A program made the translations under genes and the position numbers. Positions 1-64,000 of a stretch of 64,000 nucleotides of DNA are shown piece after piece. The stretch covers positions 1 through 64,000 of the forward strand of contig JBDLRP010000013.1 of NCBI GenBank assembly GCA_039799905.1. The letters are read 5' to 3'. The notes under the pieces were generated by a model. The model searched no databases. It saw only the letters and a program-made list of their open reading frames with translations, and had not been told where the DNA came from. The DNA is from Pseudomonadota bacterium. GTDB lineage: Bacteria; Bdellovibrionota_B; Oligoflexia; Silvanigrellales; Silvanigrellaceae. Numbering within the stretch: position 1 is the stretch's first letter; the number at the start of each line of letters is the position of its first letter.

Positions 1-116
1 ACGCATCCTCCTTATGAAATCCGTATCAATCACTTGAATGAATTTCTCACCAAGCTGGGTGGATTCCCTGCTGCAACGGCGGCAGGCTCCAGCCTTTTCG
101 GCGAGATGCAACGGGA

Positions 117-1574
117 ATGGAGCAAAAAATGAATCCATTGCAGCTCAGAAATTTTCTTTTTTCAATTGCTGCTGCGCTTATAGTTCTGGAGTCCTCTCCG
201 GCATCCGCCGGTCCGTACAATTTTTCTGATGTTCTGGTCGGCGATCGGGCGATGGGAATGGGCGGTGCATTCGCAGGCGTCGCCGACGATGCATCGGCGC
301 TCTATTATAACCCGGCAGGACTCGGATACGCGACTTCTCCGAGCCTGTCCGCCGCTGTGAATGCGTTTCAATACACGCGCAGGGAGTATGAAAAACTCTT
401 CGCCGGTAAAGACTCTTTTGTCGAAGAAAGTCAGGACCTCATTCCTTCCTTCACTGGTGGCGTCATCGATCTTAACCGCCTCTCCGAAGGGCTGCGTGGT
501 GCATTCAATCTGCAAAACCAAACTCAGCAATCCGGTAACCAAAACGACTTTATCCGCAGACCAGATTTAAATGTCGAGTTTCTGCACCGTGCACAAAAAA
601 ACCAACTGAGTGAGCTTGTCTACTGTGCTGGAGCCGGAAAGCGGATTTCACCAACGACAGCTGTAGGTGTCAGCTTTGGCGGAAGGCAACTGAGCTTTGA
701 TCAGATTCAGTATCAGGACGTCATCGAGAAGACCACGCTCGTCAACGTCAAGTTGAGCGATGCCGTTGCCGCAAACAAAACGCTGTTTTCGTCCCGATCT
801 TTGAAAGAAAGGGGATCGGCAAATGCGCTTGCCATCGAGGCCGGGGCCGGCGTGATGTGGTCACCTAATTCGTGGCTGAGTGTCGGACTCTCTGGCCACA
901 CGGAGTATCTCGTCAAACAGGAAAAATTCCTTGAAAAGGACGATCTTCTAGTGTTTCATTATAACGACCTGTCGCTGCCTGCGGCCGGTGACTTTGAGGC
1001 ACTGCCGGATGCACCGGCTGAAAATGTGCAGAAATCGATTGACACCTTTACCAACAAGACACTCTCGAGAACCACAAGCAACAGGCAATCCGGCGCGATA
1101 AATTTCGTAAACAAGCCAGCCAACAGCAAAATTTCCGGAGAAACAGGTTTTGGCCGCAGCCGTTTTCGCGCGGGTATTGCCGCATTTCCTTCACCTCAGT
1201 TGCTCTTCTCGTTGGATATAGCCGGCTACCACAGCCGTATCGAGTGGATTGGTGATTCTCAATCGACGACCCAGTACGTGCTGAATGTTCATCAAGGAAC
1301 AGAGTATTTTTTCTCGCCGCGGTATTTTGTCAGACAGGGACTCTTCACCAACTTTGACGCGCGCCCCGACCAGCTCAGCCTGAGCACCTATATCGAGCGG
1401 ACTGATTTTGTCGGAGCAAGCGTGTTCTTTGGCCTGCAGACTTTTGAGTCGCAATTCTCGCTGGGTGCCATTTATCAGCACGGTGTAGGTGACGCATTTA
1501 AAATTAGGGCAATAGCGACGCCCGTTCAGGAAAACAAGCTATTGTTGGCCTTCACCGCCGCGCACGGGCTTTAG
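117..1574 (+). CDS. Outer-membrane beta-barrel transport protein, FadL/TodX/OmpP1 family
   Basis: Signal peptide followed by the family N-terminal hatch motif 'GDRAMGMGGAFAGVADDASALYYNPAGL'; amphipathic beta-strand pattern. Confidence 0.8.
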   Translation: MEQKMNPLQLRNFLFSIAAALIVLESSPASAGPYNFSDVLVGDRAMGMGGAFAGVADDASALYYNPAGLGYATSPSLSAAVNAFQYTRREYEKLFAGKDSFVEESQDLIPSFTGGVIDLNRLSEGLRGAFNLQNQTQQSGNQNDFIRRPDLNVEFLHRAQKNQLSELVYCAGAGKRISPTTAVGVSFGGRQLSFDQIQYQDVIEKTTLVNVKLSDAVAANKTLFSSRSLKERGSANALAIEAGAGVMWSPNSWLSVGLSGHTEYLVKQEKFLEKDDLLVFHYNDLSLPAAGDFEALPDAPAENVQKSIDTFTNKTLSRTTSNRQSGAINFVNKPANSKISGETGFGRSRFRAGIAAFPSPQLLFSLDIAGYHSRIEWIGDSQSTTQYVLNVHQGTEYFFSPRYFVRQGLFTNFDARPDQLSLSTYIERTDFVGASVFFGLQTFESQFSLGAIYQHGVGDAFKIRAIATPVQENKLLLAFTAAHGL

Positions 1575-1586
1575 TCAAATGACGGC

Positions 1587-1922
1587 TCATTTAATTCCGA
1601 GAGAATCCGAGATGGCCTTGACCCATTGGGCAAGCTGCATCGAAAGGGCCTGCCAATCTTGCGCAACCTGTTCGATTTCGCCGGCCTCGTGAGCGAGCGT
1701 CTGAACGGCACTTGCCTCGCCCACGTTGGGCCAATGCCCAGCAGCAAGCTCGTTGCGAATGGCAGCCATATGCAACAGCAACTCCGTCTTTCGTTCGGCG
1801 TCGATATTCGACTTGTCCACCGCTTCAATTAACTTCTCGAGCGAGGCAACCCAGCCGAGAATCTGCTTCTCTTCACCTTCGAGGCTCTCGAGCTTCCGGC
1901 TCGAAGTGTCTTGGTTGGACAT
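1587..1922 (-). CDS. Hypothetical helical protein (111 aa)
   Basis: AGGAG Shine-Dalgarno upstream; protein-like amphipathic helical composition; fills the gap between two + strand genes. Confidence 0.7.
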   Translation of the reverse strand: MSNQDTSSRKLESLEGEEKQILGWVASLEKLIEAVDKSNIDAERKTELLLHMAAIRNELAAGHWPNVGEASAVQTLAHEAGEIEQVAQDWQALSMQLAQWVKAISDSLGIK

Positions 1923-2075
1923 CTGGTCGGTCTCCTAAGAATGCGGTGCCTCGGGGAACGGTTACCCTGAGGCGCTTGGGTCCAAGCTTATTTCTCGCTC
2001 AAAATCTCAGCGCCCGGAAGTCAGAAAGCTGCCCTGTGTGTCAGAAAGGTGGACTCTTTTTAAAAAATAACAAAA

Positions 2076-3734
2076 ATGCATGTCATGAAGACAGCAATAC
2101 GCGCCACAAAGCGACATTATTCTTTTATTTTTATCGCATTCCTGCAGTTCGCCGGCACAGCCCACGGCGACAGCGAGGTCTGCGTGAGTTACCGGGGCAA
2201 CGGCCCAAAATTTCCCAGTTTGCTCGGACAAGCGGCAGCACTCCTGCAACAGGGCTACAAACCACGCGTGTCGGTGGGCGGATCCTCAGGCGCCAATGTT
2301 GCCGCGCTGGTTCAATCCCTCGTTGAAAACAACAGTCTCGCTGGCAGCCAACACGCCGCGGCGCATTCTGCATTCGTCCTGCGTGCGTCGCGCCAGCTCC
2401 TTGATTCCTTCGTTTTTCTTCCGAGCTTCGACCGACCCGCAGGATTCATCCGTGCTCTGCTCACCTATCTGCGCGAACAGCTCGAACAGGATAGGGTGGC
2501 GGGCCGACCGGAACTTTCGATTGCACACTCCGATCATACACTCGCTCAGACTCTGCTGTTCATCGACTTCTATCAAAATCAGGATTTTTCCGATGCGCTC
2601 ACTGCTAGCAGCGAATCCACCGCGGCCGCGCAGCTTCTGGAGATTTTTGCATCCGCAACACACGCCCTTAGGGTCAGTCCCGAAGAATTCATGCACGCTT
2701 TGCTGCCCTCAGACGACTCTCACCACATGCAAGCCCAGGGCAAAAAAATCCGCGCCTATTTGAGCGGATATCTTTCGCTGGGAAATTCGCAAAATAGATT
2801 GTCGGCCGACGATGCAACGCCAGCCAAAGAATTCGTACCGTGGATGAAAAGACTCACTCCGCAACAGCGCGCGTGGGTGAGAAAGACGGTGTGGAATGTT
2901 CTGCGCAATTCTGCATTTTTTCCCGGCCCCGAGATGTCGCAAGAGAAAACACTCCTGTTGCCGTCGCCCATCGCGCTGCAAAAAGCACTCTCGCTGCACT
3001 CGTCTTTTTCATCAAACACAATTGAGATTCCCAACGGTTTTGTCGCGCATACGACAGCATTCCCACGCGGCTCGCTGCGGGTTGAAAATCTCCGCCAATT
3101 CTATTTTTCCGGAGGCCTTGCACGGACAGAATTGCGCGGTCAATGGGAGGCAGAGGGCGGACGGCTTCCGCTACTCTCAGTGCGCGAGAATGACGAACTG
3201 CGCCATGTTCTTGCCCCCGATAAAATCTGGATTGCCTCCGGTCACCACACAATATCGGAGGTATTGCGTTCAACCACCGCGGAACCGCTGCTGTTTGAGC
3301 GGCGAGATATCAGTCTGACCGAAGCAGACCTCAAAGAGCTCAACTCCGATGCCGACACACGCTGGGTAGCCAATGGCGGATGGCTCGACACGGCAAGCTA
3401 TCCGTTGCTGCAAACACTCAATGCCTGCAAAAATTTGCCAATTGTCCTCATTACGCCGCGGGACGGAATAAACTCATTTCAAATGCAGGCGCTGCGAGGA
3501 CTCTTGAACCTTCCCAAAGCACGCCGCGGAGAGCCGGATGCCCTGCGTGAATCAGGCTTTTACCTGAACCTCGAACGCTACCTCCGCACGCATGTACAAA
3601 ATGACAATGACCGGATCATTTTGGATTTTGACTGGGACACCGCACTCAAATCGCGACCGCGAGGGCAAACAAGTCTGCGACAATTTTTGTTCGACGCCGC
3701 CTATCAGCACGCAACTTCAACACTGGGACAATGA
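2076..3734 (+). CDS. Secreted divergent patatin-like (GxSxG) hydrolase
   Basis: Signal peptide; 'RGNG' oxyanion-loop-like segment; 'GGSSG' nucleophile elbow; 'NGGWLD' where patatins have DGG. Confidence 0.55.
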   Translation: MHVMKTAIRATKRHYSFIFIAFLQFAGTAHGDSEVCVSYRGNGPKFPSLLGQAAALLQQGYKPRVSVGGSSGANVAALVQSLVENNSLAGSQHAAAHSAFVLRASRQLLDSFVFLPSFDRPAGFIRALLTYLREQLEQDRVAGRPELSIAHSDHTLAQTLLFIDFYQNQDFSDALTASSESTAAAQLLEIFASATHALRVSPEEFMHALLPSDDSHHMQAQGKKIRAYLSGYLSLGNSQNRLSADDATPAKEFVPWMKRLTPQQRAWVRKTVWNVLRNSAFFPGPEMSQEKTLLLPSPIALQKALSLHSSFSSNTIEIPNGFVAHTTAFPRGSLRVENLRQFYFSGGLARTELRGQWEAEGGRLPLLSVRENDELRHVLAPDKIWIASGHHTISEVLRSTTAEPLLFERRDISLTEADLKELNSDADTRWVANGGWLDTASYPLLQTLNACKNLPIVLITPRDGINSFQMQALRGLLNLPKARRGEPDALRESGFYLNLERYLRTHVQNDNDRIILDFDWDTALKSRPRGQTSLRQFLFDAAYQHATSTLGQ

Positions 3735-4288
3735 CGATGAAATCTTCAAAAACACCTCTTCTTTTTGTCCTGAGTCTTTTTTTAGCCACTGCTGCCGGCT
3801 GTGTCTCTGGCGGCGGACAAAAATCCGAAGGTGAACAGAGCAAACGCCTCTATTGGAAAGTTTATCCAAAATCAGACAACACTTTTTACATTCTTCCGCG
3901 TCCGGAACTGACAACCTCACTTCCAAGCGCTTCGGCCATGAATAATCTCAAGCCCGAACAGGCCGAAGAAATGGTCAGAAAGCTCAATTCGAATCTGCAA
4001 TTCACAGTGAAGGTGAGCGACGAAGCGGGAACACGGATGGTGCGGGTGGCGCCCGAGCCGCTGATTGAAGATATTGTTGAAGTATGCAAAGGCAAAAACG
4101 TTCATCCGTTTCTGCAATCCCGTTGCAGCAAAGAACTCAATTGGGCTGCCAAAGGAATCCGACCCGACATCTATCTTCAACTCGACGACTGCCAAGCAGT
4201 TGTGTTGGCAAATGCGCTCAACAGGCTTTACGGAGCACCGGCCGGAAAGAACGACCGGTGTCCTGAGCTTGATCAGGTCGAAAAGTAA
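3731..4288 (+). CDS. Hypothetical lipoprotein
   Basis: Lipobox-like 'TAAGC' after a hydrophobic stretch; ATGA overlap with the upstream gene. Confidence 0.65.
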   Translation: MTMKSSKTPLLFVLSLFLATAAGCVSGGGQKSEGEQSKRLYWKVYPKSDNTFYILPRPELTTSLPSASAMNNLKPEQAEEMVRKLNSNLQFTVKVSDEAGTRMVRVAPEPLIEDIVEVCKGKNVHPFLQSRCSKELNWAAKGIRPDIYLQLDDCQAVVLANALNRLYGAPAGKNDRCPELDQVEK

Positions 4289-7200
4289 CGCGCCTGTGGA
4301 TGATAGACGACGAGTGCTGAAGTCGTCTGCTCCGGCACCATCTGAAAACTCTCCGACAACGTCACTCCGATACGCTCGGCTCCGAGCAGCTTGAGTAAAG
4401 GTGCGTTGAGTTCCATGTCCGGACACGCGGGGTAGCCAAACGAGTAGCGCGAACCCTGATAGCCCTGACTGAACAATGCCCGCTTATTCTTGGCATCGCG
4501 CTCATGAATGCCAAGGTCACGGCGGATGCGCGCATGCATGAGTTCGGCATAGGCTTCGGTCAATTCGGTCGACAGTCCGTGCAGGAAGAAATATTCCGAG
4601 AACTGGTTTTCCGCATATGCGGCATGCGCATTTTCACTCGCCACATGCCCCATGGTCACGAGCTGCACACCCAACACATCCGTCTGGCCGGTGGATTCAT
4701 GTGCAAGGAAATCTGCAATGCACAATTGACGCCCGTTCTCCTGTCGCGGAAAGGTGAATCTCGCAATGATCTCACGACTCCCCCGCACATTGCCCTCGGC
4801 CATGCTGCTCGGATCATAAACGACAACCTCGTTGCCCGCGCGGCTGCACGCAGGAAAATATCCGTAAAGCGCGGCAGGTTTGAGTGTCTTTTCGCGGATC
4901 ACCTTTTCACGCAGGCGTAAAAGTGTTGGATATGCGCGCTCGCGCAAAACCTTCTCGAATTCATCGTCGCTCATTTGCCCTTGTGCGAATCCCCAGCGGC
5001 TACGCAGCAAAGCAAAATCGTCGAGGTACTCGAACACGTCTGTCAATGAGTGCTCGGCTTTGCGCACACCCCAGAAGGGCGGCTGCGGAATGCCGACATC
5101 GCGTCTGACCCAGCTGCTCTGGCCGTTGGCATCGAGTGGAACCTTCTTATCGCCGCGCCTGATGACAACAATTTTGTCGGAAGACTCGGCGGATGCAGAA
5201 GCACGCTCAAGCGCTTCAGCGCGCGCAGCCAGCAATTGCCCGACTCCTCCCGAGCAAATCTTCTCCATCAGATGCAATCCTGAGAATGCATCCTCGGCAT
5301 AAAAGACAGGTCCCGAATAAACTGCCTGACATTCACGCTCGACAAAATCACGGGTGAGCGCGGCACCGCCCAAAATCACCGGAATATTGAAGCCGTGTGC
5401 GGCCATATATTCGAGATTCTCTTTCATAATCACAGTCGACTTGACCAGCAGACCCGACAGACCGATGGCATCGGCACCTTGCGACCTGTAAGTTTCCACG
5501 ATGCTCTCGATGGGCTGCTTGATGCCAAGATTAAGAACCTCGAAACCGTTGTTGGAGAGGATGATCTCAACAAGATTTTTACCGATGTCGTGCACGTCGC
5601 CCTTGACCGTCGCAAGAATGATGCGGCCTTTTTTGTAGCCTTCCTTCTTCTCGATGTAGGGCTCCAGAACCTTCACCGCAGCCTTCATGGCTTCCGCGCT
5701 TTCAAGAACGAACGGAAGCTGCATCTGGCCGGCACCGAATCTTTCTCCGACCGTCTTCATGCCGTCGAGCAGGATGTCATTGATGATCGACAGCGGCGGA
5801 TGTGTCTGCAGGGCTTCGAGAGCATGCTGGGCGATTTGATTCTTGCGGCCATCGATGATGTCGTTCTTGAGTTTTTGCTCAATCGGCGAATCATCGTCAT
5901 TGACGGACTGCTGCAATCTGGCATTGGGATCGGAAAACGCCGCAAGAATTTCTTTGAGCGGATCGGCGATTTCACTGCGCTCATTGAACAGCAGAGCTTC
6001 AAAAATCTTGCGGTGCTCGGGCGAAATACGCGCCACCGGCAGGATCTTGGACGCATTGAGAATCGCCATGGTCAGACCACGGTCGACAGCATGGTACAGC
6101 ATCAGCGAATTGAGAATCTGCCGCGGCCACGCCTTGAGACCGAAGCTGACGTTGCTGAGCCCGAGAATGGTCTTCAGTCGCGGATAGCGACTGCGCAGAA
6201 CATCGATGGCGCTAAGCGTTTCAACCGCTGAATTGCGCCACTCGGCCTCACCGCTTCCGAGGGTGAAGGTGAGCGGATCGATGATGAGGTCCTCATCCGC
6301 AAAGCCGTACTCCTCGACAACCAACTTGTAGAGCCGCTCCGCGATTTTGACTTTTTCCTCGCAGGTGCGTGCCATGCCGTTTTCATCGATTGTCAGAGCA
6401 ACGACTGCCGCACCGTACTCACGGCAAAGATCGAGAATCCGCCGCGGCTTTTCCTCGCCGTCTTCAAAGTTGATGGAATTGACGATGCATTTCCCAGGAG
6501 CGAGCTGCAGGGCTGCTTCGATGACCGGAACCTCGGTGGAGTCGATCATCAGGGGAATGTTGACCTGCGTGACAAGCCGCTTGAGAAACTCGGTCATGTC
6601 GCGCTTTTCATCACGCGAAACATAGGCGACACACACGTCGAGAATGTGCGCACCCTCTTTGGCCTGCTCTTTGGCGATTTCAACCATGGTTTCAAAATCG
6701 TCGCGCGCAAGCGCATCGCGGAAAGCTTTGGAACCGTTCGCATTGGTGCGTTCGCCGACATAAAGCGGGCGCGGTTCGAGCGAAAGTGAAACCGAATTGT
6801 AAAGTGAACTGACGGATCGTTCGTAGCGGCCAGCGCGCTGCGGAGCGTTGAGTTGACCGCGCACATCGGCAAGCGCACGGATATGCTCAGGCGTGGTACC
6901 GCAACAGCCACCGAGAATATTCAAGCCAAAATCTTTGCCGATTCCGCGCAGGCGCTCGGCAAACTGCTGCGGGCCGAGCGGATAATATGTTTCGCCGTTG
7001 CGGTTTTCAGGCAGGCCGGCATTGGGCAGGCAGCTGACCTTCATCGGAGCCGCCTCACACAGGTAGGCCAGATGCGGTCGCATTTCATCGGGGCCGGTTG
7101 CACAGTTCATGCCGATGACATCAACACCGAGCATTTCAATTGCAGCGAGGGCAGCCTGAACGTCGGAGCCCACCAGCATGGTACCGGTGGTTTCAATCGT

Positions 7201-7770
7201 CATCTGCACCCAAATGGGCACGCGCTTTTGCATCGTCTTCATCGCGTTGCGTGCCGCGCGCACGGCGATTTTGATCTGTCCGAGGTCCTGCGCCGTTTCA
7301 ATCAGGATCGCATCGGCTCCGCCGGCAATCAGACCACGCATTTGCTCGTAGTAACTGCGATACATGGTGGGATAATCCACCTGCAAAAGAGTCAGCAGCT
7401 TGGTGCCCGGCCCAACACTGCCGACAACCCACTTCTTCTCTGTGAAGCTCTCTGCAACCTGACGCGCTATTTTGACCGCCTGCACGTTCAAATCAAAAGC
7501 TCGGTGCTCCAGACCAAATTCAGCGAGAACGATCTCATTGCAGCCGAAGGTGTTGGTTTCAACGGCGTCGGCACCCGCGCGCAGATAATTTTCATGAATT
7601 TTTTGAATCCACTCTGGCCTGCGTTCGTTGAGGAGTTCAACGCAGCCATCGTATTGTGCGCCACCGTAATCTTCGATCGTCGGACCGTGCGCAAAAATCT
7701 GTGTCCCCATCGCACCGTCGAGCAAAATGACCCGATCCTGCAATGCGGTGCTCAATGACAGGTCTCTCAT
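4273..7770 (-). CDS. metH: Cobalamin-dependent methionine synthase
   Basis: 'LLDGAMGT', 'GGCCGTTPEHI', 'GERTNANGSK', B12-binding 'DVHDIGKN' and C-terminal reactivation domain 'RYSFGYPACP'. Confidence 0.97.
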   Translation of the reverse strand: MRDLSLSTALQDRVILLDGAMGTQIFAHGPTIEDYGGAQYDGCVELLNERRPEWIQKIHENYLRAGADAVETNTFGCNEIVLAEFGLEHRAFDLNVQAVKIARQVAESFTEKKWVVGSVGPGTKLLTLLQVDYPTMYRSYYEQMRGLIAGGADAILIETAQDLGQIKIAVRAARNAMKTMQKRVPIWVQMTIETTGTMLVGSDVQAALAAIEMLGVDVIGMNCATGPDEMRPHLAYLCEAAPMKVSCLPNAGLPENRNGETYYPLGPQQFAERLRGIGKDFGLNILGGCCGTTPEHIRALADVRGQLNAPQRAGRYERSVSSLYNSVSLSLEPRPLYVGERTNANGSKAFRDALARDDFETMVEIAKEQAKEGAHILDVCVAYVSRDEKRDMTEFLKRLVTQVNIPLMIDSTEVPVIEAALQLAPGKCIVNSINFEDGEEKPRRILDLCREYGAAVVALTIDENGMARTCEEKVKIAERLYKLVVEEYGFADEDLIIDPLTFTLGSGEAEWRNSAVETLSAIDVLRSRYPRLKTILGLSNVSFGLKAWPRQILNSLMLYHAVDRGLTMAILNASKILPVARISPEHRKIFEALLFNERSEIADPLKEILAAFSDPNARLQQSVNDDDSPIEQKLKNDIIDGRKNQIAQHALEALQTHPPLSIINDILLDGMKTVGERFGAGQMQLPFVLESAEAMKAAVKVLEPYIEKKEGYKKGRIILATVKGDVHDIGKNLVEIILSNNGFEVLNLGIKQPIESIVETYRSQGADAIGLSGLLVKSTVIMKENLEYMAAHGFNIPVILGGAALTRDFVERECQAVYSGPVFYAEDAFSGLHLMEKICSGGVGQLLAARAEALERASASAESSDKIVVIRRGDKKVPLDANGQSSWVRRDVGIPQPPFWGVRKAEHSLTDVFEYLDDFALLRSRWGFAQGQMSDDEFEKVLRERAYPTLLRLREKVIREKTLKPAALYGYFPACSRAGNEVVVYDPSSMAEGNVRGSREIIARFTFPRQENGRQLCIADFLAHESTGQTDVLGVQLVTMGHVASENAHAAYAENQFSEYFFLHGLSTELTEAYAELMHARIRRDLGIHERDAKNKRALFSQGYQGSRYSFGYPACPDMELNAPLLKLLGAERIGVTLSESFQMVPEQTTSALVVYHPQARYFST

Positions 7771-7773
7771 TTT

Positions 7774-8070
7774 CTAGCTTCCTATGTAATCGATTGTGAC
7801 GTCACCCAGAATGCAGAACTGGCAACCCAGCCGCTCATCAGCGGCGGCGCCGAGCGACGACAAAAAATCCCGTTCCTCGGGTGTCGGCGGCGACAGCCGG
7901 CTTGCGCCGTCAACCACACGAACGCGACAGGTTCCGCATGTTCCGCTGCGGCATCCGAAGGTGACGTCGGCGCCCGCGGCATCCACCACTTCCGCAAGTT
8001 TGGCGCCATTGGGCACCTCAACTTCGAGATCTTCCAAAATGAAACAAACTTTCGCTCTCTGGCCAGCCAT
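7774..8070 (-). CDS. 2Fe-2S ferredoxin
   Basis: 'FGCRSGTCGTC...RLGCQ' plant/adrenodoxin-type Cys motif. Confidence 0.92.
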   Translation of the reverse strand: MAGQRAKVCFILEDLEVEVPNGAKLAEVVDAAGADVTFGCRSGTCGTCRVRVVDGASRLSPPTPEERDFLSSLGAAADERLGCQFCILGDVTIDYIGS

Positions 8071-8082
8071 GTCAGCCGCTCC

Positions 8083-9972
8083 TTAAATCAATGCGAGTGC
8101 AAGTTCGACCTGTCCGAGCGGCGCCGAGATCTGCAATCCCTGCACACTCCGCTTGATCTCGGCAATCAGCTCGGCAGCGATTTGCAAACCTTCTTTGCGC
8201 TGATCTTCTGTCGTCTTGCAGGCGCGCATGCGTTCAAGCACCTGCGACGGCACGTAAACACCCGGAACCTCGTTGGCCATGAACTCTGCATTTCTCAGGC
8301 TCATCAGCGGCCAGATTCCGGCAATCACGGGGATGTTGAATTTCGACGAGAAATCGAGAAAGCGCATGAGACTTTGTGAATCAAACACAGGCTGAGTGAT
8401 CGCCCACTGCGCGCCGGCCTCTACCTTATAGCGGAATCGCTCGAACTCTTTTTGCAGATCAGGCGCAACAGGATTGGCTCCGACACCAATCGAAAATCCG
8501 GTGGCCCGTCCAATCGAAGTGCCACCCAAATCGAATCCTGAATTCAGACGCGATGCCATGTTCACAAGACCGATTGCATCGATGTCAAATACAGCAGTAG
8601 CAGTCGGATAAGGGCCGAGCTTTGGCGGATCACCGGTCACGCAGAGAATATTTTTCAGACCAAGTCCGGCGGCGCCGATCAAATCGCTCTGAATGCCGAG
8701 AATGTTGCGGTCGCGGCACGCATAATGAAGAACGGTTTCGATGCCGACTTTTTGTTCTATCAAACAAGCAGCAGCCAGTGCCGACATGCGTGCGCTGGCA
8801 CGCGGACCATCGGGAATGTTGATGGCGTCCACACCTGCACGCAGGCACTGCGCGGAGCGCTCAATCAGCTTGTCTGTATCGAGACCCTTGGGCGGCAGCA
8901 ATTCAACTGAAATGACGAACTTTCCATTGGCAAGACCGCGGCTCCACTGCGAAGCGGGCGCGACCGGTGTCGGCGAATTGCTGGGCGAGGACCGCTGATC
9001 CGAAACCGCCACGGGACGGTTGTTTTCGCCACCGCGAAACGCGGCGCCCTGCCTGACGGCGCCGGCCATCGCGCGGATGTGCTGAGGCGTGGTGCCGCTG
9101 CATCCGCCGAGAATGCGGACATCCTGCAAAAGAGCCTGTCGCGCAAACTCACCCATATACTCCGGACTAGCCATATAGATGAGTCGTCCATCCACCTGCC
9201 TTGGCAAACCCGCGTTCGGTTTGAGAATCAGCGGCTTGTGAGTGGCGGATTTCAGGCGCTTGGCCAGTTCCAGAAGAGGCGCGGGGCCATTGCCGCCGTT
9301 GACGCCGACAACATCTGCACCCCACTCATCCAACTTGCGGACAAACCACTCAGGCTCTGTACCGTAGAGTGTTTGCCCGTCGTCGTTGGTCGACATCATG
9401 GCAACCACGGGATAGTCGCCCAGCGACTTGACCGCACGAATGGCCTGATGAATTTCATTGAGGTCCGCGAATCCCTCGAGAACGAACAAATCGACGCCGC
9501 CCTCCTGCAGAGGACGTGCCTGTTCAAGAAAAAACTCGCGCGCTTCGTCAAAAGACGTGGGGCCCCATGGCTCGATGCGCACTCCCAGCGGCCCGAGGCA
9601 ACCGGCCACCCAAACGGTATCGCCGGCAATTTCGCGGGCAAGTTGTGCGCCGCGCAGGTTGATCGCGTTCAGCGAAGAATCAAGACCGTAATTGCGCAAC
9701 TTGATGCGGTTGGCGCCCCACGTGTTTGTGGTGACAACCTGCGCACCGGCCTGAATGTACTGCCGATGTATGTTCGAAATAAGGTCGGGCTGCGACAGGT
9801 TCACTTCATCAAACGAACGGCTGATGAAAACTCCCTTTTCGTAAAGCTGGGTGGCGACGCCGCCGTCAAAGAGAAATGCCTGATTGCCCTGATTGAGCAG
9901 GGACAAAAAACGTGAAATGCGCTCACGGGGAAAGGCTCGCGTGCCTTCCCCGCCAAGAGGTTGGTTTGTCAT
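8083..9972 (-). CDS. yitJ: Bifunctional homocysteine S-methyltransferase / 5,10-methylenetetrahydrofolate reductase (YitJ-like)
   Basis: N-terminal HMT domain ('FDGGVATQL', 'PNAGLP') plus C-terminal MTHFR domain ('SVELLPPKG', 'CRDRN', 'TGDPPK', 'ITQPVFD'). Start placed at ATG 9972 (GGAG upstream); the ORF extends to 10044. Confidence 0.9.
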   Translation of the reverse strand: MTNQPLGGEGTRAFPRERISRFLSLLNQGNQAFLFDGGVATQLYEKGVFISRSFDEVNLSQPDLISNIHRQYIQAGAQVVTTNTWGANRIKLRNYGLDSSLNAINLRGAQLAREIAGDTVWVAGCLGPLGVRIEPWGPTSFDEAREFFLEQARPLQEGGVDLFVLEGFADLNEIHQAIRAVKSLGDYPVVAMMSTNDDGQTLYGTEPEWFVRKLDEWGADVVGVNGGNGPAPLLELAKRLKSATHKPLILKPNAGLPRQVDGRLIYMASPEYMGEFARQALLQDVRILGGCSGTTPQHIRAMAGAVRQGAAFRGGENNRPVAVSDQRSSPSNSPTPVAPASQWSRGLANGKFVISVELLPPKGLDTDKLIERSAQCLRAGVDAINIPDGPRASARMSALAAACLIEQKVGIETVLHYACRDRNILGIQSDLIGAAGLGLKNILCVTGDPPKLGPYPTATAVFDIDAIGLVNMASRLNSGFDLGGTSIGRATGFSIGVGANPVAPDLQKEFERFRYKVEAGAQWAITQPVFDSQSLMRFLDFSSKFNIPVIAGIWPLMSLRNAEFMANEVPGVYVPSQVLERMRACKTTEDQRKEGLQIAAELIAEIKRSVQGLQISAPLGQVELALALI

Positions 9973-10247
9973 AAGGTGCTCCGGGTTCTGCTGTTTGGAA
10001 CCTACCATTGGGCCAGCCAGCTCGATCGAGCTTTCACGAAACATGCCGCTTAGGCAAGAGATGCCGAAGAATTTATAGGGTTTGCACCGGCCATAACGGG
10101 CAGCCGTGGATCGTCAGCAGACCAACGAATTATTTTTGACCTTCAGCGATGGACCCCACCGCCGTGCTTCGCAATAATGGTGAGGGTCTGCTCAGTCGAA
10201 AAATCTCACATTCCTGCACATTTATGGAGCAGGATATGGGGCGGTGA

Positions 10248-11255
10248 ATGAAAGTCTTTTACGATCCGGTTCAAAAAACTCATGTGCTCTCGCACGAGAT
10301 CATCGCCGGAAAACGTTTCCGTCACCATGAACGGCGCGCCCGCATCGACATCATCCGACGCCACCTGAGGGCGTACGGAAAGTTCGAATTTATTGTTCCA
10401 GAACCAATTCCGATGGAGGCACTGCTTGCCGTCCACGACGAAGCTTATGTGCGCTTTCTTGAAAGCTCGCAGATGCTCTCCAAGGACGAGGTGATTTGGC
10501 CTTACGTCTTTCCTTGCGACCGGCGTGTGCCGGTCTATGAACCGGTGACAGTTTTCACGGCTGGATACTATTGCTTTGACGTCGGCACTCCCATCATGAG
10601 CGACACTTGGCAGGCTGCCATCGCAGCAGCATCTGGAGCCTACGCGGCCGCACAGCACCTCAAAAAAACAGGCGAAACAACATACGCACTGGCGCGGCCG
10701 CCGGGGCATCATGCGGCAGCAGCCTTGTTCGGCGGATATTGCTATTTAAACAACGCGGCGATCGCGGCCAGATACCTGTCCCAATACGGCAAAGTTCTGC
10801 TTATCGACTTTGATTATCACCACGGCAATGGAACACAGTCGATTTTCTACGACTCGTCCGACGTTTTTTATCTGAGCACGCATGGAAATCCCGCAATCGA
10901 ATATCCTTACTTCACGGGTTACGAACACGAAATCGGCATCGATGACGGAGTGGGTTACAACCTCAACTGCCCGCTGGAGCCACACTGCGGTCCCGAAGAA
11001 TATTTCAATACTTTTCATGCTGCGCTTGAAAAAGCTTTGAAAAAAAGTGACCCGCAGTTTGTCGTGTGTTCGTGCGGCTTTGACGTCGCCGACAAGGATC
11101 CACTCGGACACTTCGGACTCCAGCCAGAGCACTTTCATTCCCTGGGAGAGACCATTCGCTCGCTGAAAAAGCCGACCGTTCTCGTGCAAGAAGGCGGTTA
11201 TCTGGTCGAGCGACTTGGACTCAACGTTGAGGCATTCCTCACTGCCTTCCTCTGA
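10248..11255 (+). CDS. Histone deacetylase family / acetylpolyamine amidohydrolase
   Basis: 'RPPGHHA', 'GGYCYLNNAAIAA', 'DFDYHHGNGTQ', 'QEGGY'. Confidence 0.93.
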   Translation: MKVFYDPVQKTHVLSHEIIAGKRFRHHERRARIDIIRRHLRAYGKFEFIVPEPIPMEALLAVHDEAYVRFLESSQMLSKDEVIWPYVFPCDRRVPVYEPVTVFTAGYYCFDVGTPIMSDTWQAAIAAASGAYAAAQHLKKTGETTYALARPPGHHAAAALFGGYCYLNNAAIAARYLSQYGKVLLIDFDYHHGNGTQSIFYDSSDVFYLSTHGNPAIEYPYFTGYEHEIGIDDGVGYNLNCPLEPHCGPEEYFNTFHAALEKALKKSDPQFVVCSCGFDVADKDPLGHFGLQPEHFHSLGETIRSLKKPTVLVQEGGYLVERLGLNVEAFLTAFL

Positions 11256-11261
11256 ACAGCA

Positions 11262-12911
11262 TCAGATCCTGTGCAGAAAAATACTCACCACAGCCTTGTA
11301 TCCGATGTCCGCCTCAAGTTCGCGGCGGATGGCAATTCGCAATTCTTCGCCGAGCGTTTCTTCTGTCCAGTGTGACTTTCGCTGCGAGCGGGAAATGTCG
11401 CGGAAGGACGACTTTACAACCTCGAGAACCCGATCTGATTTAACGTAAACGCCACGCACCTGCAATTTGGGCTCGCTCAGCAAACGTGTCAGGCTTGCAT
11501 CGGCAAGCAAGGACACCTCGATGATCCCGTTGCGGGCCAGCATGACGCGGTTGCGCAAGACATCGCTCGATCCGGGCACAACACGCTCACTGCCGACAAA
11601 ATCACGCCCCGAGTCCCAGCGGTCTGTGACTCCCAAGGGTTCAGGCGCAATCGTCAGCACATCGCCGTTTTCCACCAGATGGCAATTTTCAGCTAAGACT
11701 CCGGCCGACTGTGCCACACTCAGGTGCTGGACAAGATTTCGATACTCGCCATGCAACGGCATGAACATCTTCGGCTTCACAAGCGCAATGCAATCGCGCA
11801 GATCCTCAACGTAACCATGACCGCTGACGTGAACGTCGGCGTCCTTGCCCGTGAGCACGCGGCAACCCAAACGCCAGAACTGATTTATCAGAACGTTGAT
11901 TGACTTTTCATTTCCCGGAATCGCCCGTGCAGACAAAATCACCAGATCATCGCCATTGAGTCGGATGTTCTCCATGCTGCCGAAGGCAAGGCGGTTGGCT
12001 CCCGAAAACATTTCGCCCTGCGTACCTGTACAAATGATACACAGCTCACTCGCAGGGATCAGTTTCAGCTCATCACTGGACACAACAAAATTGTCATCGA
12101 CATCACCGATGATTCCAAGCCGCCTTGAGATCTCGTAGTTGCGCAGCAACGACCTGCCGACGAGAAGTACCTTGCGGCCACTTGCTTTTGCAGCATCAAA
12201 AATACTTTTCACGCGCCATATATTGCTGGCAAAAGTTGCCACAACAACCCGTCCGCGGACTCCCTTGAAGAGATCAAGCAGACTGTCGGCAATCTGCTTC
12301 TCCTCGCGATCGCGACCTTTCACAAAAACGTTTGTCGAGTCTGATGTCATGAGCAATGTTTGTCGGCCTGCCGTAATGCGCGCCAGATTGTCGAGCGTGA
12401 CAGAGCCTTCGGGCGCCGAACGATCGACCCGATAGTCGCCGGTGTGCAGCAGATTTCCGTATCGCGTCTCAAAATAGAGTCCGCACGCGTCGGGTATACT
12501 GTGATTGACGGGAAAAGGAGTGACTGCGGCGTGCCGAAAAGTTGTCTTCTGCCAGACCTGCCAGATGTTCAACTCTGGCTCCGGAAGCGACAGACCGCGG
12601 AATTTCTCGCGGATCAACTCCGCAGTGAATTCGGTTGTATAAACAGGTGCTGGAAATTCAGAATACACAAAGGGAAGCGCACCGATGTGATCTTCATGGC
12701 CGTGCGTGATGAGCCACGCGGCCGGCTTGATGCCGCGCTCGCGGACAGCCTGCAGAGATGGAAAAATCAGATCCATCCCCGGCAGGTTTTCGTCAGCAAA
12801 AAGCGTTCCGCAATCAACAAAAAACCATGAATCATCAACACGCCACAAAGTGAGATTCATTCCAATCTCACCGCACCCCCCAAGGGGAATGACTTGAAAC
12901 GACTTAGTCAT
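11262..12911 (-). CDS. rnj: Ribonuclease J
   Basis: 'PLGGCGEIGMN', 'THGHEDHIG', 'NHSIPD', 'TGTQGE', 'HVSGHG', 'PLHGEYR'. Confidence 0.95.
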   Translation of the reverse strand: MTKSFQVIPLGGCGEIGMNLTLWRVDDSWFFVDCGTLFADENLPGMDLIFPSLQAVRERGIKPAAWLITHGHEDHIGALPFVYSEFPAPVYTTEFTAELIREKFRGLSLPEPELNIWQVWQKTTFRHAAVTPFPVNHSIPDACGLYFETRYGNLLHTGDYRVDRSAPEGSVTLDNLARITAGRQTLLMTSDSTNVFVKGRDREEKQIADSLLDLFKGVRGRVVVATFASNIWRVKSIFDAAKASGRKVLLVGRSLLRNYEISRRLGIIGDVDDNFVVSSDELKLIPASELCIICTGTQGEMFSGANRLAFGSMENIRLNGDDLVILSARAIPGNEKSINVLINQFWRLGCRVLTGKDADVHVSGHGYVEDLRDCIALVKPKMFMPLHGEYRNLVQHLSVAQSAGVLAENCHLVENGDVLTIAPEPLGVTDRWDSGRDFVGSERVVPGSSDVLRNRVMLARNGIIEVSLLADASLTRLLSEPKLQVRGVYVKSDRVLEVVKSSFRDISRSQRKSHWTEETLGEELRIAIRRELEADIGYKAVVSIFLHRI

Positions 12912-12920
12912 GCATCGCCT

Positions 12921-14654
12921 TTATCGCGAGATCCTTTCAAGGGTGTCGAGATTCTCCCGCACCACAAAACGGAAAGGAAATGAAATTGTGATAGCCCCGT
13001 TGACGGGCTTCGGGAAAGTCCATGCCTTAATTTTCTTTTCCAGGCAGCCAATGAACGCGGGATCTTTGATCGTGGTGTTTTCGACCTTCGAACGGCTCAG
13101 TCTACCATTTTCCGCAATCGTCCATTTCCAGAGTATAGAACCGCCCAAACGAGGATTGCGGTTGAGCGCAACATCGTAACAGCGCTTGACCTCGGGACTC
13201 CGGCTGCGGACAAAAGATTCGACATCTCCCATGCTGATCTTTGCCGGAAGCTTGGGTACTGGCGGAGGAGGAAGCTTTCCCAATGACAGTTTCGCGTTCT
13301 TAAAAAGCTGCTCTTCATTGCCGTCTGTGCTGGTCACGGAAGGCATCGTCAGCACGCTAGCTACAGTGAGTGAATCACCCGACCAAACCAGCGGTTGCTC
13401 TTCGCCAGTCACTGAAGTTAGCTCTGAAGCGACAGAAAACTTTTGTCTTTTTCTTGCCAGTGCAGCAAAACTTTCGGCCAATTGATAATTGAGTTTTTCA
13501 TCGGAAAAAGCCTTCTCCGCGAGCCTGAAAAACAGTCCGGGCTCCTTCGGGGGATCAAAAATTTCTGGAATTTCTGCCGACTCTGCAGCGAAATGACCCT
13601 TCATGTATTCATGTTCAGTTTGAATCATCGACAGCGCTGCAGCGTGTGTCTTGTCGAGCCGCTCAAGCCGCGCACGGACACGTTCGGCGATCGAACCACG
13701 CTCGCCGCCGGAAACAGCAACACGGAAGGGCGTGTAAGCCTTTTGGCCGGTCATGAATGTTCCCGGAGCAGCGGCATCGCGACGGCCCACAACCGCCTTC
13801 CAACTGTCATCAAGTGTTGACTGCCAACCACGCCTGCGTGCAACAATATCCTCGGGAACCGAAAAACCCCGTAATACGGGAATCGGCGAATCGTAACTCC
13901 CACCGAGCTCTTCGGCCTGCCACTTTGTTCGCAAATCCTCGACCCAGCGCACGGCCTGCTTGCTGATCGCCTTGGCGTCGAATTCTCCAGCATAGGCCCA
14001 CGGCAGAATCTGGAAGTGATCCGGATGAATAATTTCGGCCGAGAGAAACGGCGACAATTCGCTGATTCCGCCAAATGAGCCTATCGGTGATTTATTCAAC
14101 CAAATCACTGCAGGAATTGTGATACACGCGGTGGAAATGAGACCCAGAAAAAATCCGGCCTTTTCGAAGGCGGTCTGTCCGTGCGGCAGTGCAAACGGAG
14201 CCTTCGGTGCGCCCTTGATCTTCGCAGCCGCCACCGGTGCTTTTGCTTTGGCCACGCGAAAGACGATGGTGTATCCGGATACTTCCAAAGCTCCACGGCT
14301 TCCATCGGGAATGGCAACTTCGAGTGGTTCGAGTACGGTCGCCAGCTCCTTGAGCGCGCCGCGCGGAGCGATGAAGTCGCGCACCGATCCGAACCGCTGG
14401 CCGTCGGAAACAAAGCCATCTAAGCGCGGATCGAGAAGCACTTTGGCGCCCCATTTGGTCACTTCAAAGAGACGCATGTCAGTGGGAAAGGGAGCAAAAG
14501 GGACAGACAGCTCCGCCTGCGCGGATTTGCCGACCCGTACAACACGCGAAGGGCCGAGCGGAAACTCGCCCTCACATTGCATTGCCGGTCCTTGATAAAC
14601 CTGTACGGAAAGAATCGTGGCAGGGCCGCGTTTCTTTTCGGGACGAACCGCCAT
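12921..14654 (-). CDS. GltG/PglI/AgmX-like energy transducer: N-terminal FHA-like domain, single TM helix, C-terminal TonB-C-like domain
   Basis: 'VRVGKSAQAELSVP' FHA-like start; one TM segment; Pro-rich linker; C-terminus 'VKRCYDVALNRNPRLGG...W.I...G....CL...IK.WTFPKP..G...ISFPFRF'. Confidence 0.8.
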   Translation of the reverse strand: MAVRPEKKRGPATILSVQVYQGPAMQCEGEFPLGPSRVVRVGKSAQAELSVPFAPFPTDMRLFEVTKWGAKVLLDPRLDGFVSDGQRFGSVRDFIAPRGALKELATVLEPLEVAIPDGSRGALEVSGYTIVFRVAKAKAPVAAAKIKGAPKAPFALPHGQTAFEKAGFFLGLISTACITIPAVIWLNKSPIGSFGGISELSPFLSAEIIHPDHFQILPWAYAGEFDAKAISKQAVRWVEDLRTKWQAEELGGSYDSPIPVLRGFSVPEDIVARRRGWQSTLDDSWKAVVGRRDAAAPGTFMTGQKAYTPFRVAVSGGERGSIAERVRARLERLDKTHAAALSMIQTEHEYMKGHFAAESAEIPEIFDPPKEPGLFFRLAEKAFSDEKLNYQLAESFAALARKRQKFSVASELTSVTGEEQPLVWSGDSLTVASVLTMPSVTSTDGNEEQLFKNAKLSLGKLPPPPVPKLPAKISMGDVESFVRSRSPEVKRCYDVALNRNPRLGGSILWKWTIAENGRLSRSKVENTTIKDPAFIGCLEKKIKAWTFPKPVNGAITISFPFRFVVRENLDTLERISR

Positions 14655-15214
14655 CAGTGCGCCCCCTGTTTTTGCTCGGCTCGAACATCAACCGCATAGC
14701 GGATGGTGTCGAAGCCACTTTTTACCAAAAGATCTGCGAGTGGCTTAATGGAATTGAGAGGTATTTTTTCGTCAACCCACAGGTCGGCGACACCGAGCCC
14801 AGCAGTCATCTTCTTTTTCAGCAGTGCAGTAAGCTCGATGTCTTTGACACGATCTGCCACTAGTTTGTCGAGCAGGGGCAACTGCTCGGGCAGGCGAACC
14901 GAATGGCCGCTGTCAAAGATCACCCGCAGTGTGGAGTCATTCCTTTCAGCACGCACCGCAAGAGTCAGACTGCTGGGCGACTGTCCTTTCACCTGCAGGA
15001 CATCGGTGTTCACCCTGTGGAGCGGCAGATGCATGCTCTCAATCAGAAAAAATTCCCCACGCACCTTCAGAGTCAGTATAAAGATGAACCAAGTCAGAAA
15101 GGCACAAAATCCGTAGGCAAGGAGAATGGCGTGTGTAGGCCTTCCCGTGTGCCGTTTGACACTCGGATGACCGATTTTCCAAACACCAAACTGTCGTGTG
15201 CCCTCGGTGAACAT
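14654..15214 (-). CDS. Divergent ExbD/TolR/AglS-like membrane protein
   Basis: N-terminal TM helix; C-terminal 'WVDEKIPLNSIKPLADLLVKSGFDTIRYAV' matches the ExbD periplasmic motif AD...PY..V..V......G...I..A; operon position. Confidence 0.65.
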   Translation of the reverse strand: MFTEGTRQFGVWKIGHPSVKRHTGRPTHAILLAYGFCAFLTWFIFILTLKVRGEFFLIESMHLPLHRVNTDVLQVKGQSPSSLTLAVRAERNDSTLRVIFDSGHSVRLPEQLPLLDKLVADRVKDIELTALLKKKMTAGLGVADLWVDEKIPLNSIKPLADLLVKSGFDTIRYAVDVRAEQKQGAH

Positions 15215-15224
15215 TTGCGCCTCT

Positions 15225-15782
15225 TCACAAAGGATTAACTAAATCTACCCGCACCAGTGCCGGACGAACTTCCTCACGGAAAACACTTTGGTTGAGACCT
15301 TCCATCAATCCAGCCAGTTCAGCCATTTCAGAGAAAGTAATCTTGGACGACTTGCGCGCGGATTCGCCAACGGCAATCACACGAACAGGGGCCTTCACAT
15401 GCACACGCAGCCAATTCTCAAGCTCAACACGCACAGAGGTCAGACCGCTGGGCGCGGGATTCTTCAAAAGCAGCTGCGACCCGCCCTGCGGAGCAATCAC
15501 ATCGGCGATTCGCCCGACGACAAGTCCTTCGGTACCCCAGAAGAACGTCAGAGTGTCACGCCCCAACTGCCTTGCGGACGCCTCGTCACTGCGCGGCAGA
15601 CTCGGATATTTGAACTCCAAAAATCCGGCGCTCTGCGGATACATCATCAAAATCTGTGAACCTGTCAGAGCAGCGCCGACTGCCGTCATTACGGCAAGAA
15701 TTCCGGCCCACGCTCCCCAAGCGAGATCAAATGATCTCTTCTTCGTCTGGAACGGGATCCGAGCGCTCCGCGCTTGCAACAT
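15225..15782 (-). CDS. Divergent ExbD/TolR/AglQ-like membrane protein
   Basis: ATG 15782 has GGGAGG SD and overlaps the ExbB-like 3' end; basic N-terminus then a single TM helix; lies between the ExbB-like and second ExbD-like genes. Confidence 0.55.
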   Translation of the reverse strand: MLQARSARIPFQTKKRSFDLAWGAWAGILAVMTAVGAALTGSQILMMYPQSAGFLEFKYPSLPRSDEASARQLGRDTLTFFWGTEGLVVGRIADVIAPQGGSQLLLKNPAPSGLTSVRVELENWLRVHVKAPVRVIAVGESARKSSKITFSEMAELAGLMEGLNQSVFREEVRPALVRVDLVNPL

Positions 15783-16521
15783 CCTGATAGCCTCCCTTAG
15801 CTCCGTCAGCAGAATCTTCACCTGCAGCCGCTGATGCCTGCGGCCCTTCTCCAACAACCGCCTGCGCGGCAGCCACAGGCTGCGCAAAGACGGGCTGCAT
15901 CTCTGGAGCGAGGAGATTCAAAATCACCGTCAGGCTGTGCTCGATCTCTCCCTCAAGGCGACTCGCCATCGCATCGAGAACTCCATAAGGAATCATCAGA
16001 AATACGGAAGCCCCAAGGCCCAACGCGATTGGCGTCAGCGCCTGGCTCAAACCGCGGCTGAATGCAAAACTTTTGAGTCCCAACTCCAGGCCGTCGACCA
16101 TCTGGAAACTCTGCCAAACCCCGTTGACAGCAGCGAGCGCGCCGAGCAGCACTGCAACTGCGGCAAGGTTGGGAAGCTGTGAAATGCGTCTGCGGATCCG
16201 TGGCATAAACGCCAGCGTTTCCTCCGAAACCACCATCCGCACGCGAAAGTTTTCAGTTTCGTATGCCTCGATTGCCTTGGCGGCAATCAGCGGAAGGCCG
16301 GTGTTGCCTGAAGCCGCGCAATACTGACGCGCACGATCCAAATCTCCCGCCGACAGCATCCGGCGCAAAGTCGAATTGAACTTTCCAAAATTCAGGCGGT
16401 AGGTCAGCTGCAAAACAATAAAGCGTTCAAAAACGATGACCCAGCCAACGGCAAAGATTGCGAGTATGATGTAGGGAACCGGCTGCCGCGCTCGGAAGAG
16501 TTCAAACATTTCTTGAATCAT
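15727..16521 (-). CDS. MotA/TolQ/ExbB proton-channel family protein (AglR-like, divergent)
   Basis: 'IVFERF' after TM1; 'AGDLDRA'; TM2/TM3 spacing 'LLG...V.G..QSF...GLSQAL...ALGL'. Confidence 0.85.
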   Translation of the reverse strand: MIQEMFELFRARQPVPYIILAIFAVGWVIVFERFIVLQLTYRLNFGKFNSTLRRMLSAGDLDRARQYCAASGNTGLPLIAAKAIEAYETENFRVRMVVSEETLAFMPRIRRRISQLPNLAAVAVLLGALAAVNGVWQSFQMVDGLELGLKSFAFSRGLSQALTPIALGLGASVFLMIPYGVLDAMASRLEGEIEHSLTVILNLLAPEMQPVFAQPVAAAQAVVGEGPQASAAAGEDSADGAKGGYQDVASAERSDPVPDEEEII

Positions 16522-16841
16522 TGCCCATCTCCGGATTGAACTTTTTCAACTTTTTTTGAATCAGCTGCATTTCCGCTGCGTTTATCGGAAGGAGGAGTCA
16601 AAAACAGGTCGGCGTTTCCAAGAATTGAAATCAATTCGTCACGCGACGTGCGGCGCGGCTTGACGGTAAAAATCTCGTAAGATGAATTGACCGCCACCGG
16701 AACTTCAGAGAGCAACGGAACGGACTGATCTCCCCGGATCAGCAACGGCTCTGCAGCAGCGGCCTGCCCAATGCACAGCAGCGTGCAAGCCATCACGGCT
16801 CCGTGGCGAAATATATTTTCTGCAATATTTCTCATATTCAT
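16518..16841 (-). CDS. Small secreted protein, possibly GltF/CglF-like
   Basis: Signal peptide ending AAAA; 'IRGD...P...Y....RRTSRDELI' recalls the I.G....P...R.SF...I pattern of GltF; ATGA overlap with the ExbB-like gene. Confidence 0.5.
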   Translation of the reverse strand: MNMRNIAENIFRHGAVMACTLLCIGQAAAAEPLLIRGDQSVPLLSEVPVAVNSSYEIFTVKPRRTSRDELISILGNADLFLTPPSDKRSGNAADSKKVEKVQSGDGQ

Positions 16842-16897
16842 ATCCTGCCCTCTTCAAGGTAACAGGACTGAACATCTGCAATTACTGCACTATTTAC

Positions 16898-18166
16898 CTA
16901 TTCTTGCTGTTCAAGTTGGAGAAAGTCGAAATCCGCTGTGAAACCGCGGCGGGTGCTGTCAACACAAACCCGGTGGGCACAAATTTCCGCAATGTCGGTA
17001 AATTGAAAAGCACCGCCAGCGCGCACACTCTCGCGGTTTTGCACCAAATCCACAGTGCGTGTGTGACCATCTGCGCGCGACTGTTCGAGCGCGGCAATCA
17101 GAAACGAACCCGACCCGGCATAGAAATCCAAACACCGCTGTGGCCGGGAGGTGTCCGTGCACGGGACCATTGCGAGCAACTGACTCAACAACCCGACAGG
17201 CTTGGGAAAATCAAATACGCGCTCGCCAAATATGCTCTGGAGCTCCTCCTGAGCATCCTCATTCGTCGGCCAGTTGGTCCCGTCGTCTTCGGCATGCCGT
17301 CTTTTTCGCTCGCTCGGCAAGACCCTTCGGCGAAGACCAAAATGCTTGGTAATGAAGCCTGTCTCCGCCCATAAATCCTGTTGAATTCGGAACGGGCCGC
17401 GAACGCGCGCGGCGGACTTTGTTTGCCCGCCGGCCACACTCAGTTCATCAAGCAACTGAAATGCGAGCGAACGATTTTTGTATTCACCTGCGGGATATCT
17501 GCCGTCGGCACAGAAGGCCTGAAACCCCTCCGGAATTATACGCTCGACAATTTTGTTGGACGCATTGAGCACGGGGCGCGTTGATTCTTCGGTGTCGCCG
17601 CCAAGCAAGCGCGGACAGCTCTTGGCGTCACGGGCGAAAACAACCACGTACTCAAACAAGGCGCTCATGTGCCTGTCAAGAAAACTCGGCTTCCGCTTGC
17701 GCCGCCATTTGATGGTGCCGATGTGATTGGCGTGCCCGAATATCTCACGTAAAATCGTGAGCAGATGACAGGCTTCGTGGTCGTCAATGCTAACGAACAG
17801 AACACCGCTTTCACATAGAAGCTCACGCGCAAGAAGCAAGCGCGGATAGATTTCGGTCAGCCATGCGGCGGACGCTCCGCCATCCGAACTTTTACCCTGC
17901 TTTTTGTCGTTGTAGGTGAGCGTGCTGCCGGTGTTGTAGGGCGGGTCGATATAAATGACGTCGTACCGCGCTCCGGACGAGCGCAGACATTTCAGAACCG
18001 GAAGATTGTCTCCAGCTATAACCCGATGGACAGAATCCCCGATCAAGGGGCGGCATTCTGCCGTCAGCCTGCACTGCGGGCTCCACGAAACCAATCGGGT
18101 CTCATTGAGCTCGTCCACAGCGCGCCTGCCAGCTGCTGATTTACCTGGCCACGTCAATTCCAGCAC
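16898..18166 (-). CDS. Adenine-specific DNA methyltransferase, type III Mod-like (beta class), orphan
   Basis: 'LELTWPGK' N-terminus, 'GDNL..LK', catalytic 'IYIDPPYNTG', 'FDFPKP', SAM-binding 'DFYAGSG'. Confidence 0.9.
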   Translation of the reverse strand: MLELTWPGKSAAGRRAVDELNETRLVSWSPQCRLTAECRPLIGDSVHRVIAGDNLPVLKCLRSSGARYDVIYIDPPYNTGSTLTYNDKKQGKSSDGGASAAWLTEIYPRLLLARELLCESGVLFVSIDDHEACHLLTILREIFGHANHIGTIKWRRKRKPSFLDRHMSALFEYVVVFARDAKSCPRLLGGDTEESTRPVLNASNKIVERIIPEGFQAFCADGRYPAGEYKNRSLAFQLLDELSVAGGQTKSAARVRGPFRIQQDLWAETGFITKHFGLRRRVLPSERKRRHAEDDGTNWPTNEDAQEELQSIFGERVFDFPKPVGLLSQLLAMVPCTDTSRPQRCLDFYAGSGSFLIAALEQSRADGHTRTVDLVQNRESVRAGGAFQFTDIAEICAHRVCVDSTRRGFTADFDFLQLEQQE

Positions 18167-18175
18167 GGGCGAATC

Positions 18176-18460
18176 TCATTCCTCGTCGTCGAACTCTGCG
18201 TCGGTTTCAACTTCATCCCAGTTAAAGCCGTTCGCTGCGATGACAATCTCGTAATAAACGTTGTTTCTCTTGACCAAGTCACCAGTGAAAAAACACTCCT
18301 GACCGTCGACAGTCAGAACATTCGGGACTTCTTCATCTTCGTTGTCGACGTCGTAGCCGGCTTCGCGATAAATCGATACAACAGCCTCGACATCAACGAG
18401 GTAATACTGGCCGTTTCCAAATGCTCTTTCAGCTATTGATGCGGGTGCCGTCATGTTCAA
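18176..18460 (-). CDS. Small acidic hypothetical protein
   Basis: 94-aa ORF with strongly Asp/Glu-rich, protein-like composition, 9 bp upstream of the MTase; true start may be 18454. Confidence 0.7.
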   Translation of the reverse strand: MNMTAPASIAERAFGNGQYYLVDVEAVVSIYREAGYDVDNEDEEVPNVLTVDGQECFFTGDLVKRNNVYYEIVIAANGFNWDEVETDAEFDDEE

Positions 18461-19232
18461 TTTCCTTACTTTGGGGCGAAGTGATTCGCCAAGCTGGCTT
18501 AGCCCAGAACCTACCAGCGGACAAGGTCAGCAGAGTGCTGCAGAGCGTAAACGGCATTTGCGCGCGAACTTCCGTGAATCACGGGGAAAACTCAGGCAAC
18601 ACGCACTGCGCGAGGGGGCCGGCTGGGGCAGCATTCAACTCCAACGCACCCTCGATTTTCTCGCTGACCGGCGAATCACCTCAAAAACGTCCGCGCGAAC
18701 CATCGCCAGTTATTGGCCGATTGACTCGGAACTGTGCCTGTTGCCCGGCGTCGCGAACAGGAACGCAACTCAAAACAAAAGTGCCGGCCAACCTGTCGCA
18801 TACGAAGGAACGATTTCCTGGCAACTTCCTCTGACGCTTCCCAGTAAGGAGCTTTCTTGGTTTGAGCTCTCGCCGGAGGTCGAAACCTGGCCGCGCGACA
18901 GAAACGGACTACCGCTGACTCCTGCAGATGTGAGCACCGGCCGATTTGCAGAGCACCAACCCGCACCCTGGATTGTCTTGGTTCCCTGTTTGGCCGTCGA
19001 TCGCGATGGTTATCGGCTTGGCTACGGCGGAGGATATTACGATCGTTTTCTTGAGAAACATGCGGCAAACTGTCTGACGATAGCCTGCGTGCCCGATGAA
19101 CTTCTCCTCGAGGCTGGAAAAATTCCCGTCGAGAGTCACGACCGTCCGGTCGACCTTATTGTGAGTGAGCGCAGACTTTTCGAGCCACGCCGCGAGCAGT
19201 TGCTTGAAAAAATAAATTTATTCAACTGCTGA
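18453..19232 (+). CDS. ygfA: 5-formyltetrahydrofolate cyclo-ligase
   Basis: 'KRHLR', 'SYWPIDSE', 'VPCLAVDRDGYRLGYGGGYYDRFL', 'IPVESHD.PVD.IVSE'. Start codon uncertain. Confidence 0.9.
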   Translation: MFNFLTLGRSDSPSWLSPEPTSGQGQQSAAERKRHLRANFRESRGKLRQHALREGAGWGSIQLQRTLDFLADRRITSKTSARTIASYWPIDSELCLLPGVANRNATQNKSAGQPVAYEGTISWQLPLTLPSKELSWFELSPEVETWPRDRNGLPLTPADVSTGRFAEHQPAPWIVLVPCLAVDRDGYRLGYGGGYYDRFLEKHAANCLTIACVPDELLLEAGKIPVESHDRPVDLIVSERRLFEPRREQLLEKINLFNC

Positions 19233-20160
19233 AAAGCGCGCGCGGATATATTTTTCCGTCTTCAAAATGCCCAACCACAACTTCTGTGGCCAACGTCAGC
19301 CCGTAAACAAGACACAGGTCCTGTCGGCTGATTTGCGAAAAGGATGCCGACATCTCTCCGCTCCTCAGACCCGCTGCTATCTGCAGGACGACTCCGGAGG
19401 CTTCGGTATAACGACGAAAATACCTCAAAAAAGCATCCAATTCTTGACTATTTTCGGCAAAAAAAGAATGCGCCACGCCGCGAAAGTCGACACCCTTGCC
19501 AACAAATACACCTGCCGCAATTTGCCTCTGTGAGTCTTCAATCCAACTGACGCACATCTCCGGAATTTCAAGAACCTGACAAAACTTTGCGAAAGAAGAT
19601 GAGCTTTCGCCGCGTAACCGGCCACGCTCAAATGCACGCCAAAGGCGGACTTTTTCGTCTTCGCCAAGCACCGTCGTCAGCAGCGGCTGACGAAAAATGT
19701 GCTGACCGTCAGGCTGTGGATCCACGACGGAAAAGGAAGAGAGAATTTCGGTTCCGGCCCGCCTGAAGCCGAGCGATTCATAAAATTCCGGCTGATCGGA
19801 GAACAGATAAAGAAAGTCGTGAGACTCTTCAGCGCGAAGCTGTGAAATCACTTCAGTCAAAAGCCGTCGGCCAAAGCCGCGGCGCTGAAATTTCGGATCA
19901 ACGGCGACGCTGCCTATGCAACCCCCGCGTAGATATTGAGGCTCACTCCAAATCTCGGTGTCTACTGCACAGCAGGCGATAATGTTTTCGTTCGGGTCGA
20001 ACGCTGCAAATTTTCTTGCAGCTGACGAAGGCGAAAAAATATGCGGGAAACTCGCTGTATAATCAGTTACGGCAAATGCCGTACGCAGCAACTCCGACAA
20101 TCGGCCCGAAAAATCAGGCTGAGCAATTTGCCTCACGGCAATTTCAGCCTCGCGGGTCAT
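19222..20160 (-). CDS. GNAT-family N-acetyltransferase
   Basis: 'IGSVAVDPKFQRRGFGRRL' acetyl-CoA motif A; 'FYESLGF'. Confidence 0.88.
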   Translation of the reverse strand: MTREAEIAVRQIAQPDFSGRLSELLRTAFAVTDYTASFPHIFSPSSAARKFAAFDPNENIIACCAVDTEIWSEPQYLRGGCIGSVAVDPKFQRRGFGRRLLTEVISQLRAEESHDFLYLFSDQPEFYESLGFRRAGTEILSSFSVVDPQPDGQHIFRQPLLTTVLGEDEKVRLWRAFERGRLRGESSSSFAKFCQVLEIPEMCVSWIEDSQRQIAAGVFVGKGVDFRGVAHSFFAENSQELDAFLRYFRRYTEASGVVLQIAAGLRSGEMSASFSQISRQDLCLVYGLTLATEVVVGHFEDGKIYPRALFSS

Positions 20161-21110
20161 CGCGCGGAAACCGCCAGACGCTCGCCCATCTTGACCAGAG
20201 TCTCATGACCCCGCTGTGAATTTGCAACAAGGTCATCATCAAACTTTATGGTGTCTTTTTCAAAGAACAGCACGCAGGTGCTGCCGCCGAACTTGAAATA
20301 ACCTTTCTCGTCGCCGCGCTGCACCTGTGTTCCGGCACGATACGTCTGCACAATCGAGCCTACAAAAAGTGCGCCTATCTCCATCATCAGCACGGTTCCA
20401 ATTTCATTGTTGCGCAACTCGCAGATGGTCCGCTTGTTCAGGCAATAAACCGGAAGTCCCTGCTCAAGTGCATAGGGACTCACACTGTGCAGCAGCCCTG
20501 GAACCGTTTTGGTGATACCGACTTTTCCGCCGACGGGAAAATGAAAACGGTGGTAGTCGGATGGACAGAGGCGCAGAACCGCGCATGCGCCATCGCGAAA
20601 TTTATCCGCAAGATCCTGGTTTTTATTGAACAGCTCAAAAAGCTTTATCGGTGCCCATTTCACATACGACAGTGTCTGATCGTCGATCTTGGGAAAGACC
20701 AGCAAACGGCCGTCACCAGGCGATGCTACGTCTTTTTCCGACGGAGTCACCGGCCGCGCACCCGACTTCAATTTGCGAGCAAAGAAATCGTTGAAGCTTA
20801 CATACTCAACCAAATCCTTGCTGCATTCGCCGACGTCAATTCCAAGAGCCTGCACAAAATCCTCAATCTTGTGCTTGCTCGCGGCGGAGTCATTGTAGGC
20901 GCCGTAAACATTGCTCAAAAGGCGGTTGGTCAGCACGCGGCTGGTCACAGCAAGACCCATCGGGTGACCGTAGAACACCTTCATCACATCATCGCCATAA
21001 ACCTTCTCATGAAAAACTTCTCCGCTTTTCCGGTCGACGACCTCAATGCGCTTCGATTCAACACCCAAAATTTTAGAGAGCGCAAACTCCCGTCCACCAA
21101 AAAGCGCCAA
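20157..21110 (-). CDS. psd: Phosphatidylserine decarboxylase proenzyme
   Basis: 'SFNDFFARKLK', 'SPGDG', 'RLCPSDYHRFHFP', cleavage motif 'FKFGGST'. Confidence 0.95.
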   Translation of the reverse strand: MALFGGREFALSKILGVESKRIEVVDRKSGEVFHEKVYGDDVMKVFYGHPMGLAVTSRVLTNRLLSNVYGAYNDSAASKHKIEDFVQALGIDVGECSKDLVEYVSFNDFFARKLKSGARPVTPSEKDVASPGDGRLLVFPKIDDQTLSYVKWAPIKLFELFNKNQDLADKFRDGACAVLRLCPSDYHRFHFPVGGKVGITKTVPGLLHSVSPYALEQGLPVYCLNKRTICELRNNEIGTVLMMEIGALFVGSIVQTYRAGTQVQRGDEKGYFKFGGSTCVLFFEKDTIKFDDDLVANSQRGHETLVKMGERLAVSAR

Positions 21111-21113
21111 AGT

Positions 21114-24002
21114 TCATCCCTCCTGCGGAGTCACAGTAAATTCGCGCTGCACGATACGTCCACCATCAAGTCCGCTGCCGGGCCCGAGGAGGATCAGCTG
21201 ATCGGCAAATTCTTGAAATGCCTTGTGGTGTTCAACCACCACAAATGTATGCCCTTGTTGTGTCAGGCTGCGCAATGTTTTGAGCAGTTGTCCGACGTCT
21301 TTTTCCGAAAGACCACGGGTCGGCTCGTCGAGAATGCAAAAAAGCTGCTTTGACCCTTTGGTGAGCGCAGAGCAGAGCCTCAGCCGCTGTGCCTCGCCAC
21401 CAGACATAAAGGTCGTCGGCACCCCGAGCGGCAAGTGCCCCAAGCCAAGCCGCACCGCTACTGAAAGTGGCTTGGCAAACGCACTCTCCTGTGCAAGCTC
21501 AACCGAACAATCATCGAGGCTTGTTTCCAGCCATTCACGGATGTTGCGGCCGCGCCAGCGCACGGCCAGAACTTCCTTGCGGTAGCGGCCGCCAAGACAT
21601 TCGGGACACTGCTTGTCGACTTCGCCCAGAAAAAACAAATCTTCGCGGATAAAGCCCTTGCCACCACATTCTTCACACGCGCCGGCGCCATTGAAAGAAA
21701 AATCACTGGCCATCAGATCGAGATTCTTTGCCTCGGGAGTTTGCGCAAACTGCTTGCGCAGACCGTCCATCAACCCCAATACTGTCGCCGGAACACTGGT
21801 GATGGTTCGGTGCATCGCCTTTTGCTCTACACTGACAACATCACAGTCGTCGAAGAAATTTTTGGGCAGCGTCAGGCGATTCCAAAGCCCTCGTCCCTCA
21901 TCCGGATCAAGGCGATTGTTTTCAGCCTGCCCCGTATCCATGAGCCAATCGAGCGCCGCCTCGAGTCCGCAATGAATCAGAGTCGACTTTCCTGCCCCGC
22001 TTGGACCGCCAATCACAGTGAGCCTGCCCAGCGGAATTTCAAGTCTGACGTCCTTGCAGTTGTGCATCGAGAAACCATCCAAGACCGCAGCATTGCGCAC
22101 ACCAGGCAATGCCTCTGCCAGGGGAATCTTTTTTCTGCGAACAGGCTTCAAGCCGAGCGCTTTGATATCCAAAAACACCGACTCGGGCTCAGTGCCTGCG
22201 GGCGGTAAAAGCTCTCCGCCGCGACTGCCGCCGCCTGGCCCCAATTCATACCAAACATCGGCATTGCGGATGAGTTCAGGATCATGTTCGACCATCAAAA
22301 CCGTGTTCCCCAGGTCGCGTAATTCCTTTAGGCAAGCCACAAGTTGGGGAATTTCGGCACGTCCAAGACCGACGCTGGGTTCGTCGAGAACATAGAGGGC
22401 GTCTGTCAGTCCGTTGCCAATGACGCGCGTCAGCAACACCCGCTGATATTCACCGCCGCTCAACGTCTTACAGCGGCGGGATAACGTGCTGGAGCCCAAG
22501 CCGAGGCGGATGAGCAAATCAATCTTGCGCGAAAGCTCCTGCCAGATGTCTCTGAGTCCGGTGAGTCTGTGTGAAAGTTTTGCTGACCCCTCAACCGCCC
22601 TCATCCACATCTGAACAGAACTGATTTCACCGTGCATAAGAGAGCTGTATGAGACACCCTGACAGTGTGCCTGACGTCCAGCGCCCGCGAGGCGGGTGCC
22701 GGAACAATCAGAACACGTCACGTATCGACGGTATTTTGCGAGCAGAATACGCGACTGCTGTTTGTAGCGTTCAGCCTCAAGCGCAGCAAAGAATTCTTCG
22801 ATGCATACAAATTGTGATTTGCGGCGGGAGCGCGTGCCGTCGGCATTGTCCTGCGGCAATCCAGACCATATGATCTTGCGTTGATCTGCAGACAGTTTGG
22901 ACCAAGGCACCGTGACAGGAATCGACAGTGAGCGACAGGCGCGGATGAGTTCATCGTTCATCCAGCCGTATACTTCGCTCGACCAAGGCTTGATGGCTTT
23001 ATCCTGAAGACTCAGCCGCGGATCGGGAATGATCTTTGCCTCATCGAGCACAGGAACATTGCCAAGCCCCCGGCACGTACGGCAACCACCCAGCACACTT
23101 TGCCAATCGAGGTCGCCGGATTGAATCAACTGGGTTGTATCGTTGCACGAGTGACAAAACGGCTGAACGCGAAAAACATGATTTTCGGTTACCTTTTCGC
23201 TGTCGGCATGAAAATCGAGCAGCTGCAGGTTGGAAAAGCGGTTGGAAAAGCGCACCTGACTCCATACGGCATCAGTGCGATTGCGCAGTTCATCCTGCGC
23301 AATATCGGAGGACATTCTGTCGAGCACCACCAACACATCGGAGGGGCACGCGGCAACACGTTTTTTATCGGATTTCAATTCATCGATTTCAGCAACAACA
23401 CCATCAACGATAATTTTCGTGATGCCCTCAAGCACAAAGCTCTCGAGTGTTTGCCGTCTCTCCTTGGGATCATCCGGCAGACGGAAGGGAATCGCCAAAA
23501 TCTTATAAACTTCGCCCGCAGAATCGCGCGAAAAATCCTCATTGAGCCGCTGCACTAATTCGGCAACCGAGTGAGTTTCGGCTGGAGAACCACAGCGAGA
23601 GCAGCTGTCATCCATCAAAGTGACAAAAGAAATGCGCAGCGGATCGAAAATATCTGCGCTTGTCCCGACAACCGAACGCGGATCTCCGGTGCGGTTTGTC
23701 TGCTTGAGGGCAACGGCCGCTGGTATGTTGTCTATTTGGTCGAATTCTCCGGCCGGCAGGCCTTGCAAAAACTGCCGCTCGTAGGTTCCGAGAGTTTCGA
23801 GAAATCTTCGCTGTGCTTCTGCATAAATCGTATCAAAAACAAGCGAGCTTTTGCCACTGCCCGACACCCCTGTAACGGCGACCCACTTGCCCAGCGGAAT
23901 GTCGAGACGCAAATTTTTAAGATTGTGAGTTCGCACGCCCTCGCAAGAAATGACGGCCTGCGTCGAACTCTTTTTTGTATCCGCTTCACTGTGTTTGGGC
24001 AT
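21114..24002 (-). CDS. uvrA: UvrA-family excinuclease ATPase (divergent)
   Basis: 'THNLKN', two Walker A motifs (GVSGSGKSS, GPSGAGKST), LSGGE/MSGGE signatures, LDEP Walker B motifs, CxxC zinc motifs. Confidence 0.88.
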   Translation of the reverse strand: MPKHSEADTKKSSTQAVISCEGVRTHNLKNLRLDIPLGKWVAVTGVSGSGKSSLVFDTIYAEAQRRFLETLGTYERQFLQGLPAGEFDQIDNIPAAVALKQTNRTGDPRSVVGTSADIFDPLRISFVTLMDDSCSRCGSPAETHSVAELVQRLNEDFSRDSAGEVYKILAIPFRLPDDPKERRQTLESFVLEGITKIIVDGVVAEIDELKSDKKRVAACPSDVLVVLDRMSSDIAQDELRNRTDAVWSQVRFSNRFSNLQLLDFHADSEKVTENHVFRVQPFCHSCNDTTQLIQSGDLDWQSVLGGCRTCRGLGNVPVLDEAKIIPDPRLSLQDKAIKPWSSEVYGWMNDELIRACRSLSIPVTVPWSKLSADQRKIIWSGLPQDNADGTRSRRKSQFVCIEEFFAALEAERYKQQSRILLAKYRRYVTCSDCSGTRLAGAGRQAHCQGVSYSSLMHGEISSVQMWMRAVEGSAKLSHRLTGLRDIWQELSRKIDLLIRLGLGSSTLSRRCKTLSGGEYQRVLLTRVIGNGLTDALYVLDEPSVGLGRAEIPQLVACLKELRDLGNTVLMVEHDPELIRNADVWYELGPGGGSRGGELLPPAGTEPESVFLDIKALGLKPVRRKKIPLAEALPGVRNAAVLDGFSMHNCKDVRLEIPLGRLTVIGGPSGAGKSTLIHCGLEAALDWLMDTGQAENNRLDPDEGRGLWNRLTLPKNFFDDCDVVSVEQKAMHRTITSVPATVLGLMDGLRKQFAQTPEAKNLDLMASDFSFNGAGACEECGGKGFIREDLFFLGEVDKQCPECLGGRYRKEVLAVRWRGRNIREWLETSLDDCSVELAQESAFAKPLSVAVRLGLGHLPLGVPTTFMSGGEAQRLRLCSALTKGSKQLFCILDEPTRGLSEKDVGQLLKTLRSLTQQGHTFVVVEHHKAFQEFADQLILLGPGSGLDGGRIVQREFTVTPQEG

Positions 24003-24885
24003 GCCGGTTCAGTTCCTGCTGAGCAAATTCGGGCGGAGAGTATCCGCGGACATCCAGAAAATGAGTGATCCACGGATCGTGCAAATCATGCAACTCTTTC
24101 CATGTACCTTTTGCAATCAGCCGACCGTCGTGGAGAATTGCGACCCGCCGTGCAAATGTGAAGGCAACCTCAACACTCGAAGTGACGCAGAGTAAACTAC
24201 TGCCCACTTCTGCAGCAAGCTTGTGAATCATATCAATAACCACAGCCGAGGTCACAGGATCCAGACCCGCTGTCGGCTCATCGAGCAACGCCAGGTCGGG
24301 CGAGGTCGACAATGCCCTGACAATGCCGACGCGACGGCGCATTCCACCCGACAACTCACTTGGAAGCTTGCGGGCGGCTGTTGGTAAATTCACACTCGCC
24401 AGCATGCGATGCACCTTTTCCTCCATGTCGTAGGCGGGCAGTTCGGTCATATTCTCCATCGCAAAGAGAATGTTTTCGCGCACAGTCATGAAGTCAAAAA
24501 GTGCGCCGAGCTGAAAAGCCATTCCGACGCGCGTGAGCAATTGGTTCTTTTCCTGCCGACCAAGCAAATTGATATTTTGCCCAAATAAATTCACCGTCCC
24601 TCGTTCGGGCGCGATCAGGCCGAGCATGCCTTTGAGAAGTGTACTTTTGCCGCTGCCGCCCGCGCCGAGAATCGACAAATGCTCTCCGCGGGTCATTTTC
24701 AAATCCACACCTTCCAGCACCCGCCGCCCGTCGTAGGCCTTGTGAAAATTGACAACTTCGACAATAGTCTCTGTTCGATCAGGGGATTGTCGCTTTTGCT
24801 CTCGGCCATGAGTTGGTCCTAAAGACATCTGTTTCTCTTTCCCGCATTCGGTGGTCGAGCACTCAAACTCCGAGAAGTCTGACAT
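23986..24885 (-). CDS. ABC transporter ATP-binding protein, MlaF/Ttg2A-like
   Basis: 'GAGGSGKSTL', 'FQLGALFD', 'PSELSGGMRRRV', 'DEPTAGLDPVTS'. Confidence 0.88.
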   Translation of the reverse strand: MSDFSEFECSTTECGKEKQMSLGPTHGREQKRQSPDRTETIVEVVNFHKAYDGRRVLEGVDLKMTRGEHLSILGAGGSGKSTLLKGMLGLIAPERGTVNLFGQNINLLGRQEKNQLLTRVGMAFQLGALFDFMTVRENILFAMENMTELPAYDMEEKVHRMLASVNLPTAARKLPSELSGGMRRRVGIVRALSTSPDLALLDEPTAGLDPVTSAVVIDMIHKLAAEVGSSLLCVTSSVEVAFTFARRVAILHDGRLIAKGTWKELHDLHDPWITHFLDVRGYSPPEFAQQELNRHAQTQ

Positions 24886-24967
24886 GTGACTCCTGCGGGC
24901 TCAAGACAGGTGCCAAGGCAACCGACCCCTATAAAGCCGGAATCTGCCTGTTGACAGGGAGTCATAC

Positions 24968-26074
24968 GTGAGCGCTTTAAAAGAACTGGTCAAACGCCAA
25001 CCGAAGATCGCCCCCATCGTCAGCACCCTGGTGTGTATAGGGATAGGCTGGGAAAGAGCTCATTCGTTTGCCTCAGCCCAACAATCGGGTCTTGATGCAT
25101 TGCCTGAATCACCGCTCGGCCCCGCAGCAGCGGCTGCCAAGGGTGAGAAAAAAATCGACTTGCCGATTGAGGGCGGGGCGGAACCAGCGGCAGTCAAAAA
25201 GAAGATTATTCTCAAGACAGATCTTTTGCAGACCCTTCCGCTCGAACAGCGTGCTGTGCAAAAGTTTGAAAATATCAAAACCAAACAGCAGGCGTGTGCA
25301 GCTCTCGAAGGAAAAATTCTCACCTACTACGACTCTGTTGCGGTTGTACTCAACTGCCAGCAACGGCCGGTCGAGGATCCCGACCTGCTCAATGAACTCG
25401 TATTGAGGCAGAAGAAAATCGTGTCGGAAGTCCCGGCACACGTCTATCGACTCATTCCCTTCGGCGAACCTTGGCTGGCAAACCAGAACCAGTCGTTGAC
25501 GCAGTCGAAAGTCTGCCGCGAGCTGAACGGAAAATACGTCACATCAACGGGTAACGATTATTATTTTATTGAGGCCTGCAAAAAACGCTCTTTCAGCAAC
25601 TACGTCGAACTGCAGGCTCATAACAAGAGAAATGCCCCTGTTCTGACGGTTCCTCCCGACCAGATCGACAAAATTCCCAACGGGCAGGCGCTTGAAGGAA
25701 ATTACGATCGCGAGGTTGAAGCACTTTACAAGATCGTCGGTGATTCCACCCTAAGCCCGATGAGTACCAAAAACGGCCGCAAAAAGCCTGTATCATCTGC
25801 GGAGGAACTTGAAGAGCTCCCGAGTATGAAGGGAAAATCAACCGACCTCAAAACCATATGCAAAGAACTGAATCAAAAAGTAGTGTCTTTTTATTCGCAG
25901 CTCTTTTTCATCACCCAGTGCCAAAAGCGTCCGGTCAAAGAACTTCCCATCGAAGTTCAACAGCGTTTTGCAGAGCGCGGTGCGAGCATCATCGACGTGT
26001 CATCCCGCCAGCTGGATCTCATTCCGATGGGCAAGGAAATGAACGAAGACGAGGCGCTCAACTTGATTAAGTGA
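24968..26074 (+). CDS. Exported hypothetical protein with three Cys-paired ~70-aa repeats
   Basis: GTG start with GGGAG SD; N-terminal hydrophobic segment; three units C..L..K.......C.(Q/K)R....IP.G. Confidence 0.75.
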   Translation: MSALKELVKRQPKIAPIVSTLVCIGIGWERAHSFASAQQSGLDALPESPLGPAAAAAKGEKKIDLPIEGGAEPAAVKKKIILKTDLLQTLPLEQRAVQKFENIKTKQQACAALEGKILTYYDSVAVVLNCQQRPVEDPDLLNELVLRQKKIVSEVPAHVYRLIPFGEPWLANQNQSLTQSKVCRELNGKYVTSTGNDYYFIEACKKRSFSNYVELQAHNKRNAPVLTVPPDQIDKIPNGQALEGNYDREVEALYKIVGDSTLSPMSTKNGRKKPVSSAEELEELPSMKGKSTDLKTICKELNQKVVSFYSQLFFITQCQKRPVKELPIEVQQRFAERGASIIDVSSRQLDLIPMGKEMNEDEALNLIK

Positions 26075-26135
26075 GCGCCTCTCATTCTGATGTCCTTCCT
26101 TCTTATTGAAGCGATAGATCCCGCAGAATTGAACG

Positions 26136-27053
26136 TCAGCGGGTGGCACCGTCTGCGGTGAGCATGCGCAAAACAACGTAGTCGGGCTGAGAACCTGCGG
26201 GCACTGAACCTGTCACGTAGGTATCCGATCCGTGCCCCACGGCAAGAAGCTGATCTTTTGCAATGCCGAATTCATAGCGCAGAAAACGCTCGATGCTCTC
26301 GGCGCGCAGGGCCGTTTCCTGCCTGAGTTTTTGTCGGGAACCGGCACGCCGCGCATGCACTTCAATCAGCAATTTACCATGTGCTTCGGCAAAATTTCCA
26401 GCCAGCAACTTCTTCAAAGACTCCTGACCGCTGCGCGACAACTCCAACTGCAGACCCGCTGCACCGGGGTCAAACAAAGAGTCTGCCGGAATGGTGACGC
26501 GCGGTGTGACTTTACGCACCTGCGCAATCTCTTTTTTGCGCACAACAACAAGGTCACCCACCATAGGCATCGGATACAGGTTTCCTCCGGAAACCAGCTC
26601 ATCCTGAACACCCGCATCAACTCCGACAGCCTGTCCTGAAGCGTGCAAAAGCCCCTCAACAAGTGCTCCGTTGCGGGCAATCACTTCCCCATGACCCAAA
26701 GCCACCCAGCGACCGGGCGGCAAACAGCGAAGTACATCGAATTCCGCACCTGTCTGAAGCTGACGCGGAACTGCATAATCGTCGGATTCGTCGGAGGCAC
26801 TTCGCAGCGCCCAAGCGACCCTGACCTTGCCTTCATCACTGCGCTCTACCCGCTGCAATGCGATGGGTTGGTCGGGCAGGGAGCTCAGGGCATCAGCACC
26901 GCAACCGCTAGCATTGCTGCGTGCCCAAGCGCCAAGGCTCATCGAAGATACCGAAATTACAAGAACGTTCTTCAAAATCCGGCACTGAACAGCCGCCGAA
27001 ATGAGTTCGTCCGTGTACCCCATTACCTGCTTGAGTCTAGTTGCAAGCCTCAT
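26136..27053 (-). CDS. Hypothetical exported protein with C-terminal OmpA/MotB-like domain
   Basis: 'IPADSLFDPG', 'LLIEVH...G.......RAESIERFL...GI....L.AVGHG' resembles the OmpA_C fold. Confidence 0.6.
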   Translation of the reverse strand: MRLATRLKQVMGYTDELISAAVQCRILKNVLVISVSSMSLGAWARSNASGCGADALSSLPDQPIALQRVERSDEGKVRVAWALRSASDESDDYAVPRQLQTGAEFDVLRCLPPGRWVALGHGEVIARNGALVEGLLHASGQAVGVDAGVQDELVSGGNLYPMPMVGDLVVVRKKEIAQVRKVTPRVTIPADSLFDPGAAGLQLELSRSGQESLKKLLAGNFAEAHGKLLIEVHARRAGSRQKLRQETALRAESIERFLRYEFGIAKDQLLAVGHGSDTYVTGSVPAGSQPDYVVLRMLTADGATR

Positions 27054-27168
27054 TATGGCTCCCCTCCGGACGGCTGAAAATAGCGTCCACCGATGAAAAA
27101 CCCATCGGCAGCCGCTGTTGCGCAGAAGAGTGCAGTATTTTCAGCGTAAAGTACGAAAATGACAGCTG

Positions 27169-27900
27169 ATGATTCAACCCAACGTGGGAAGGGACAAAGC
27201 AAAAATGAGACAGGCCGGTTCACTTGTGGAACGCATGAAGCGCGGCGAGGCAGCTCCCGACAAACACTTCAACCCATACCTCCACGAGGCGCTCGAGTAT
27301 CAAAACATTCTCTTTACGGGTTCAGACTGGGCAGAAAAGAGCACTCAGGTTTTTAGCGAACCACACAAGCCTTTGCTCATCGAAGTGGGCTGCTACATGG
27401 GCAAAAACGTTCTCGAGTTTGCCACCCACAACCCCGGATGGAATGTTTTGGGTATCGATATTACGTACAAACGGGTGGTCAAGACAGCACGAAAAATCCG
27501 CACTCTTGAACTCAACAATGCCAAAATCGTGATCAACGATGCCCGGCAGGCGCTCGCTGCAATACCCGATCATTCGCTCGCGGGCGTGTGCGTCTTCTTT
27601 CCAGATCCATGGCCAAAGAAAAAGCAACTGAAAAACCGCCTTCTGCAGGCACCTTTTCTCGACCTGCTGCGGCAAAAACTGCGTCCCGCGGATGGCTTTT
27701 TCTGGTTCAAAACCGACAGTGCCGACTATTTTGAGTGCGTTCAGCAAACGGCAAACGAGCTCGGCTGGAATGAATCCCAGCCGGATGTTCTGCCCAATGG
27801 GCTTGAGCCACTTCCCTACACAACCGTTTTTGAGGCACTCTTCATCAGTAAGAATTTGCCCATCTACCGCAGGGTCTTTACGCCGCCCACAAAATCGTGA
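27169..27900 (+). CDS. trmB: tRNA (guanine-N7)-methyltransferase
   Basis: 'IEVGCYMG', 'FFPDPWPKKK..KNRL', 'FKTDSADY'. Confidence 0.92.
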   Translation: MIQPNVGRDKAKMRQAGSLVERMKRGEAAPDKHFNPYLHEALEYQNILFTGSDWAEKSTQVFSEPHKPLLIEVGCYMGKNVLEFATHNPGWNVLGIDITYKRVVKTARKIRTLELNNAKIVINDARQALAAIPDHSLAGVCVFFPDPWPKKKQLKNRLLQAPFLDLLRQKLRPADGFFWFKTDSADYFECVQQTANELGWNESQPDVLPNGLEPLPYTTVFEALFISKNLPIYRRVFTPPTKS

Positions 27901-27952
27901 GCGGTTAAAATTCAATTACGGTTGGTGACGGGGCAACAATGGAGATCATGAC

Positions 27953-28948
27953 ATGCACCCCAACGCCAACCCAGAGACGCACTCGGATCACGAACAGGAC
28001 ATCTCGGGCGCCCGCCGCGCAGCGGTTCAAGCCGCAATCGCAGCGGGATTTCTTGCGCTCAGCAAACTCATTCTGTTTTTCATCTCGGGTTCAATGATTG
28101 TCGCCCTTTCAGCATGGGACAGCGCACTGGACGTGTGCGTAAGCGCAGTCAATCAAAAAGTCATTCACTTTGCCCGTCAGCAGCCCGACAGCAATCATCC
28201 TTATGGTCATGGAAAAGCCGAATCAATGGCAGCATTGGCACAGGGAGCGCTCATCATCGGTGGAGCACTTTTGATTATCGTCTCCAGCGGGCAAAAACTC
28301 TGGGACGCCATGCTTCAAGAAATGGCTCCGCTGGAAATGCCATGGCACACCGCAGCTTTTTTTCTCGTTGCCGCATCGGCCAGTGCATTTATCACTCGAA
28401 AATTAAAAGCAGCGTCCAAACGCTTCAATAGCCCGGCACTCAACGCGGACTCGGAGCACTACAAAACCGACGTCATTGCAAACGTCGCAAGTGCTGTCTC
28501 CATTGCAGTGATTGCCTTAACCGGCATTCCGTGGCTCGATCCCCTGCTGGCGGCTGTGTTTGCACTGCACATCGGGCATGGAGGATTCAAACTGGTATCC
28601 TCGAGCATTGACGACCTGCTCGACCATGACTTGCCCGATGAGCTCAAGGAAGACGTCTTGAAAATCATTTCAGAAGCAAGCGATCTAGTTATTGATGTGC
28701 ACAACTTTCGCGGCCGGCGCAGCGGCCACAAGTACTACATTGACTTCCACGTAACGCTGCCAGCGCATCTCGATTTCCGCACTGTCCACGAGATTACAGA
28801 ACACATTGAACAGGTCATTGAAAAGAGGTTCGCCGCCGACGTTGTCGTGCACGCGGATCCGGCAGACATAACGCTTGGCAAACAGCGCACTGCCGCAGGA
28901 CTGCACAGAACCCTGCATGCTCCCGAAGAAATGGACCCGCAACGCTGA
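27953..28948 (+). CDS. Cation diffusion facilitator (FieF-like)
   Basis: 'DSALD', 'HPYGHGKAE', 'ADSEHYKTD', C-terminal 'VVVHADP'. Confidence 0.92.
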   Translation: MHPNANPETHSDHEQDISGARRAAVQAAIAAGFLALSKLILFFISGSMIVALSAWDSALDVCVSAVNQKVIHFARQQPDSNHPYGHGKAESMAALAQGALIIGGALLIIVSSGQKLWDAMLQEMAPLEMPWHTAAFFLVAASASAFITRKLKAASKRFNSPALNADSEHYKTDVIANVASAVSIAVIALTGIPWLDPLLAAVFALHIGHGGFKLVSSSIDDLLDHDLPDELKEDVLKIISEASDLVIDVHNFRGRRSGHKYYIDFHVTLPAHLDFRTVHEITEHIEQVIEKRFAADVVVHADPADITLGKQRTAAGLHRTLHAPEEMDPQR

Positions 28949-30132
28949 TGGTGCGAATTGCAAAACCACACCCACTTCTCGACAAACAGCTCCAGCAGGC
29001 AGGCTTACCATGGAGTTCGGTCTTGAGCACCGAAGACTGGGCGACTGCATGGGAGCAGCAAACAGCTCCTGACGAATTGAAAGACGATCTCGAATTTCTC
29101 GCCAGATGGCTTACAAACGGACAGCAAGCGGGAATGAATTTTCTGACGAAAAACACGCAGGCGCGTCAAGATGCAAGACTCATCTTTCCGCAAGTGTCAT
29201 CCATTCTTTCGGTGATCATCCCCTACGCGGCGGGTCGCACCACGCGCGGAACCGGCCCAACAAACCCAACGTCGGAATTGTCGCCAGAGGTTGAGGCCAC
29301 ATCCGTTTATGCGAAAACAGCACGCTACGCGCGCGTGCCTGACTACCACAAGGTCATTCGCAAAGAACTAGACCTGGCAATAAAACGTTGGCAAGCCGAT
29401 GCGATCGGAACGGGGCTCTTGCAGCAAGAGCAGCCGTGGCGTGTGGTCACCGACTCTCTGCCGTTTTTAGACAGGGCTCACGCACGCATCGCACGGCTTG
29501 GATTCATCGGCAAAAACACAATGCTGATACGCCCGGGGGTCGGCAGTTACTTTTTTGTGGCACATGTTCTTCTCTCAACTCCCTTTTCGCTTGCCGCCGA
29601 TCCAAACGCAGACAAACCGGTCGGCGCTGACGCCATCGCGGAATTATCTTGCGGCGATTGCCGCAAATGCATCGATGCATGCCCGACGGAGGCGCTCATT
29701 GCTCCGCGCCATCTGGATGCAAACAAATGTCTTTCATATTTGACGATTGAACACCGCGATGTAGTCGAAGAAAAATATCTAAAACATTTTTCGGAAAATT
29801 TTTATGGCTGTGACATTTGCCAAGACGCCTGTCCATACAATTACAAAACAGCCGGACTCACGACCCTCCAATCTTTTCACACTCCGCTCAAATCTCTGCA
29901 GCAAGTGACGATTGAAGATGTCGCGCTGATGACTCAGTCACAATACGAGAACTGGTTCGGCGGAACCGCCATGACACGGGCAAAGTACTCGGGCCTTGTT
30001 CGCAATGCGATTTATTCACTGCATGCCGGCAGTTCACCGGCGCTGACAAAGGTTCTTGACATGCGCAGAGAAGATCCAGACCCGCTGATCCGGACAACCG
30101 TCCATCAGATCAGCTCGCTCAATAAAGGTTAG
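28948..30132 (+). CDS. queG: Epoxyqueuosine reductase
   Basis: 'ARYA...DYH', 'GFIGKNTMLI', 'CGDCRKCIDACPT', 'CLSYLTIE', 'GCDICQDACP'. Confidence 0.95.
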   Translation: MVRIAKPHPLLDKQLQQAGLPWSSVLSTEDWATAWEQQTAPDELKDDLEFLARWLTNGQQAGMNFLTKNTQARQDARLIFPQVSSILSVIIPYAAGRTTRGTGPTNPTSELSPEVEATSVYAKTARYARVPDYHKVIRKELDLAIKRWQADAIGTGLLQQEQPWRVVTDSLPFLDRAHARIARLGFIGKNTMLIRPGVGSYFFVAHVLLSTPFSLAADPNADKPVGADAIAELSCGDCRKCIDACPTEALIAPRHLDANKCLSYLTIEHRDVVEEKYLKHFSENFYGCDICQDACPYNYKTAGLTTLQSFHTPLKSLQQVTIEDVALMTQSQYENWFGGTAMTRAKYSGLVRNAIYSLHAGSSPALTKVLDMRREDPDPLIRTTVHQISSLNKG

Positions 30133-31228
30133 TCTTGTTCCGTTCCGACAAATACTCGCGTGGCAGGCGGCCGACAGTCAGATCAACCTGGTCCGTTTGT
30201 TCCCTGCGAAAAACTCTCAACTGCAGAACCTGGCCGGGTCGCACGGAATTCATCAGATTCTGGAATTCACCCACGTCCAAAATTCTCCGACCATTGGCAG
30301 CAACCAAAATATCGCCCTGCCGCAGACCAGCCTTCTGCGCAGGTGACTCTCCAATCACGTGCTGAATCCTGACTCCAAACGTCTCGGAGGTCACTTTGTC
30401 GGGCAATAAATTTGCAAGGTTGATGCCAAGCCAGCTCAGTTTTGCCATTCCAGCGGGCTTGCGAAGTGTATCGAGAATTGGCTTGGCGACATCGGTGGGA
30501 ATGGCAAATGAGATTCCGCGCGCGTCCGACAACAGTGCCGTGTTGATGCCGATCACTTCGCCTTTGACATTGAACAGCGGACCACCAGAATTTCCAGGAT
30601 TGATGGCAGCATCCGTCTGTAAGAAATTATCAAAGGGTCCTTCACCAATGGTGCGTCCTTTGGCCGACAACAGACCGGAGGTGACTGTGTGGCCGAAGCC
30701 GAAGGGGTTTCCGATCGCAAATACGGCCTCTCCGATGCGTGATTTCTGACTGTTTCCAAACTTCAAAACACGCGCCTTCGACCAGGGATTGTCGAGTTTG
30801 AGCAGCGCAAGATCAGCTTGCTGATTATAACCTACCAGCTTTGCGGAGAGTCCCCATTTCTGGTTTGCGGGTACGATCTCAATACTCATGGCAGACTTCA
30901 CGACATGGTAATTTGTAACGACAAAAGATGAATTGTGAAAAAAGAATCCCGAGCCGCGTGAACGCGGGAGTTCCTGTTGAATCATCTCGAGCGGAGCAAC
31001 GAAGAGCTTAAAAAAAGGATCAAGCGCCTCAGCGGATTTCCTATCGCCGGAAACCTCACGCGCCGAATCCTCGCCCTTGCCGCTGTGCGGCTTGTCTCGG
31101 GTTCTTATGTTGACAACGCCGGGCAAGACCTTTTCAACAACGTCGGCAATCGACACCAGCTGAAACGCCTGCGCCGACCGCACAGTCACGGGCGAACTGA
31201 CGGCCAAAAGAAGAAATATCCTCAACAT
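30119..31228 (-). CDS. HtrA/DegP-family serine protease with one PDZ domain
   Basis: 'TNYHVV', 'DLALLK', 'QTDAAINPGNSGGPL', PDZ 'SPAQKAGLRQGD'. Start set at MLRIFLLL (signal peptide). Confidence 0.93.
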   Translation of the reverse strand: MLRIFLLLAVSSPVTVRSAQAFQLVSIADVVEKVLPGVVNIRTRDKPHSGKGEDSAREVSGDRKSAEALDPFFKLFVAPLEMIQQELPRSRGSGFFFHNSSFVVTNYHVVKSAMSIEIVPANQKWGLSAKLVGYNQQADLALLKLDNPWSKARVLKFGNSQKSRIGEAVFAIGNPFGFGHTVTSGLLSAKGRTIGEGPFDNFLQTDAAINPGNSGGPLFNVKGEVIGINTALLSDARGISFAIPTDVAKPILDTLRKPAGMAKLSWLGINLANLLPDKVTSETFGVRIQHVIGESPAQKAGLRQGDILVAANGRRILDVGEFQNLMNSVRPGQVLQLRVFRREQTDQVDLTVGRLPREYLSERNKTNLY

Positions 31229-31420
31229 ACTTGGAAAATTCAAACAACGCCCCCGCTTCTCAAGCTCGCAGCGCAAACTTCGTCCAAATCCAATTCCATC
31301 ATATTAAACGCTGCGGTGCTGGTACCGGACGCATCCTGCCCGTGCCAATCACATGACAAACACAGGGCGAGTCGCTATGGTCAGCGCAACCGTCCAGCGG
31401 CGGGCAAAGAGGGGCTTCGT

Positions 31421-32191
31421 ATGAAAAAAATACTTTTGTTCTGGAGGTTCAGCATTCTCTTGGGGTGTGTGTGCGCCTGCACCAGCGTGCCGTCTCTTCG
31501 GCAGGGTGTTCAGCCGGACTCGGTTGCCCTCAACCCGGCAAGAATTGCAGCCTTCCCGACGCTGATGATCCCGCACCCGAGTGAACCGGCCTCACTCGAT
31601 CCGGCGTCTCTGATGTCGGGTGACGTATCCGCGTCCGTTGAATCAAAAATTCTCGCCGCATTCCGCAACCAACCGGGTGTGAATGGCATTGCTTTTCAAA
31701 CGGTGCGCAATTCACTGAAGAATAATCCCAGCCTGTCGGCCGGCATCGAAAACGAAATCCGCAACATGGGGCAGCTTGTCAACAGCGGCTCTGCAAGGGA
31801 AACACTTCTGTTGACCGCAGAATGTCGTGCGCGCAGAAATTTTCTCGACTTTTACAAGCACTGCCTGCTCAAATCACAAAGCTGGGTGGCGTTGCTGAAC
31901 CAATTTTCATTGGCCGTGCAAAATTCGGATTCCGTGCTCATTCCTGTTGTCACGTCCTTGGAAAAGTCGACGTATAAAGGTCAGTACCAGATCCGTTTCG
32001 CAATTTCGCTGTTGCTCATCGACACCAACAGCGGCCGCTTGATCTGGGGCAGAGACGTGACCGCCCGCATTGATTCGGTCGCAGGGGCAAAACAATTTCC
32101 GGAACTAAAACTTGCCTACGACAAGATCTTTACTGAAGATTTTTGGGCAGAATTTCCGGGACGCCGGGCAAAATCCGAGGCCGCGAAATAA
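31421..32191 (+). CDS. Hypothetical lipoprotein
   Basis: GAGGGG SD, then MKK plus hydrophobic stretch and 'VCAC' lipobox; 'LIDTNSGRLIWG' recalls CsgG/LpoB-like folds. The ORF-track start (30977) overlaps htrA and is rejected. Confidence 0.7.
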   Translation: MKKILLFWRFSILLGCVCACTSVPSLRQGVQPDSVALNPARIAAFPTLMIPHPSEPASLDPASLMSGDVSASVESKILAAFRNQPGVNGIAFQTVRNSLKNNPSLSAGIENEIRNMGQLVNSGSARETLLLTAECRARRNFLDFYKHCLLKSQSWVALLNQFSLAVQNSDSVLIPVVTSLEKSTYKGQYQIRFAISLLLIDTNSGRLIWGRDVTARIDSVAGAKQFPELKLAYDKIFTEDFWAEFPGRRAKSEAAK

Positions 32192-32221
32192 GCAACCGGC
32201 CACATCTGCGAGGAACAGACT

Positions 32222-33844
32222 ATGTCAGAGAAAAATAAAACAACTGCCAAGATGCGTGCAGACAAGTTTGTCACAGCATCAAATTCTGAAGTTGCACCGC
32301 TGTACACCCAATCAGATTTGCAACCTCCCGCAGAGTATCAACCGGAGCTTGGTGCCCCGGGAGAATATCCGTTCACTCGCGGCGTACACCCGACCATGTA
32401 CCGGAGTCAGTTCTGGACCATGCGTCAATATGCGGGATTTGCTACTGCAGAAGAGTCGAATGCGCGGTACCGATACCTGCTCGAGCAAGGGCAAACCGGA
32501 CTCAGCGTCGCCTTCGACCTGCCGACGCAGATTGGCTACGACTCTGATTCCGAACAGGCAACCGGTGAGGTCGGCAAAGTGGGTGTCGCCATCGACACAC
32601 TTGCCGACATGGAGATTCTGCTGAGAGGCATCCCGCTCGACAAGATTTCCACGTCGATGACCATCAACGCTTCAGCCAGCGTGCTACTCGCGATGTACAT
32701 CGCCGTCGGCGAAAAGCAGGGCGTATCCGCAAATCAACTGCGCGGCACAATACAAAATGACATCCTGAAGGAATACATCGCCCGCGGCACCTATATTTTT
32801 CCGCCGCGCCCGTCGATGCGGCTCATCACCGACATCTTTGCATTCTGTAAGGAAAACGTGCCGCAGTGGAACACCATTTCCATCAGTGGGTACCACATCC
32901 GCGAAGCCGGCAGCACGGCTGCAGAAGAGGTCGGCTTCACGCTCGCCAACGGCATTGCCTATGTTCAGGCGGCCGTGAATGCAGGCCTTGACGTCGATGA
33001 TTTTGCGCCGCGTTTGAGCTTCTTTTTCAATGCTTTTACCGACCTGCTCGAAGAGGTTGGTAAATTCAGAGCCGCACGCCGACTGTGGGCCAAAATCATG
33101 CGCGAACGATTCAAGGCCAAAAATCCAAAGAGCTGGATGCTGCGCTTTCATACACAAACGGCAGGTTCGACACTCACAGCGCAACAACCCGACAACAACA
33201 TTGTCCGAGTTGCGATCCAGGGACTCGCCGCAGTGCTTGGCGGAACACAAAGTTTGCACACAAACTCACGCGACGAAGCGTTGGCTCTGCCAAGTGAAGA
33301 ATCCGCTCGCATCGCACTGCGCACGCAACAGATCATCGCTCATGAATCAGGAGTGGCGGAAACCGTCGATCCGCTCGCAGGCTCCTACTATGTAGAAGCG
33401 ACCACCGACCGCATCGAACGCGAGGCTGCTGCTCTCATCGATAAAATTGATGAGCTGGGCGGCGTGATTCCCGCCATCGAGCAGGGATTTATCCAGGCAT
33501 CGATTCAGCAGTCAGCATACGTTTATCAGAAAGACATCGAATCAGAAAAACGCATCATCGTCGGAGTCAACAAGTTCAACCTGAACGAGCCGCCACCGAA
33601 GGGTTTGCTGAGAATTTCCAAAGCAGTGGAAGAAAACCAAATTACCAAACTGCGCAAAATAAAGGCAGAGCGTGACAATGCCCGCGTAAATACCGCGCTC
33701 GCCGAACTTAAGAAGGCAGCCCAATCAGAGGCCAATCTGATGCCTTTCATCCTTGAGGCCGTGCGCGGCTATGCCAGCGTGGGCGAGATCTGCAACACAC
33801 TGCGCGAAGTCTTTGGCGAATACAAAGAACACATTATTCTTTGA
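32222..33844 (+). CDS. Methylmalonyl-CoA mutase, substrate-binding (N-terminal) subunit
   Basis: 'PGEYPFTRG', 'WTMRQYAGF', '[11 protein letters not shown]', '[11 protein letters not shown]', 'SGYHIREAG', 'GGTQSLHTN'; no DxHxxG B12 domain. Confidence 0.95.
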
Positions 33845-33910
33845 TCTCAGGGTATAATGGCCTGCTGTTTTTGAAAGTCCGCTCACGCGGCATTCACCCC
33901 CAGCCGCTCA

Positions 33911-33939
33911 CTTGACAGTCCTTCGAGGCCGCTTAGGTT
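33911..33939 (+). promoter_or_regulatory. Putative groESL promoter (TTGACA-16-TAGGTT)
   Basis: Perfect -35 hexamer; the same extended motif occurs upstream of dnaJ. Confidence 0.55.
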
Positions 33940-34056
33940 CCCATCCGCCAGACGCCAGGTCCACCGACCATGAGCCCGTCTCGAGTCTTTTGACGGGTCA
34001 TTGTGCAATCGCCTGAGTGTTTGATATGGATAGCCCACTTTTAACTAGGAGGTCTC

Positions 34057-34347
34057 ATGAAAGTCCGTCCCCTCGCTGATCGAATCCTTGTGAAGCGCGT
34101 TGAGGAAGAAACCAAAACTGCAGGCGGAATCCTGATTCCGGACAACGCCAAGGAAAAGCCGATGGAAGCTTCCGTCGTTGCAGTCGGAAATGGCAAAGTT
34201 CTCGCCGACGGCAAAGTGCGTCCGCTCGAAATCAAGGTCGGTGACCGCGTTCTGTTCAGCAAATACAGCGGAACAGAAATCAAACTCGACGGTACCGAGC
34301 ATCTGATCCTCCGCGAAGACGACATTCTCGGAATCATCAACAACTAA
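34057..34347 (+). CDS. groES: Co-chaperonin GroES
   Basis: '[11 protein letters not shown]...[15 protein letters not shown]...[20 protein letters not shown]'; AGGAGG SD. Confidence 0.99.
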
Positions 34348-34376
34348 GTTCATAATTTAATCGACTGATGTTCTAA

Positions 34377-36029
<1,653 letters not shown>

Positions 36030-36086
36030 TTCAGCCACAAAGCGTCAACGAGGTGAACTTTACCTCGACTGCGTTACTTTTTACTC

Positions 36087-36117
36087 GGGCCTCGCAATAG
36101 CGAGGCCCTTGTTTTTT
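36087..36117 (+). terminator. Intrinsic terminator after groEL
   Basis: GGGCCTCGC-aata-GCGAGGCCC perfect 9-bp stem followed by TTGTTTTTT. Confidence 0.85.
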
Positions 36118-36212
36118 GTGTAGTGTTTTTGGTGATCGCAAAATCTGTTGAAAAGCCATGACTCGCGATTGCAAGTCTGGCAGCGCAACCGTCATTTCCG
36201 AGGAGTGTCTCA

Positions 36213-37376
36213 ATGAACGTCCATGAGTATCAGGCCAAAGAACTGTTGGCTAAATTCGGCCTGAACATCCCGAAGGGAAAACTCTGCCACACCCCAACCG
36301 AAGCTGAGTGGGCTGCACGCTCATTCGGGCCCGACAGCCTCTGCGTTGTCAAAGCACAAATCCATGCCGGCGGACGCGGCAAAGGCGGCGGCGTCAAGCT
36401 TGCCCGCACTCCAGACGAAGCACGCGAATGGGCAAGCAAGATTATCGGCATGCAACTGGTGACACCGCAAACCGGACACCAAGGAAAAAAAGTACACAAA
36501 GTGCTGGTGGCTCAGGGCTCCGACATTGCAAAAGAGTACTATCTGAGCCTTGTGGTCAACCGTGAAACCGACGCAATTGGTGTCATGGCGTCCACGGAAG
36601 GCGGCATGGATATTGAGGAAGTCGCTGAAAAACATCCGGAAAAAATTGTCACTGCAAACATCGATCCAACAGTCGGCCTGATGCCCTTCACCACCCGAAT
36701 GATGTGCGCGCGGTTGGGTTTCACCGGACCGCTCGCAAAAGAATTCGACAAAACGCTGCGCGGTCTTTTCAACGCCTTCATGGCCTACGACTGCTCAATG
36801 ATCGAAATCAACCCGCTGGCTGTCACCAAAGACGGACAGATGCAGATACTCGACTGCAAAATGGCATTCGATGAGAATGCACTCTACCGCCATCCGGAAA
36901 TTCAAGATCTGCGTGACTACGAAGAAGAAGATGCGCGTGAGTTAGAAGCTTCAAAATTCGGTCTGAGCTATGTTTCTCTGGAAGGCAACATCGGCTGTCT
37001 TGTCAACGGCGCCGGACTCGCCATGGCGACAATGGACATCATCAAGCAAAAGGGTGGACAACCCGCCAACTTCCTTGATGTCGGCGGCGGTGCAAACCAG
37101 GAAACCGTGACTCAGGCATTTAGAATTATTCTCAAAGATGCGGCCGTGCGCGGAATATTCGTCAACATTTTCGGCGGCATCATGAAGTGTGACGTCATTG
37201 CCAACGGTATCGTCGCGGCCGCGCGCGAACTTGGCCTCAAGGTTCCGCTCGTTGTCCGTCTCGAAGGCACCAACGTGGAAGTCGGCAAAAAGATTTTGGG
37301 AGACTCGGGTCTCAACATTATCGCGGCCAACTCGATGAGTGACGGTGCCGAGAAGATTGTCCACGCGGTGCGCTGA
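36213..37376 (+). CDS. sucC: Succinyl-CoA synthetase beta subunit
   Basis: 'MNVHEYQAK', '[15 protein letters not shown]', '[11 protein letters not shown]', 'ANFLDVGGG'. Confidence 0.98.
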
Positions 37377-37441
37377 ACGCGCACAACCTGCGACAGTTGC
37401 ATTTATTCGCTTTAAAACATTGAATCACGAGGATTTCTTCA

Positions 37442-38317
37442 ATGGCTATTCTGGTTGGCAAAGACACACGCCTCATTTGTCAGGGCATCACCGGCAGCGC
37501 CGGCCATTTTCATTCTGAAAAATGTGCAGAGTATGGCACCAACTTGGTCGGCGGTGTGACACCCGGCAAAGGTGGAACGCGCACGCTCGACAGACCGATT
37601 TTCAACACCGTCTATGAAGCCCGCAAAGAAGTGGGCGCCAACGCCACTATGATCTTTGTTCCTCCGCCATTTGCGGGTGATGCAATTCTCGAAGCCATCG
37701 ATGCGGGAATCGAACTCATTGTGGCGATCACCGAGGGAATCCCAGTGCTCGACATGTTGCGCGTCAAGAAAGCGCTCGGCCATGCCAATGGTAAAAGCCG
37801 TCTGATTGGCCCAAACTGCCCTGGCGTCATCACTCCCGGAGCTTGCAAAATCGGCATCATGCCGGGCCACATCCACAAACCAGGACGCATTGGCGTTGTT
37901 TCCAAATCGGGAACACTCACCTATGAAGCAGTCGGACAACTCTCGGCTCTGGGCATCGGGCAAAGCTCTTGTGTGGGTATCGGTGGCGACCCGCTGCATG
38001 GCACAAGCTTTATCGACGTTCTCGACCTCTTCAACAAAGACGCCGACACTGATGCTGTCATCATGATCGGTGAAATCGGTGGTGCCTCGGAAATTCAGGC
38101 TGCTGAATGGATCAAGGCGAACATGAAAAAACCAGTGGTGGGTTTTGTTGCCGGTCAGACTGCACCCAAAGGCAAGCGCATGGGGCACGCCGGCGCGATC
38201 ATTTCGGGTGGCAAAGGTACGGCGGCCGAAAAATACGAAGCCATGCGCGCATGCGGAATCCACACGGTTCTCAGTGCCGGAGAAATTGGTGAAACTCTCA
38301 AAAAAGCTCTGAGATAA
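37442..38317 (+). CDS. sucD: Succinyl-CoA synthetase alpha subunit
   Basis: 'QGITG', 'GVTPGKGG', 'IGPNCPG', '[10 protein letters not shown]', phospho-His motif 'MGHAGA'. Confidence 0.98.
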
Positions 38318-38347
38318 ACGTAAACTTAGCAGCAATTGAAAACCCAT

Positions 38348-38390
38348 GCGTGCCAGCCGAGTGACACACAACGGCTGGCACGCTTTTTAT
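38348..38390 (+). terminator. Intrinsic terminator after sucD
   Basis: 12-bp perfect stem GCGTGCCAGCCG/CGGCTGGCACGC followed by TTTTTAT. Confidence 0.85.
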
Positions 38391-38511
38391 TTCCCAGCCT
38401 GAGAAACTATACTGACCCCTTGTCAACAGAAGCTGTTGATTGCTCAACCTGTCGCTGAGTCAGCATTCGCTATTGCTGTTGCCTGCTGTTCATCTCATGG
38501 AGGTTTCCGTC

Positions 38512-39093
38512 ATGAAAAATCTGATTGTTCTCTGCCATCCCAATCCGATGAGCTTTACTTACGCAATCTGCAAGGAAATCGAGACTGCGCTCAAGGCAAA
38601 AGGCGAATCGTTCATCACGAGAAATCTCTACGAAATGAACTTCAATCCGATTCTTTCGGGTGCGGACTTTGCACAGTTGAACGCCGGAAAAATTCCTTTC
38701 GACATCGCAGAGGAACAGAAGCACATCGCGTCTGCGCAAAATATTATTTTTGTCTATCCCATCTGGTGGACGGGTTTGCCGGCCATGCTGAAGGGCTATG
38801 TGGATCGTGTTTTCCTCAAGGGTTTTGCTTGGGATTTCGACAACAACGGTCTGAAGAAACTGTTGACCGGAAAGCGCGCTCTGTTGGTTTCGTGCCATGG
38901 AAACCCCAGAGAATATTATGAGTCGGTCGGCATGTACAACGCAATGAACATGACTTCCAACAACGGCATCTTTGAATTTTGCGGCGTAGAAGTTGCCGCG
39001 CATCAGTATTTTGATTCGGTTCCGTCCAGCACGGAAGAAACGCGCAAACAGATGTTGGCGCAGGTTCGCGAGCTGGTTGCGAATCTGAAATAA
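38512..39093 (+). CDS. NAD(P)H-dependent oxidoreductase, flavodoxin-2 fold (MdaB/KefF-like)
   Basis: GGAGG SD before ATG 38512; 'HPNPMSF', 'YPIWWTGLPAMLKGYVDRVF..GFA'. Confidence 0.92.
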   Translation: MKNLIVLCHPNPMSFTYAICKEIETALKAKGESFITRNLYEMNFNPILSGADFAQLNAGKIPFDIAEEQKHIASAQNIIFVYPIWWTGLPAMLKGYVDRVFLKGFAWDFDNNGLKKLLTGKRALLVSCHGNPREYYESVGMYNAMNMTSNNGIFEFCGVEVAAHQYFDSVPSSTEETRKQMLAQVRELVANLK

Positions 39094-39097
39094 ATCT

Positions 39098-40330
39098 TTG
39101 GCAGCAAAGGAGTTGGAATTGAATCCAAAAAACGTCACACCTCGCACGAGGCGCTGGTTTTTGTCTTCATCCGCTCTCGCGCTGACGGCAGCTTTTTCTT
39201 ATGTAAAGAGGGCTATGAGCTCAGAACCAATCAAAGCCAACCTTTCTTCCGCTGACAAAAACAGTGCTGCGGCGCGTGCGGCACGCGCGGCGAGGCAGGC
39301 ACGCAAAGCGGCATCACCGCAGTGGCGCGACGGCAAATTTCGCAATGAGCTTCCCGAAGTCACGCGGATGAAGGACGCCATCGGTAAATTGCTGACTTCA
39401 CGCAATCGCACTCCAGAGCAGCCGATTCCGACAGTCACTCGCAAGCGCGCAGATTTCGATCTGCATCCTGTTTCCGGACTGCGCATCACATGGGTGGGAC
39501 ACTCTTCGCTGCTGGTCGAAATCGAGGGGAAAAGATTTCTCACCGATCCGGTCTGGGGCGAACGGGCATCGCCCGTGTCATTCGCAGGACCAAAGAGATT
39601 CTTTCCCGCGCCGCTTCCGCTCAGTGAAATGCCGAAACTTGATGCCGTCGTTCTTTCCCACGATCACTACGACCACTACTGCCGGGAAACGATTGAATTC
39701 CTCGCCAAGACCGATGTTCCTTTCATTGTTCCGCTGGGTGTCGCAGACAGGCTCGAAGAACATGGAATCCATCACGAACGCGTCCGCGAATTCGACTGGT
39801 GGGAGGAGCTGTCGTTTGGAAATGTGAAACTTGCATGCGTACCGGCCCGGCATTTCTCAGGACGCACGCTGCTCGACCGCAACTCCACTCTGTGGTGCGG
39901 CTGGGCATTTGTTGGTCAGAGCAAGCGTTTCTACTTCAGCGGTGACACGGCCTATTTCAACGGTTTCAAAGATATCGGCAACAAATATGGTCCGTTTGAT
40001 GTCGCGGCAATTGAGTCGGCTGCCTACAATTCTGCATGGCCCGACGTTCACATCGGGCCTGAACAAGCCATCCAAGCATGTCTCGATGCGCGCGGCAGTG
40101 TTTATCTTCCCATTCATTGGGCGACGTTCAACCTGTCGACCCACAGCTGGACAGAACCGGGAGAACGGCTTCTCGTCAAAGCAAAATCCGTCGGACTTCC
40201 CCTGGTTCTGCCCAAACCGGGTGAAAGTGTCGATCCCGCGCAGCTTTCAAACACTCTCTACAAAAAGTGGTGGCCCGATGTTGCTTGGGAAACCGCCGAA
40301 CAGAGCCCCGTAGTCTCGACGGGAATTTAG
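39098..40330 (+). CDS. MBL-fold metallo-hydrolase (NAPE-PLD/RomA-like), probable Tat substrate
   Basis: 'TRRWFL' twin-arginine motif; 'TWVGHSS', 'TDPVW', 'SHDHYDH', 'PARHFSGR', 'SGDT', 'PIHWATF'. Confidence 0.9.
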   Translation: MAAKELELNPKNVTPRTRRWFLSSSALALTAAFSYVKRAMSSEPIKANLSSADKNSAAARAARAARQARKAASPQWRDGKFRNELPEVTRMKDAIGKLLTSRNRTPEQPIPTVTRKRADFDLHPVSGLRITWVGHSSLLVEIEGKRFLTDPVWGERASPVSFAGPKRFFPAPLPLSEMPKLDAVVLSHDHYDHYCRETIEFLAKTDVPFIVPLGVADRLEEHGIHHERVREFDWWEELSFGNVKLACVPARHFSGRTLLDRNSTLWCGWAFVGQSKRFYFSGDTAYFNGFKDIGNKYGPFDVAAIESAAYNSAWPDVHIGPEQAIQACLDARGSVYLPIHWATFNLSTHSWTEPGERLLVKAKSVGLPLVLPKPGESVDPAQLSNTLYKKWWPDVAWETAEQSPVVSTGI

Positions 40331-40517
40331 TCACTGTCGAAGGATTTTTCACTGCCGAAAAATTTGACGAAAAAATAGTTTTTATTGGCACAGTAAACCA
40401 TATTTGCCGTGGTTTATTTTTATCAATTTTTAATCTTGCAATGGCTTGCAAATTTCCTCATCAGTGACCTCCAGCGGACTAAGAATGTCCTGCACCATTA
40501 TTTAGAGGAGGGTTACC

Positions 40518-40958
40518 ATGAAGGTTGTATTGTCGGTTCTCGCACTTTCCGTATCGGGTTCGTTCGCATCCATGGCCGCCGCACCAGTTATGGCATTCAC
40601 AGCCAGCGCGCAAAAATCGCCTCAAGCCAAAGTAGCTCTCAAAGCACGTGTCGTGCTCACACAGGCCGATTTGCAGGGTGATTTCGGAAGACAGTCGTCG
40701 GCCGGCAGCAGCTCGCGCAGCGCGCTCATTGGCGAAAGTGGAAGAGCCGGAAAGAGTGTCTTGATTGGCGAGGCTGGCCGCACAGCATTGATTGGCACTA
40801 ACGGACGCGGTGCTCTCATTGGCGAAAACGGAAAACTCCTCATCGGCGAGAACGGGCGCGGAGCGCTCATTGGAGAAAACGGTCGCAGTGCACTCATCGG
40901 TGAAGGTGGACGCGGAGCGCTCATTGGCGAAGGCGGTCGCACACTTCGCAACCCATAA
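40518..40958 (+). CDS. Small secreted protein with eight xLIG(E/T)xG(R/K) tandem repeats
   Basis: Strong GAGGAGG SD; Sec-type signal peptide; repeats conserved in amino acids but with different synonymous codons. Confidence 0.85.
   Translation: MKVVLSVLALSVSGSFASMAAAPVMAFTASAQKSPQAKVALKARVVLTQADLQGDFGRQSSAGSSSRSALIGESGRAGKSVLIGEAGRTALIGTNGRGALIGENGKLLIGENGRGALIGENGRSALIGEGGRGALIGEGGRTLRNP
40722..40943 (+). repeat. Degenerate ~27-bp coding tandem repeat, 8 units
   Basis: Recurring (c/t)t(c/g)at(t/c)gg...gg units encoding ALIGENGRG-like peptides. Confidence 0.9.
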
Positions 40959-41037
40959 TTTACATCGCCCGAATCTCTTCAAAACAAAATTCGCCGTCCT
41001 GCTCAACCGCAGCGGGGCGGTACTCTCGCGTCAGCGA

Positions 41038-42870
41038 TCACTTGCCTGTCCACGCGGCATCTGCAAGCGCGTGCCTCGAGGACTCGTCATCCGCCTCAAA
41101 CAGCTTCACCAGATCCTCACGGGCAGCGCGCGCCGTTGAAACAAACTCGCCGCGCTGCGAGCGAAAGTCGTATAATTTCTTCAGGACATTATTGTCATAA
41201 TGATGGAAGATCTTACCGGTGTTCTTGGCCTCGAACGGATGAATGCCGAGTTCGACCATCACTTTTTCACCAACAGCAACGGCTGCGTTGAACGTTTCGC
41301 GCTCGATAATACTCACACCGACTGCCATGAGATCGTGCGCGTGAACAAGGTCGTAGGCTCGCGCGACAACTTTGACGTGAGGAAAGTCTTTGCGGACCTG
41401 TTCGGCGATTCTCACACAGCTCTCGCGATCATCAATAGCCAGAACGAGAACCTTTGCCTGTGCGAGTCCCGCAGACTCCAGCAGTGATATTTGTGTGGCG
41501 TCCCCGTAATACACCGAATAGCCAAACGGTCTGACCAGATCGAGGAGTTCAGGGCTGTAGTCAATTACCGTGGGACGTATTTTCTGCACATGCAACATAC
41601 GCGCGACGATCTGCCCGAAGCGACCCATTCCGGCAATCATGACCTCGCCGTGTTCAGGCGGATTCGCCTTCTCCTCATCCACAACTCGGGTTGTCTTCTG
41701 AGAGAAGAGAAACTTCTCGGCAATTTTGAGCAGAAAGGGTGTTGTGAACATCGACAGCGCAACAGCGAGTGTCAATTGAGCCGCTTCCAGTTCGCTCAGA
41801 GCACCAAGCCCGCGTGCCGTACTGAACAGAACGAACGCAAATTCACCGCCCTGTGACAGCAGCACGGCAAACATCCAGCCGTCGCGCGGGTCCTGCTTGA
41901 AAAGACGGCCGGAGAGCTTGAGCACGAAGATTTTGCCGACCAACAAGACTGCAACAATGCTGAGAACCGACCACGTGTGCGAAACGAGCAGCGGGAACTG
42001 CATGGAGCTTCCGACAGCTGTAAAAAATATACCGAGCAAAAGACCTTTGAAGGGTTCAATGTTGCTTTCAAGTTCATGCCTGTACTCGCTTTCAGCAAGA
42101 ACAACTCCGGCCAAAAAAGTTCCCAGCGCCATGGAAAGCCCAATACTGTCCATCAACATCGCGATGCCGACAACAATCAGCAACGACGCCGCAGTGATGA
42201 TTTCTTTTTGCCTTGTTTTTGCAATCCAATGCAGAGCAGGACAGATAATTTTCTTGCTCCCCCAAATGACCAAACCAATCACGCCGAGAGCAATGACCAC
42301 CCGCAGCCATGCCGGCTGATCGTGCTGACCGGCTCCTGTGACCTGTGTCGTCTGACTGCCAAGCAAAGGAAGCAGGGCAAGAATCGGAATGACGGCTAGA
42401 TCCTGAAACAGCAAAACCGAAAATGAATCTTTTCCAACGGGAGAATTTGAAAGCCCGCGCTCTGCCAGAATCTGCAGAACGATTGCGGTTGAGCTCATTG
42501 CAAAACCGAGTCCCGCCACAGTTGCCGACGCTGGCGTCCAGCCCAACGGCAACAAACAAATCGCCACGATCAAAACCGTCAGCGCAACCTGAGCAAATCC
42601 AAGTCCGAAAATCTTGCTGCGCAACTCCCACAGCCGGCGCGGATTGAGCTCAAGACCGATCAAAAACAAAAGCAGCACGACGCCGAACTCCGCAACGTGC
42701 ATGACTCCTTCCGAGTTCGCCAAAAGCTTGAGACAAAAAGGGCCGATCAACGCGCCTGCGGCAAGGTAGCCGAGCACGCTTCCCAAACCGAGCCGCTTGG
42801 CCACCGGCACACTCAGAACTCCGCCAGCGAGCAAGATGGCAACTGTGCTCAAAAGACTCTGTCCGCTCAT
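41038..42870 (-). CDS. kefC: Glutathione-regulated K+ efflux protein KefC/KefB (CPA2 plus KTN domain)
   Basis: 'LGSVLGYL', 'AEFGVVLLLFLIGLEL', 'LLFQDLAVIP', 'ESEYRHELES.IEPFKGLLLG', 'QGGEFAFV', 'GMGRFGQ'. Confidence 0.92.
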   Translation of the reverse strand: MSGQSLLSTVAILLAGGVLSVPVAKRLGLGSVLGYLAAGALIGPFCLKLLANSEGVMHVAEFGVVLLLFLIGLELNPRRLWELRSKIFGLGFAQVALTVLIVAICLLPLGWTPASATVAGLGFAMSSTAIVLQILAERGLSNSPVGKDSFSVLLFQDLAVIPILALLPLLGSQTTQVTGAGQHDQPAWLRVVIALGVIGLVIWGSKKIICPALHWIAKTRQKEIITAASLLIVVGIAMLMDSIGLSMALGTFLAGVVLAESEYRHELESNIEPFKGLLLGIFFTAVGSSMQFPLLVSHTWSVLSIVAVLLVGKIFVLKLSGRLFKQDPRDGWMFAVLLSQGGEFAFVLFSTARGLGALSELEAAQLTLAVALSMFTTPFLLKIAEKFLFSQKTTRVVDEEKANPPEHGEVMIAGMGRFGQIVARMLHVQKIRPTVIDYSPELLDLVRPFGYSVYYGDATQISLLESAGLAQAKVLVLAIDDRESCVRIAEQVRKDFPHVKVVARAYDLVHAHDLMAVGVSIIERETFNAAVAVGEKVMVELGIHPFEAKNTGKIFHHYDNNVLKKLYDFRSQRGEFVSTARAAREDLVKLFEADDESSRHALADAAWTGK

Positions 42871-43421
42871 GGAAGTTCTCCCGTCCGGAGATATTCACGC
42901 AGAAGGTTTGTATAGGCTGCGCCTGCCGCATTCAGTTGTTGTTCGTTAAGTGAAGGTGCCTCATACACAACGTGCGGAGCGGCGTAACGCATTCCGCACA
43001 GGTGTGCCGTTTGATCAAACGGAGAGAAAAAAGTTTTTATCGTGTGTCTGTTGGAACCCGAAGGCGTGTAAGCCTCGGCCGATCCTCCGGCGCTGACCGC
43101 ACTCAGTAGTATTTTTCCGTGCAGTTGATTGCCCTCGCTGCCAAACGCCCATCCGTATTCGAGGACGGTGTCAATCCAGAGCTTGAGAAGCGGCGGGCAT
43201 GAATACCAGTGAACCGGATGCTGAAAGACGATCAGATCGTGTGCCTTGAGCAAACTCTGCTCCTGTTTCACATCAATCAGATAATCCGGATAAATGGCAT
43301 ACATATCGCGCAGCAAAACCTGCTCCATAGAGGCTGCCGCCGAAGCAAGCGCTTTACCGGCACGCGAGATTTTATCGGTAGGGTGAAAGTAAAGAACGAG
43401 CACTTTTCGCTGCTGCGACAT
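42867..43421 (-). CDS. kefF: KefF/KefG ancillary NAD(P)H oxidoreductase
   Basis: 'YPDYLIDVKQEQ', 'FQHPVHWYSCPPLLKLWID.VL.YGWA'; ATGA overlap with kefC; GGAG SD before ATG 43421. Confidence 0.88.
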   Translation of the reverse strand: MSQQRKVLVLYFHPTDKISRAGKALASAAASMEQVLLRDMYAIYPDYLIDVKQEQSLLKAHDLIVFQHPVHWYSCPPLLKLWIDTVLEYGWAFGSEGNQLHGKILLSAVSAGGSAEAYTPSGSNRHTIKTFFSPFDQTAHLCGMRYAAPHVVYEAPSLNEQQLNAAGAAYTNLLREYLRTGELP

Positions 43422-43597
43422 TTCGGATCTCCGCTGCTGGAATGACAAAACTCTAGCAGTTGCAGATTCTGAATCGGCGCCAAAAACATGAAGACAGTCA
43501 AAATCTCGTTACGCAGCAGGACATCTGCCGGCAACAAAAAAATCCCCGCGTGCATGTGCAGCGGGGATTGTGCGACTCAAAAAGCAGCGGACTTCAA

Positions 43598-44101
43598 TCA
43601 AAACGGAACGTCATCATCCAAGTCAACATTGCGGCTGGCAGGCGCTGCTGCTGCGGCGGCACGGTTGGAACCACCATTGTCGTACGACGGGCCGCCACCA
43701 AAGAACGGATTGTCGCTGCCCGAATCTGCCGCATAATCACCACCCGCAGATGTGTCCGACTGACGCGATGAGCCCGAGTCAAGGAACTGAACGTTGCTTG
43801 CAACGATCTCGGTGGAATAGCGTTTCTGACCCGACTGCTGGTCATCCCAGCTGCGTGTCTGGAGTTTGCCCTCGATAAAGCAAGAGCGACCTTTTTTGAG
43901 GTATTTTCCTGCCAGCTCGGCCTGACGACCCCAAACGACAACGCGGTGCCACTCGGTCCGCTCTTCTTTATTGCCGTCCTTCATCCACGTTTCACTGGTC
44001 GCAAGGCGCAAACTGCAAACGGCTTGTCCGTTGGGGGTCATGCGAACCTCGGGATCCTGCCCCAGACGACCAATCAAAATAACTTTATTGACACCCTGCA
44101 T
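43598..44101 (-). CDS. ssb: Single-stranded DNA-binding protein
   Basis: '[17 protein letters not shown]', 'TEWHRVV', '[10 protein letters not shown]', acidic tail 'DDDVPF'. Confidence 0.98.
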
Positions 44102-44415
44102 TCTTATCTCTCCTGCTCGGATTGTGACTGCGCGACTGAAATGCACACTTAAAACGCATCAGACCGACGGTCAACTGCGGCTCTGCCTGCTGCGCAAGGT
44201 CCGATCCGCGGGCGGGAAATTGTACTTCTGCAATGTCAGGACCTTGACAGCGCTTTTGGGGGGCTCCCAAGGGCCACCGGTTCGGGCTAAACTTCAAAAA
44301 GAACTGGCCGACACCTTATGGGTTTAGCTTGCTGCCAACCCGTCCGGCTGGTAAGCCATTGGGTCTGAGGAATCCTTGACGAATCGGGTATTCCCGGATC
44401 CGGCAGCGCAGGAGA

Positions 44416-45384
44416 ATGGATTTGAACCAGAGAACCGTGGCCCGCACAATCCGCCACAACGGCATCGGACTTCACTCCGGCCGGAACGTTCACCTCGAAA
44501 TTCATCCAGCCGCCGCCAACAGCGGTATCCGTTTCATCCGTACCGACTTGAAGCCCGCAATTGAGATCCCCGCGCATCCTTCATCTGTTTTCGACACGGC
44601 GCTTGCCACCCGGCTGGGAACTCCGTCGGCATATGTTTCGACGGTTGAGCACCTAATGGCGGCACTCTTTGGCCTTGGTATCGACAACGCCCGCATCTGT
44701 GTCGACTCCTCGGAAATGCCCATTGTGGATGGCTCAGCGGCTCCATGGCTGATCCTTCTCGACGAAGCCGGCGTGGAAGATTTGGGAGTTCCGCGCTCAG
44801 TGCGTGTCATCAAAAAGCCAGTCGAAGTCACCGACCCGCGCGATCCGAGCCGGTTCATCCGCATTGAACCGAGCAAAGAGCCACGCATCACCTATTCGAT
44901 TGATTTCAAAAACAACGACGTTATCGGCTCGCAGAGCCTGACCATGTCACTGACCGGCCGCAGTTTTTGTGAAGCTCTTTCGCATGCGCGAACCTTTTGC
45001 ACAGCGGAAGAAGTTGAGTTCATGCGTTCACGCGGGCTGGCCCTCGGCGGCAGTCTGCACAATGCAATTGTGGTCAGCCGCACCGCAGGCTTGCTCAATG
45101 CCGGCGGCCTGCGGACCCCTGATGAGTTCGTCAGACACAAAATTCTCGATTGCATCGGTGACATGGCGCTGCTTGGCACTCCCGTGTCAGGACACATCAT
45201 CGCCCATAGAGCGGGCCACGACCTTCATACAGCCTTGGCGAAAATGCTCGTAGACAACAAAGACGCCGTTGAGATCAGGACCTTTGCAGCAACCAAAAAC
45301 CGCTCACGCTCGCGTCTGTTTGACTTCCCCAGCTCTCTTGCCGAGCTTCCCGAATTCGCCGGCCTCAGCCTTGTGACCGGCTGA
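44416..45384 (+). CDS. lpxC: UDP-3-O-acyl-GlcNAc deacetylase
   Basis: 'GIGLHSG', 'TVEHLMAAL', 'PIVDGSA', 'ARTF', 'HKILDCIGD', 'AGH'. Confidence 0.96.
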   Translation: MDLNQRTVARTIRHNGIGLHSGRNVHLEIHPAAANSGIRFIRTDLKPAIEIPAHPSSVFDTALATRLGTPSAYVSTVEHLMAALFGLGIDNARICVDSSEMPIVDGSAAPWLILLDEAGVEDLGVPRSVRVIKKPVEVTDPRDPSRFIRIEPSKEPRITYSIDFKNNDVIGSQSLTMSLTGRSFCEALSHARTFCTAEEVEFMRSRGLALGGSLHNAIVVSRTAGLLNAGGLRTPDEFVRHKILDCIGDMALLGTPVSGHIIAHRAGHDLHTALAKMLVDNKDAVEIRTFAATKNRSRSRLFDFPSSLAELPEFAGLSLVTG

Positions 45385-45418
45385 TTGACACTTTCCTCAC
45401 ATCCTACGAATAAATCAG

Positions 45419-45447
45419 CTTGACACAGCCTGCCTGTGGCTTAGCTT
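45419..45447 (+). promoter_or_regulatory. Putative dnaJ promoter (TTGACA-16-TAGCTT)
   Basis: Same CTTGACA-N13-GCTTAGsTT motif as upstream of groES. Confidence 0.55.
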
Positions 45448-45508
45448 TCACTGAGCCGTAGGGCTTGCCCCAGCGGCAGCAGGCCGCACCTAGCTGAGGA
45501 CCAATCGA

Positions 45509-46645
45509 ATGGCACAACAAAAGCGCGACTATTATGATGTTCTGGGCGTCGCAAAAACCGCTGCGGCGGACGACATCAAGCGCGCCTATCGTAAACTCGC
45601 TTTGCAATTTCATCCGGACAAAAATCCGGGCGACAAAGCCGCTGAAGAAAAATTCAAGGAAGCAGCCGAGGCCTACGAAATACTAAGCGACGGTGACAAA
45701 CGCCGCCGCTACGACCAATTCGGTCATGCCGGCGTGCAAGGACCCGGTGGTGCCGGCGGATTCAACAACGTCGATGACATCTTCGAACACTTTGGCTCGA
45801 TCTTTGAAGACATCTTTGGTTTCGGCGGGATGGCAGGCGGTGGTCGCAGACGCGGCGGAGGCAACCGTGCGCGACGCGGTGCCGACCTGCGATACGATTT
45901 GCAGATCAGCTTCAAGGAAGCGGTTCTTGGCAGCGAGAAAAAAATCGAAATTCCACGCCGCATTCAATGCACCACATGCGAAGGCAGCGGTGCTGCGCCA
46001 GGCACCAAGCCGGTCACCTGCAACACCTGCCGCGGGCAGGGACAGGTCCATGTGCAACAAGGGTTCTTCACTTACGCAAGCACATGCCCAGACTGCGCGG
46101 GAGCAGGCAAAAAAATCGCCACTCCCTGCGGCGACTGCCGAGGCTCTGGTTTCATGACCAAAACGAGCACCATTTCTGTGAAAATTCCTTCAGGAATCGA
46201 TTCAGGAATGCGTCTGCGCGTTGCAGGCGAGGGTGAATCCGGCAGCAATGGCGGCCCCTCGGGCGACCTCTATGTGTTTATCGATGTTGCCGAAGACGAA
46301 AAATTCAAACGCGAGGAATTCGATCTCGTTTATCCTCTGAAGCTCGGCATTGCTCAAGCCATCCTTGGAACTGAAATTTCCGTGGACTGCTACGAGGACG
46401 AGCCGCGCAAAATTGATATTCCCGCCGGAGTTCAACCGAATCAAAGGTTGGTCATTCAAGGCGCCGGAATTCCCAAACTGGAAAAATATGGCCGTGGCAA
46501 AGGCGATTTGATCATTGAAATATCAGTCGAAATTCCAACCAAACTATCCAAGGACGCGGAAGAACATTTGCGCGCATTTGCCGAAAAACAGGGTGAATTC
46601 GTAAAAAGTCACGGGAGTGGCTTTTTTGACAGGATTTTTGGATAA
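45509..46645 (+). CDS. dnaJ: Molecular chaperone DnaJ
   Basis: J-domain with HPD, G/F-rich region, four CxxCxGxG repeats. Confidence 0.98.
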
Positions 46646-46667
46646 TTCCCATCCTGCTCCAGAGTAG

Positions 46668-46694
46668 AAAGCCAGAGTTCAGACTCTGGCTTTT
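46668..46694 (+). terminator. Probable terminator hairpin between dnaJ and cysS
   Basis: AAAGCCAGAGT-tcag-ACTCTGGCTTT 11-bp stem with a short T tail. Confidence 0.65.
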
Positions 46695-46746
46695 GCATGA
46701 GCGACGCACAAGCAGTTCTCAATCGAAAAACAAGGACACCTGCGCC

Positions 46747-48216
46747 ATGACGCTTCAACTGCACAACACCCTCAGTGGAAAAAAAGAACCATTCCGCCCT
46801 GCGGCAAACCAAGTGAAGATGTACTGCTGCGGCGTCACACCCTACAGCAACACACACATCGGACACAGCCGAACTTTTTTCTCCTACGATCTGCTCTACA
46901 GGACTCTCGTCGATCAAAACTACGACGTTCAGTGGGCACGCAACATCACCGACGTCGACGACAAGATTATTAAAAAGGCTAATGACGAGGGTGTCTCCTG
47001 CGAAGCAATCGTCAACCGCTACGTTGGCGAGCAGGATGAGATGCTGCATCATTTTAATCTGCACAGGCCTCAGCACGAGCCCAAGGTCACCGAGAACATT
47101 CCGCAGATCATTTCAATGATAGAAAAGCTTATCGAACGCGGATATGCGTACGTTTCTACAAGCGGCGTCTACTACCGTGTGCGCAAGTTTTCTGGCTACG
47201 GAAAACTCAGTAAAAACAATATCGACGACCTGCAAAAAGGTGTCCGCATCGAGGTCGATGAAAGCAAGGAAGACCCGCTCGACTTTGCGCTGTGGAAATT
47301 CGCCAAGCCCAACGAAATCAAATGGAGCAGCCCGTGGGGCGAGGGCAGGCCGGGCTGGCATATCGAATGCTCTGCAATGATACACGCGCTCTTTGGCGAG
47401 AGCATCGATATCCACATGGGTGGCAGGGATCTCATTTTTCCTCATCACGAGGCCGAAATCGCGCAATCCGAGGGTGCCACCGGAAAGCCATTTTCATCGT
47501 TCTGGCTGCATGCAGGCATGGTCACCCTCTATGGTGAAAAGATGTCCAAAAGCACCAACCACTATGTTTCCATCGCCGACTTTCTCGGCAAGTATCCGCA
47601 GGAAGTGCTGCGCCTGACTTTTTTGTCGGTGTCGTATTCACAGCCGCTCGACTTTACAATGGAACTCGCCGACGAGAACTTCAAAAAGCTTGCGAAAATA
47701 TACCGCTTCGTCGAACTTCTCGACCGCTATTCGGCCGAGGACTGGAATGAATCAACACAAAGCACACTCGAAGTGCTCTCTGGTCTTGATAATCTTGTTC
47801 AAAAAATGCGCGATGGACTGGCCGACGATCTCAACAGCACCTCCGCGATGGGAGCCTTCTTTGAAACAGTGCGCTCCATCAACGCTGGTCTCGCCTCTGT
47901 CGAAAAAGCGGGTCGAACACTCAACAAATCGGATCACCAACGATTGAAAAACGTCTGGCCTGTTGTCAAGGCGTGGCTCACCAGTACGCTTGGTTTGGTT
48001 CAACAGACACCCGCAGAATTTTTTGCCAGCCTCGCTCAATACCGACTCGGAGGTCAGCTCAGTCCAGCTGATATCGAACAAAAGCTCACAGACCGCCATT
48101 CAGCGCGCGCTGCAAAAGACTGGGCCGCAGCCGACAAAATCCGAGATGAGCTGCTCGCACAGGGGGTTGTGATTCAGGACACGCCACGAGGAACCCGTTG
48201 GACTCTTCAGATCTGA
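46747..48216 (+). CDS. cysS: Cysteine--tRNA ligase
   Basis: 'MYCCGVTPY...HIGH', 'NITDVDDKII', 'GRPGWHIECSAM', 'FPHHEAE', 'KMSKS'. Confidence 0.98.
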   Translation: MTLQLHNTLSGKKEPFRPAANQVKMYCCGVTPYSNTHIGHSRTFFSYDLLYRTLVDQNYDVQWARNITDVDDKIIKKANDEGVSCEAIVNRYVGEQDEMLHHFNLHRPQHEPKVTENIPQIISMIEKLIERGYAYVSTSGVYYRVRKFSGYGKLSKNNIDDLQKGVRIEVDESKEDPLDFALWKFAKPNEIKWSSPWGEGRPGWHIECSAMIHALFGESIDIHMGGRDLIFPHHEAEIAQSEGATGKPFSSFWLHAGMVTLYGEKMSKSTNHYVSIADFLGKYPQEVLRLTFLSVSYSQPLDFTMELADENFKKLAKIYRFVELLDRYSAEDWNESTQSTLEVLSGLDNLVQKMRDGLADDLNSTSAMGAFFETVRSINAGLASVEKAGRTLNKSDHQRLKNVWPVVKAWLTSTLGLVQQTPAEFFASLAQYRLGGQLSPADIEQKLTDRHSARAAKDWAAADKIRDELLAQGVVIQDTPRGTRWTLQI

Positions 48217-48278
48217 GCATGCCCAAGCAGGGCGTCTTGAAGTTCATCTGATAAAAAGGCAGACTCTCACACTGATGC

Positions 48279-48355
48279 GGGTCGTTAGCTCAGCTGGATA
48301 GAGCAACGGTCTTCGAAACCGTTGGTCAGGGGTTCGAATCCCTTACGGCCCGCCA
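48279..48355 (+). tRNA. tRNA-Arg (anticodon TCG)
   Basis: Full cloverleaf: acceptor GGGTCGT/ACGGCCC, D-arm GCTC/GAGC with GGATA (A20), anticodon stem ACGGT/ACCGT with loop CT-TCG-AA, T-loop GTTCGAATC, discriminator G plus encoded CCA. Confidence 0.96.
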
Positions 48356-48375
48356 TATTCCTCACACCGGAAAAT

Positions 48376-49284
48376 TTAAAATCCGGATTCCTGCAGGTGG
48401 GGAAAGCGCGACAAAATAATCCGTTCAATCTCAACCGCAGTCTCTTCGAGAGCTTTGCCGGTCACATCCAAAACAGGCCAGCGCTTGTTGCGCTTGAAGA
48501 TCTCGCGTGACCACTCAAGCTCCTCAAAAACCTTGGCAACATTTGCGTAGTCACCGGTTCCGGAACTGCCGAGTGCCTCGACACGCGCCGTTCGGATTTC
48601 AGTCAGGCGGGCAGGATCGATTACAAGTCCAATGATCTTATTCTGGTCCACACCAAAGATCTCAGCTGGCAATTCAGTGCCAGGAACGAGCGGCACGTTG
48701 GCCACTTTGTAGCCCTTGTGGCCCAGGTACATGCTCAGAGGTGTCTTGGAGGTTCGGGAAATTCCGACAAGAAGGATATCCGCATCGTTGAGGTCGTGAA
48801 GCGCTACGCCGTCGTCATGCCGCACTGTGTATTCAACTGCCCAGACGCGCTTGAAATAATCTTGGTCGAGCTGGCGCAACAATCCAGGAATCGCACTAGG
48901 ACGACGCCCGAGCTGTGTTGAAAGAGTTTCGAGCAAAGGAAACAATACATCAACAATGTGCACGCCCAACTGCATACCGCGGGAAATGAGATAAACACGC
49001 AATTCCGGATCAACAATGGTCGCCACCACCGTCGCATTTTCGCGCAAGGCTCTTTGCAGGAGGTGCTCTAGAACCTCGCGGGTGCGAATTTTATTGAAGC
49101 GCTCGATTTGAATTTCGGCATTCTCGAACTGCACCTTCACGGCCCGCACGATGCTCATAGCCGTCTCACCCGTTCCATCGGAGACGGTGAAAACGGTCGG
49201 GGTCACTTTCTCAGCTTCATTGGCACTTCTTTCCACAAACGACCTCGTCAGATGTGGGAGGGACACACAATCCAAACCATTCAT
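48376..49284 (-). CDS. ppsR: PEP synthase/pyruvate-phosphate dikinase regulatory kinase-pyrophosphorylase (DUF299)
   Basis: 'VSDGTGETA', 'HDDG', 'ADILLVGISRTSKTPLS.YL', 'DVTGKALEETA'. Confidence 0.92.
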   Translation of the reverse strand: MNGLDCVSLPHLTRSFVERSANEAEKVTPTVFTVSDGTGETAMSIVRAVKVQFENAEIQIERFNKIRTREVLEHLLQRALRENATVVATIVDPELRVYLISRGMQLGVHIVDVLFPLLETLSTQLGRRPSAIPGLLRQLDQDYFKRVWAVEYTVRHDDGVALHDLNDADILLVGISRTSKTPLSMYLGHKGYKVANVPLVPGTELPAEIFGVDQNKIIGLVIDPARLTEIRTARVEALGSSGTGDYANVAKVFEELEWSREIFKRNKRWPVLDVTGKALEETAVEIERIILSRFPHLQESGF

Positions 49285-49306
49285 CGCGCTCACCTCCCAG
49301 AGGAGC

Positions 49307-51514
49307 TCACCCCCCGTTGCTCGGGTGAACCCTGATTAGCTCAATTATTTCATCATATTTAACCGTAGCCGAATAACAATCCCGTACGTTGCACAGAGCA
49401 AGCGCAAGGGACTCATGGGGAGTGTCTAATGCCTTGTCGCCGCCCGCAACAAAAACACCCTCACCAGCATCTCTGGGGGCCGGACGGTTGCTGAGCAGGC
49501 ACCAGACCCCCGCCTTAGCGATGCACTCCCGCCAAAATTGCGGGCCGGTGTGGCACCACTCGGCCAGGCTGGCAGGTTCGGTCCGTTCAAACGTGCAGAC
49601 GTTCTGATTCAAGGCCCAGCGCACTGAGGTTAGTAAAGCGGAACAAGAGACAGGCGAAACATGTGCTCTGCAGGCGATCGAGCAGAGCGCGACCAATTCA
49701 AGGGCCTCAAACATCTTGACGTCGGCCGGGTCCATCGCCTCGAGCGCACCGTTGGCGGCGCATGCGGCAAGAAAAGTGCGACAAGCCGAAAACACGATGC
49801 TCGCTGGTGCAACGGACTCGGCATCCTCAAACTTCAATGGGCGGATCGGCAGACCATCGATCTCGGCGGATGAATACAGCAACCCGCTGTGCGGATCCAC
49901 ACAGCCCGCGTGCAACCATTTGGTAATCTGACGCGCCCGCAGCGCATAAATATGCAGCCCGCTTGTGCTGTAAGCATCCACGTATGCCTGCAACCAATAC
50001 GCGAGATCGGAGGCATGTGCGCGCCCCTCGGCCTTCTTTTCATATGCCACAAGCGCGGGGAAACCCTCGTCGTTGGCAAAGACCCCCCACAATTCATCGA
50101 GAAGAGCGAACGCGCGTTCGACAAACCGCTGCTCTCCGAGCGCCTGCGCGGCGCGCAAAAGAGAAGACACCAGCAACGCATTTTCTCCAAGCAGCTGTTT
50201 GCGGTCAGGCAAGCGCCCAGCATGCGCGGAACGTTCCTCACGCAAAAGACCGAGGCACTCAGCCAGCATTTGCCGACCAGCCTCGGGCGAAAGTCCGCGG
50301 CTTAGGCAAAAAGCGCTCATCGATTCCGGCTGCACGAGCAGATTCGTACCTCTCATTTGGCCTTTGCGAGTGACACCGAAATACGCCGATGCAAAATCCA
50401 GAAGATCCGGACGGGAATCAAACAGACGAACAAGATCTTCATATCGAAGAGAAGAAAAATTTTCATTCGTTCCGTCGAAGTTGGACGTCTGTGAGGTGAA
50501 GTAAAGTCCGCTGTGCGGACTGCGCAGATTGTTTTCAATAAAATTAAAAATCGCAACGCACGAATGCGAAAAATCAGCTGACTTTTCCGGATTGGATGAG
50601 TGTAAAAATGCTGAAGCCTGAGCATAAAGCGCCAGAAACTGCGCATTGATTTCGAGTGGCTTGCACGCAAAACGATTTTCCGTTGCAGCGTCCGCAGAGT
50701 TCAAAACTACTCCGCCCTCAACCGGATCGACGATCCCTGCGCAGCGGATTTTATCGAGTGCCCTCAGCGCAAGTGCGATGTTCTTGCGCTCGCCCGAGAA
50801 CAACATCGCACTGATAAAGTAAGGCTCAATCAAACTAAAATTTCCGGCACTGGTTTGACTCTCACGTTCGAACCACGCTCCCAGATCAACGTCCATTCTC
50901 TTGATGCTGTGAATCAGGAAACGGCAGACGGAATCGCTGGTCAAAGATGTGTCACCCAACAGCCGCTCGGCTGAACGCACACCGTTTTGTTCGGCTGACG
51001 AGCGCAAAGTCCGCAGCAGCGCCTCTGCGCGCCGTGTCACCGACGGCATGTCGTGCTCGATTTCGGCCAATACCGATCGGCAAACGTGCAAAAAAGAAGG
51101 CTTAGCTGCAGTTGTTTCCAACGGAAAATATCCACCCGAAAAAATCGGCAGTAGATCCTCGGTCAGAAAAACCGAAAGTGGAAAAGCTGCTGCAGCGTCG
51201 TTCATGACCTCGACAATCTCGCGACAGACGTCCGCAAGATCGGGTCGTTCGGCGGAGTCTACGTTGATGCAGACAAAGTTCCGGTTGAGGAAATCAACCG
51301 TTTCGTCGTCTTCAAAAACTTCGCCGGCCATCTCTTCGCAAAGCGGAGAATTCGAATGACCTATGCTGAGGAATATGGGTTTTTTTTCCGCCTGAGCTGA
51401 CGCCAGTGCGGCATCACACCAAGGAAACCAGTGCACCGACTGTGCGACGAACTGGCGCAGATAAAGACTCTGGGTTGACTGCAATAAATTCGCTTTTTGC
51501 GCGCCCGTGGACAT
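49307..51514 (-). CDS. YyaL/SPATA20-like thioredoxin-domain protein (DUF255), divergent
   Basis: 'SLYLRQ...VHWFPW', 'KPIFLSIG', 'NFVCINVD.AERPDL', 'PD.K.L...NAL'. Confidence 0.82.
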   Translation of the reverse strand: MSTGAQKANLLQSTQSLYLRQFVAQSVHWFPWCDAALASAQAEKKPIFLSIGHSNSPLCEEMAGEVFEDDETVDFLNRNFVCINVDSAERPDLADVCREIVEVMNDAAAAFPLSVFLTEDLLPIFSGGYFPLETTAAKPSFLHVCRSVLAEIEHDMPSVTRRAEALLRTLRSSAEQNGVRSAERLLGDTSLTSDSVCRFLIHSIKRMDVDLGAWFERESQTSAGNFSLIEPYFISAMLFSGERKNIALALRALDKIRCAGIVDPVEGGVVLNSADAATENRFACKPLEINAQFLALYAQASAFLHSSNPEKSADFSHSCVAIFNFIENNLRSPHSGLYFTSQTSNFDGTNENFSSLRYEDLVRLFDSRPDLLDFASAYFGVTRKGQMRGTNLLVQPESMSAFCLSRGLSPEAGRQMLAECLGLLREERSAHAGRLPDRKQLLGENALLVSSLLRAAQALGEQRFVERAFALLDELWGVFANDEGFPALVAYEKKAEGRAHASDLAYWLQAYVDAYSTSGLHIYALRARQITKWLHAGCVDPHSGLLYSSAEIDGLPIRPLKFEDAESVAPASIVFSACRTFLAACAANGALEAMDPADVKMFEALELVALCSIACRAHVSPVSCSALLTSVRWALNQNVCTFERTEPASLAEWCHTGPQFWRECIAKAGVWCLLSNRPAPRDAGEGVFVAGGDKALDTPHESLALALCNVRDCYSATVKYDEIIELIRVHPSNGG

Positions 51515-51571
51515 AAAAAAACCCCCAACCCGAACTGACTCGGACAGGGGCCCCTAACACACAAAAACAGT

Positions 51572-52168
51572 TTATGACACGGCTCTTGACGGTGGCGAAG
51601 GCGGAGATGGAACTTCATCCACAGCCGCTCTGCTCTGTGCAGGCGCATCGACCGGCACGCGGGTTTGTGCCTGCTGAATATCCGCGGCAGCCCTGCTCTG
51701 TGGAGGACGTCCGTTGTCGTCGTCGCCGGCATAGACAGCCGTGAGAACTTCTTTGAACGTCTCGACGCTGTCTTTCTTCGAGAAGATCGCGTCCGGCATG
51801 TGTCCGCCGGGAGAGCGAATCTCCGACATCACTTCAAGGTTGCCAATGGCGCTGACAAATATCACGACTGCAGTCGTCTTCAGCTCACGCAGATAGCCGA
51901 GAGTTTCGACTCCGTGCATGACAGGCATAATGACGTCGAGAGATATGACGTCAGGGCGAGTCTTGTCGGCCAGCGCCAGACATTCGAGCCCGTTCCCCGC
52001 TTCACCCACGACCTGCATTCCAATGCTTTCAAACATCTCGCTCAAGCGTCTGCGTTGTGAGGGGCTGTCGTCCACGACAATCACCCTGCGACCAACTAAA
52101 ATATTCTGCCTGTCGACACCCCGACTCGGCTGATTGCGGTCACTCTGTTGTGTCAATCGCACTGCCAT
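51572..52168 (-). CDS. Single receiver-domain response regulator with Pro/Ala-rich tail
   Basis: 'VVDDSP', 'GEAGNG', phospho-acceptor 'LDVIMPVMHG', 'VSA', conserved Lys. Confidence 0.9.
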   Translation of the reverse strand: MAVRLTQQSDRNQPSRGVDRQNILVGRRVIVVDDSPSQRRRLSEMFESIGMQVVGEAGNGLECLALADKTRPDVISLDVIMPVMHGVETLGYLRELKTTAVVIFVSAIGNLEVMSEIRSPGGHMPDAIFSKKDSVETFKEVLTAVYAGDDDNGRPPQSRAAADIQQAQTRVPVDAPAQSRAAVDEVPSPPSPPSRAVS

Positions 52169-52231
52169 GGACAGTCTCCTCCGAAATTCAACCGACGATC
52201 GGCCGCAGTTAGGGGAAACTTAAACGAATCT

Positions 52232-53038
52232 TTAAAAAACCTTGAGAATATAGATTGTTAAAAAAACCTCAGAAATGCACACCAAGGCTCCAAGCAGGTC
52301 GCCGTTGAGCGCCTCGGTGCGCTTCACCAGCCCCCATAAGAGCAGACATGACGACGCCAGCATCATGGCAATGCAGAGTAACAATTGACCGAAGTCATCC
52401 ACGGTCAGGCGCAACGGAAAAGTCGTCACGGTTGGAAAAAACGTCTCAACGACAAGACAACCCACCACGCCCGCCATAACGACGCCGAGCAAAATCAACA
52501 AAGCACGGCTGGCAGACACAGTCTGCATGACATGAGACGAACGTGCCGAATGCGATGTTTTCAACCAGGAGGAATAAAGCAACCCGAGACCAAGAGAAGT
52601 TGCGCGCGAAAGCAAACACACCACTGCAAACAGCGCGAGAGAAAGCTGAGCGTGAGAAACAATCAGAATCCGAAAGCCCCACAACAAAACCAGAGCGCTT
52701 ACGCCAAAAGTGCCAAGCCGGGGATCCTTGAACGTCGAATGAATCTTATCCAACGATTCCTGAGAATTAAATTTCGAAACGCCCAAGGAATCTGCAGTGT
52801 CTGCAAGTCCATCTTCATGAAAAAACCCCGTAAGCATGGACAGCCCGACGAACCCAGCAAAAGGAGCCCAATGCTGCATTTGACTCCCAAGAACTGCAAC
52901 ACTCAGAAATGCAAAAACCAAAAAAACGAAGGTCTGAAGAAGGGGACCGATGAACACTCCCAGAGGCCTGTATGCTTGGGCGTTCGCCACCGGCCAGCGA
53001 AAAAAGAAACTCCATCCAGAGAGAAAATAATCAATCAT
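52232..53038 (-). CDS. cobS: Adenosylcobinamide-GDP ribazoletransferase (cobalamin synthase)
   Basis: Polytopic membrane protein with 'TGFFHEDGLADTAD', 'KDPRLGTFG', 'NGDLLGA'. Confidence 0.9.
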   Translation of the reverse strand: MIDYFLSGWSFFFRWPVANAQAYRPLGVFIGPLLQTFVFLVFAFLSVAVLGSQMQHWAPFAGFVGLSMLTGFFHEDGLADTADSLGVSKFNSQESLDKIHSTFKDPRLGTFGVSALVLLWGFRILIVSHAQLSLALFAVVCLLSRATSLGLGLLYSSWLKTSHSARSSHVMQTVSASRALLILLGVVMAGVVGCLVVETFFPTVTTFPLRLTVDDFGQLLLCIAMMLASSCLLLWGLVKRTEALNGDLLGALVCISEVFLTIYILKVF

Positions 53039-53051
53039 GAAAACATGACTC

Positions 53052-54662
53052 TCAAATTTCGGGCTCAAAACGCGGACTGACAACCTCCGCCGAGACACGC
53101 TGCTGCACGAGTTTTGGATCGACCGGCTGTCCCGATTCGTCTTCCCGACCGACAAAAATTCTCCGGATGACGATCTCTTCATCGAGACGATTTACTAATT
53201 TGGAATGCGCCTCGATCGGCTCGAGATAACGCAAGCCATGCACATCCTTAACGACCACTTTAAGAGTATTGCGGGATTTTTTTTCACGCCCCTTGGGCGA
53301 GAAGCGGGTCAAGCTCGTGCTGCTCTCGATCATCTCGCTCGAAAATCCCTGCGCGCGCAAAAAACTGATAGTCGCGGGACACAGCGAGGGCGCGGCCTTC
53401 AATTGGTCGGACGGTATGCTCTCTTCATAAACGCGTTTCCACAACTTCCGCCCGTAGAGAAGATCATCAAGCAAGACGATCCCACGATTGTTGGAAGCCT
53501 GACTTTGCGACTGCGCAAAAGCAAAAAAGGACGAATCATCAAGGCGCAGAAAATCTTCGAGATGCAAAGGCAGAGAGAATCGGTTGAGATGCTTGTGGGC
53601 GGCCTCAAGCATGGCCTCGCAGGCGGTCGCCGTTTTATGAAAATAAACTTGCTGATACATACTCCAGCGTGCTCGCAAATAATCTTCAAATGCGGCGACA
53701 CCGCTGCGTCTGATGGCAAGATGAAAATGCGAGGTTGCAGGGTCTTTGTAAAAACACGCCGAATCAAGAATCCGACCAGCATCAAACAACCCATACACAA
53801 CACCGCATTCACGCGAGTCGCGCAGCAGATAATCCATCCGATCGACGTCGATCTCGCCGCTGACAACTTCGTGCAGCAAAGTCTGCAGACCACTCTGAAC
53901 TAGAACTCCACCCGCACAAGCGCTCACATCGAGATCCAAAACCGCACAGACGTCTTGACCCAAGCAGGCAGGCAGAAGTTCATCCTGCCCGGAAAAAATC
54001 CGAGCGACGATCATGAGAGTATAAATCTCATGCCGGACCCTGGTGTCCATAGCATGAAGACTCTTGGCCTTTTGCCGCTCAATTTTGGCACTGAGCGCCT
54101 GAAACAAGTAGTCGGGAAGCGACAATGAGCCGAGGCTTTGCTCTAGCTCACGCCATGTCGGCATGAAGCGCTCAAGGCTGTGACTGAATGGTGCGTGTCC
54201 AACGTCATGCAGCAAAGCCGCGAGTCGCAACACCTGCGCCACTTCCGATCGCTTCAACCAGCCGAGCGCATCCAGTGTTGCCGAGAGACTGCCGTGATGG
54301 AGTTCGGTCATGACGTGAGATTTCTGCACTGTCAGGGGAAGCTGGCTCAATGACTGAGTCAGTGCGTCGAGAATACGCTGTTGATTTGCAATGAGTGAAT
54401 TCAAAAGCACGCCGGCCATATGCATGACACCAAGAGCGTGTACAAAACGGGTGTGCGTTGCACCTGGAAAAACATATTTGATGAATGCGGTTTGCTGTAT
54501 ACGACGCATCCGTTGAAATTCGCGGGTATCGATAACTTGTTTTTCGATGGCCGTGAAAGAAATTGTATCGTGCAACGGATCGCGGACTTTCCCGATGAAC
54601 GTCAGCGGATCGAAAGTTGTAGTCATTGCAATCATAAGATCAGCCCCCCGCACATTTGTCAT
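53052..54662 (-). CDS. HD-domain phosphohydrolase, SAMHD1/dNTP triphosphohydrolase-like
   Basis: 'RDPLH', 'FQRMRRIQQ', 'PGATHTRFVHALG', 'LLHDVGHAPFSH', 'DVDRMDYLLRDS', 'MYQQVYFHK'. Confidence 0.92.
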   Translation of the reverse strand: MTNVRGADLMIAMTTTFDPLTFIGKVRDPLHDTISFTAIEKQVIDTREFQRMRRIQQTAFIKYVFPGATHTRFVHALGVMHMAGVLLNSLIANQQRILDALTQSLSQLPLTVQKSHVMTELHHGSLSATLDALGWLKRSEVAQVLRLAALLHDVGHAPFSHSLERFMPTWRELEQSLGSLSLPDYLFQALSAKIERQKAKSLHAMDTRVRHEIYTLMIVARIFSGQDELLPACLGQDVCAVLDLDVSACAGGVLVQSGLQTLLHEVVSGEIDVDRMDYLLRDSRECGVVYGLFDAGRILDSACFYKDPATSHFHLAIRRSGVAAFEDYLRARWSMYQQVYFHKTATACEAMLEAAHKHLNRFSLPLHLEDFLRLDDSSFFAFAQSQSQASNNRGIVLLDDLLYGRKLWKRVYEESIPSDQLKAAPSLCPATISFLRAQGFSSEMIESSTSLTRFSPKGREKKSRNTLKVVVKDVHGLRYLEPIEAHSKLVNRLDEEIVIRRIFVGREDESGQPVDPKLVQQRVSAEVVSPRFEPEI

Positions 54663-55036
54663 TTTCAGCTGCGATAAAATGACAATTCAGACAAACAGCG
54701 AATGGTGGGATGTTCCAAAGCAGGCTGACGGGCAAGGGCTTTTCCGCGCGTGCCTCACGGATCAGCAAATTTGATTGACAGAGTCTTTCTAAACGTGTTA
54801 CCCAACCCTTTACCTTTGCGAAAGGGGCTTCCTTACTTTCGGTACATCTTTACAGTAATATCAGACAGTTGAGTGAAAATTACCTGCCTTTGCAGCGCAG
54901 GTTGGATAGCCCTCGGTCGATTGTAGAGAATGCGAAAACTCAGGAACCCGATGGCAGAGGTTTTGCTAAACGGAACTCGGAAGGGCAGGTGCCCAACCAA
55001 TGTACCGTGAACCACTTCTCCCGGAGGGCTAGAGAA

Positions 55037-55537
55037 ATGAGTTCAGAACGCGTGATGTTTGGAGTCGGCGAAAAGGCGGTTTACCCCTGCCATGGCGTCG
55101 GAACCATCGAGAATATTGAGAGTTGTGAGATTGCCGGCACGAAGCAGGACTTCTACGTTCTGAAGATTCATGCCACGGGCGCCAAGGTGATGGTGCCGAC
55201 GCGAGCCGCTCAAACCGTCGGTCTGCGGGCCGTGATTTCGCCCCGTGAAGTCGAAAAAATTTATGACATTCTTAAGTCACCGTCGAAAAAATCGACAGCC
55301 ACTTGGAACCGTCGCTTCCGCGCACTCAATGAAAAGCTTAATACCGGCAACCTCGTTGAAATTGCCGAAGTGCTGCGCGACCTGTCCAGCCTTCGCCATG
55401 ACAAAGACCTTTCTTTCGGTGAAAAGAAAATGCTCGAGCGCGCAAGGGCAATGATTGTATCGGAAATTTCAGCAGCCAAGAATCTCGATCGCTGCTCGGT
55501 TGAAACGGAGCTCAATCACATTCTTCTTCCTGTCTGA
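55037..55537 (+). CDS. carD: CarD/CdnL-family RNA polymerase-binding regulator
   Basis: 'FGVGEKAVYPCHGVGTI', 'VMVPT', 'GLR', 'TWNRRFR', 'IAEVLRDL', 'LSFGEKKML'. Confidence 0.95.
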   Translation: MSSERVMFGVGEKAVYPCHGVGTIENIESCEIAGTKQDFYVLKIHATGAKVMVPTRAAQTVGLRAVISPREVEKIYDILKSPSKKSTATWNRRFRALNEKLNTGNLVEIAEVLRDLSSLRHDKDLSFGEKKMLERARAMIVSEISAAKNLDRCSVETELNHILLPV

Positions 55538-55555
55538 ACACTTTGGAATCCAGTC

Positions 55556-55590
55556 AAAAAACCACCACGGCGCCTGTGGTGGTTTTTTTT
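55556..55590 (+). terminator. Intrinsic (possibly bidirectional) terminator after carD
   Basis: AAAAAACCACCAC...GTGGTGGTTTTTTTT. Confidence 0.88.
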
Positions 55591-55642
55591 ATGTCAGCAC
55601 AATCGCTATCCTGAAAACATAACCCTCGTTTTCTGGAGTCAC

Positions 55643-56767
55643 ATGCTGACGCATCAAACACGCCATATGTCGCGCGCGCTCGCGGCATTGACACTCTTTC
55701 TGATGGTCGCATGTAAAAAGAATCAACCTGAAGTCAGCGAAGCTCAGGGAAATGGACCTCTCAGCAATTACGCGTCAAAAATTGCAAGGGCGACTTTTCA
55801 AATCCGCGACGGCGGCTTTGGACCGCGCTGTGATCTGTCCACCACTGACGCGCGCGGTCTGCCGCTCAATTGCAAATCTTTTCCTGTCTGCACAGGAACT
55901 CTGGTCAACGACTCGCGGCTTCACAATTTACCTGTCGGAATAAGCGCGGCGCACTGTTCTGCAGATGGAGAAAATATTTTTGCTTTTTTTCCGGCTCAAA
56001 AAAAGTCGATTCGGGTTGGAAAATTTTTTCCGCATCCCAAATTTTCTTCGAGCAGGTTCTGGTTTCATGAGCATCTGAGCCATCTGATCGGAAATGCGCC
56101 ACGAACTGAAAATGCGATGAATTTTGATATCGCTCTGCTCAAATTCGAAACGCAAGACACGCGCGGACTCGAAAGCGTCGCCATCAGAAAATCTTTGCCA
56201 AAACTTCCGGATCTCGCCTCCCCGGCCAGAGAAAAACAGTACACAGACTTACGCAATATGCGGCAAGGAATCGTGCAAACTCATCTTGTGATGTCGCTGC
56301 AGACCTATGATCCATTCCCAAAGATCACCGTGCTCGGATTTGGTGTCGACAGCCTGGTCTGGAATTCGCAAATTCGCCGCACAAACTACCCCAAGGAAAT
56401 CTGCGAGGCTTTCTCGCAAAACAGCGGCAGCCGCGTGCGCTATATCTGGAACGAGACTCTGGGATGCACGGTCCTCTCTGAATCCGATGCTGTGGTCAAA
56501 GGCCCCGGTCCGGATGGTTACTTGCGCGAAAATTCCGGCAGGCTCGCTGCGCTCAGTGCGGAGCTGGCAACGGCTGTTTTCGTGCCACCCTCGGCTCAAC
56601 CAAAAAACAGTCCCTGTCTGGGTGATTCCGGCGGACCGCTTGTGCTGAGCGGTGAATCGGACATCGTTGCAGTTGTGAACGGCGGCCCCGGATTATGTGC
56701 AGGAACGATTTCAAGCTACACGCTCATCATTCCCCACCTGAACGAACTCAAAAATCTCCTCCGCTGA
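55643..56767 (+). CDS. Trypsin-like serine protease, lipoprotein
   Basis: Lipobox 'MVAC'; catalytic triad motifs 'SAAHC', 'DIALL', 'CLGDSGGPL'. Confidence 0.9.
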   Translation: MLTHQTRHMSRALAALTLFLMVACKKNQPEVSEAQGNGPLSNYASKIARATFQIRDGGFGPRCDLSTTDARGLPLNCKSFPVCTGTLVNDSRLHNLPVGISAAHCSADGENIFAFFPAQKKSIRVGKFFPHPKFSSSRFWFHEHLSHLIGNAPRTENAMNFDIALLKFETQDTRGLESVAIRKSLPKLPDLASPAREKQYTDLRNMRQGIVQTHLVMSLQTYDPFPKITVLGFGVDSLVWNSQIRRTNYPKEICEAFSQNSGSRVRYIWNETLGCTVLSESDAVVKGPGPDGYLRENSGRLAALSAELATAVFVPPSAQPKNSPCLGDSGGPLVLSGESDIVAVVNGGPGLCAGTISSYTLIIPHLNELKNLLR

Positions 56768-56800
56768 TGTCAGACAATCTTCACTTCAGCGGAAATTCAG

Positions 56801-57910
56801 TCAGTCGTCCACCTCGGTTAGAAACTGGCGGCTAAATTGATCGAACGTTCCCGCACTGATTTCCGACCTGCATCGCTCCATCAGCCGCTCGTAAAACCAA
56901 GTGTTGTGATAGCTGACAAGCCGCCAGCCCGTGGGCTCATCACACTTGATCAGTTGGTGCAGATAGGCGCGTGAATATCGCCGGCAAACAAAACATTCAC
57001 ACTGTGAATCAATCGGCTCGGCGGATGTGGCGAGTGCGGCACGCCTCAACTTAACTTTTCCGGAAAAGGTGTAGGCGACACCCTGACGCGCATGATTGGT
57101 TGGAATGATGCAATCAAACATATCAATGCCGGCCCTGATACTTCTGACCAAGTCGTGCGGCGTGCCGACGCCCATCAGGTAACGCGGCTTTGTGGCAGGC
57201 AATTGCCGTGCGGTGAAGGCTGTAAAATGCTCGCGCTCCTCGTCGGTTTCCCCGACTGCCAGTCCACCAATGGCATATCCCGGAAAATCCAACTCGCTGA
57301 GTGCTGCGGCACTCTCACTGCGCAGATCTTCAAAAATCGCACCCTGCACAATTCCGAACAGCGCATTTTCATGATTGCGCTGGGCATTTTTGCATCTGCG
57401 CGCCCAGCGGTGTGTCCGCTCCATTGCCCGTGCGGCGATATCGCGCGGGCTTGTCGACGGAACGCAAACATCCAATACCATCATGATGTCTGAGCCAATG
57501 GTTTCCTGAAATGCAATATTGCTTTCCGGACTGAAAAAACGTGCTGCCTGATCGAGATAACTTCGGAACTCAACGCCTTCTTCGGAAATCACACGTTGGT
57601 GGGGAAGTGAAAAAATTTGAAAGCCGCCACTGTCCGTTAGTATAGGTCTGTCCCAGTGAATCAGCCGGTGATAGCCTCCGCGCTGCTTGAGAATTTCAGC
57701 GCCCGGCCGCAGATATAAATGATAAGTATTGCCCAAAATGATCTGCACGCCTGCCGACTCGAGATCGGCATGATCGAGAGCGCGCACAGCCCCAAAGGTT
57801 CCTACCGACATAAAGACGGGGGTTTGGATTGTGCCATGCTCGGTCGTCACAACACCGCGGCGGGCCGCCGTTTGTTTATCGACCGACAAAAGTTGAAATG
57901 AAAAAGCCAC
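56801..57910 (-). CDS. tgt: Queuine tRNA-ribosyltransferase
   Basis: 'NTYHLYLRPG', 'LTDSGGFQ', 'FGIVQG', 'AIGGLAVGE', 'PRYLMGVG', 'DMFDC', CxCxxC zinc site. Confidence 0.97.
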   Translation of the reverse strand: MAFSFQLLSVDKQTAARRGVVTTEHGTIQTPVFMSVGTFGAVRALDHADLESAGVQIILGNTYHLYLRPGAEILKQRGGYHRLIHWDRPILTDSGGFQIFSLPHQRVISEEGVEFRSYLDQAARFFSPESNIAFQETIGSDIMMVLDVCVPSTSPRDIAARAMERTHRWARRCKNAQRNHENALFGIVQGAIFEDLRSESAAALSELDFPGYAIGGLAVGETDEEREHFTAFTARQLPATKPRYLMGVGTPHDLVRSIRAGIDMFDCIIPTNHARQGVAYTFSGKVKLRRAALATSAEPIDSQCECFVCRRYSRAYLHQLIKCDEPTGWRLVSYHNTWFYERLMERCRSEISAGTFDQFSRQFLTEVDD

Positions 57911-57988
57911 AGGAGCGGCTCCCCGAGTTGAGAGTCAACGAATGGATGTCAGCAGGATCTGTTGACGGCAAGAAAACAAAACCCGTTG

Positions 57989-59275
57989 TCAGTCCTGGCA
58001 ACAGGTGGTCTGACCCGAGGCTTGTAGCGACAACGACTCCATCCGCGCAAGCACACTGCGACGGAATTCATATTTGACCGCTGCCTTCAGTCCGGGGAAA
58101 AATTCACGCCAGTATTTGTCGGCAAAGCGTGGGTTGGTGCTGGAAAGCTCCAGAGTAACTGTCGGAACCTGCCGCTCGTTCCCGGCAAAATTACCCAGTG
58201 AACCAGGGTAAAACGAGAAATCGAGGACGCGATAGTTATTTGAATTTCTGGATACTACGTAGGCCAAATCGCGGGCCTTTTTTTCAAACATCGACAAATT
58301 CTGACGCTTGTTGTCGCCAGGACCGTCGTAGTCAAGAAAACCGAGTGGAGCATGAATGGAGACCACTTTGTCTGGGGTAAATCGGCCCATCAGGTCGACC
58401 TGAAATTTGGTTCCCTGCTCTGTGTCGGGGGCCGCACCCGGAAAATGTCTCGGATCGGACTTTCGCCGCTGCTTCCACCAACCAACGGCCGATGTCCACC
58501 AGTCGCGGGTCGCAAAGTTTCTGTTCAAGTCGACACCATTGGCATTCGTTCTGCGCGCTGGGAACATGAAAAAACCATCTGGATTAACCAAGGGCGCGAC
58601 GACAACACGGTGTTGCGCAAATAGCGCTGTGTCATTGCGCAGCGCGTTTGCAAAGCGAAAGGCAAGGTTGATGGGAGTCAGTTCGTCCGGATGGACGCCA
58701 CCCAAAACAAGGGTGCTCTCATCGGGGGGTAATTCCCCGTTGCCCCAAGTCAGACCCGAGTAGTCCCAATAAATAAGGGGATAACCCTGCTCAGAAACCC
58801 GATCGTAGGTCCACGGAAGGTTGGAGCAGGGGCTTCGGCCCCAGCCCAAAGTGCGATAACGTGAGTCAATTTTGTCACAAAGTTCGGCGATGCGCTGATT
58901 TTTTCTAACTGCATCCGCAGAACCAATCGCATCAAAGACCGACATCCCAGCCACGCCGTCCAGACCAAACAAACGCCGGCTAAGATAATGGAATTCACTG
59001 ACAACCGAGCGATCTGCTGATTTGCTGATGACTGACAGCGGAGCAGAGTGGATTGAACCCGAACGGAGTTCGTCCGAATTCGCCTGCGCGGAGCCGTTGC
59101 CGCACAATGCCGCTGCCACCGCCACTATCGACACCAATAGTCTTTTTGAATTGTTAACCAATTCTGCGCTTTTCAAGCGACGACCCCGTTCGGTTAATTT
59201 GTTGTCATGCAGGAGGGCTCCTACCATCGAACGCTGGGATTGTAACCCTGTTCGGTGACAGACCTCAATTTGCAT
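57989..59275 (-). CDS. M14-family zinc carboxypeptidase / murein peptide amidase (MpaA-like), exported
   Basis: 'GGVHPDE' (HxxE), 'NPDG', 'RRTNANGVDLNRNF', 'SIHAP', 'YPGSLG', 'TLEL'; AGGAG SD before ATG 59275. Confidence 0.88.
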   Translation of the reverse strand: MQIEVCHRTGLQSQRSMVGALLHDNKLTERGRRLKSAELVNNSKRLLVSIVAVAAALCGNGSAQANSDELRSGSIHSAPLSVISKSADRSVVSEFHYLSRRLFGLDGVAGMSVFDAIGSADAVRKNQRIAELCDKIDSRYRTLGWGRSPCSNLPWTYDRVSEQGYPLIYWDYSGLTWGNGELPPDESTLVLGGVHPDELTPINLAFRFANALRNDTALFAQHRVVVAPLVNPDGFFMFPARRTNANGVDLNRNFATRDWWTSAVGWWKQRRKSDPRHFPGAAPDTEQGTKFQVDLMGRFTPDKVVSIHAPLGFLDYDGPGDNKRQNLSMFEKKARDLAYVVSRNSNNYRVLDFSFYPGSLGNFAGNERQVPTVTLELSSTNPRFADKYWREFFPGLKAAVKYEFRRSVLARMESLSLQASGQTTCCQD

Positions 59276-59513
59276 GAAATTCTCCTTTTCACCCGCCCAA
59301 AGGACCAGTAGTCTCGCGCTGCGACCAGTCGCACTGCCGACACCAAACGGAATGCCCTGAGCTTCGCACGGGTGTCTCGATTCCATCATGCACCCGTGGG
59401 AGATTCAAGCGTGTGGCGTCAAGGCTGAGCACAGCAGCAACAGTCACTTGATTTGTCGGATTTTTACAGCTTTTCTGCAGGGGAAAATTCTGCCGCGGAT
59501 AAAGGGGGAATGA

Positions 59514-59765
59514 ATGTCCAATCTCAGCAACGGTTCACAGCGCCAGGCGATTCAACGATTTATTGATGAAAAAATTGCACCCGGTGTTCAGTCGCACGGC
59601 GGCGATGTTCTCATTGAAGGTTTGGAAAGCGGGATTCTGACCATCAGCCTTTCTGGAGCTTGCGGCAGCTGCAGTGTGCAGGCCTACACTTCAGAATCGA
59701 TAGCCAACTACATCCTGGAAGAATTTCCGGACCTTGACGACGTGATTGTCCGTGACCCAACATAA
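59514..59765 (+). CDS. NifU/NfuA C-terminal domain protein
   Basis: 'I.P.VQSHGGDV...LSGACGSC'. Confidence 0.9.
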   Translation: MSNLSNGSQRQAIQRFIDEKIAPGVQSHGGDVLIEGLESGILTISLSGACGSCSVQAYTSESIANYILEEFPDLDDVIVRDPT

Positions 59766-59813
59766 GGGGCGCTCTGCACGCTGCAGGATGCGCAACACGG
59801 GCGAGGCAGGCAA

Positions 59814-61448
59814 GTGAACGCTTTCATTCAAATCCTTGAACAGTTGCTGGCCGCCGTTCCAGCAAACAACTGGACGACCCAGCGCTTTTACCCATTCGCT
59901 CTGCCTCCTACGGCACCCGTCGAACTCTTTGATGCCTGTGTTTTTCAACAGGATGCCAATGGAGCTCTCGGCATGGGCTGGCTGAGGTGCCCGGGATTTG
60001 AGGAACTGCTGACTTTCCCATTCCGCATTGCCCGTTACAGTCAGGATGGCGACCTCATCTCTCTGCCACCGTGGAGCCTGCGCGAGGCGACTTCGGATGC
60101 CCTCTTTTATTCAAACTGGAAACACGCGGCACAAACCGCGGTCAGACTGCCAACGGTGCGTGGTGGAGCTCTGCAGTGCACTCAGTTCGGTGCCAAATCG
60201 AGCTTCAACATCATCAACCTTTGGACCGACAACAAAAACGCCTGCACGCGAGTCGAAACTCAGCACCTTTGTAAAATCTTCCGCGTCGTTTCGCCCGGCC
60301 AGCCGTTCTCTGTTGAGGCCGAGATTCTTGAGTACCTCAATGCTCAAAACCATTTCCTGCAACATCCCGAACTGACGACCCGCTATGACCTCCATCCCGC
60401 CAACTCCGACGGTCCCGGCCTTCCGGTTGCCATCGTCACACGATACATCCAAAGCAATGCGAAGCTGTGGCAGGAACTGACAGTCAGGATTCAACATGCG
60501 CGGTATCCAGAGCCGATGCGCGAACGCTCATCACGCGCCTCTTGGTATTCCATCGTAGAAATCGTCGGAAAACTCGGCCGACTCCTTGGCGAATTTCATA
60601 TCGCGATGACCAACAGCCGCAAGAACAAGTTACTCAATCCTGTGACTAATCAAGGTGAGGCAAAGGAAAAATGGCTTGAGTGCCTGCTGCACAAACTTCA
60701 CGAACGTATCTATTTTGTCCGCAACCATATCCCTGCGCACAGCATTTCACCTCAGGACAGCGCAAAGCTGACTGGATTCGCGCAGACGCTTTTTGACCGT
60801 GTCAAACAAAGCGAACACCTCGGACTGCTCATCCGTATTCACGGGCACGCGCACCTGGGACAAGTTCTCCTCGGGGACGAGGGGTTGTTTCTGGTCAATT
60901 ACGAAACCGATGTTCTTGATGACGAAGACTATCGCCTGCAAAAACAGAGCTGCCTGAAAGATTTGGCCTCGATGATCGTCAGCCTGCAATTTGCCTGGTT
61001 CACAACAGAGCGCAGTCAGGACATGCCGGTCTTCAGCGAAATACTCGCGCCCGACAGCGACTACGGACGGCACGTCTTTAAAAACCTTGAAAACTTTGCA
61101 ATCCCGCAACGCTATCAACCGACACTGCAGGAACTTGAAAATACGCTTTCACGCTCTTACCTGCAGACCATTGCCGAGGATCCGGCGAGTCTCGAGCTGT
61201 TACCCGATAAGAGGTCTGATCTGGAAAACCTCTATGACTTTTGTTTTCTGATGAGAATTCTGAAAGAAACCCTGCGCGACCTCAAGCAACAGAACCCACG
61301 CTATAAAACCGGTCTCCGTATTTTACTGGATCTCGTGGACGGGCGTCAGCTGCGGCCAAATTTTGAGGCCTTCTTTAACTCGCCTGCCCGCTCGGGCTCG
61401 TCACCCGCCTTTGAAACACCTTACGGAACGGACTCAGACTTCTCATAA
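59814..61448 (+). CDS. Maltokinase/Pep2-like (APH-fold) protein, catalytic motifs altered
   Basis: 'KIFR', 'E.EILEYL', 'LGR.LGEFH', 'IRIHGHAHLGQVL', 'K.S.LKDLASM..SL' align with maltokinase motifs. Confidence 0.75.
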   Translation: MNAFIQILEQLLAAVPANNWTTQRFYPFALPPTAPVELFDACVFQQDANGALGMGWLRCPGFEELLTFPFRIARYSQDGDLISLPPWSLREATSDALFYSNWKHAAQTAVRLPTVRGGALQCTQFGAKSSFNIINLWTDNKNACTRVETQHLCKIFRVVSPGQPFSVEAEILEYLNAQNHFLQHPELTTRYDLHPANSDGPGLPVAIVTRYIQSNAKLWQELTVRIQHARYPEPMRERSSRASWYSIVEIVGKLGRLLGEFHIAMTNSRKNKLLNPVTNQGEAKEKWLECLLHKLHERIYFVRNHIPAHSISPQDSAKLTGFAQTLFDRVKQSEHLGLLIRIHGHAHLGQVLLGDEGLFLVNYETDVLDDEDYRLQKQSCLKDLASMIVSLQFAWFTTERSQDMPVFSEILAPDSDYGRHVFKNLENFAIPQRYQPTLQELENTLSRSYLQTIAEDPASLELLPDKRSDLENLYDFCFLMRILKETLRDLKQQNPRYKTGLRILLDLVDGRQLRPNFEAFFNSPARSGSSPAFETPYGTDSDFS

Positions 61449-61585
61449 AATTGCGCCGCTGCAAGCGCTGCAGCGATATTGTGACGGCTCAATATTTGAC
61501 ACGGAAAGGTGCTTTGACAATACTGCGGCTCACTTGGCGGCCAGGTATTCGCGCTTGGATCGGCTTTTTATGAAAGGAATGCAGC

Positions 61586-62011
61586 ATGGAATTGACCTTC
61601 TCGATCATCAAACCGGATGGCGTGCGTCGTAATCTCGTTGGTAAAATCTTCAACATGATGGAAACCGCCGGATTGCGCATCGTCGCAACTAAAATGATCC
61701 ACATGTCCCGCCGTGAGGCTGAACAGTTTTACGCAGTGCACAAAGAGCGTCCCTTTTTTGGCGAACTGTGCGACTTTATGTGCTCCGGACCAGTTGTCGT
61801 GTCGGCCCTTGAAGCTCCGAACGCAGTGCTTAAATACCGCGACCTGATGGGCGCAACAGATCCCAAGAAGGCCGCCAAAGGCACGATCCGCGCTGAATTT
61901 TCCGAAAGCATCGGCGAAAACACAGTGCATGGTTCGGACTCCAACGAAAACGCAGCCATTGAGTTGGCCTTCTTCTTTGCCGGCACAGAGCTTGTCAATC
62001 GCGCCCGCTAA
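61586..62011 (+). CDS. ndk: Nucleoside diphosphate kinase
   Basis: '[10 protein letters not shown]', '[11 protein letters not shown]', 'GTIRA', 'NTVHGSDS'. Confidence 0.99.
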
Positions 62012-62053
62012 CGTACACTCCTATGCTGCGGCACCTTCCGCAGCCGGGTGATG

Positions 62054-62088
62054 AGGAGGGGTCTGAGCAAGACTCCTTCTTTTTTTTT
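62054..62088 (+). terminator. Intrinsic terminator between ndk and tex
   Basis: AGGAGGGGTCT-gagca-AGACTCCTTCT stem (2 G:U pairs) followed by T8. Confidence 0.8.
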
Positions 62089-62112
62089 GAAAACTTTGGA
62101 AGAGAGACGGCA

Positions 62113-64000
62113 ATGGCAAATAAGGACATTCTTCTGACTCCAGAAATCGTGAATGACGTGGCAGGCGAACTGAGCATTGCCAAGACACCGGTCGAAAATA
62201 CCCTCAAGCTCATTCTCGATGACTGCACCGTTCCCTTCATTGCGCGCTACCGCAAAGAAGTCACCGGTGGTCTGGATGAAGTTCAAATCCGCGACATCCG
62301 CGACAGATTCGAATACCTGCTCGCGCTCAATGAACGCAAAGAAAGCATTCTCAAATCCATTCAAGAGCAGGGCAAACTGACGCCCGTCCTCGAGACGAAA
62401 ATCAAGACCTGCAAGATCAAGGCTGAGCTCGAAGACCTTTATCTGCCTTTCAAACCCAAGAAGCGCACCCGCGGTCAAATTGCCAAAGAGCGCGGACTTG
62501 AACCGCTGGCACTGGAAATTCTCCGGCAGGATCCGGCACTCGAAGACCTCGCAGCACTTTGTGTCTCGTACGTCGGACATCACGAGGAAGTCACAACCCT
62601 TGAGATCGCAATTCAGGGGGCGAAAGATTACATCGCCGAGCAAATCTCGGAACGCGCTGATGTGCGCGGCGAGTTGCGCCAGTGGATCTTCGACAACGCA
62701 ACTTTTGTTTCAGTCGTGCGCGACGATCACAAAGAAAAGAAAACGAAATACAATAACTATTATGACTTCCGCGAACCTGTGAAATCCATTGCCGCCCACC
62801 GGCTGATGGCACTCCGCCGCGGTGAAAAAGAGGAAATTCTCAAGGTCACTCTCGATTACGAAGCTGACACGTCGATGGCACTGATCTCCGATCGCGTGCT
62901 CGAGTCGAAAGCTACAGTGCCGGTCAAAACGCTGCTCGCAGAGTGCGTTAAGGACGCTTTCTCGAGACTGCTCTCGCCGAGCATCGAAACAGAACTGCGC
63001 CTTGAGACTAAGAATCGCGCCGAAGAGGAAGCGATTAACGTCTTTGCAAGAAATCTTCGCTCACTTCTGCTTCTACCACCGATTCCCAAGAAAATTGTCT
63101 TGGGCGTGGACCCCGGAATTCGCACGGGCAGCAAGCTGGTTGTCGTCGACGGAACCGGAAAACTGCTCGACCACACGACCATCTTTCCAGATGTCGAGCA
63201 ACCGGCAGACGCACCGAAGAACAAAAACTCAGTTGAAAAAGCACTCGATTTCATCAAGCGCTATGGTGTTGAGTACGTCAGCATCGGCAACGGAACCGCG
63301 GGTCGGGAAATGGATGACTTTTTCCACCAAATCGCCGAGCGCAACAAAGAACTCAAAATCAAGGTGTTGGTCGTAAACGAGGCCGGCGCGAGTGTTTACT
63401 CCGCCAGCGACGTCGCGCGCGATGAATTCCCAGATCTCGACTTGACGTACCGCGGGGCCGTCAGCATTGCCCGCAGACTTCAAGACCCACTGGCCGAGCT
63501 GGTCAAAATCGAACCCAAGAGCATTGGCGTCGGACAATACCAACACGACGTCAATCAAAGCCGCCTGAAGAAACAACTCGATGAAGTTGTCGAAAGCTGC
63601 GTGAACTACGTCGGTGTTAATCTCAACACAGCGAGCCCCAGCCTTTTGTCATACGTTGCCGGTATCGGCCCGACGCTGGCCAAGAACATCGTCAGGCACC
63701 GCGAGCAAAAGGGAATCTTCAAAGACCGCACAGCACTCTTCGAAGTGATGGGTTTTGGTCCAAAGGCCTTCGAACAGGCCGCAGGCTTCCTTCGTATTCC
63801 TGAAGCCGGCAATCCGCTCGACAACACAGCTGTCCATCCGGAAGCCTACAAGGTCGTCGAGCGCATCGCAGCAGATCTCAACAAATCGCTGTCCGAATTG
63901 ATTGGCCAGCGTGAAGCGCTCAACACCCTCGACCTCAAACGCTACGTCACCGATGAAATCGGTGTTCCGACGTTGCAGGACATCGTTAAAGAACTGCAAA
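62113..64000 (+). CDS. tex: Tex transcription accessory RNA-binding protein (partial, runs off the window)
   Basis: Translated by hand from ATG 62113: 'TVPFIARYRKEVTGGLDEVQI', 'EDLYLPFKPKKRTRG', 'GVDPGIRTG', 'VNEAGASVYSAS', 'IGVGQYQHDV'. Absent from the ORF track because no stop codon lies in the window. Confidence 0.97.
   Translation, partial: MANKDILLTPEIVNDVAGELSIAKTPVENTLKLILDDCTVPFIARYRKEVTGGLDEVQIRDIRDRFEYLLALNERKESILKSIQEQGKLTPVLETKIKTCKIKAELEDLYLPFKPKKRTRGQIAKERGLEPLALEILRQDPALEDLAALCVSYVGHHEEVTTLEIAIQGAKDYIAEQISERADVRGELRQWIFDNATFVSVVRDDHKEKKTKYNNYYDFREPVKSIAAHRLMALRRGEKEEILKVTLDYEADTSMALISDRVLESKATVPVKTLLAECVKDAFSRLLSPSIETELRLETKNRAEEEAINVFARNLRSLLLLPPIPKKIVLGVDPGIRTGSKLVVVDGTGKLLDHTTIFPDVEQPADAPKNKNSVEKALDFIKRYGVEYVSIGNGTAGREMDDFFHQIAERNKELKIKVLVVNEAGASVYSASDVARDEFPDLDLTYRGAVSIARRLQDPLAELVKIEPKSIGVGQYQHDVNQSRLKKQLDEVVESCVNYVGVNLNTASPSLLSYVAGIGPTLAKNIVRHREQKGIFKDRTALFEVMGFGPKAFEQAAGFLRIPEAGNPLDNTAVHPEAYKVVERIAADLNKSLSELIGQREALNTLDLKRYVTDEIGVPTLQDIVKELQ

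Follow-up and report, generated by a model that had tools for sequence, protein, structure and literature searches.

Profile and alignment comparisons show that the window, the 64,000-nucleotide stretch of DNA analysed here, carries four genes (B, D1, D2 and G) homologous to AglRQS-GltG, the homology of D1 being weak, with plug subunits that lack the proton-carrying Asp. The initial annotation had called this set a retained but de-energised paralogue, a description supported by its single-copy occurrence, by purifying selection and by the lack of the Asp throughout the class. We give about an even chance to the reading that the products would form a sealed 5:2 scaffold, unpowered and with cytoplasmic tails on which a partner docks, the adjacent RNase J being the leading candidate. 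The initial annotation did not mention the DEEEII tail of B or the RNase J linkage, which we rate as the two strongest clues, and our literature search (covering mainly sources other than subscription journals and supplements) returned no paper on this motor family; new here are its spread through 91 of 104 genomes, purifying selection, independence from canonical AglR, the tail and the position of rnj.

As annotated before, the frames of F, B, D1, D2 and G are all intact and lie on one strand (Table 1). F and B overlap by 4 nt and D2 and G by 1 nt, D1 and D2 are separated by 10 nt, and B and D1 overlap by 56 nt if D1 starts at the ATG at 15782 behind AAGGGAGG. This start is the likely one from the sequence, giving 185 instead of 220 residues, and most members of the family have an ATG at this offset. 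The locus is not the 'complete Agl/Glt' module that had been proposed: it holds neither GltD/E/C nor outer-membrane Glt genes, and no gltD, gltE or gltC reading frame stood in the operon beside the motor genes at any of the loci listed. Nor was F recognised as GltF-like: the corresponding profile (NF033764, GltF/CglF) matched 0/9 F orthologues, and its matches in the source genome (G000) are other genes, away from the locus. Among the families compared, only the window's was seen to have F ahead of B (dN/dS 0.17, one pair). A promoter scan of the locus gave chance-level hits only; one metatranscriptome supplied six contigs of 173–220 nt, one of which spans the F/B junction and none of which crosses from G to rnj.

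Table 1. Features of the locus, by position in the window
Feature	Position	Strand	Description
F	16518..16841	-	small, probably secreted protein; IxG motif
B	15727..16521	-	264 aa, three TM helices; AglR/ExbB/TolQ-like ring subunit
D1	15225..15782	-	AglQ-like single-pass subunit, 185 aa, without D25 motif
D2	14654..15214	-	AglS/ExbD/TolR-like single-pass subunit, 186 aa, without D25 motif
G	12921..14654	-	GltG-like transducer, 577 aa
RNase J (rnj)	11262..12911	-	starts 9 nt past the G stop; candidate fifth member
B A131	16129..16131	-	equivalent to E. coli ExbB T148
B N133	16123..16125	-	equivalent to ExbB W150
B I166	16024..16026	-	equivalent to ExbB T181
DEEEII, C-terminal motif of B	15730..15747	-	other frame codes for the basic N-terminus of D1
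Shine-Dalgarno-like AAGGGAGG	15791..15798	-	within B, 8 nt ahead of the likely D1 start

The assignment of B as an ExbB/AglR-like protein was confirmed (PF01618, 36.2 bits against a cut-off of 22.9), with a TolQ match among PDB sequences, and in a quick tree a split with SH-aLRT 99 set B of the window's family apart within an AglR-like group (93). Alignment with E. coli ExbB placed G147/T148 at A130/A131 and T181 at I166, bearing out the reported loss of the ring Thr; E176 falls at Q161, an exchange that had been read as telling, but canonical AglR carries His there in 19/29. The window's family retains T148 in 3/30 and T181 in 0/30, whereas orthologues outside it keep them in 32/39 and 33/39, respectively, though the D1/D2 Asp is gone there also, which contradicts the 'coordinated loss' described earlier. 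On the aligned sequences the loss is stepwise: the Asp is absent class-wide, whereas loss of the Thr ring is confined to the window's family and some of family f6 (five genomes); drift of the Thr ring once the Asp had gone is as expected for an unused path. At the position of ExbB W150, 34/39 orthologues outside the window's family carry an Asp, most of them together with both Thr, and the persistence of Thr ring and new TM2 Asp in most of the other families tells against an unpowered scaffold; the window's family has N/Q/H/Y there (30/30), and four f6 genomes keep the Asp with both Thr gone. By eye, the TM2 Asp is often accompanied by an Arg in the D1 helix, near where it enters the periplasm.

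Two ExbD-like plugs had been proposed, of which D2 stood up by profile, hhalign and fold while the homology of D1 proved weaker. PF02472 matched 20/38 D2 orthologues at E≤0.5 (best 4.5e-5), the window's D2 by itself giving no Pfam match; hhalign placed D2 as ExbD/TolR-like (E 7.7e-7, probability 92%), and its best fold match was TolR 5BY4 (Z 7.5, rmsd 2.8, 85 aligned), level with an unrelated kinase at 7.4, with TolR and ExbD both in the top five; Foldseek returned nothing for D2 at E≤0.001. For D1, PF02472 matched 0/41 orthologues, the hhalign comparison with AglQ spanned 138 columns (E 3.9e-4, probability 36%) and TolR ranked 17 in the fold search (Z 5.0), below actin-like matches; its topology, with a TolR-like periplasmic domain, and its gene position fit a plug subunit. 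As first reported, neither TM of the window's D1 and D2 contains an acidic residue. The position of D25 is indeed non-acidic, but the exact residue, given earlier as Gly or Ala, depends on the alignment (I28, A30 or V35 in D1). Across orthologues a PxxD (D25) motif near the TM was found in 0/68 D1 and 0/66 D2, against 28/28 AglQ, 28/28 AglS and 32/32 TolR/ExbD controls (88/88 in all); the orthologues, whose retention of canonical residues would have pointed to decay in this lineage, have thus lost the D25 Asp class-wide. D19 of D1 (in 'SFDLA') was considered as a substitute and rejected: it is not a conserved Asp, because the residue is set by the overlapping stop codon of B (TGA gives D/E in 37/37, TAA K/N in 16/16 and TAG R/S in 15/15).

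For the transducer G, annotated as a GltG-like FHA-TM-TonB-C protein, a cytoplasmic FHA-like domain, a TM and a TonB-CTD-like end were recovered, while the first FHA and the Pro/Gly-rich linker of GltG are missing. The C-terminus carries a TonB-CTD-like AgmX/PglI domain at residues 468–566 (NF033768, 86.5 bits). In hhalign against the GltG of its own genome the CTD aligned at E 3e-15 and the N-domain more weakly (E 0.013, 149 columns), its FHA-like domain being the counterpart of GltG's second FHA; the GltG profile NF033760 reached 62 bits against a cut-off of 650 and covered, besides the CTD, only the central FHA-like part, which aligned weakly. The periplasmic region (~230 aa) had no recognised match, the atlas search with G 190–425 giving ≤0.82 by features and TM ≤0.33. 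Five genomes (G036, G052, G055, G041 and G077) lack the TonB-CTD of G and keep an EEE(I/V)I tail on B.

The module is present in 91/104 Oligoflexia genomes. For pairs with unsaturated dS, dN/dS was 0.016–0.061 for B, 0.039–0.138 for D1, 0.023–0.117 for D2 and 0.070–0.092 for G, so that the purifying selection that the initial annotation suggested looking for holds for all four (≤0.14). It is concentrated on the membrane core: in three comparisons within a genus (3 of 10 genomes), identity was 95–96% for B(1–205) and 85–96% for the D1/D2 TMs, and 52–55% for whole D1/D2 as against 84–88% for AglQ/AglS. The canonical paralogues sought at the same suggestion (TolQR, ExbBD and AglRQS, with Asp) are all in the source genome, its canonical Agl copy lying at G000:C41:67-77.3 kb; the module is also kept in closed genomes where canonical AglR was not found. 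MglB (PF03259) was detected in 0/61 genomes.

B ends in DEEEII exactly in 67/69 genomes, the others having one DEEEVI and one HEEEII, and the tail motif was present in 120/120 homologues among the matches listed. It closes a variable acidic linker (30–75 aa from the end of the last conserved helix to the C-terminus) that, by homology to ExbB, would be cytoplasmic. Variation within the tail is synonymous in the B frame in 67/69 genomes and yet changes residues in the overlapping frame of D1, which therefore argues for selection on the tail of B; the same synonymous variation rules out that the tail is a Shine-Dalgarno signal or a by-product of the basic N-terminus of D1. A complex prediction for RNase J with G(1–165) and the B tail (233–264) scored 0.02 and 0.00, which is evidence neither way.

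The RNase J gene follows G in 85/91 module genomes with no counter-example, the remaining 6 being split assemblies; in 81/91 it lies 2.3–3.6 kb past B, sharing its contig and strand, and of the 10 split assemblies the 4 whose stretch ahead of rnj was covered have G directly before it. It is the sole neighbour seen to be common to the window's family and other families. The protein is a beta-CASP metallo-beta-lactamase that matches PF22505 and PF17770 (TIGR00649 367.5 bits, just below the cut-off of 400), its metal motifs H70, H72, D74, H75, H137, D159 and H365 are invariant in 40/40, and one copy was found in the source genome. RNase J does not need the module, since it is present in 104/104 genomes, the 13 that lack the module among them, and G062 shows a clean absence of the module beside rnj; in G034 and G060 putative remnants lie upstream of rnj, one scoring weakly (E 0.0014 to B). 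A column comparison of 59 genomes with and 11 without the module found no RNase J positions that relax on module loss. K336 and R347, considered as columns tracking the loss, vary with phylogeny instead and stay the same where the module was lost within a genus. The linkage with G may reflect old synteny, because other neighbours outside the window's family keep their order too (FHA-HD-GYP upstream; Nudix and others downstream).

In the scaffold that we favour, and by analogy with Agl and Tol structures and models, B would form a pentamer whose ring is plugged by the D1 and D2 helices, and G would clamp onto the ring through its TM and FHA-like domain. Such a complex would have neither ion flux nor power stroke; the periplasmic part of G might anchor or position it in the envelope, and up to five cytoplasmic DEEEII tails would be presented to a partner. 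That the partner is RNase J is a tentative guess even if the scaffold role is granted, under which 5'-3' RNA decay might be tethered or regulated at the membrane. The fullest version, a 'pseudo-motor' in which a 5:2 proton motor has turned into a non-conducting platform whose five acidic tails anchor or gate RNase J and couple RNA decay to the envelope, we regard as speculative and unlikely.

An unpowered outside-in relay, in which the TonB-CTD or the periplasmic region of G contacts a ligand in the outer membrane or wall and the change is passed through the ring to a cytoplasmic regulator such as the FHA-HD-GYP phosphodiesterase, would make the position of rnj incidental, and is a minority possibility. 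G has domains on both sides of the membrane and an FHA-HD-GYP gene stands ahead of B at most loci outside the window's family, but the source genome, whose tail is kept, yielded no full-length FHA-HD-GYP orthologue, the TonB-CTD of G is dispensable in five genomes, the periplasmic domains of D1 and D2 are the least conserved parts and a GltA-type barrel was not found in four closed g5 genomes. That the module is a brake, or supplies alternative subunits that join canonical AglRQS, TolQR or ExbBD and tune the motor, appears rather improbable. All three canonical motors occur in the source genome, B derives from an AglR-like group in the quick tree and the Thr ring kept in most families other than the window's could serve a canonical plug; against this, ring, plug pair and transducer all come with the module itself, and five near-complete genomes of genus g5 have only four PF01618 genes apiece. 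Because g5 keeps the module (11/13) without detected canonical AglR (0/13), the mixing with the canonical Agl motor offered by the initial annotation cannot be the general function.

It is equally hard to credit, and if anything a shade more so, that the module still works as a motor driven by ions, its titratable residue having shifted to the ring or another coupling ion being in use. The Asp at the W150 position outside the window's family, mostly accompanied by both Thr, speaks for it, but the window's family has neither that Asp nor the Thr ring, and four f6 genomes have the Asp and neither Thr, so that Asp and Thr ring are not coupled; lying two residues away from T148, the position would by helical periodicity point away from the pore, and its frequent pairing with the D1 Arg looks more like a salt bridge. 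A decaying remnant of a duplicated Agl motor has hardly any probability left: losses and truncations do fall mainly in small genomes (by hand count, 12/13 module-less genomes are ≤3.1 Mb, against 21/91 module carriers), but the breadth of occurrence, the intact frames and the low dN/dS refute it for the window's lineage, and the class-wide absence of the Asp together with purifying selection and single copy rules out lineage-specific decay.

Setting the module, known here from its genes, beside characterised systems, its gene order (ring, Q-like, S-like), predicted heterodimeric plug and AglR-type ring resemble the Myxococcus xanthus AglR5-AglQ-AglS complex with GltG, as does G, in which an FHA-like domain precedes the TM and a TonB-CTD is present (available text of PMC11761067). 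The Agl-Glt core complex consists of aglRQS with gltD, E, G and C (PMC3169522). Unlike it, the module has plugs without Asp, has lost the Thr ring in the window's family, ends B in DEEEII, lacks the first FHA and Pro/Gly linker of GltG and any GltD/E/C/A/B genes at the locus, is kept where AglR was not found and is linked to rnj. With E. coli TolQ5-TolR2-TolA and ExbB5-ExbD2-TonB it shares the PF01618 ring, TolR-fold periplasmic domains (a putative assignment for D1) and a TonB-CTD-like transducer end, but the window lacks equivalents of D23/D25, T145/T148 and T178/T181, has two different plug subunits and no tolB/pal, and the TM of G has no His (by eye). The parts of PMC12965293 available name the Asp and both Thr as proton-transport residues common to TolQRA, ExbBD and MotAB, and state that TolQ with Thr changed to Ala still assembles with TolR. 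Motors of the vWA type likewise place atypical, often heterologous partners in a TolQ-like ring without ExbD, but retain the Asp and Thr ring that are lost in the window's family (PMC12204202, as far as its available text goes). The membrane-associated RNase J degradosome of Helicobacter pylori is a compartmentalised RNase J machine in a Gram-negative; a motor-derived anchor is not described in the available part of that report, and RNase J binding is putative here (10.1101/2020.05.11.085670).

The 5:2 motors in the available text of the cited literature (Mot, Ton, Tol and even the vWA type) rely on one plug Asp and a Thr ring, and the existence of a family that is single-copy, under selection and devoid of the Asp throughout the class suggests that such an architecture can be retained for work that is not proton-driven. 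The natural series of losses (Asp, then Thr ring, then TonB-CTD, then the whole module) offers a means of separating assembly from energy coupling. The six-residue tail offers a simple handle for a partner search, and a cultured host exists in Oligoflexus tunisiensis (P0207, named so by its source).

B, the putative ring subunit, carried a PF01618 match above the cut-off, and its profile recovered TolQ among PDB sequences. A B profile built from 40 orthologous sequences recovered an orthologue (E<=1e-50) in 91/104 Oligoflexia genomes. A quick 72-row tree separated the B family by a single branch (SH-aLRT 99) from the rest of an AglR-like group (93), with TolQ, ExbB and MotA lying outside that group. 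Named relatives belonged to Silvanigrellaceae and other Oligoflexia MAGs, and 12 of the 13 genomes lacking the module (B-D1-D2-G) were <=3.1 Mb (kin that are not independent). The module family is real and conserved; no description of it was found in the literature searched, and the nearest known system is AglRQS-GltG (PMC3169522; PMC11761067).

D2 is ExbD/TolR-like: 20 of 38 orthologues had an ExbD/TolR-like Pfam match, profile comparison gave E values of 7.7e-7 against TolR/ExbD and 3.5e-6 against AglS, and fold comparison gave Z 7.5 for TolR and 6.5 for ExbD, values that unrelated folds also reach. The plug identity of D1 is less secure than that of D2, with Pfam matches in 0/41 orthologues, a profile match to AglQ (E 3.9e-4 over 138 columns), a TolR fold score of Z 5.0, and the strand-helix order and gene position expected for a plug. 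The transducer G ends in an AgmX/PglI TonB-CTD-like domain, and residues 190-425 had no recognised match in the atlas. The G N-domain aligned weakly to the second cytoplasmic domain of the same genome's GltG, a domain that has been modelled with an FHA fold lying against the AglR ring (PMC11761067); in the atlas the N-domain resembled the corresponding region of Myxococcota and Bdellovibrionota proteins that carry FHA domains. F was not detected as GltF, the identity first suggested for it.

The residues named as shared in proton transport are D23/D25 of TolR/ExbD and the two threonines (PMC12965293). Alignment to E. coli ExbB upheld the ring replacements reported in the initial annotation (T148 to A131, E176 to Q161, T181 to I166); the E176 substitution is nevertheless uninformative, because canonical AglR has His there in 19/29 sequences. 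The plugs also lack the Asp as first read, a PxxD motif near the TM segment occurring in 0/68 D1 and 0/66 D2 (leaving out one D2 with unknown bases) versus 88/88 canonical controls. Acidic residues lay inside the 21-residue hydrophobic segment in 13 D1 and 8 D2, mostly at its periplasmic end, and D/E between two residues before and fourteen into the segment (11/68 D1, 4/66 D2) sat nearly always at its cytoplasmic edge. The Asp of 'SFDLA', a candidate D25 substitute, was rejected: its codon runs across the stop codon of B and varies with that stop in 68/68. The proposed coordinated loss did not hold up. Within the window's family (30 genomes) T148 was kept in three and T181 in none, while in 39 genomes of other families, whose plugs also lack the Asp, T148 was kept in 32 and T181 in 33; in one of these (f6) T181 was replaced in five genomes, and T148 too in four of them. 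Loss of the Asp therefore came before the drift of the Thr ring, which happened at least twice. At the W150 position, Asp occurred in 34/39 genomes outside the window's family and N, Q, H or Y within it.

The module shares its architecture with Tol/Exb/Agl stators but departs from them in the defining Asp and Thr, and for this reason it is not classed as a proton-driven motor. The simplest account would be a non-conducting 5:2 complex with docking tails. By homology, such a complex would still assemble and no longer conduct, with B as the ring, D1 and D2 sealing it and G clamping and positioning the whole. A relocated ion site appears improbable. Decay is very remote; purifying selection, as the suggested retention implied, was evident in all four genes (dN/dS 0.02-0.14, unsaturated pairs), and the ring and both plug helices were 85-96% identical in three same-genus comparisons, where whole D1 and D2 were 52-55% identical, placing the constraint on the membrane core.

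Mixing with canonical motors ranks just ahead of a relocated ion site and is likewise doubtful. Canonical paralogues, anticipated in the initial annotation, are present in the window's genome (TolQR, ExbBD and AglRQS with glt genes, plus four MotA-like genes). In genus g5 the module occurred in 11/13 genomes and canonical AglR in 0/13, so that the Agl-Glt motor seems to have been lost. G was the sole AgmX/PglI protein in four near-complete g5 genomes, in which no GltA-type barrel was found, and CglF was found in 0/2 tested; the module is thus not merely a gliding accessory. An unpowered signal relay is the least unlikely of the rivals.

Returning to the non-conducting complex, two features absent from the initial annotation are a DEEEII tail on B and linkage to rnj, the RNase J gene. 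The tail forms the C-terminus, past a variable acidic linker, and was exact in 67/69 genomes and present in 120/120 listed homologues. These were the best 120 of 198, ranked by a profile that itself contains the tail and is therefore biased towards it. The tail was retained in five genomes whose G had lost the TonB-CTD, and no similar C-terminal motif occurred in other ORFs >100 aa of the window's genome. The ExbB C-terminus is cytoplasmic, and by the same topology the ring would show several copies of this docking motif to the cytoplasm. RNase J is our leading guess as the tail's partner, from gene linkage. Here rnj begins 9 nt past the ORF set, after G; this order was found on one contig in 81/91 genomes and in 4/10 split assemblies, none of the remaining six contradicting it, and rnj was the sole neighbour seen both in the window's family and in others. 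Against a functional link, RNase J occurred in 104/104 genomes, the module can disappear cleanly next to rnj, no RNase J residue tracked module loss, and other neighbours were conserved too within the other families.

Coordinates of the module and of associated features
Feature	Location	Strand	Remarks
F-B-D1-D2-G, five ORFs	window 12921-16841	minus
Most likely D1 start (ATG), judged from sequence	window 15782		within B, preceded by AAGGGAGG; ATG at this offset in most members of the window's family
N6/N4 DNA methyltransferase (PF01555)	window 16898-18166	minus	56 nt upstream of F
Window neighbours	4273-11255 and 18453-24885		include a PF00850 (histone-deacetylase family) gene; others presumably methionine-synthase-like, homocysteine-methyltransferase-like, phosphatidylserine-decarboxylase-like, UvrA-like and ABC-ATPase genes
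FHA + HD-GYP (c-di-GMP phosphodiesterase-like) gene	L053:2249-3802		directly upstream of B outside the window's family (equivalent loci)
RNase Y-like genes, window's genome	C30:281-1804; C21:204098-205645		RNase E/G and RNase J also present
Canonical aglR-aglQ-aglS, then GltA-type barrel, TPR proteins, gltG, window's genome	C41:66997-77320	minus	Asp in both plugs; AglR His at E176 position
B in two ORFs	L194:6839-7626 (G106)		frameshift or assembly error
Apparent decay series, family f3	L161:6282-7185; L166:3810-4873; L167:4972-8037

A gene similar in size to the methyltransferase precedes F in three related loci (L141, L142, L146) and is absent there in two (L143, L144). Outside the window's family, rnj is followed by a Nudix hydrolase gene, often with a nucleosidase-like gene; such a Nudix enzyme could provide 5'-monophosphate ends. 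Each of five genomes searched had two RNase Y-like genes, one above and one below the TIGR03319 cut-off. MglB/Roadblock (PF03259) was matched in 0/61 relatives, 46 of which had canonical AglR. The MotA-like genes of the window's genome (C45, C29, C46, C19) each adjoin, by eye, a MotB-like gene, and two (C29, C19) come after long FliG-like fusion ORFs. In family f3, one locus (G077) had the full set with an HEEEII tail and a truncated G, and two genomes (G034, G060) had just two small ORFs ahead of rnj, one of them weakly B-like.
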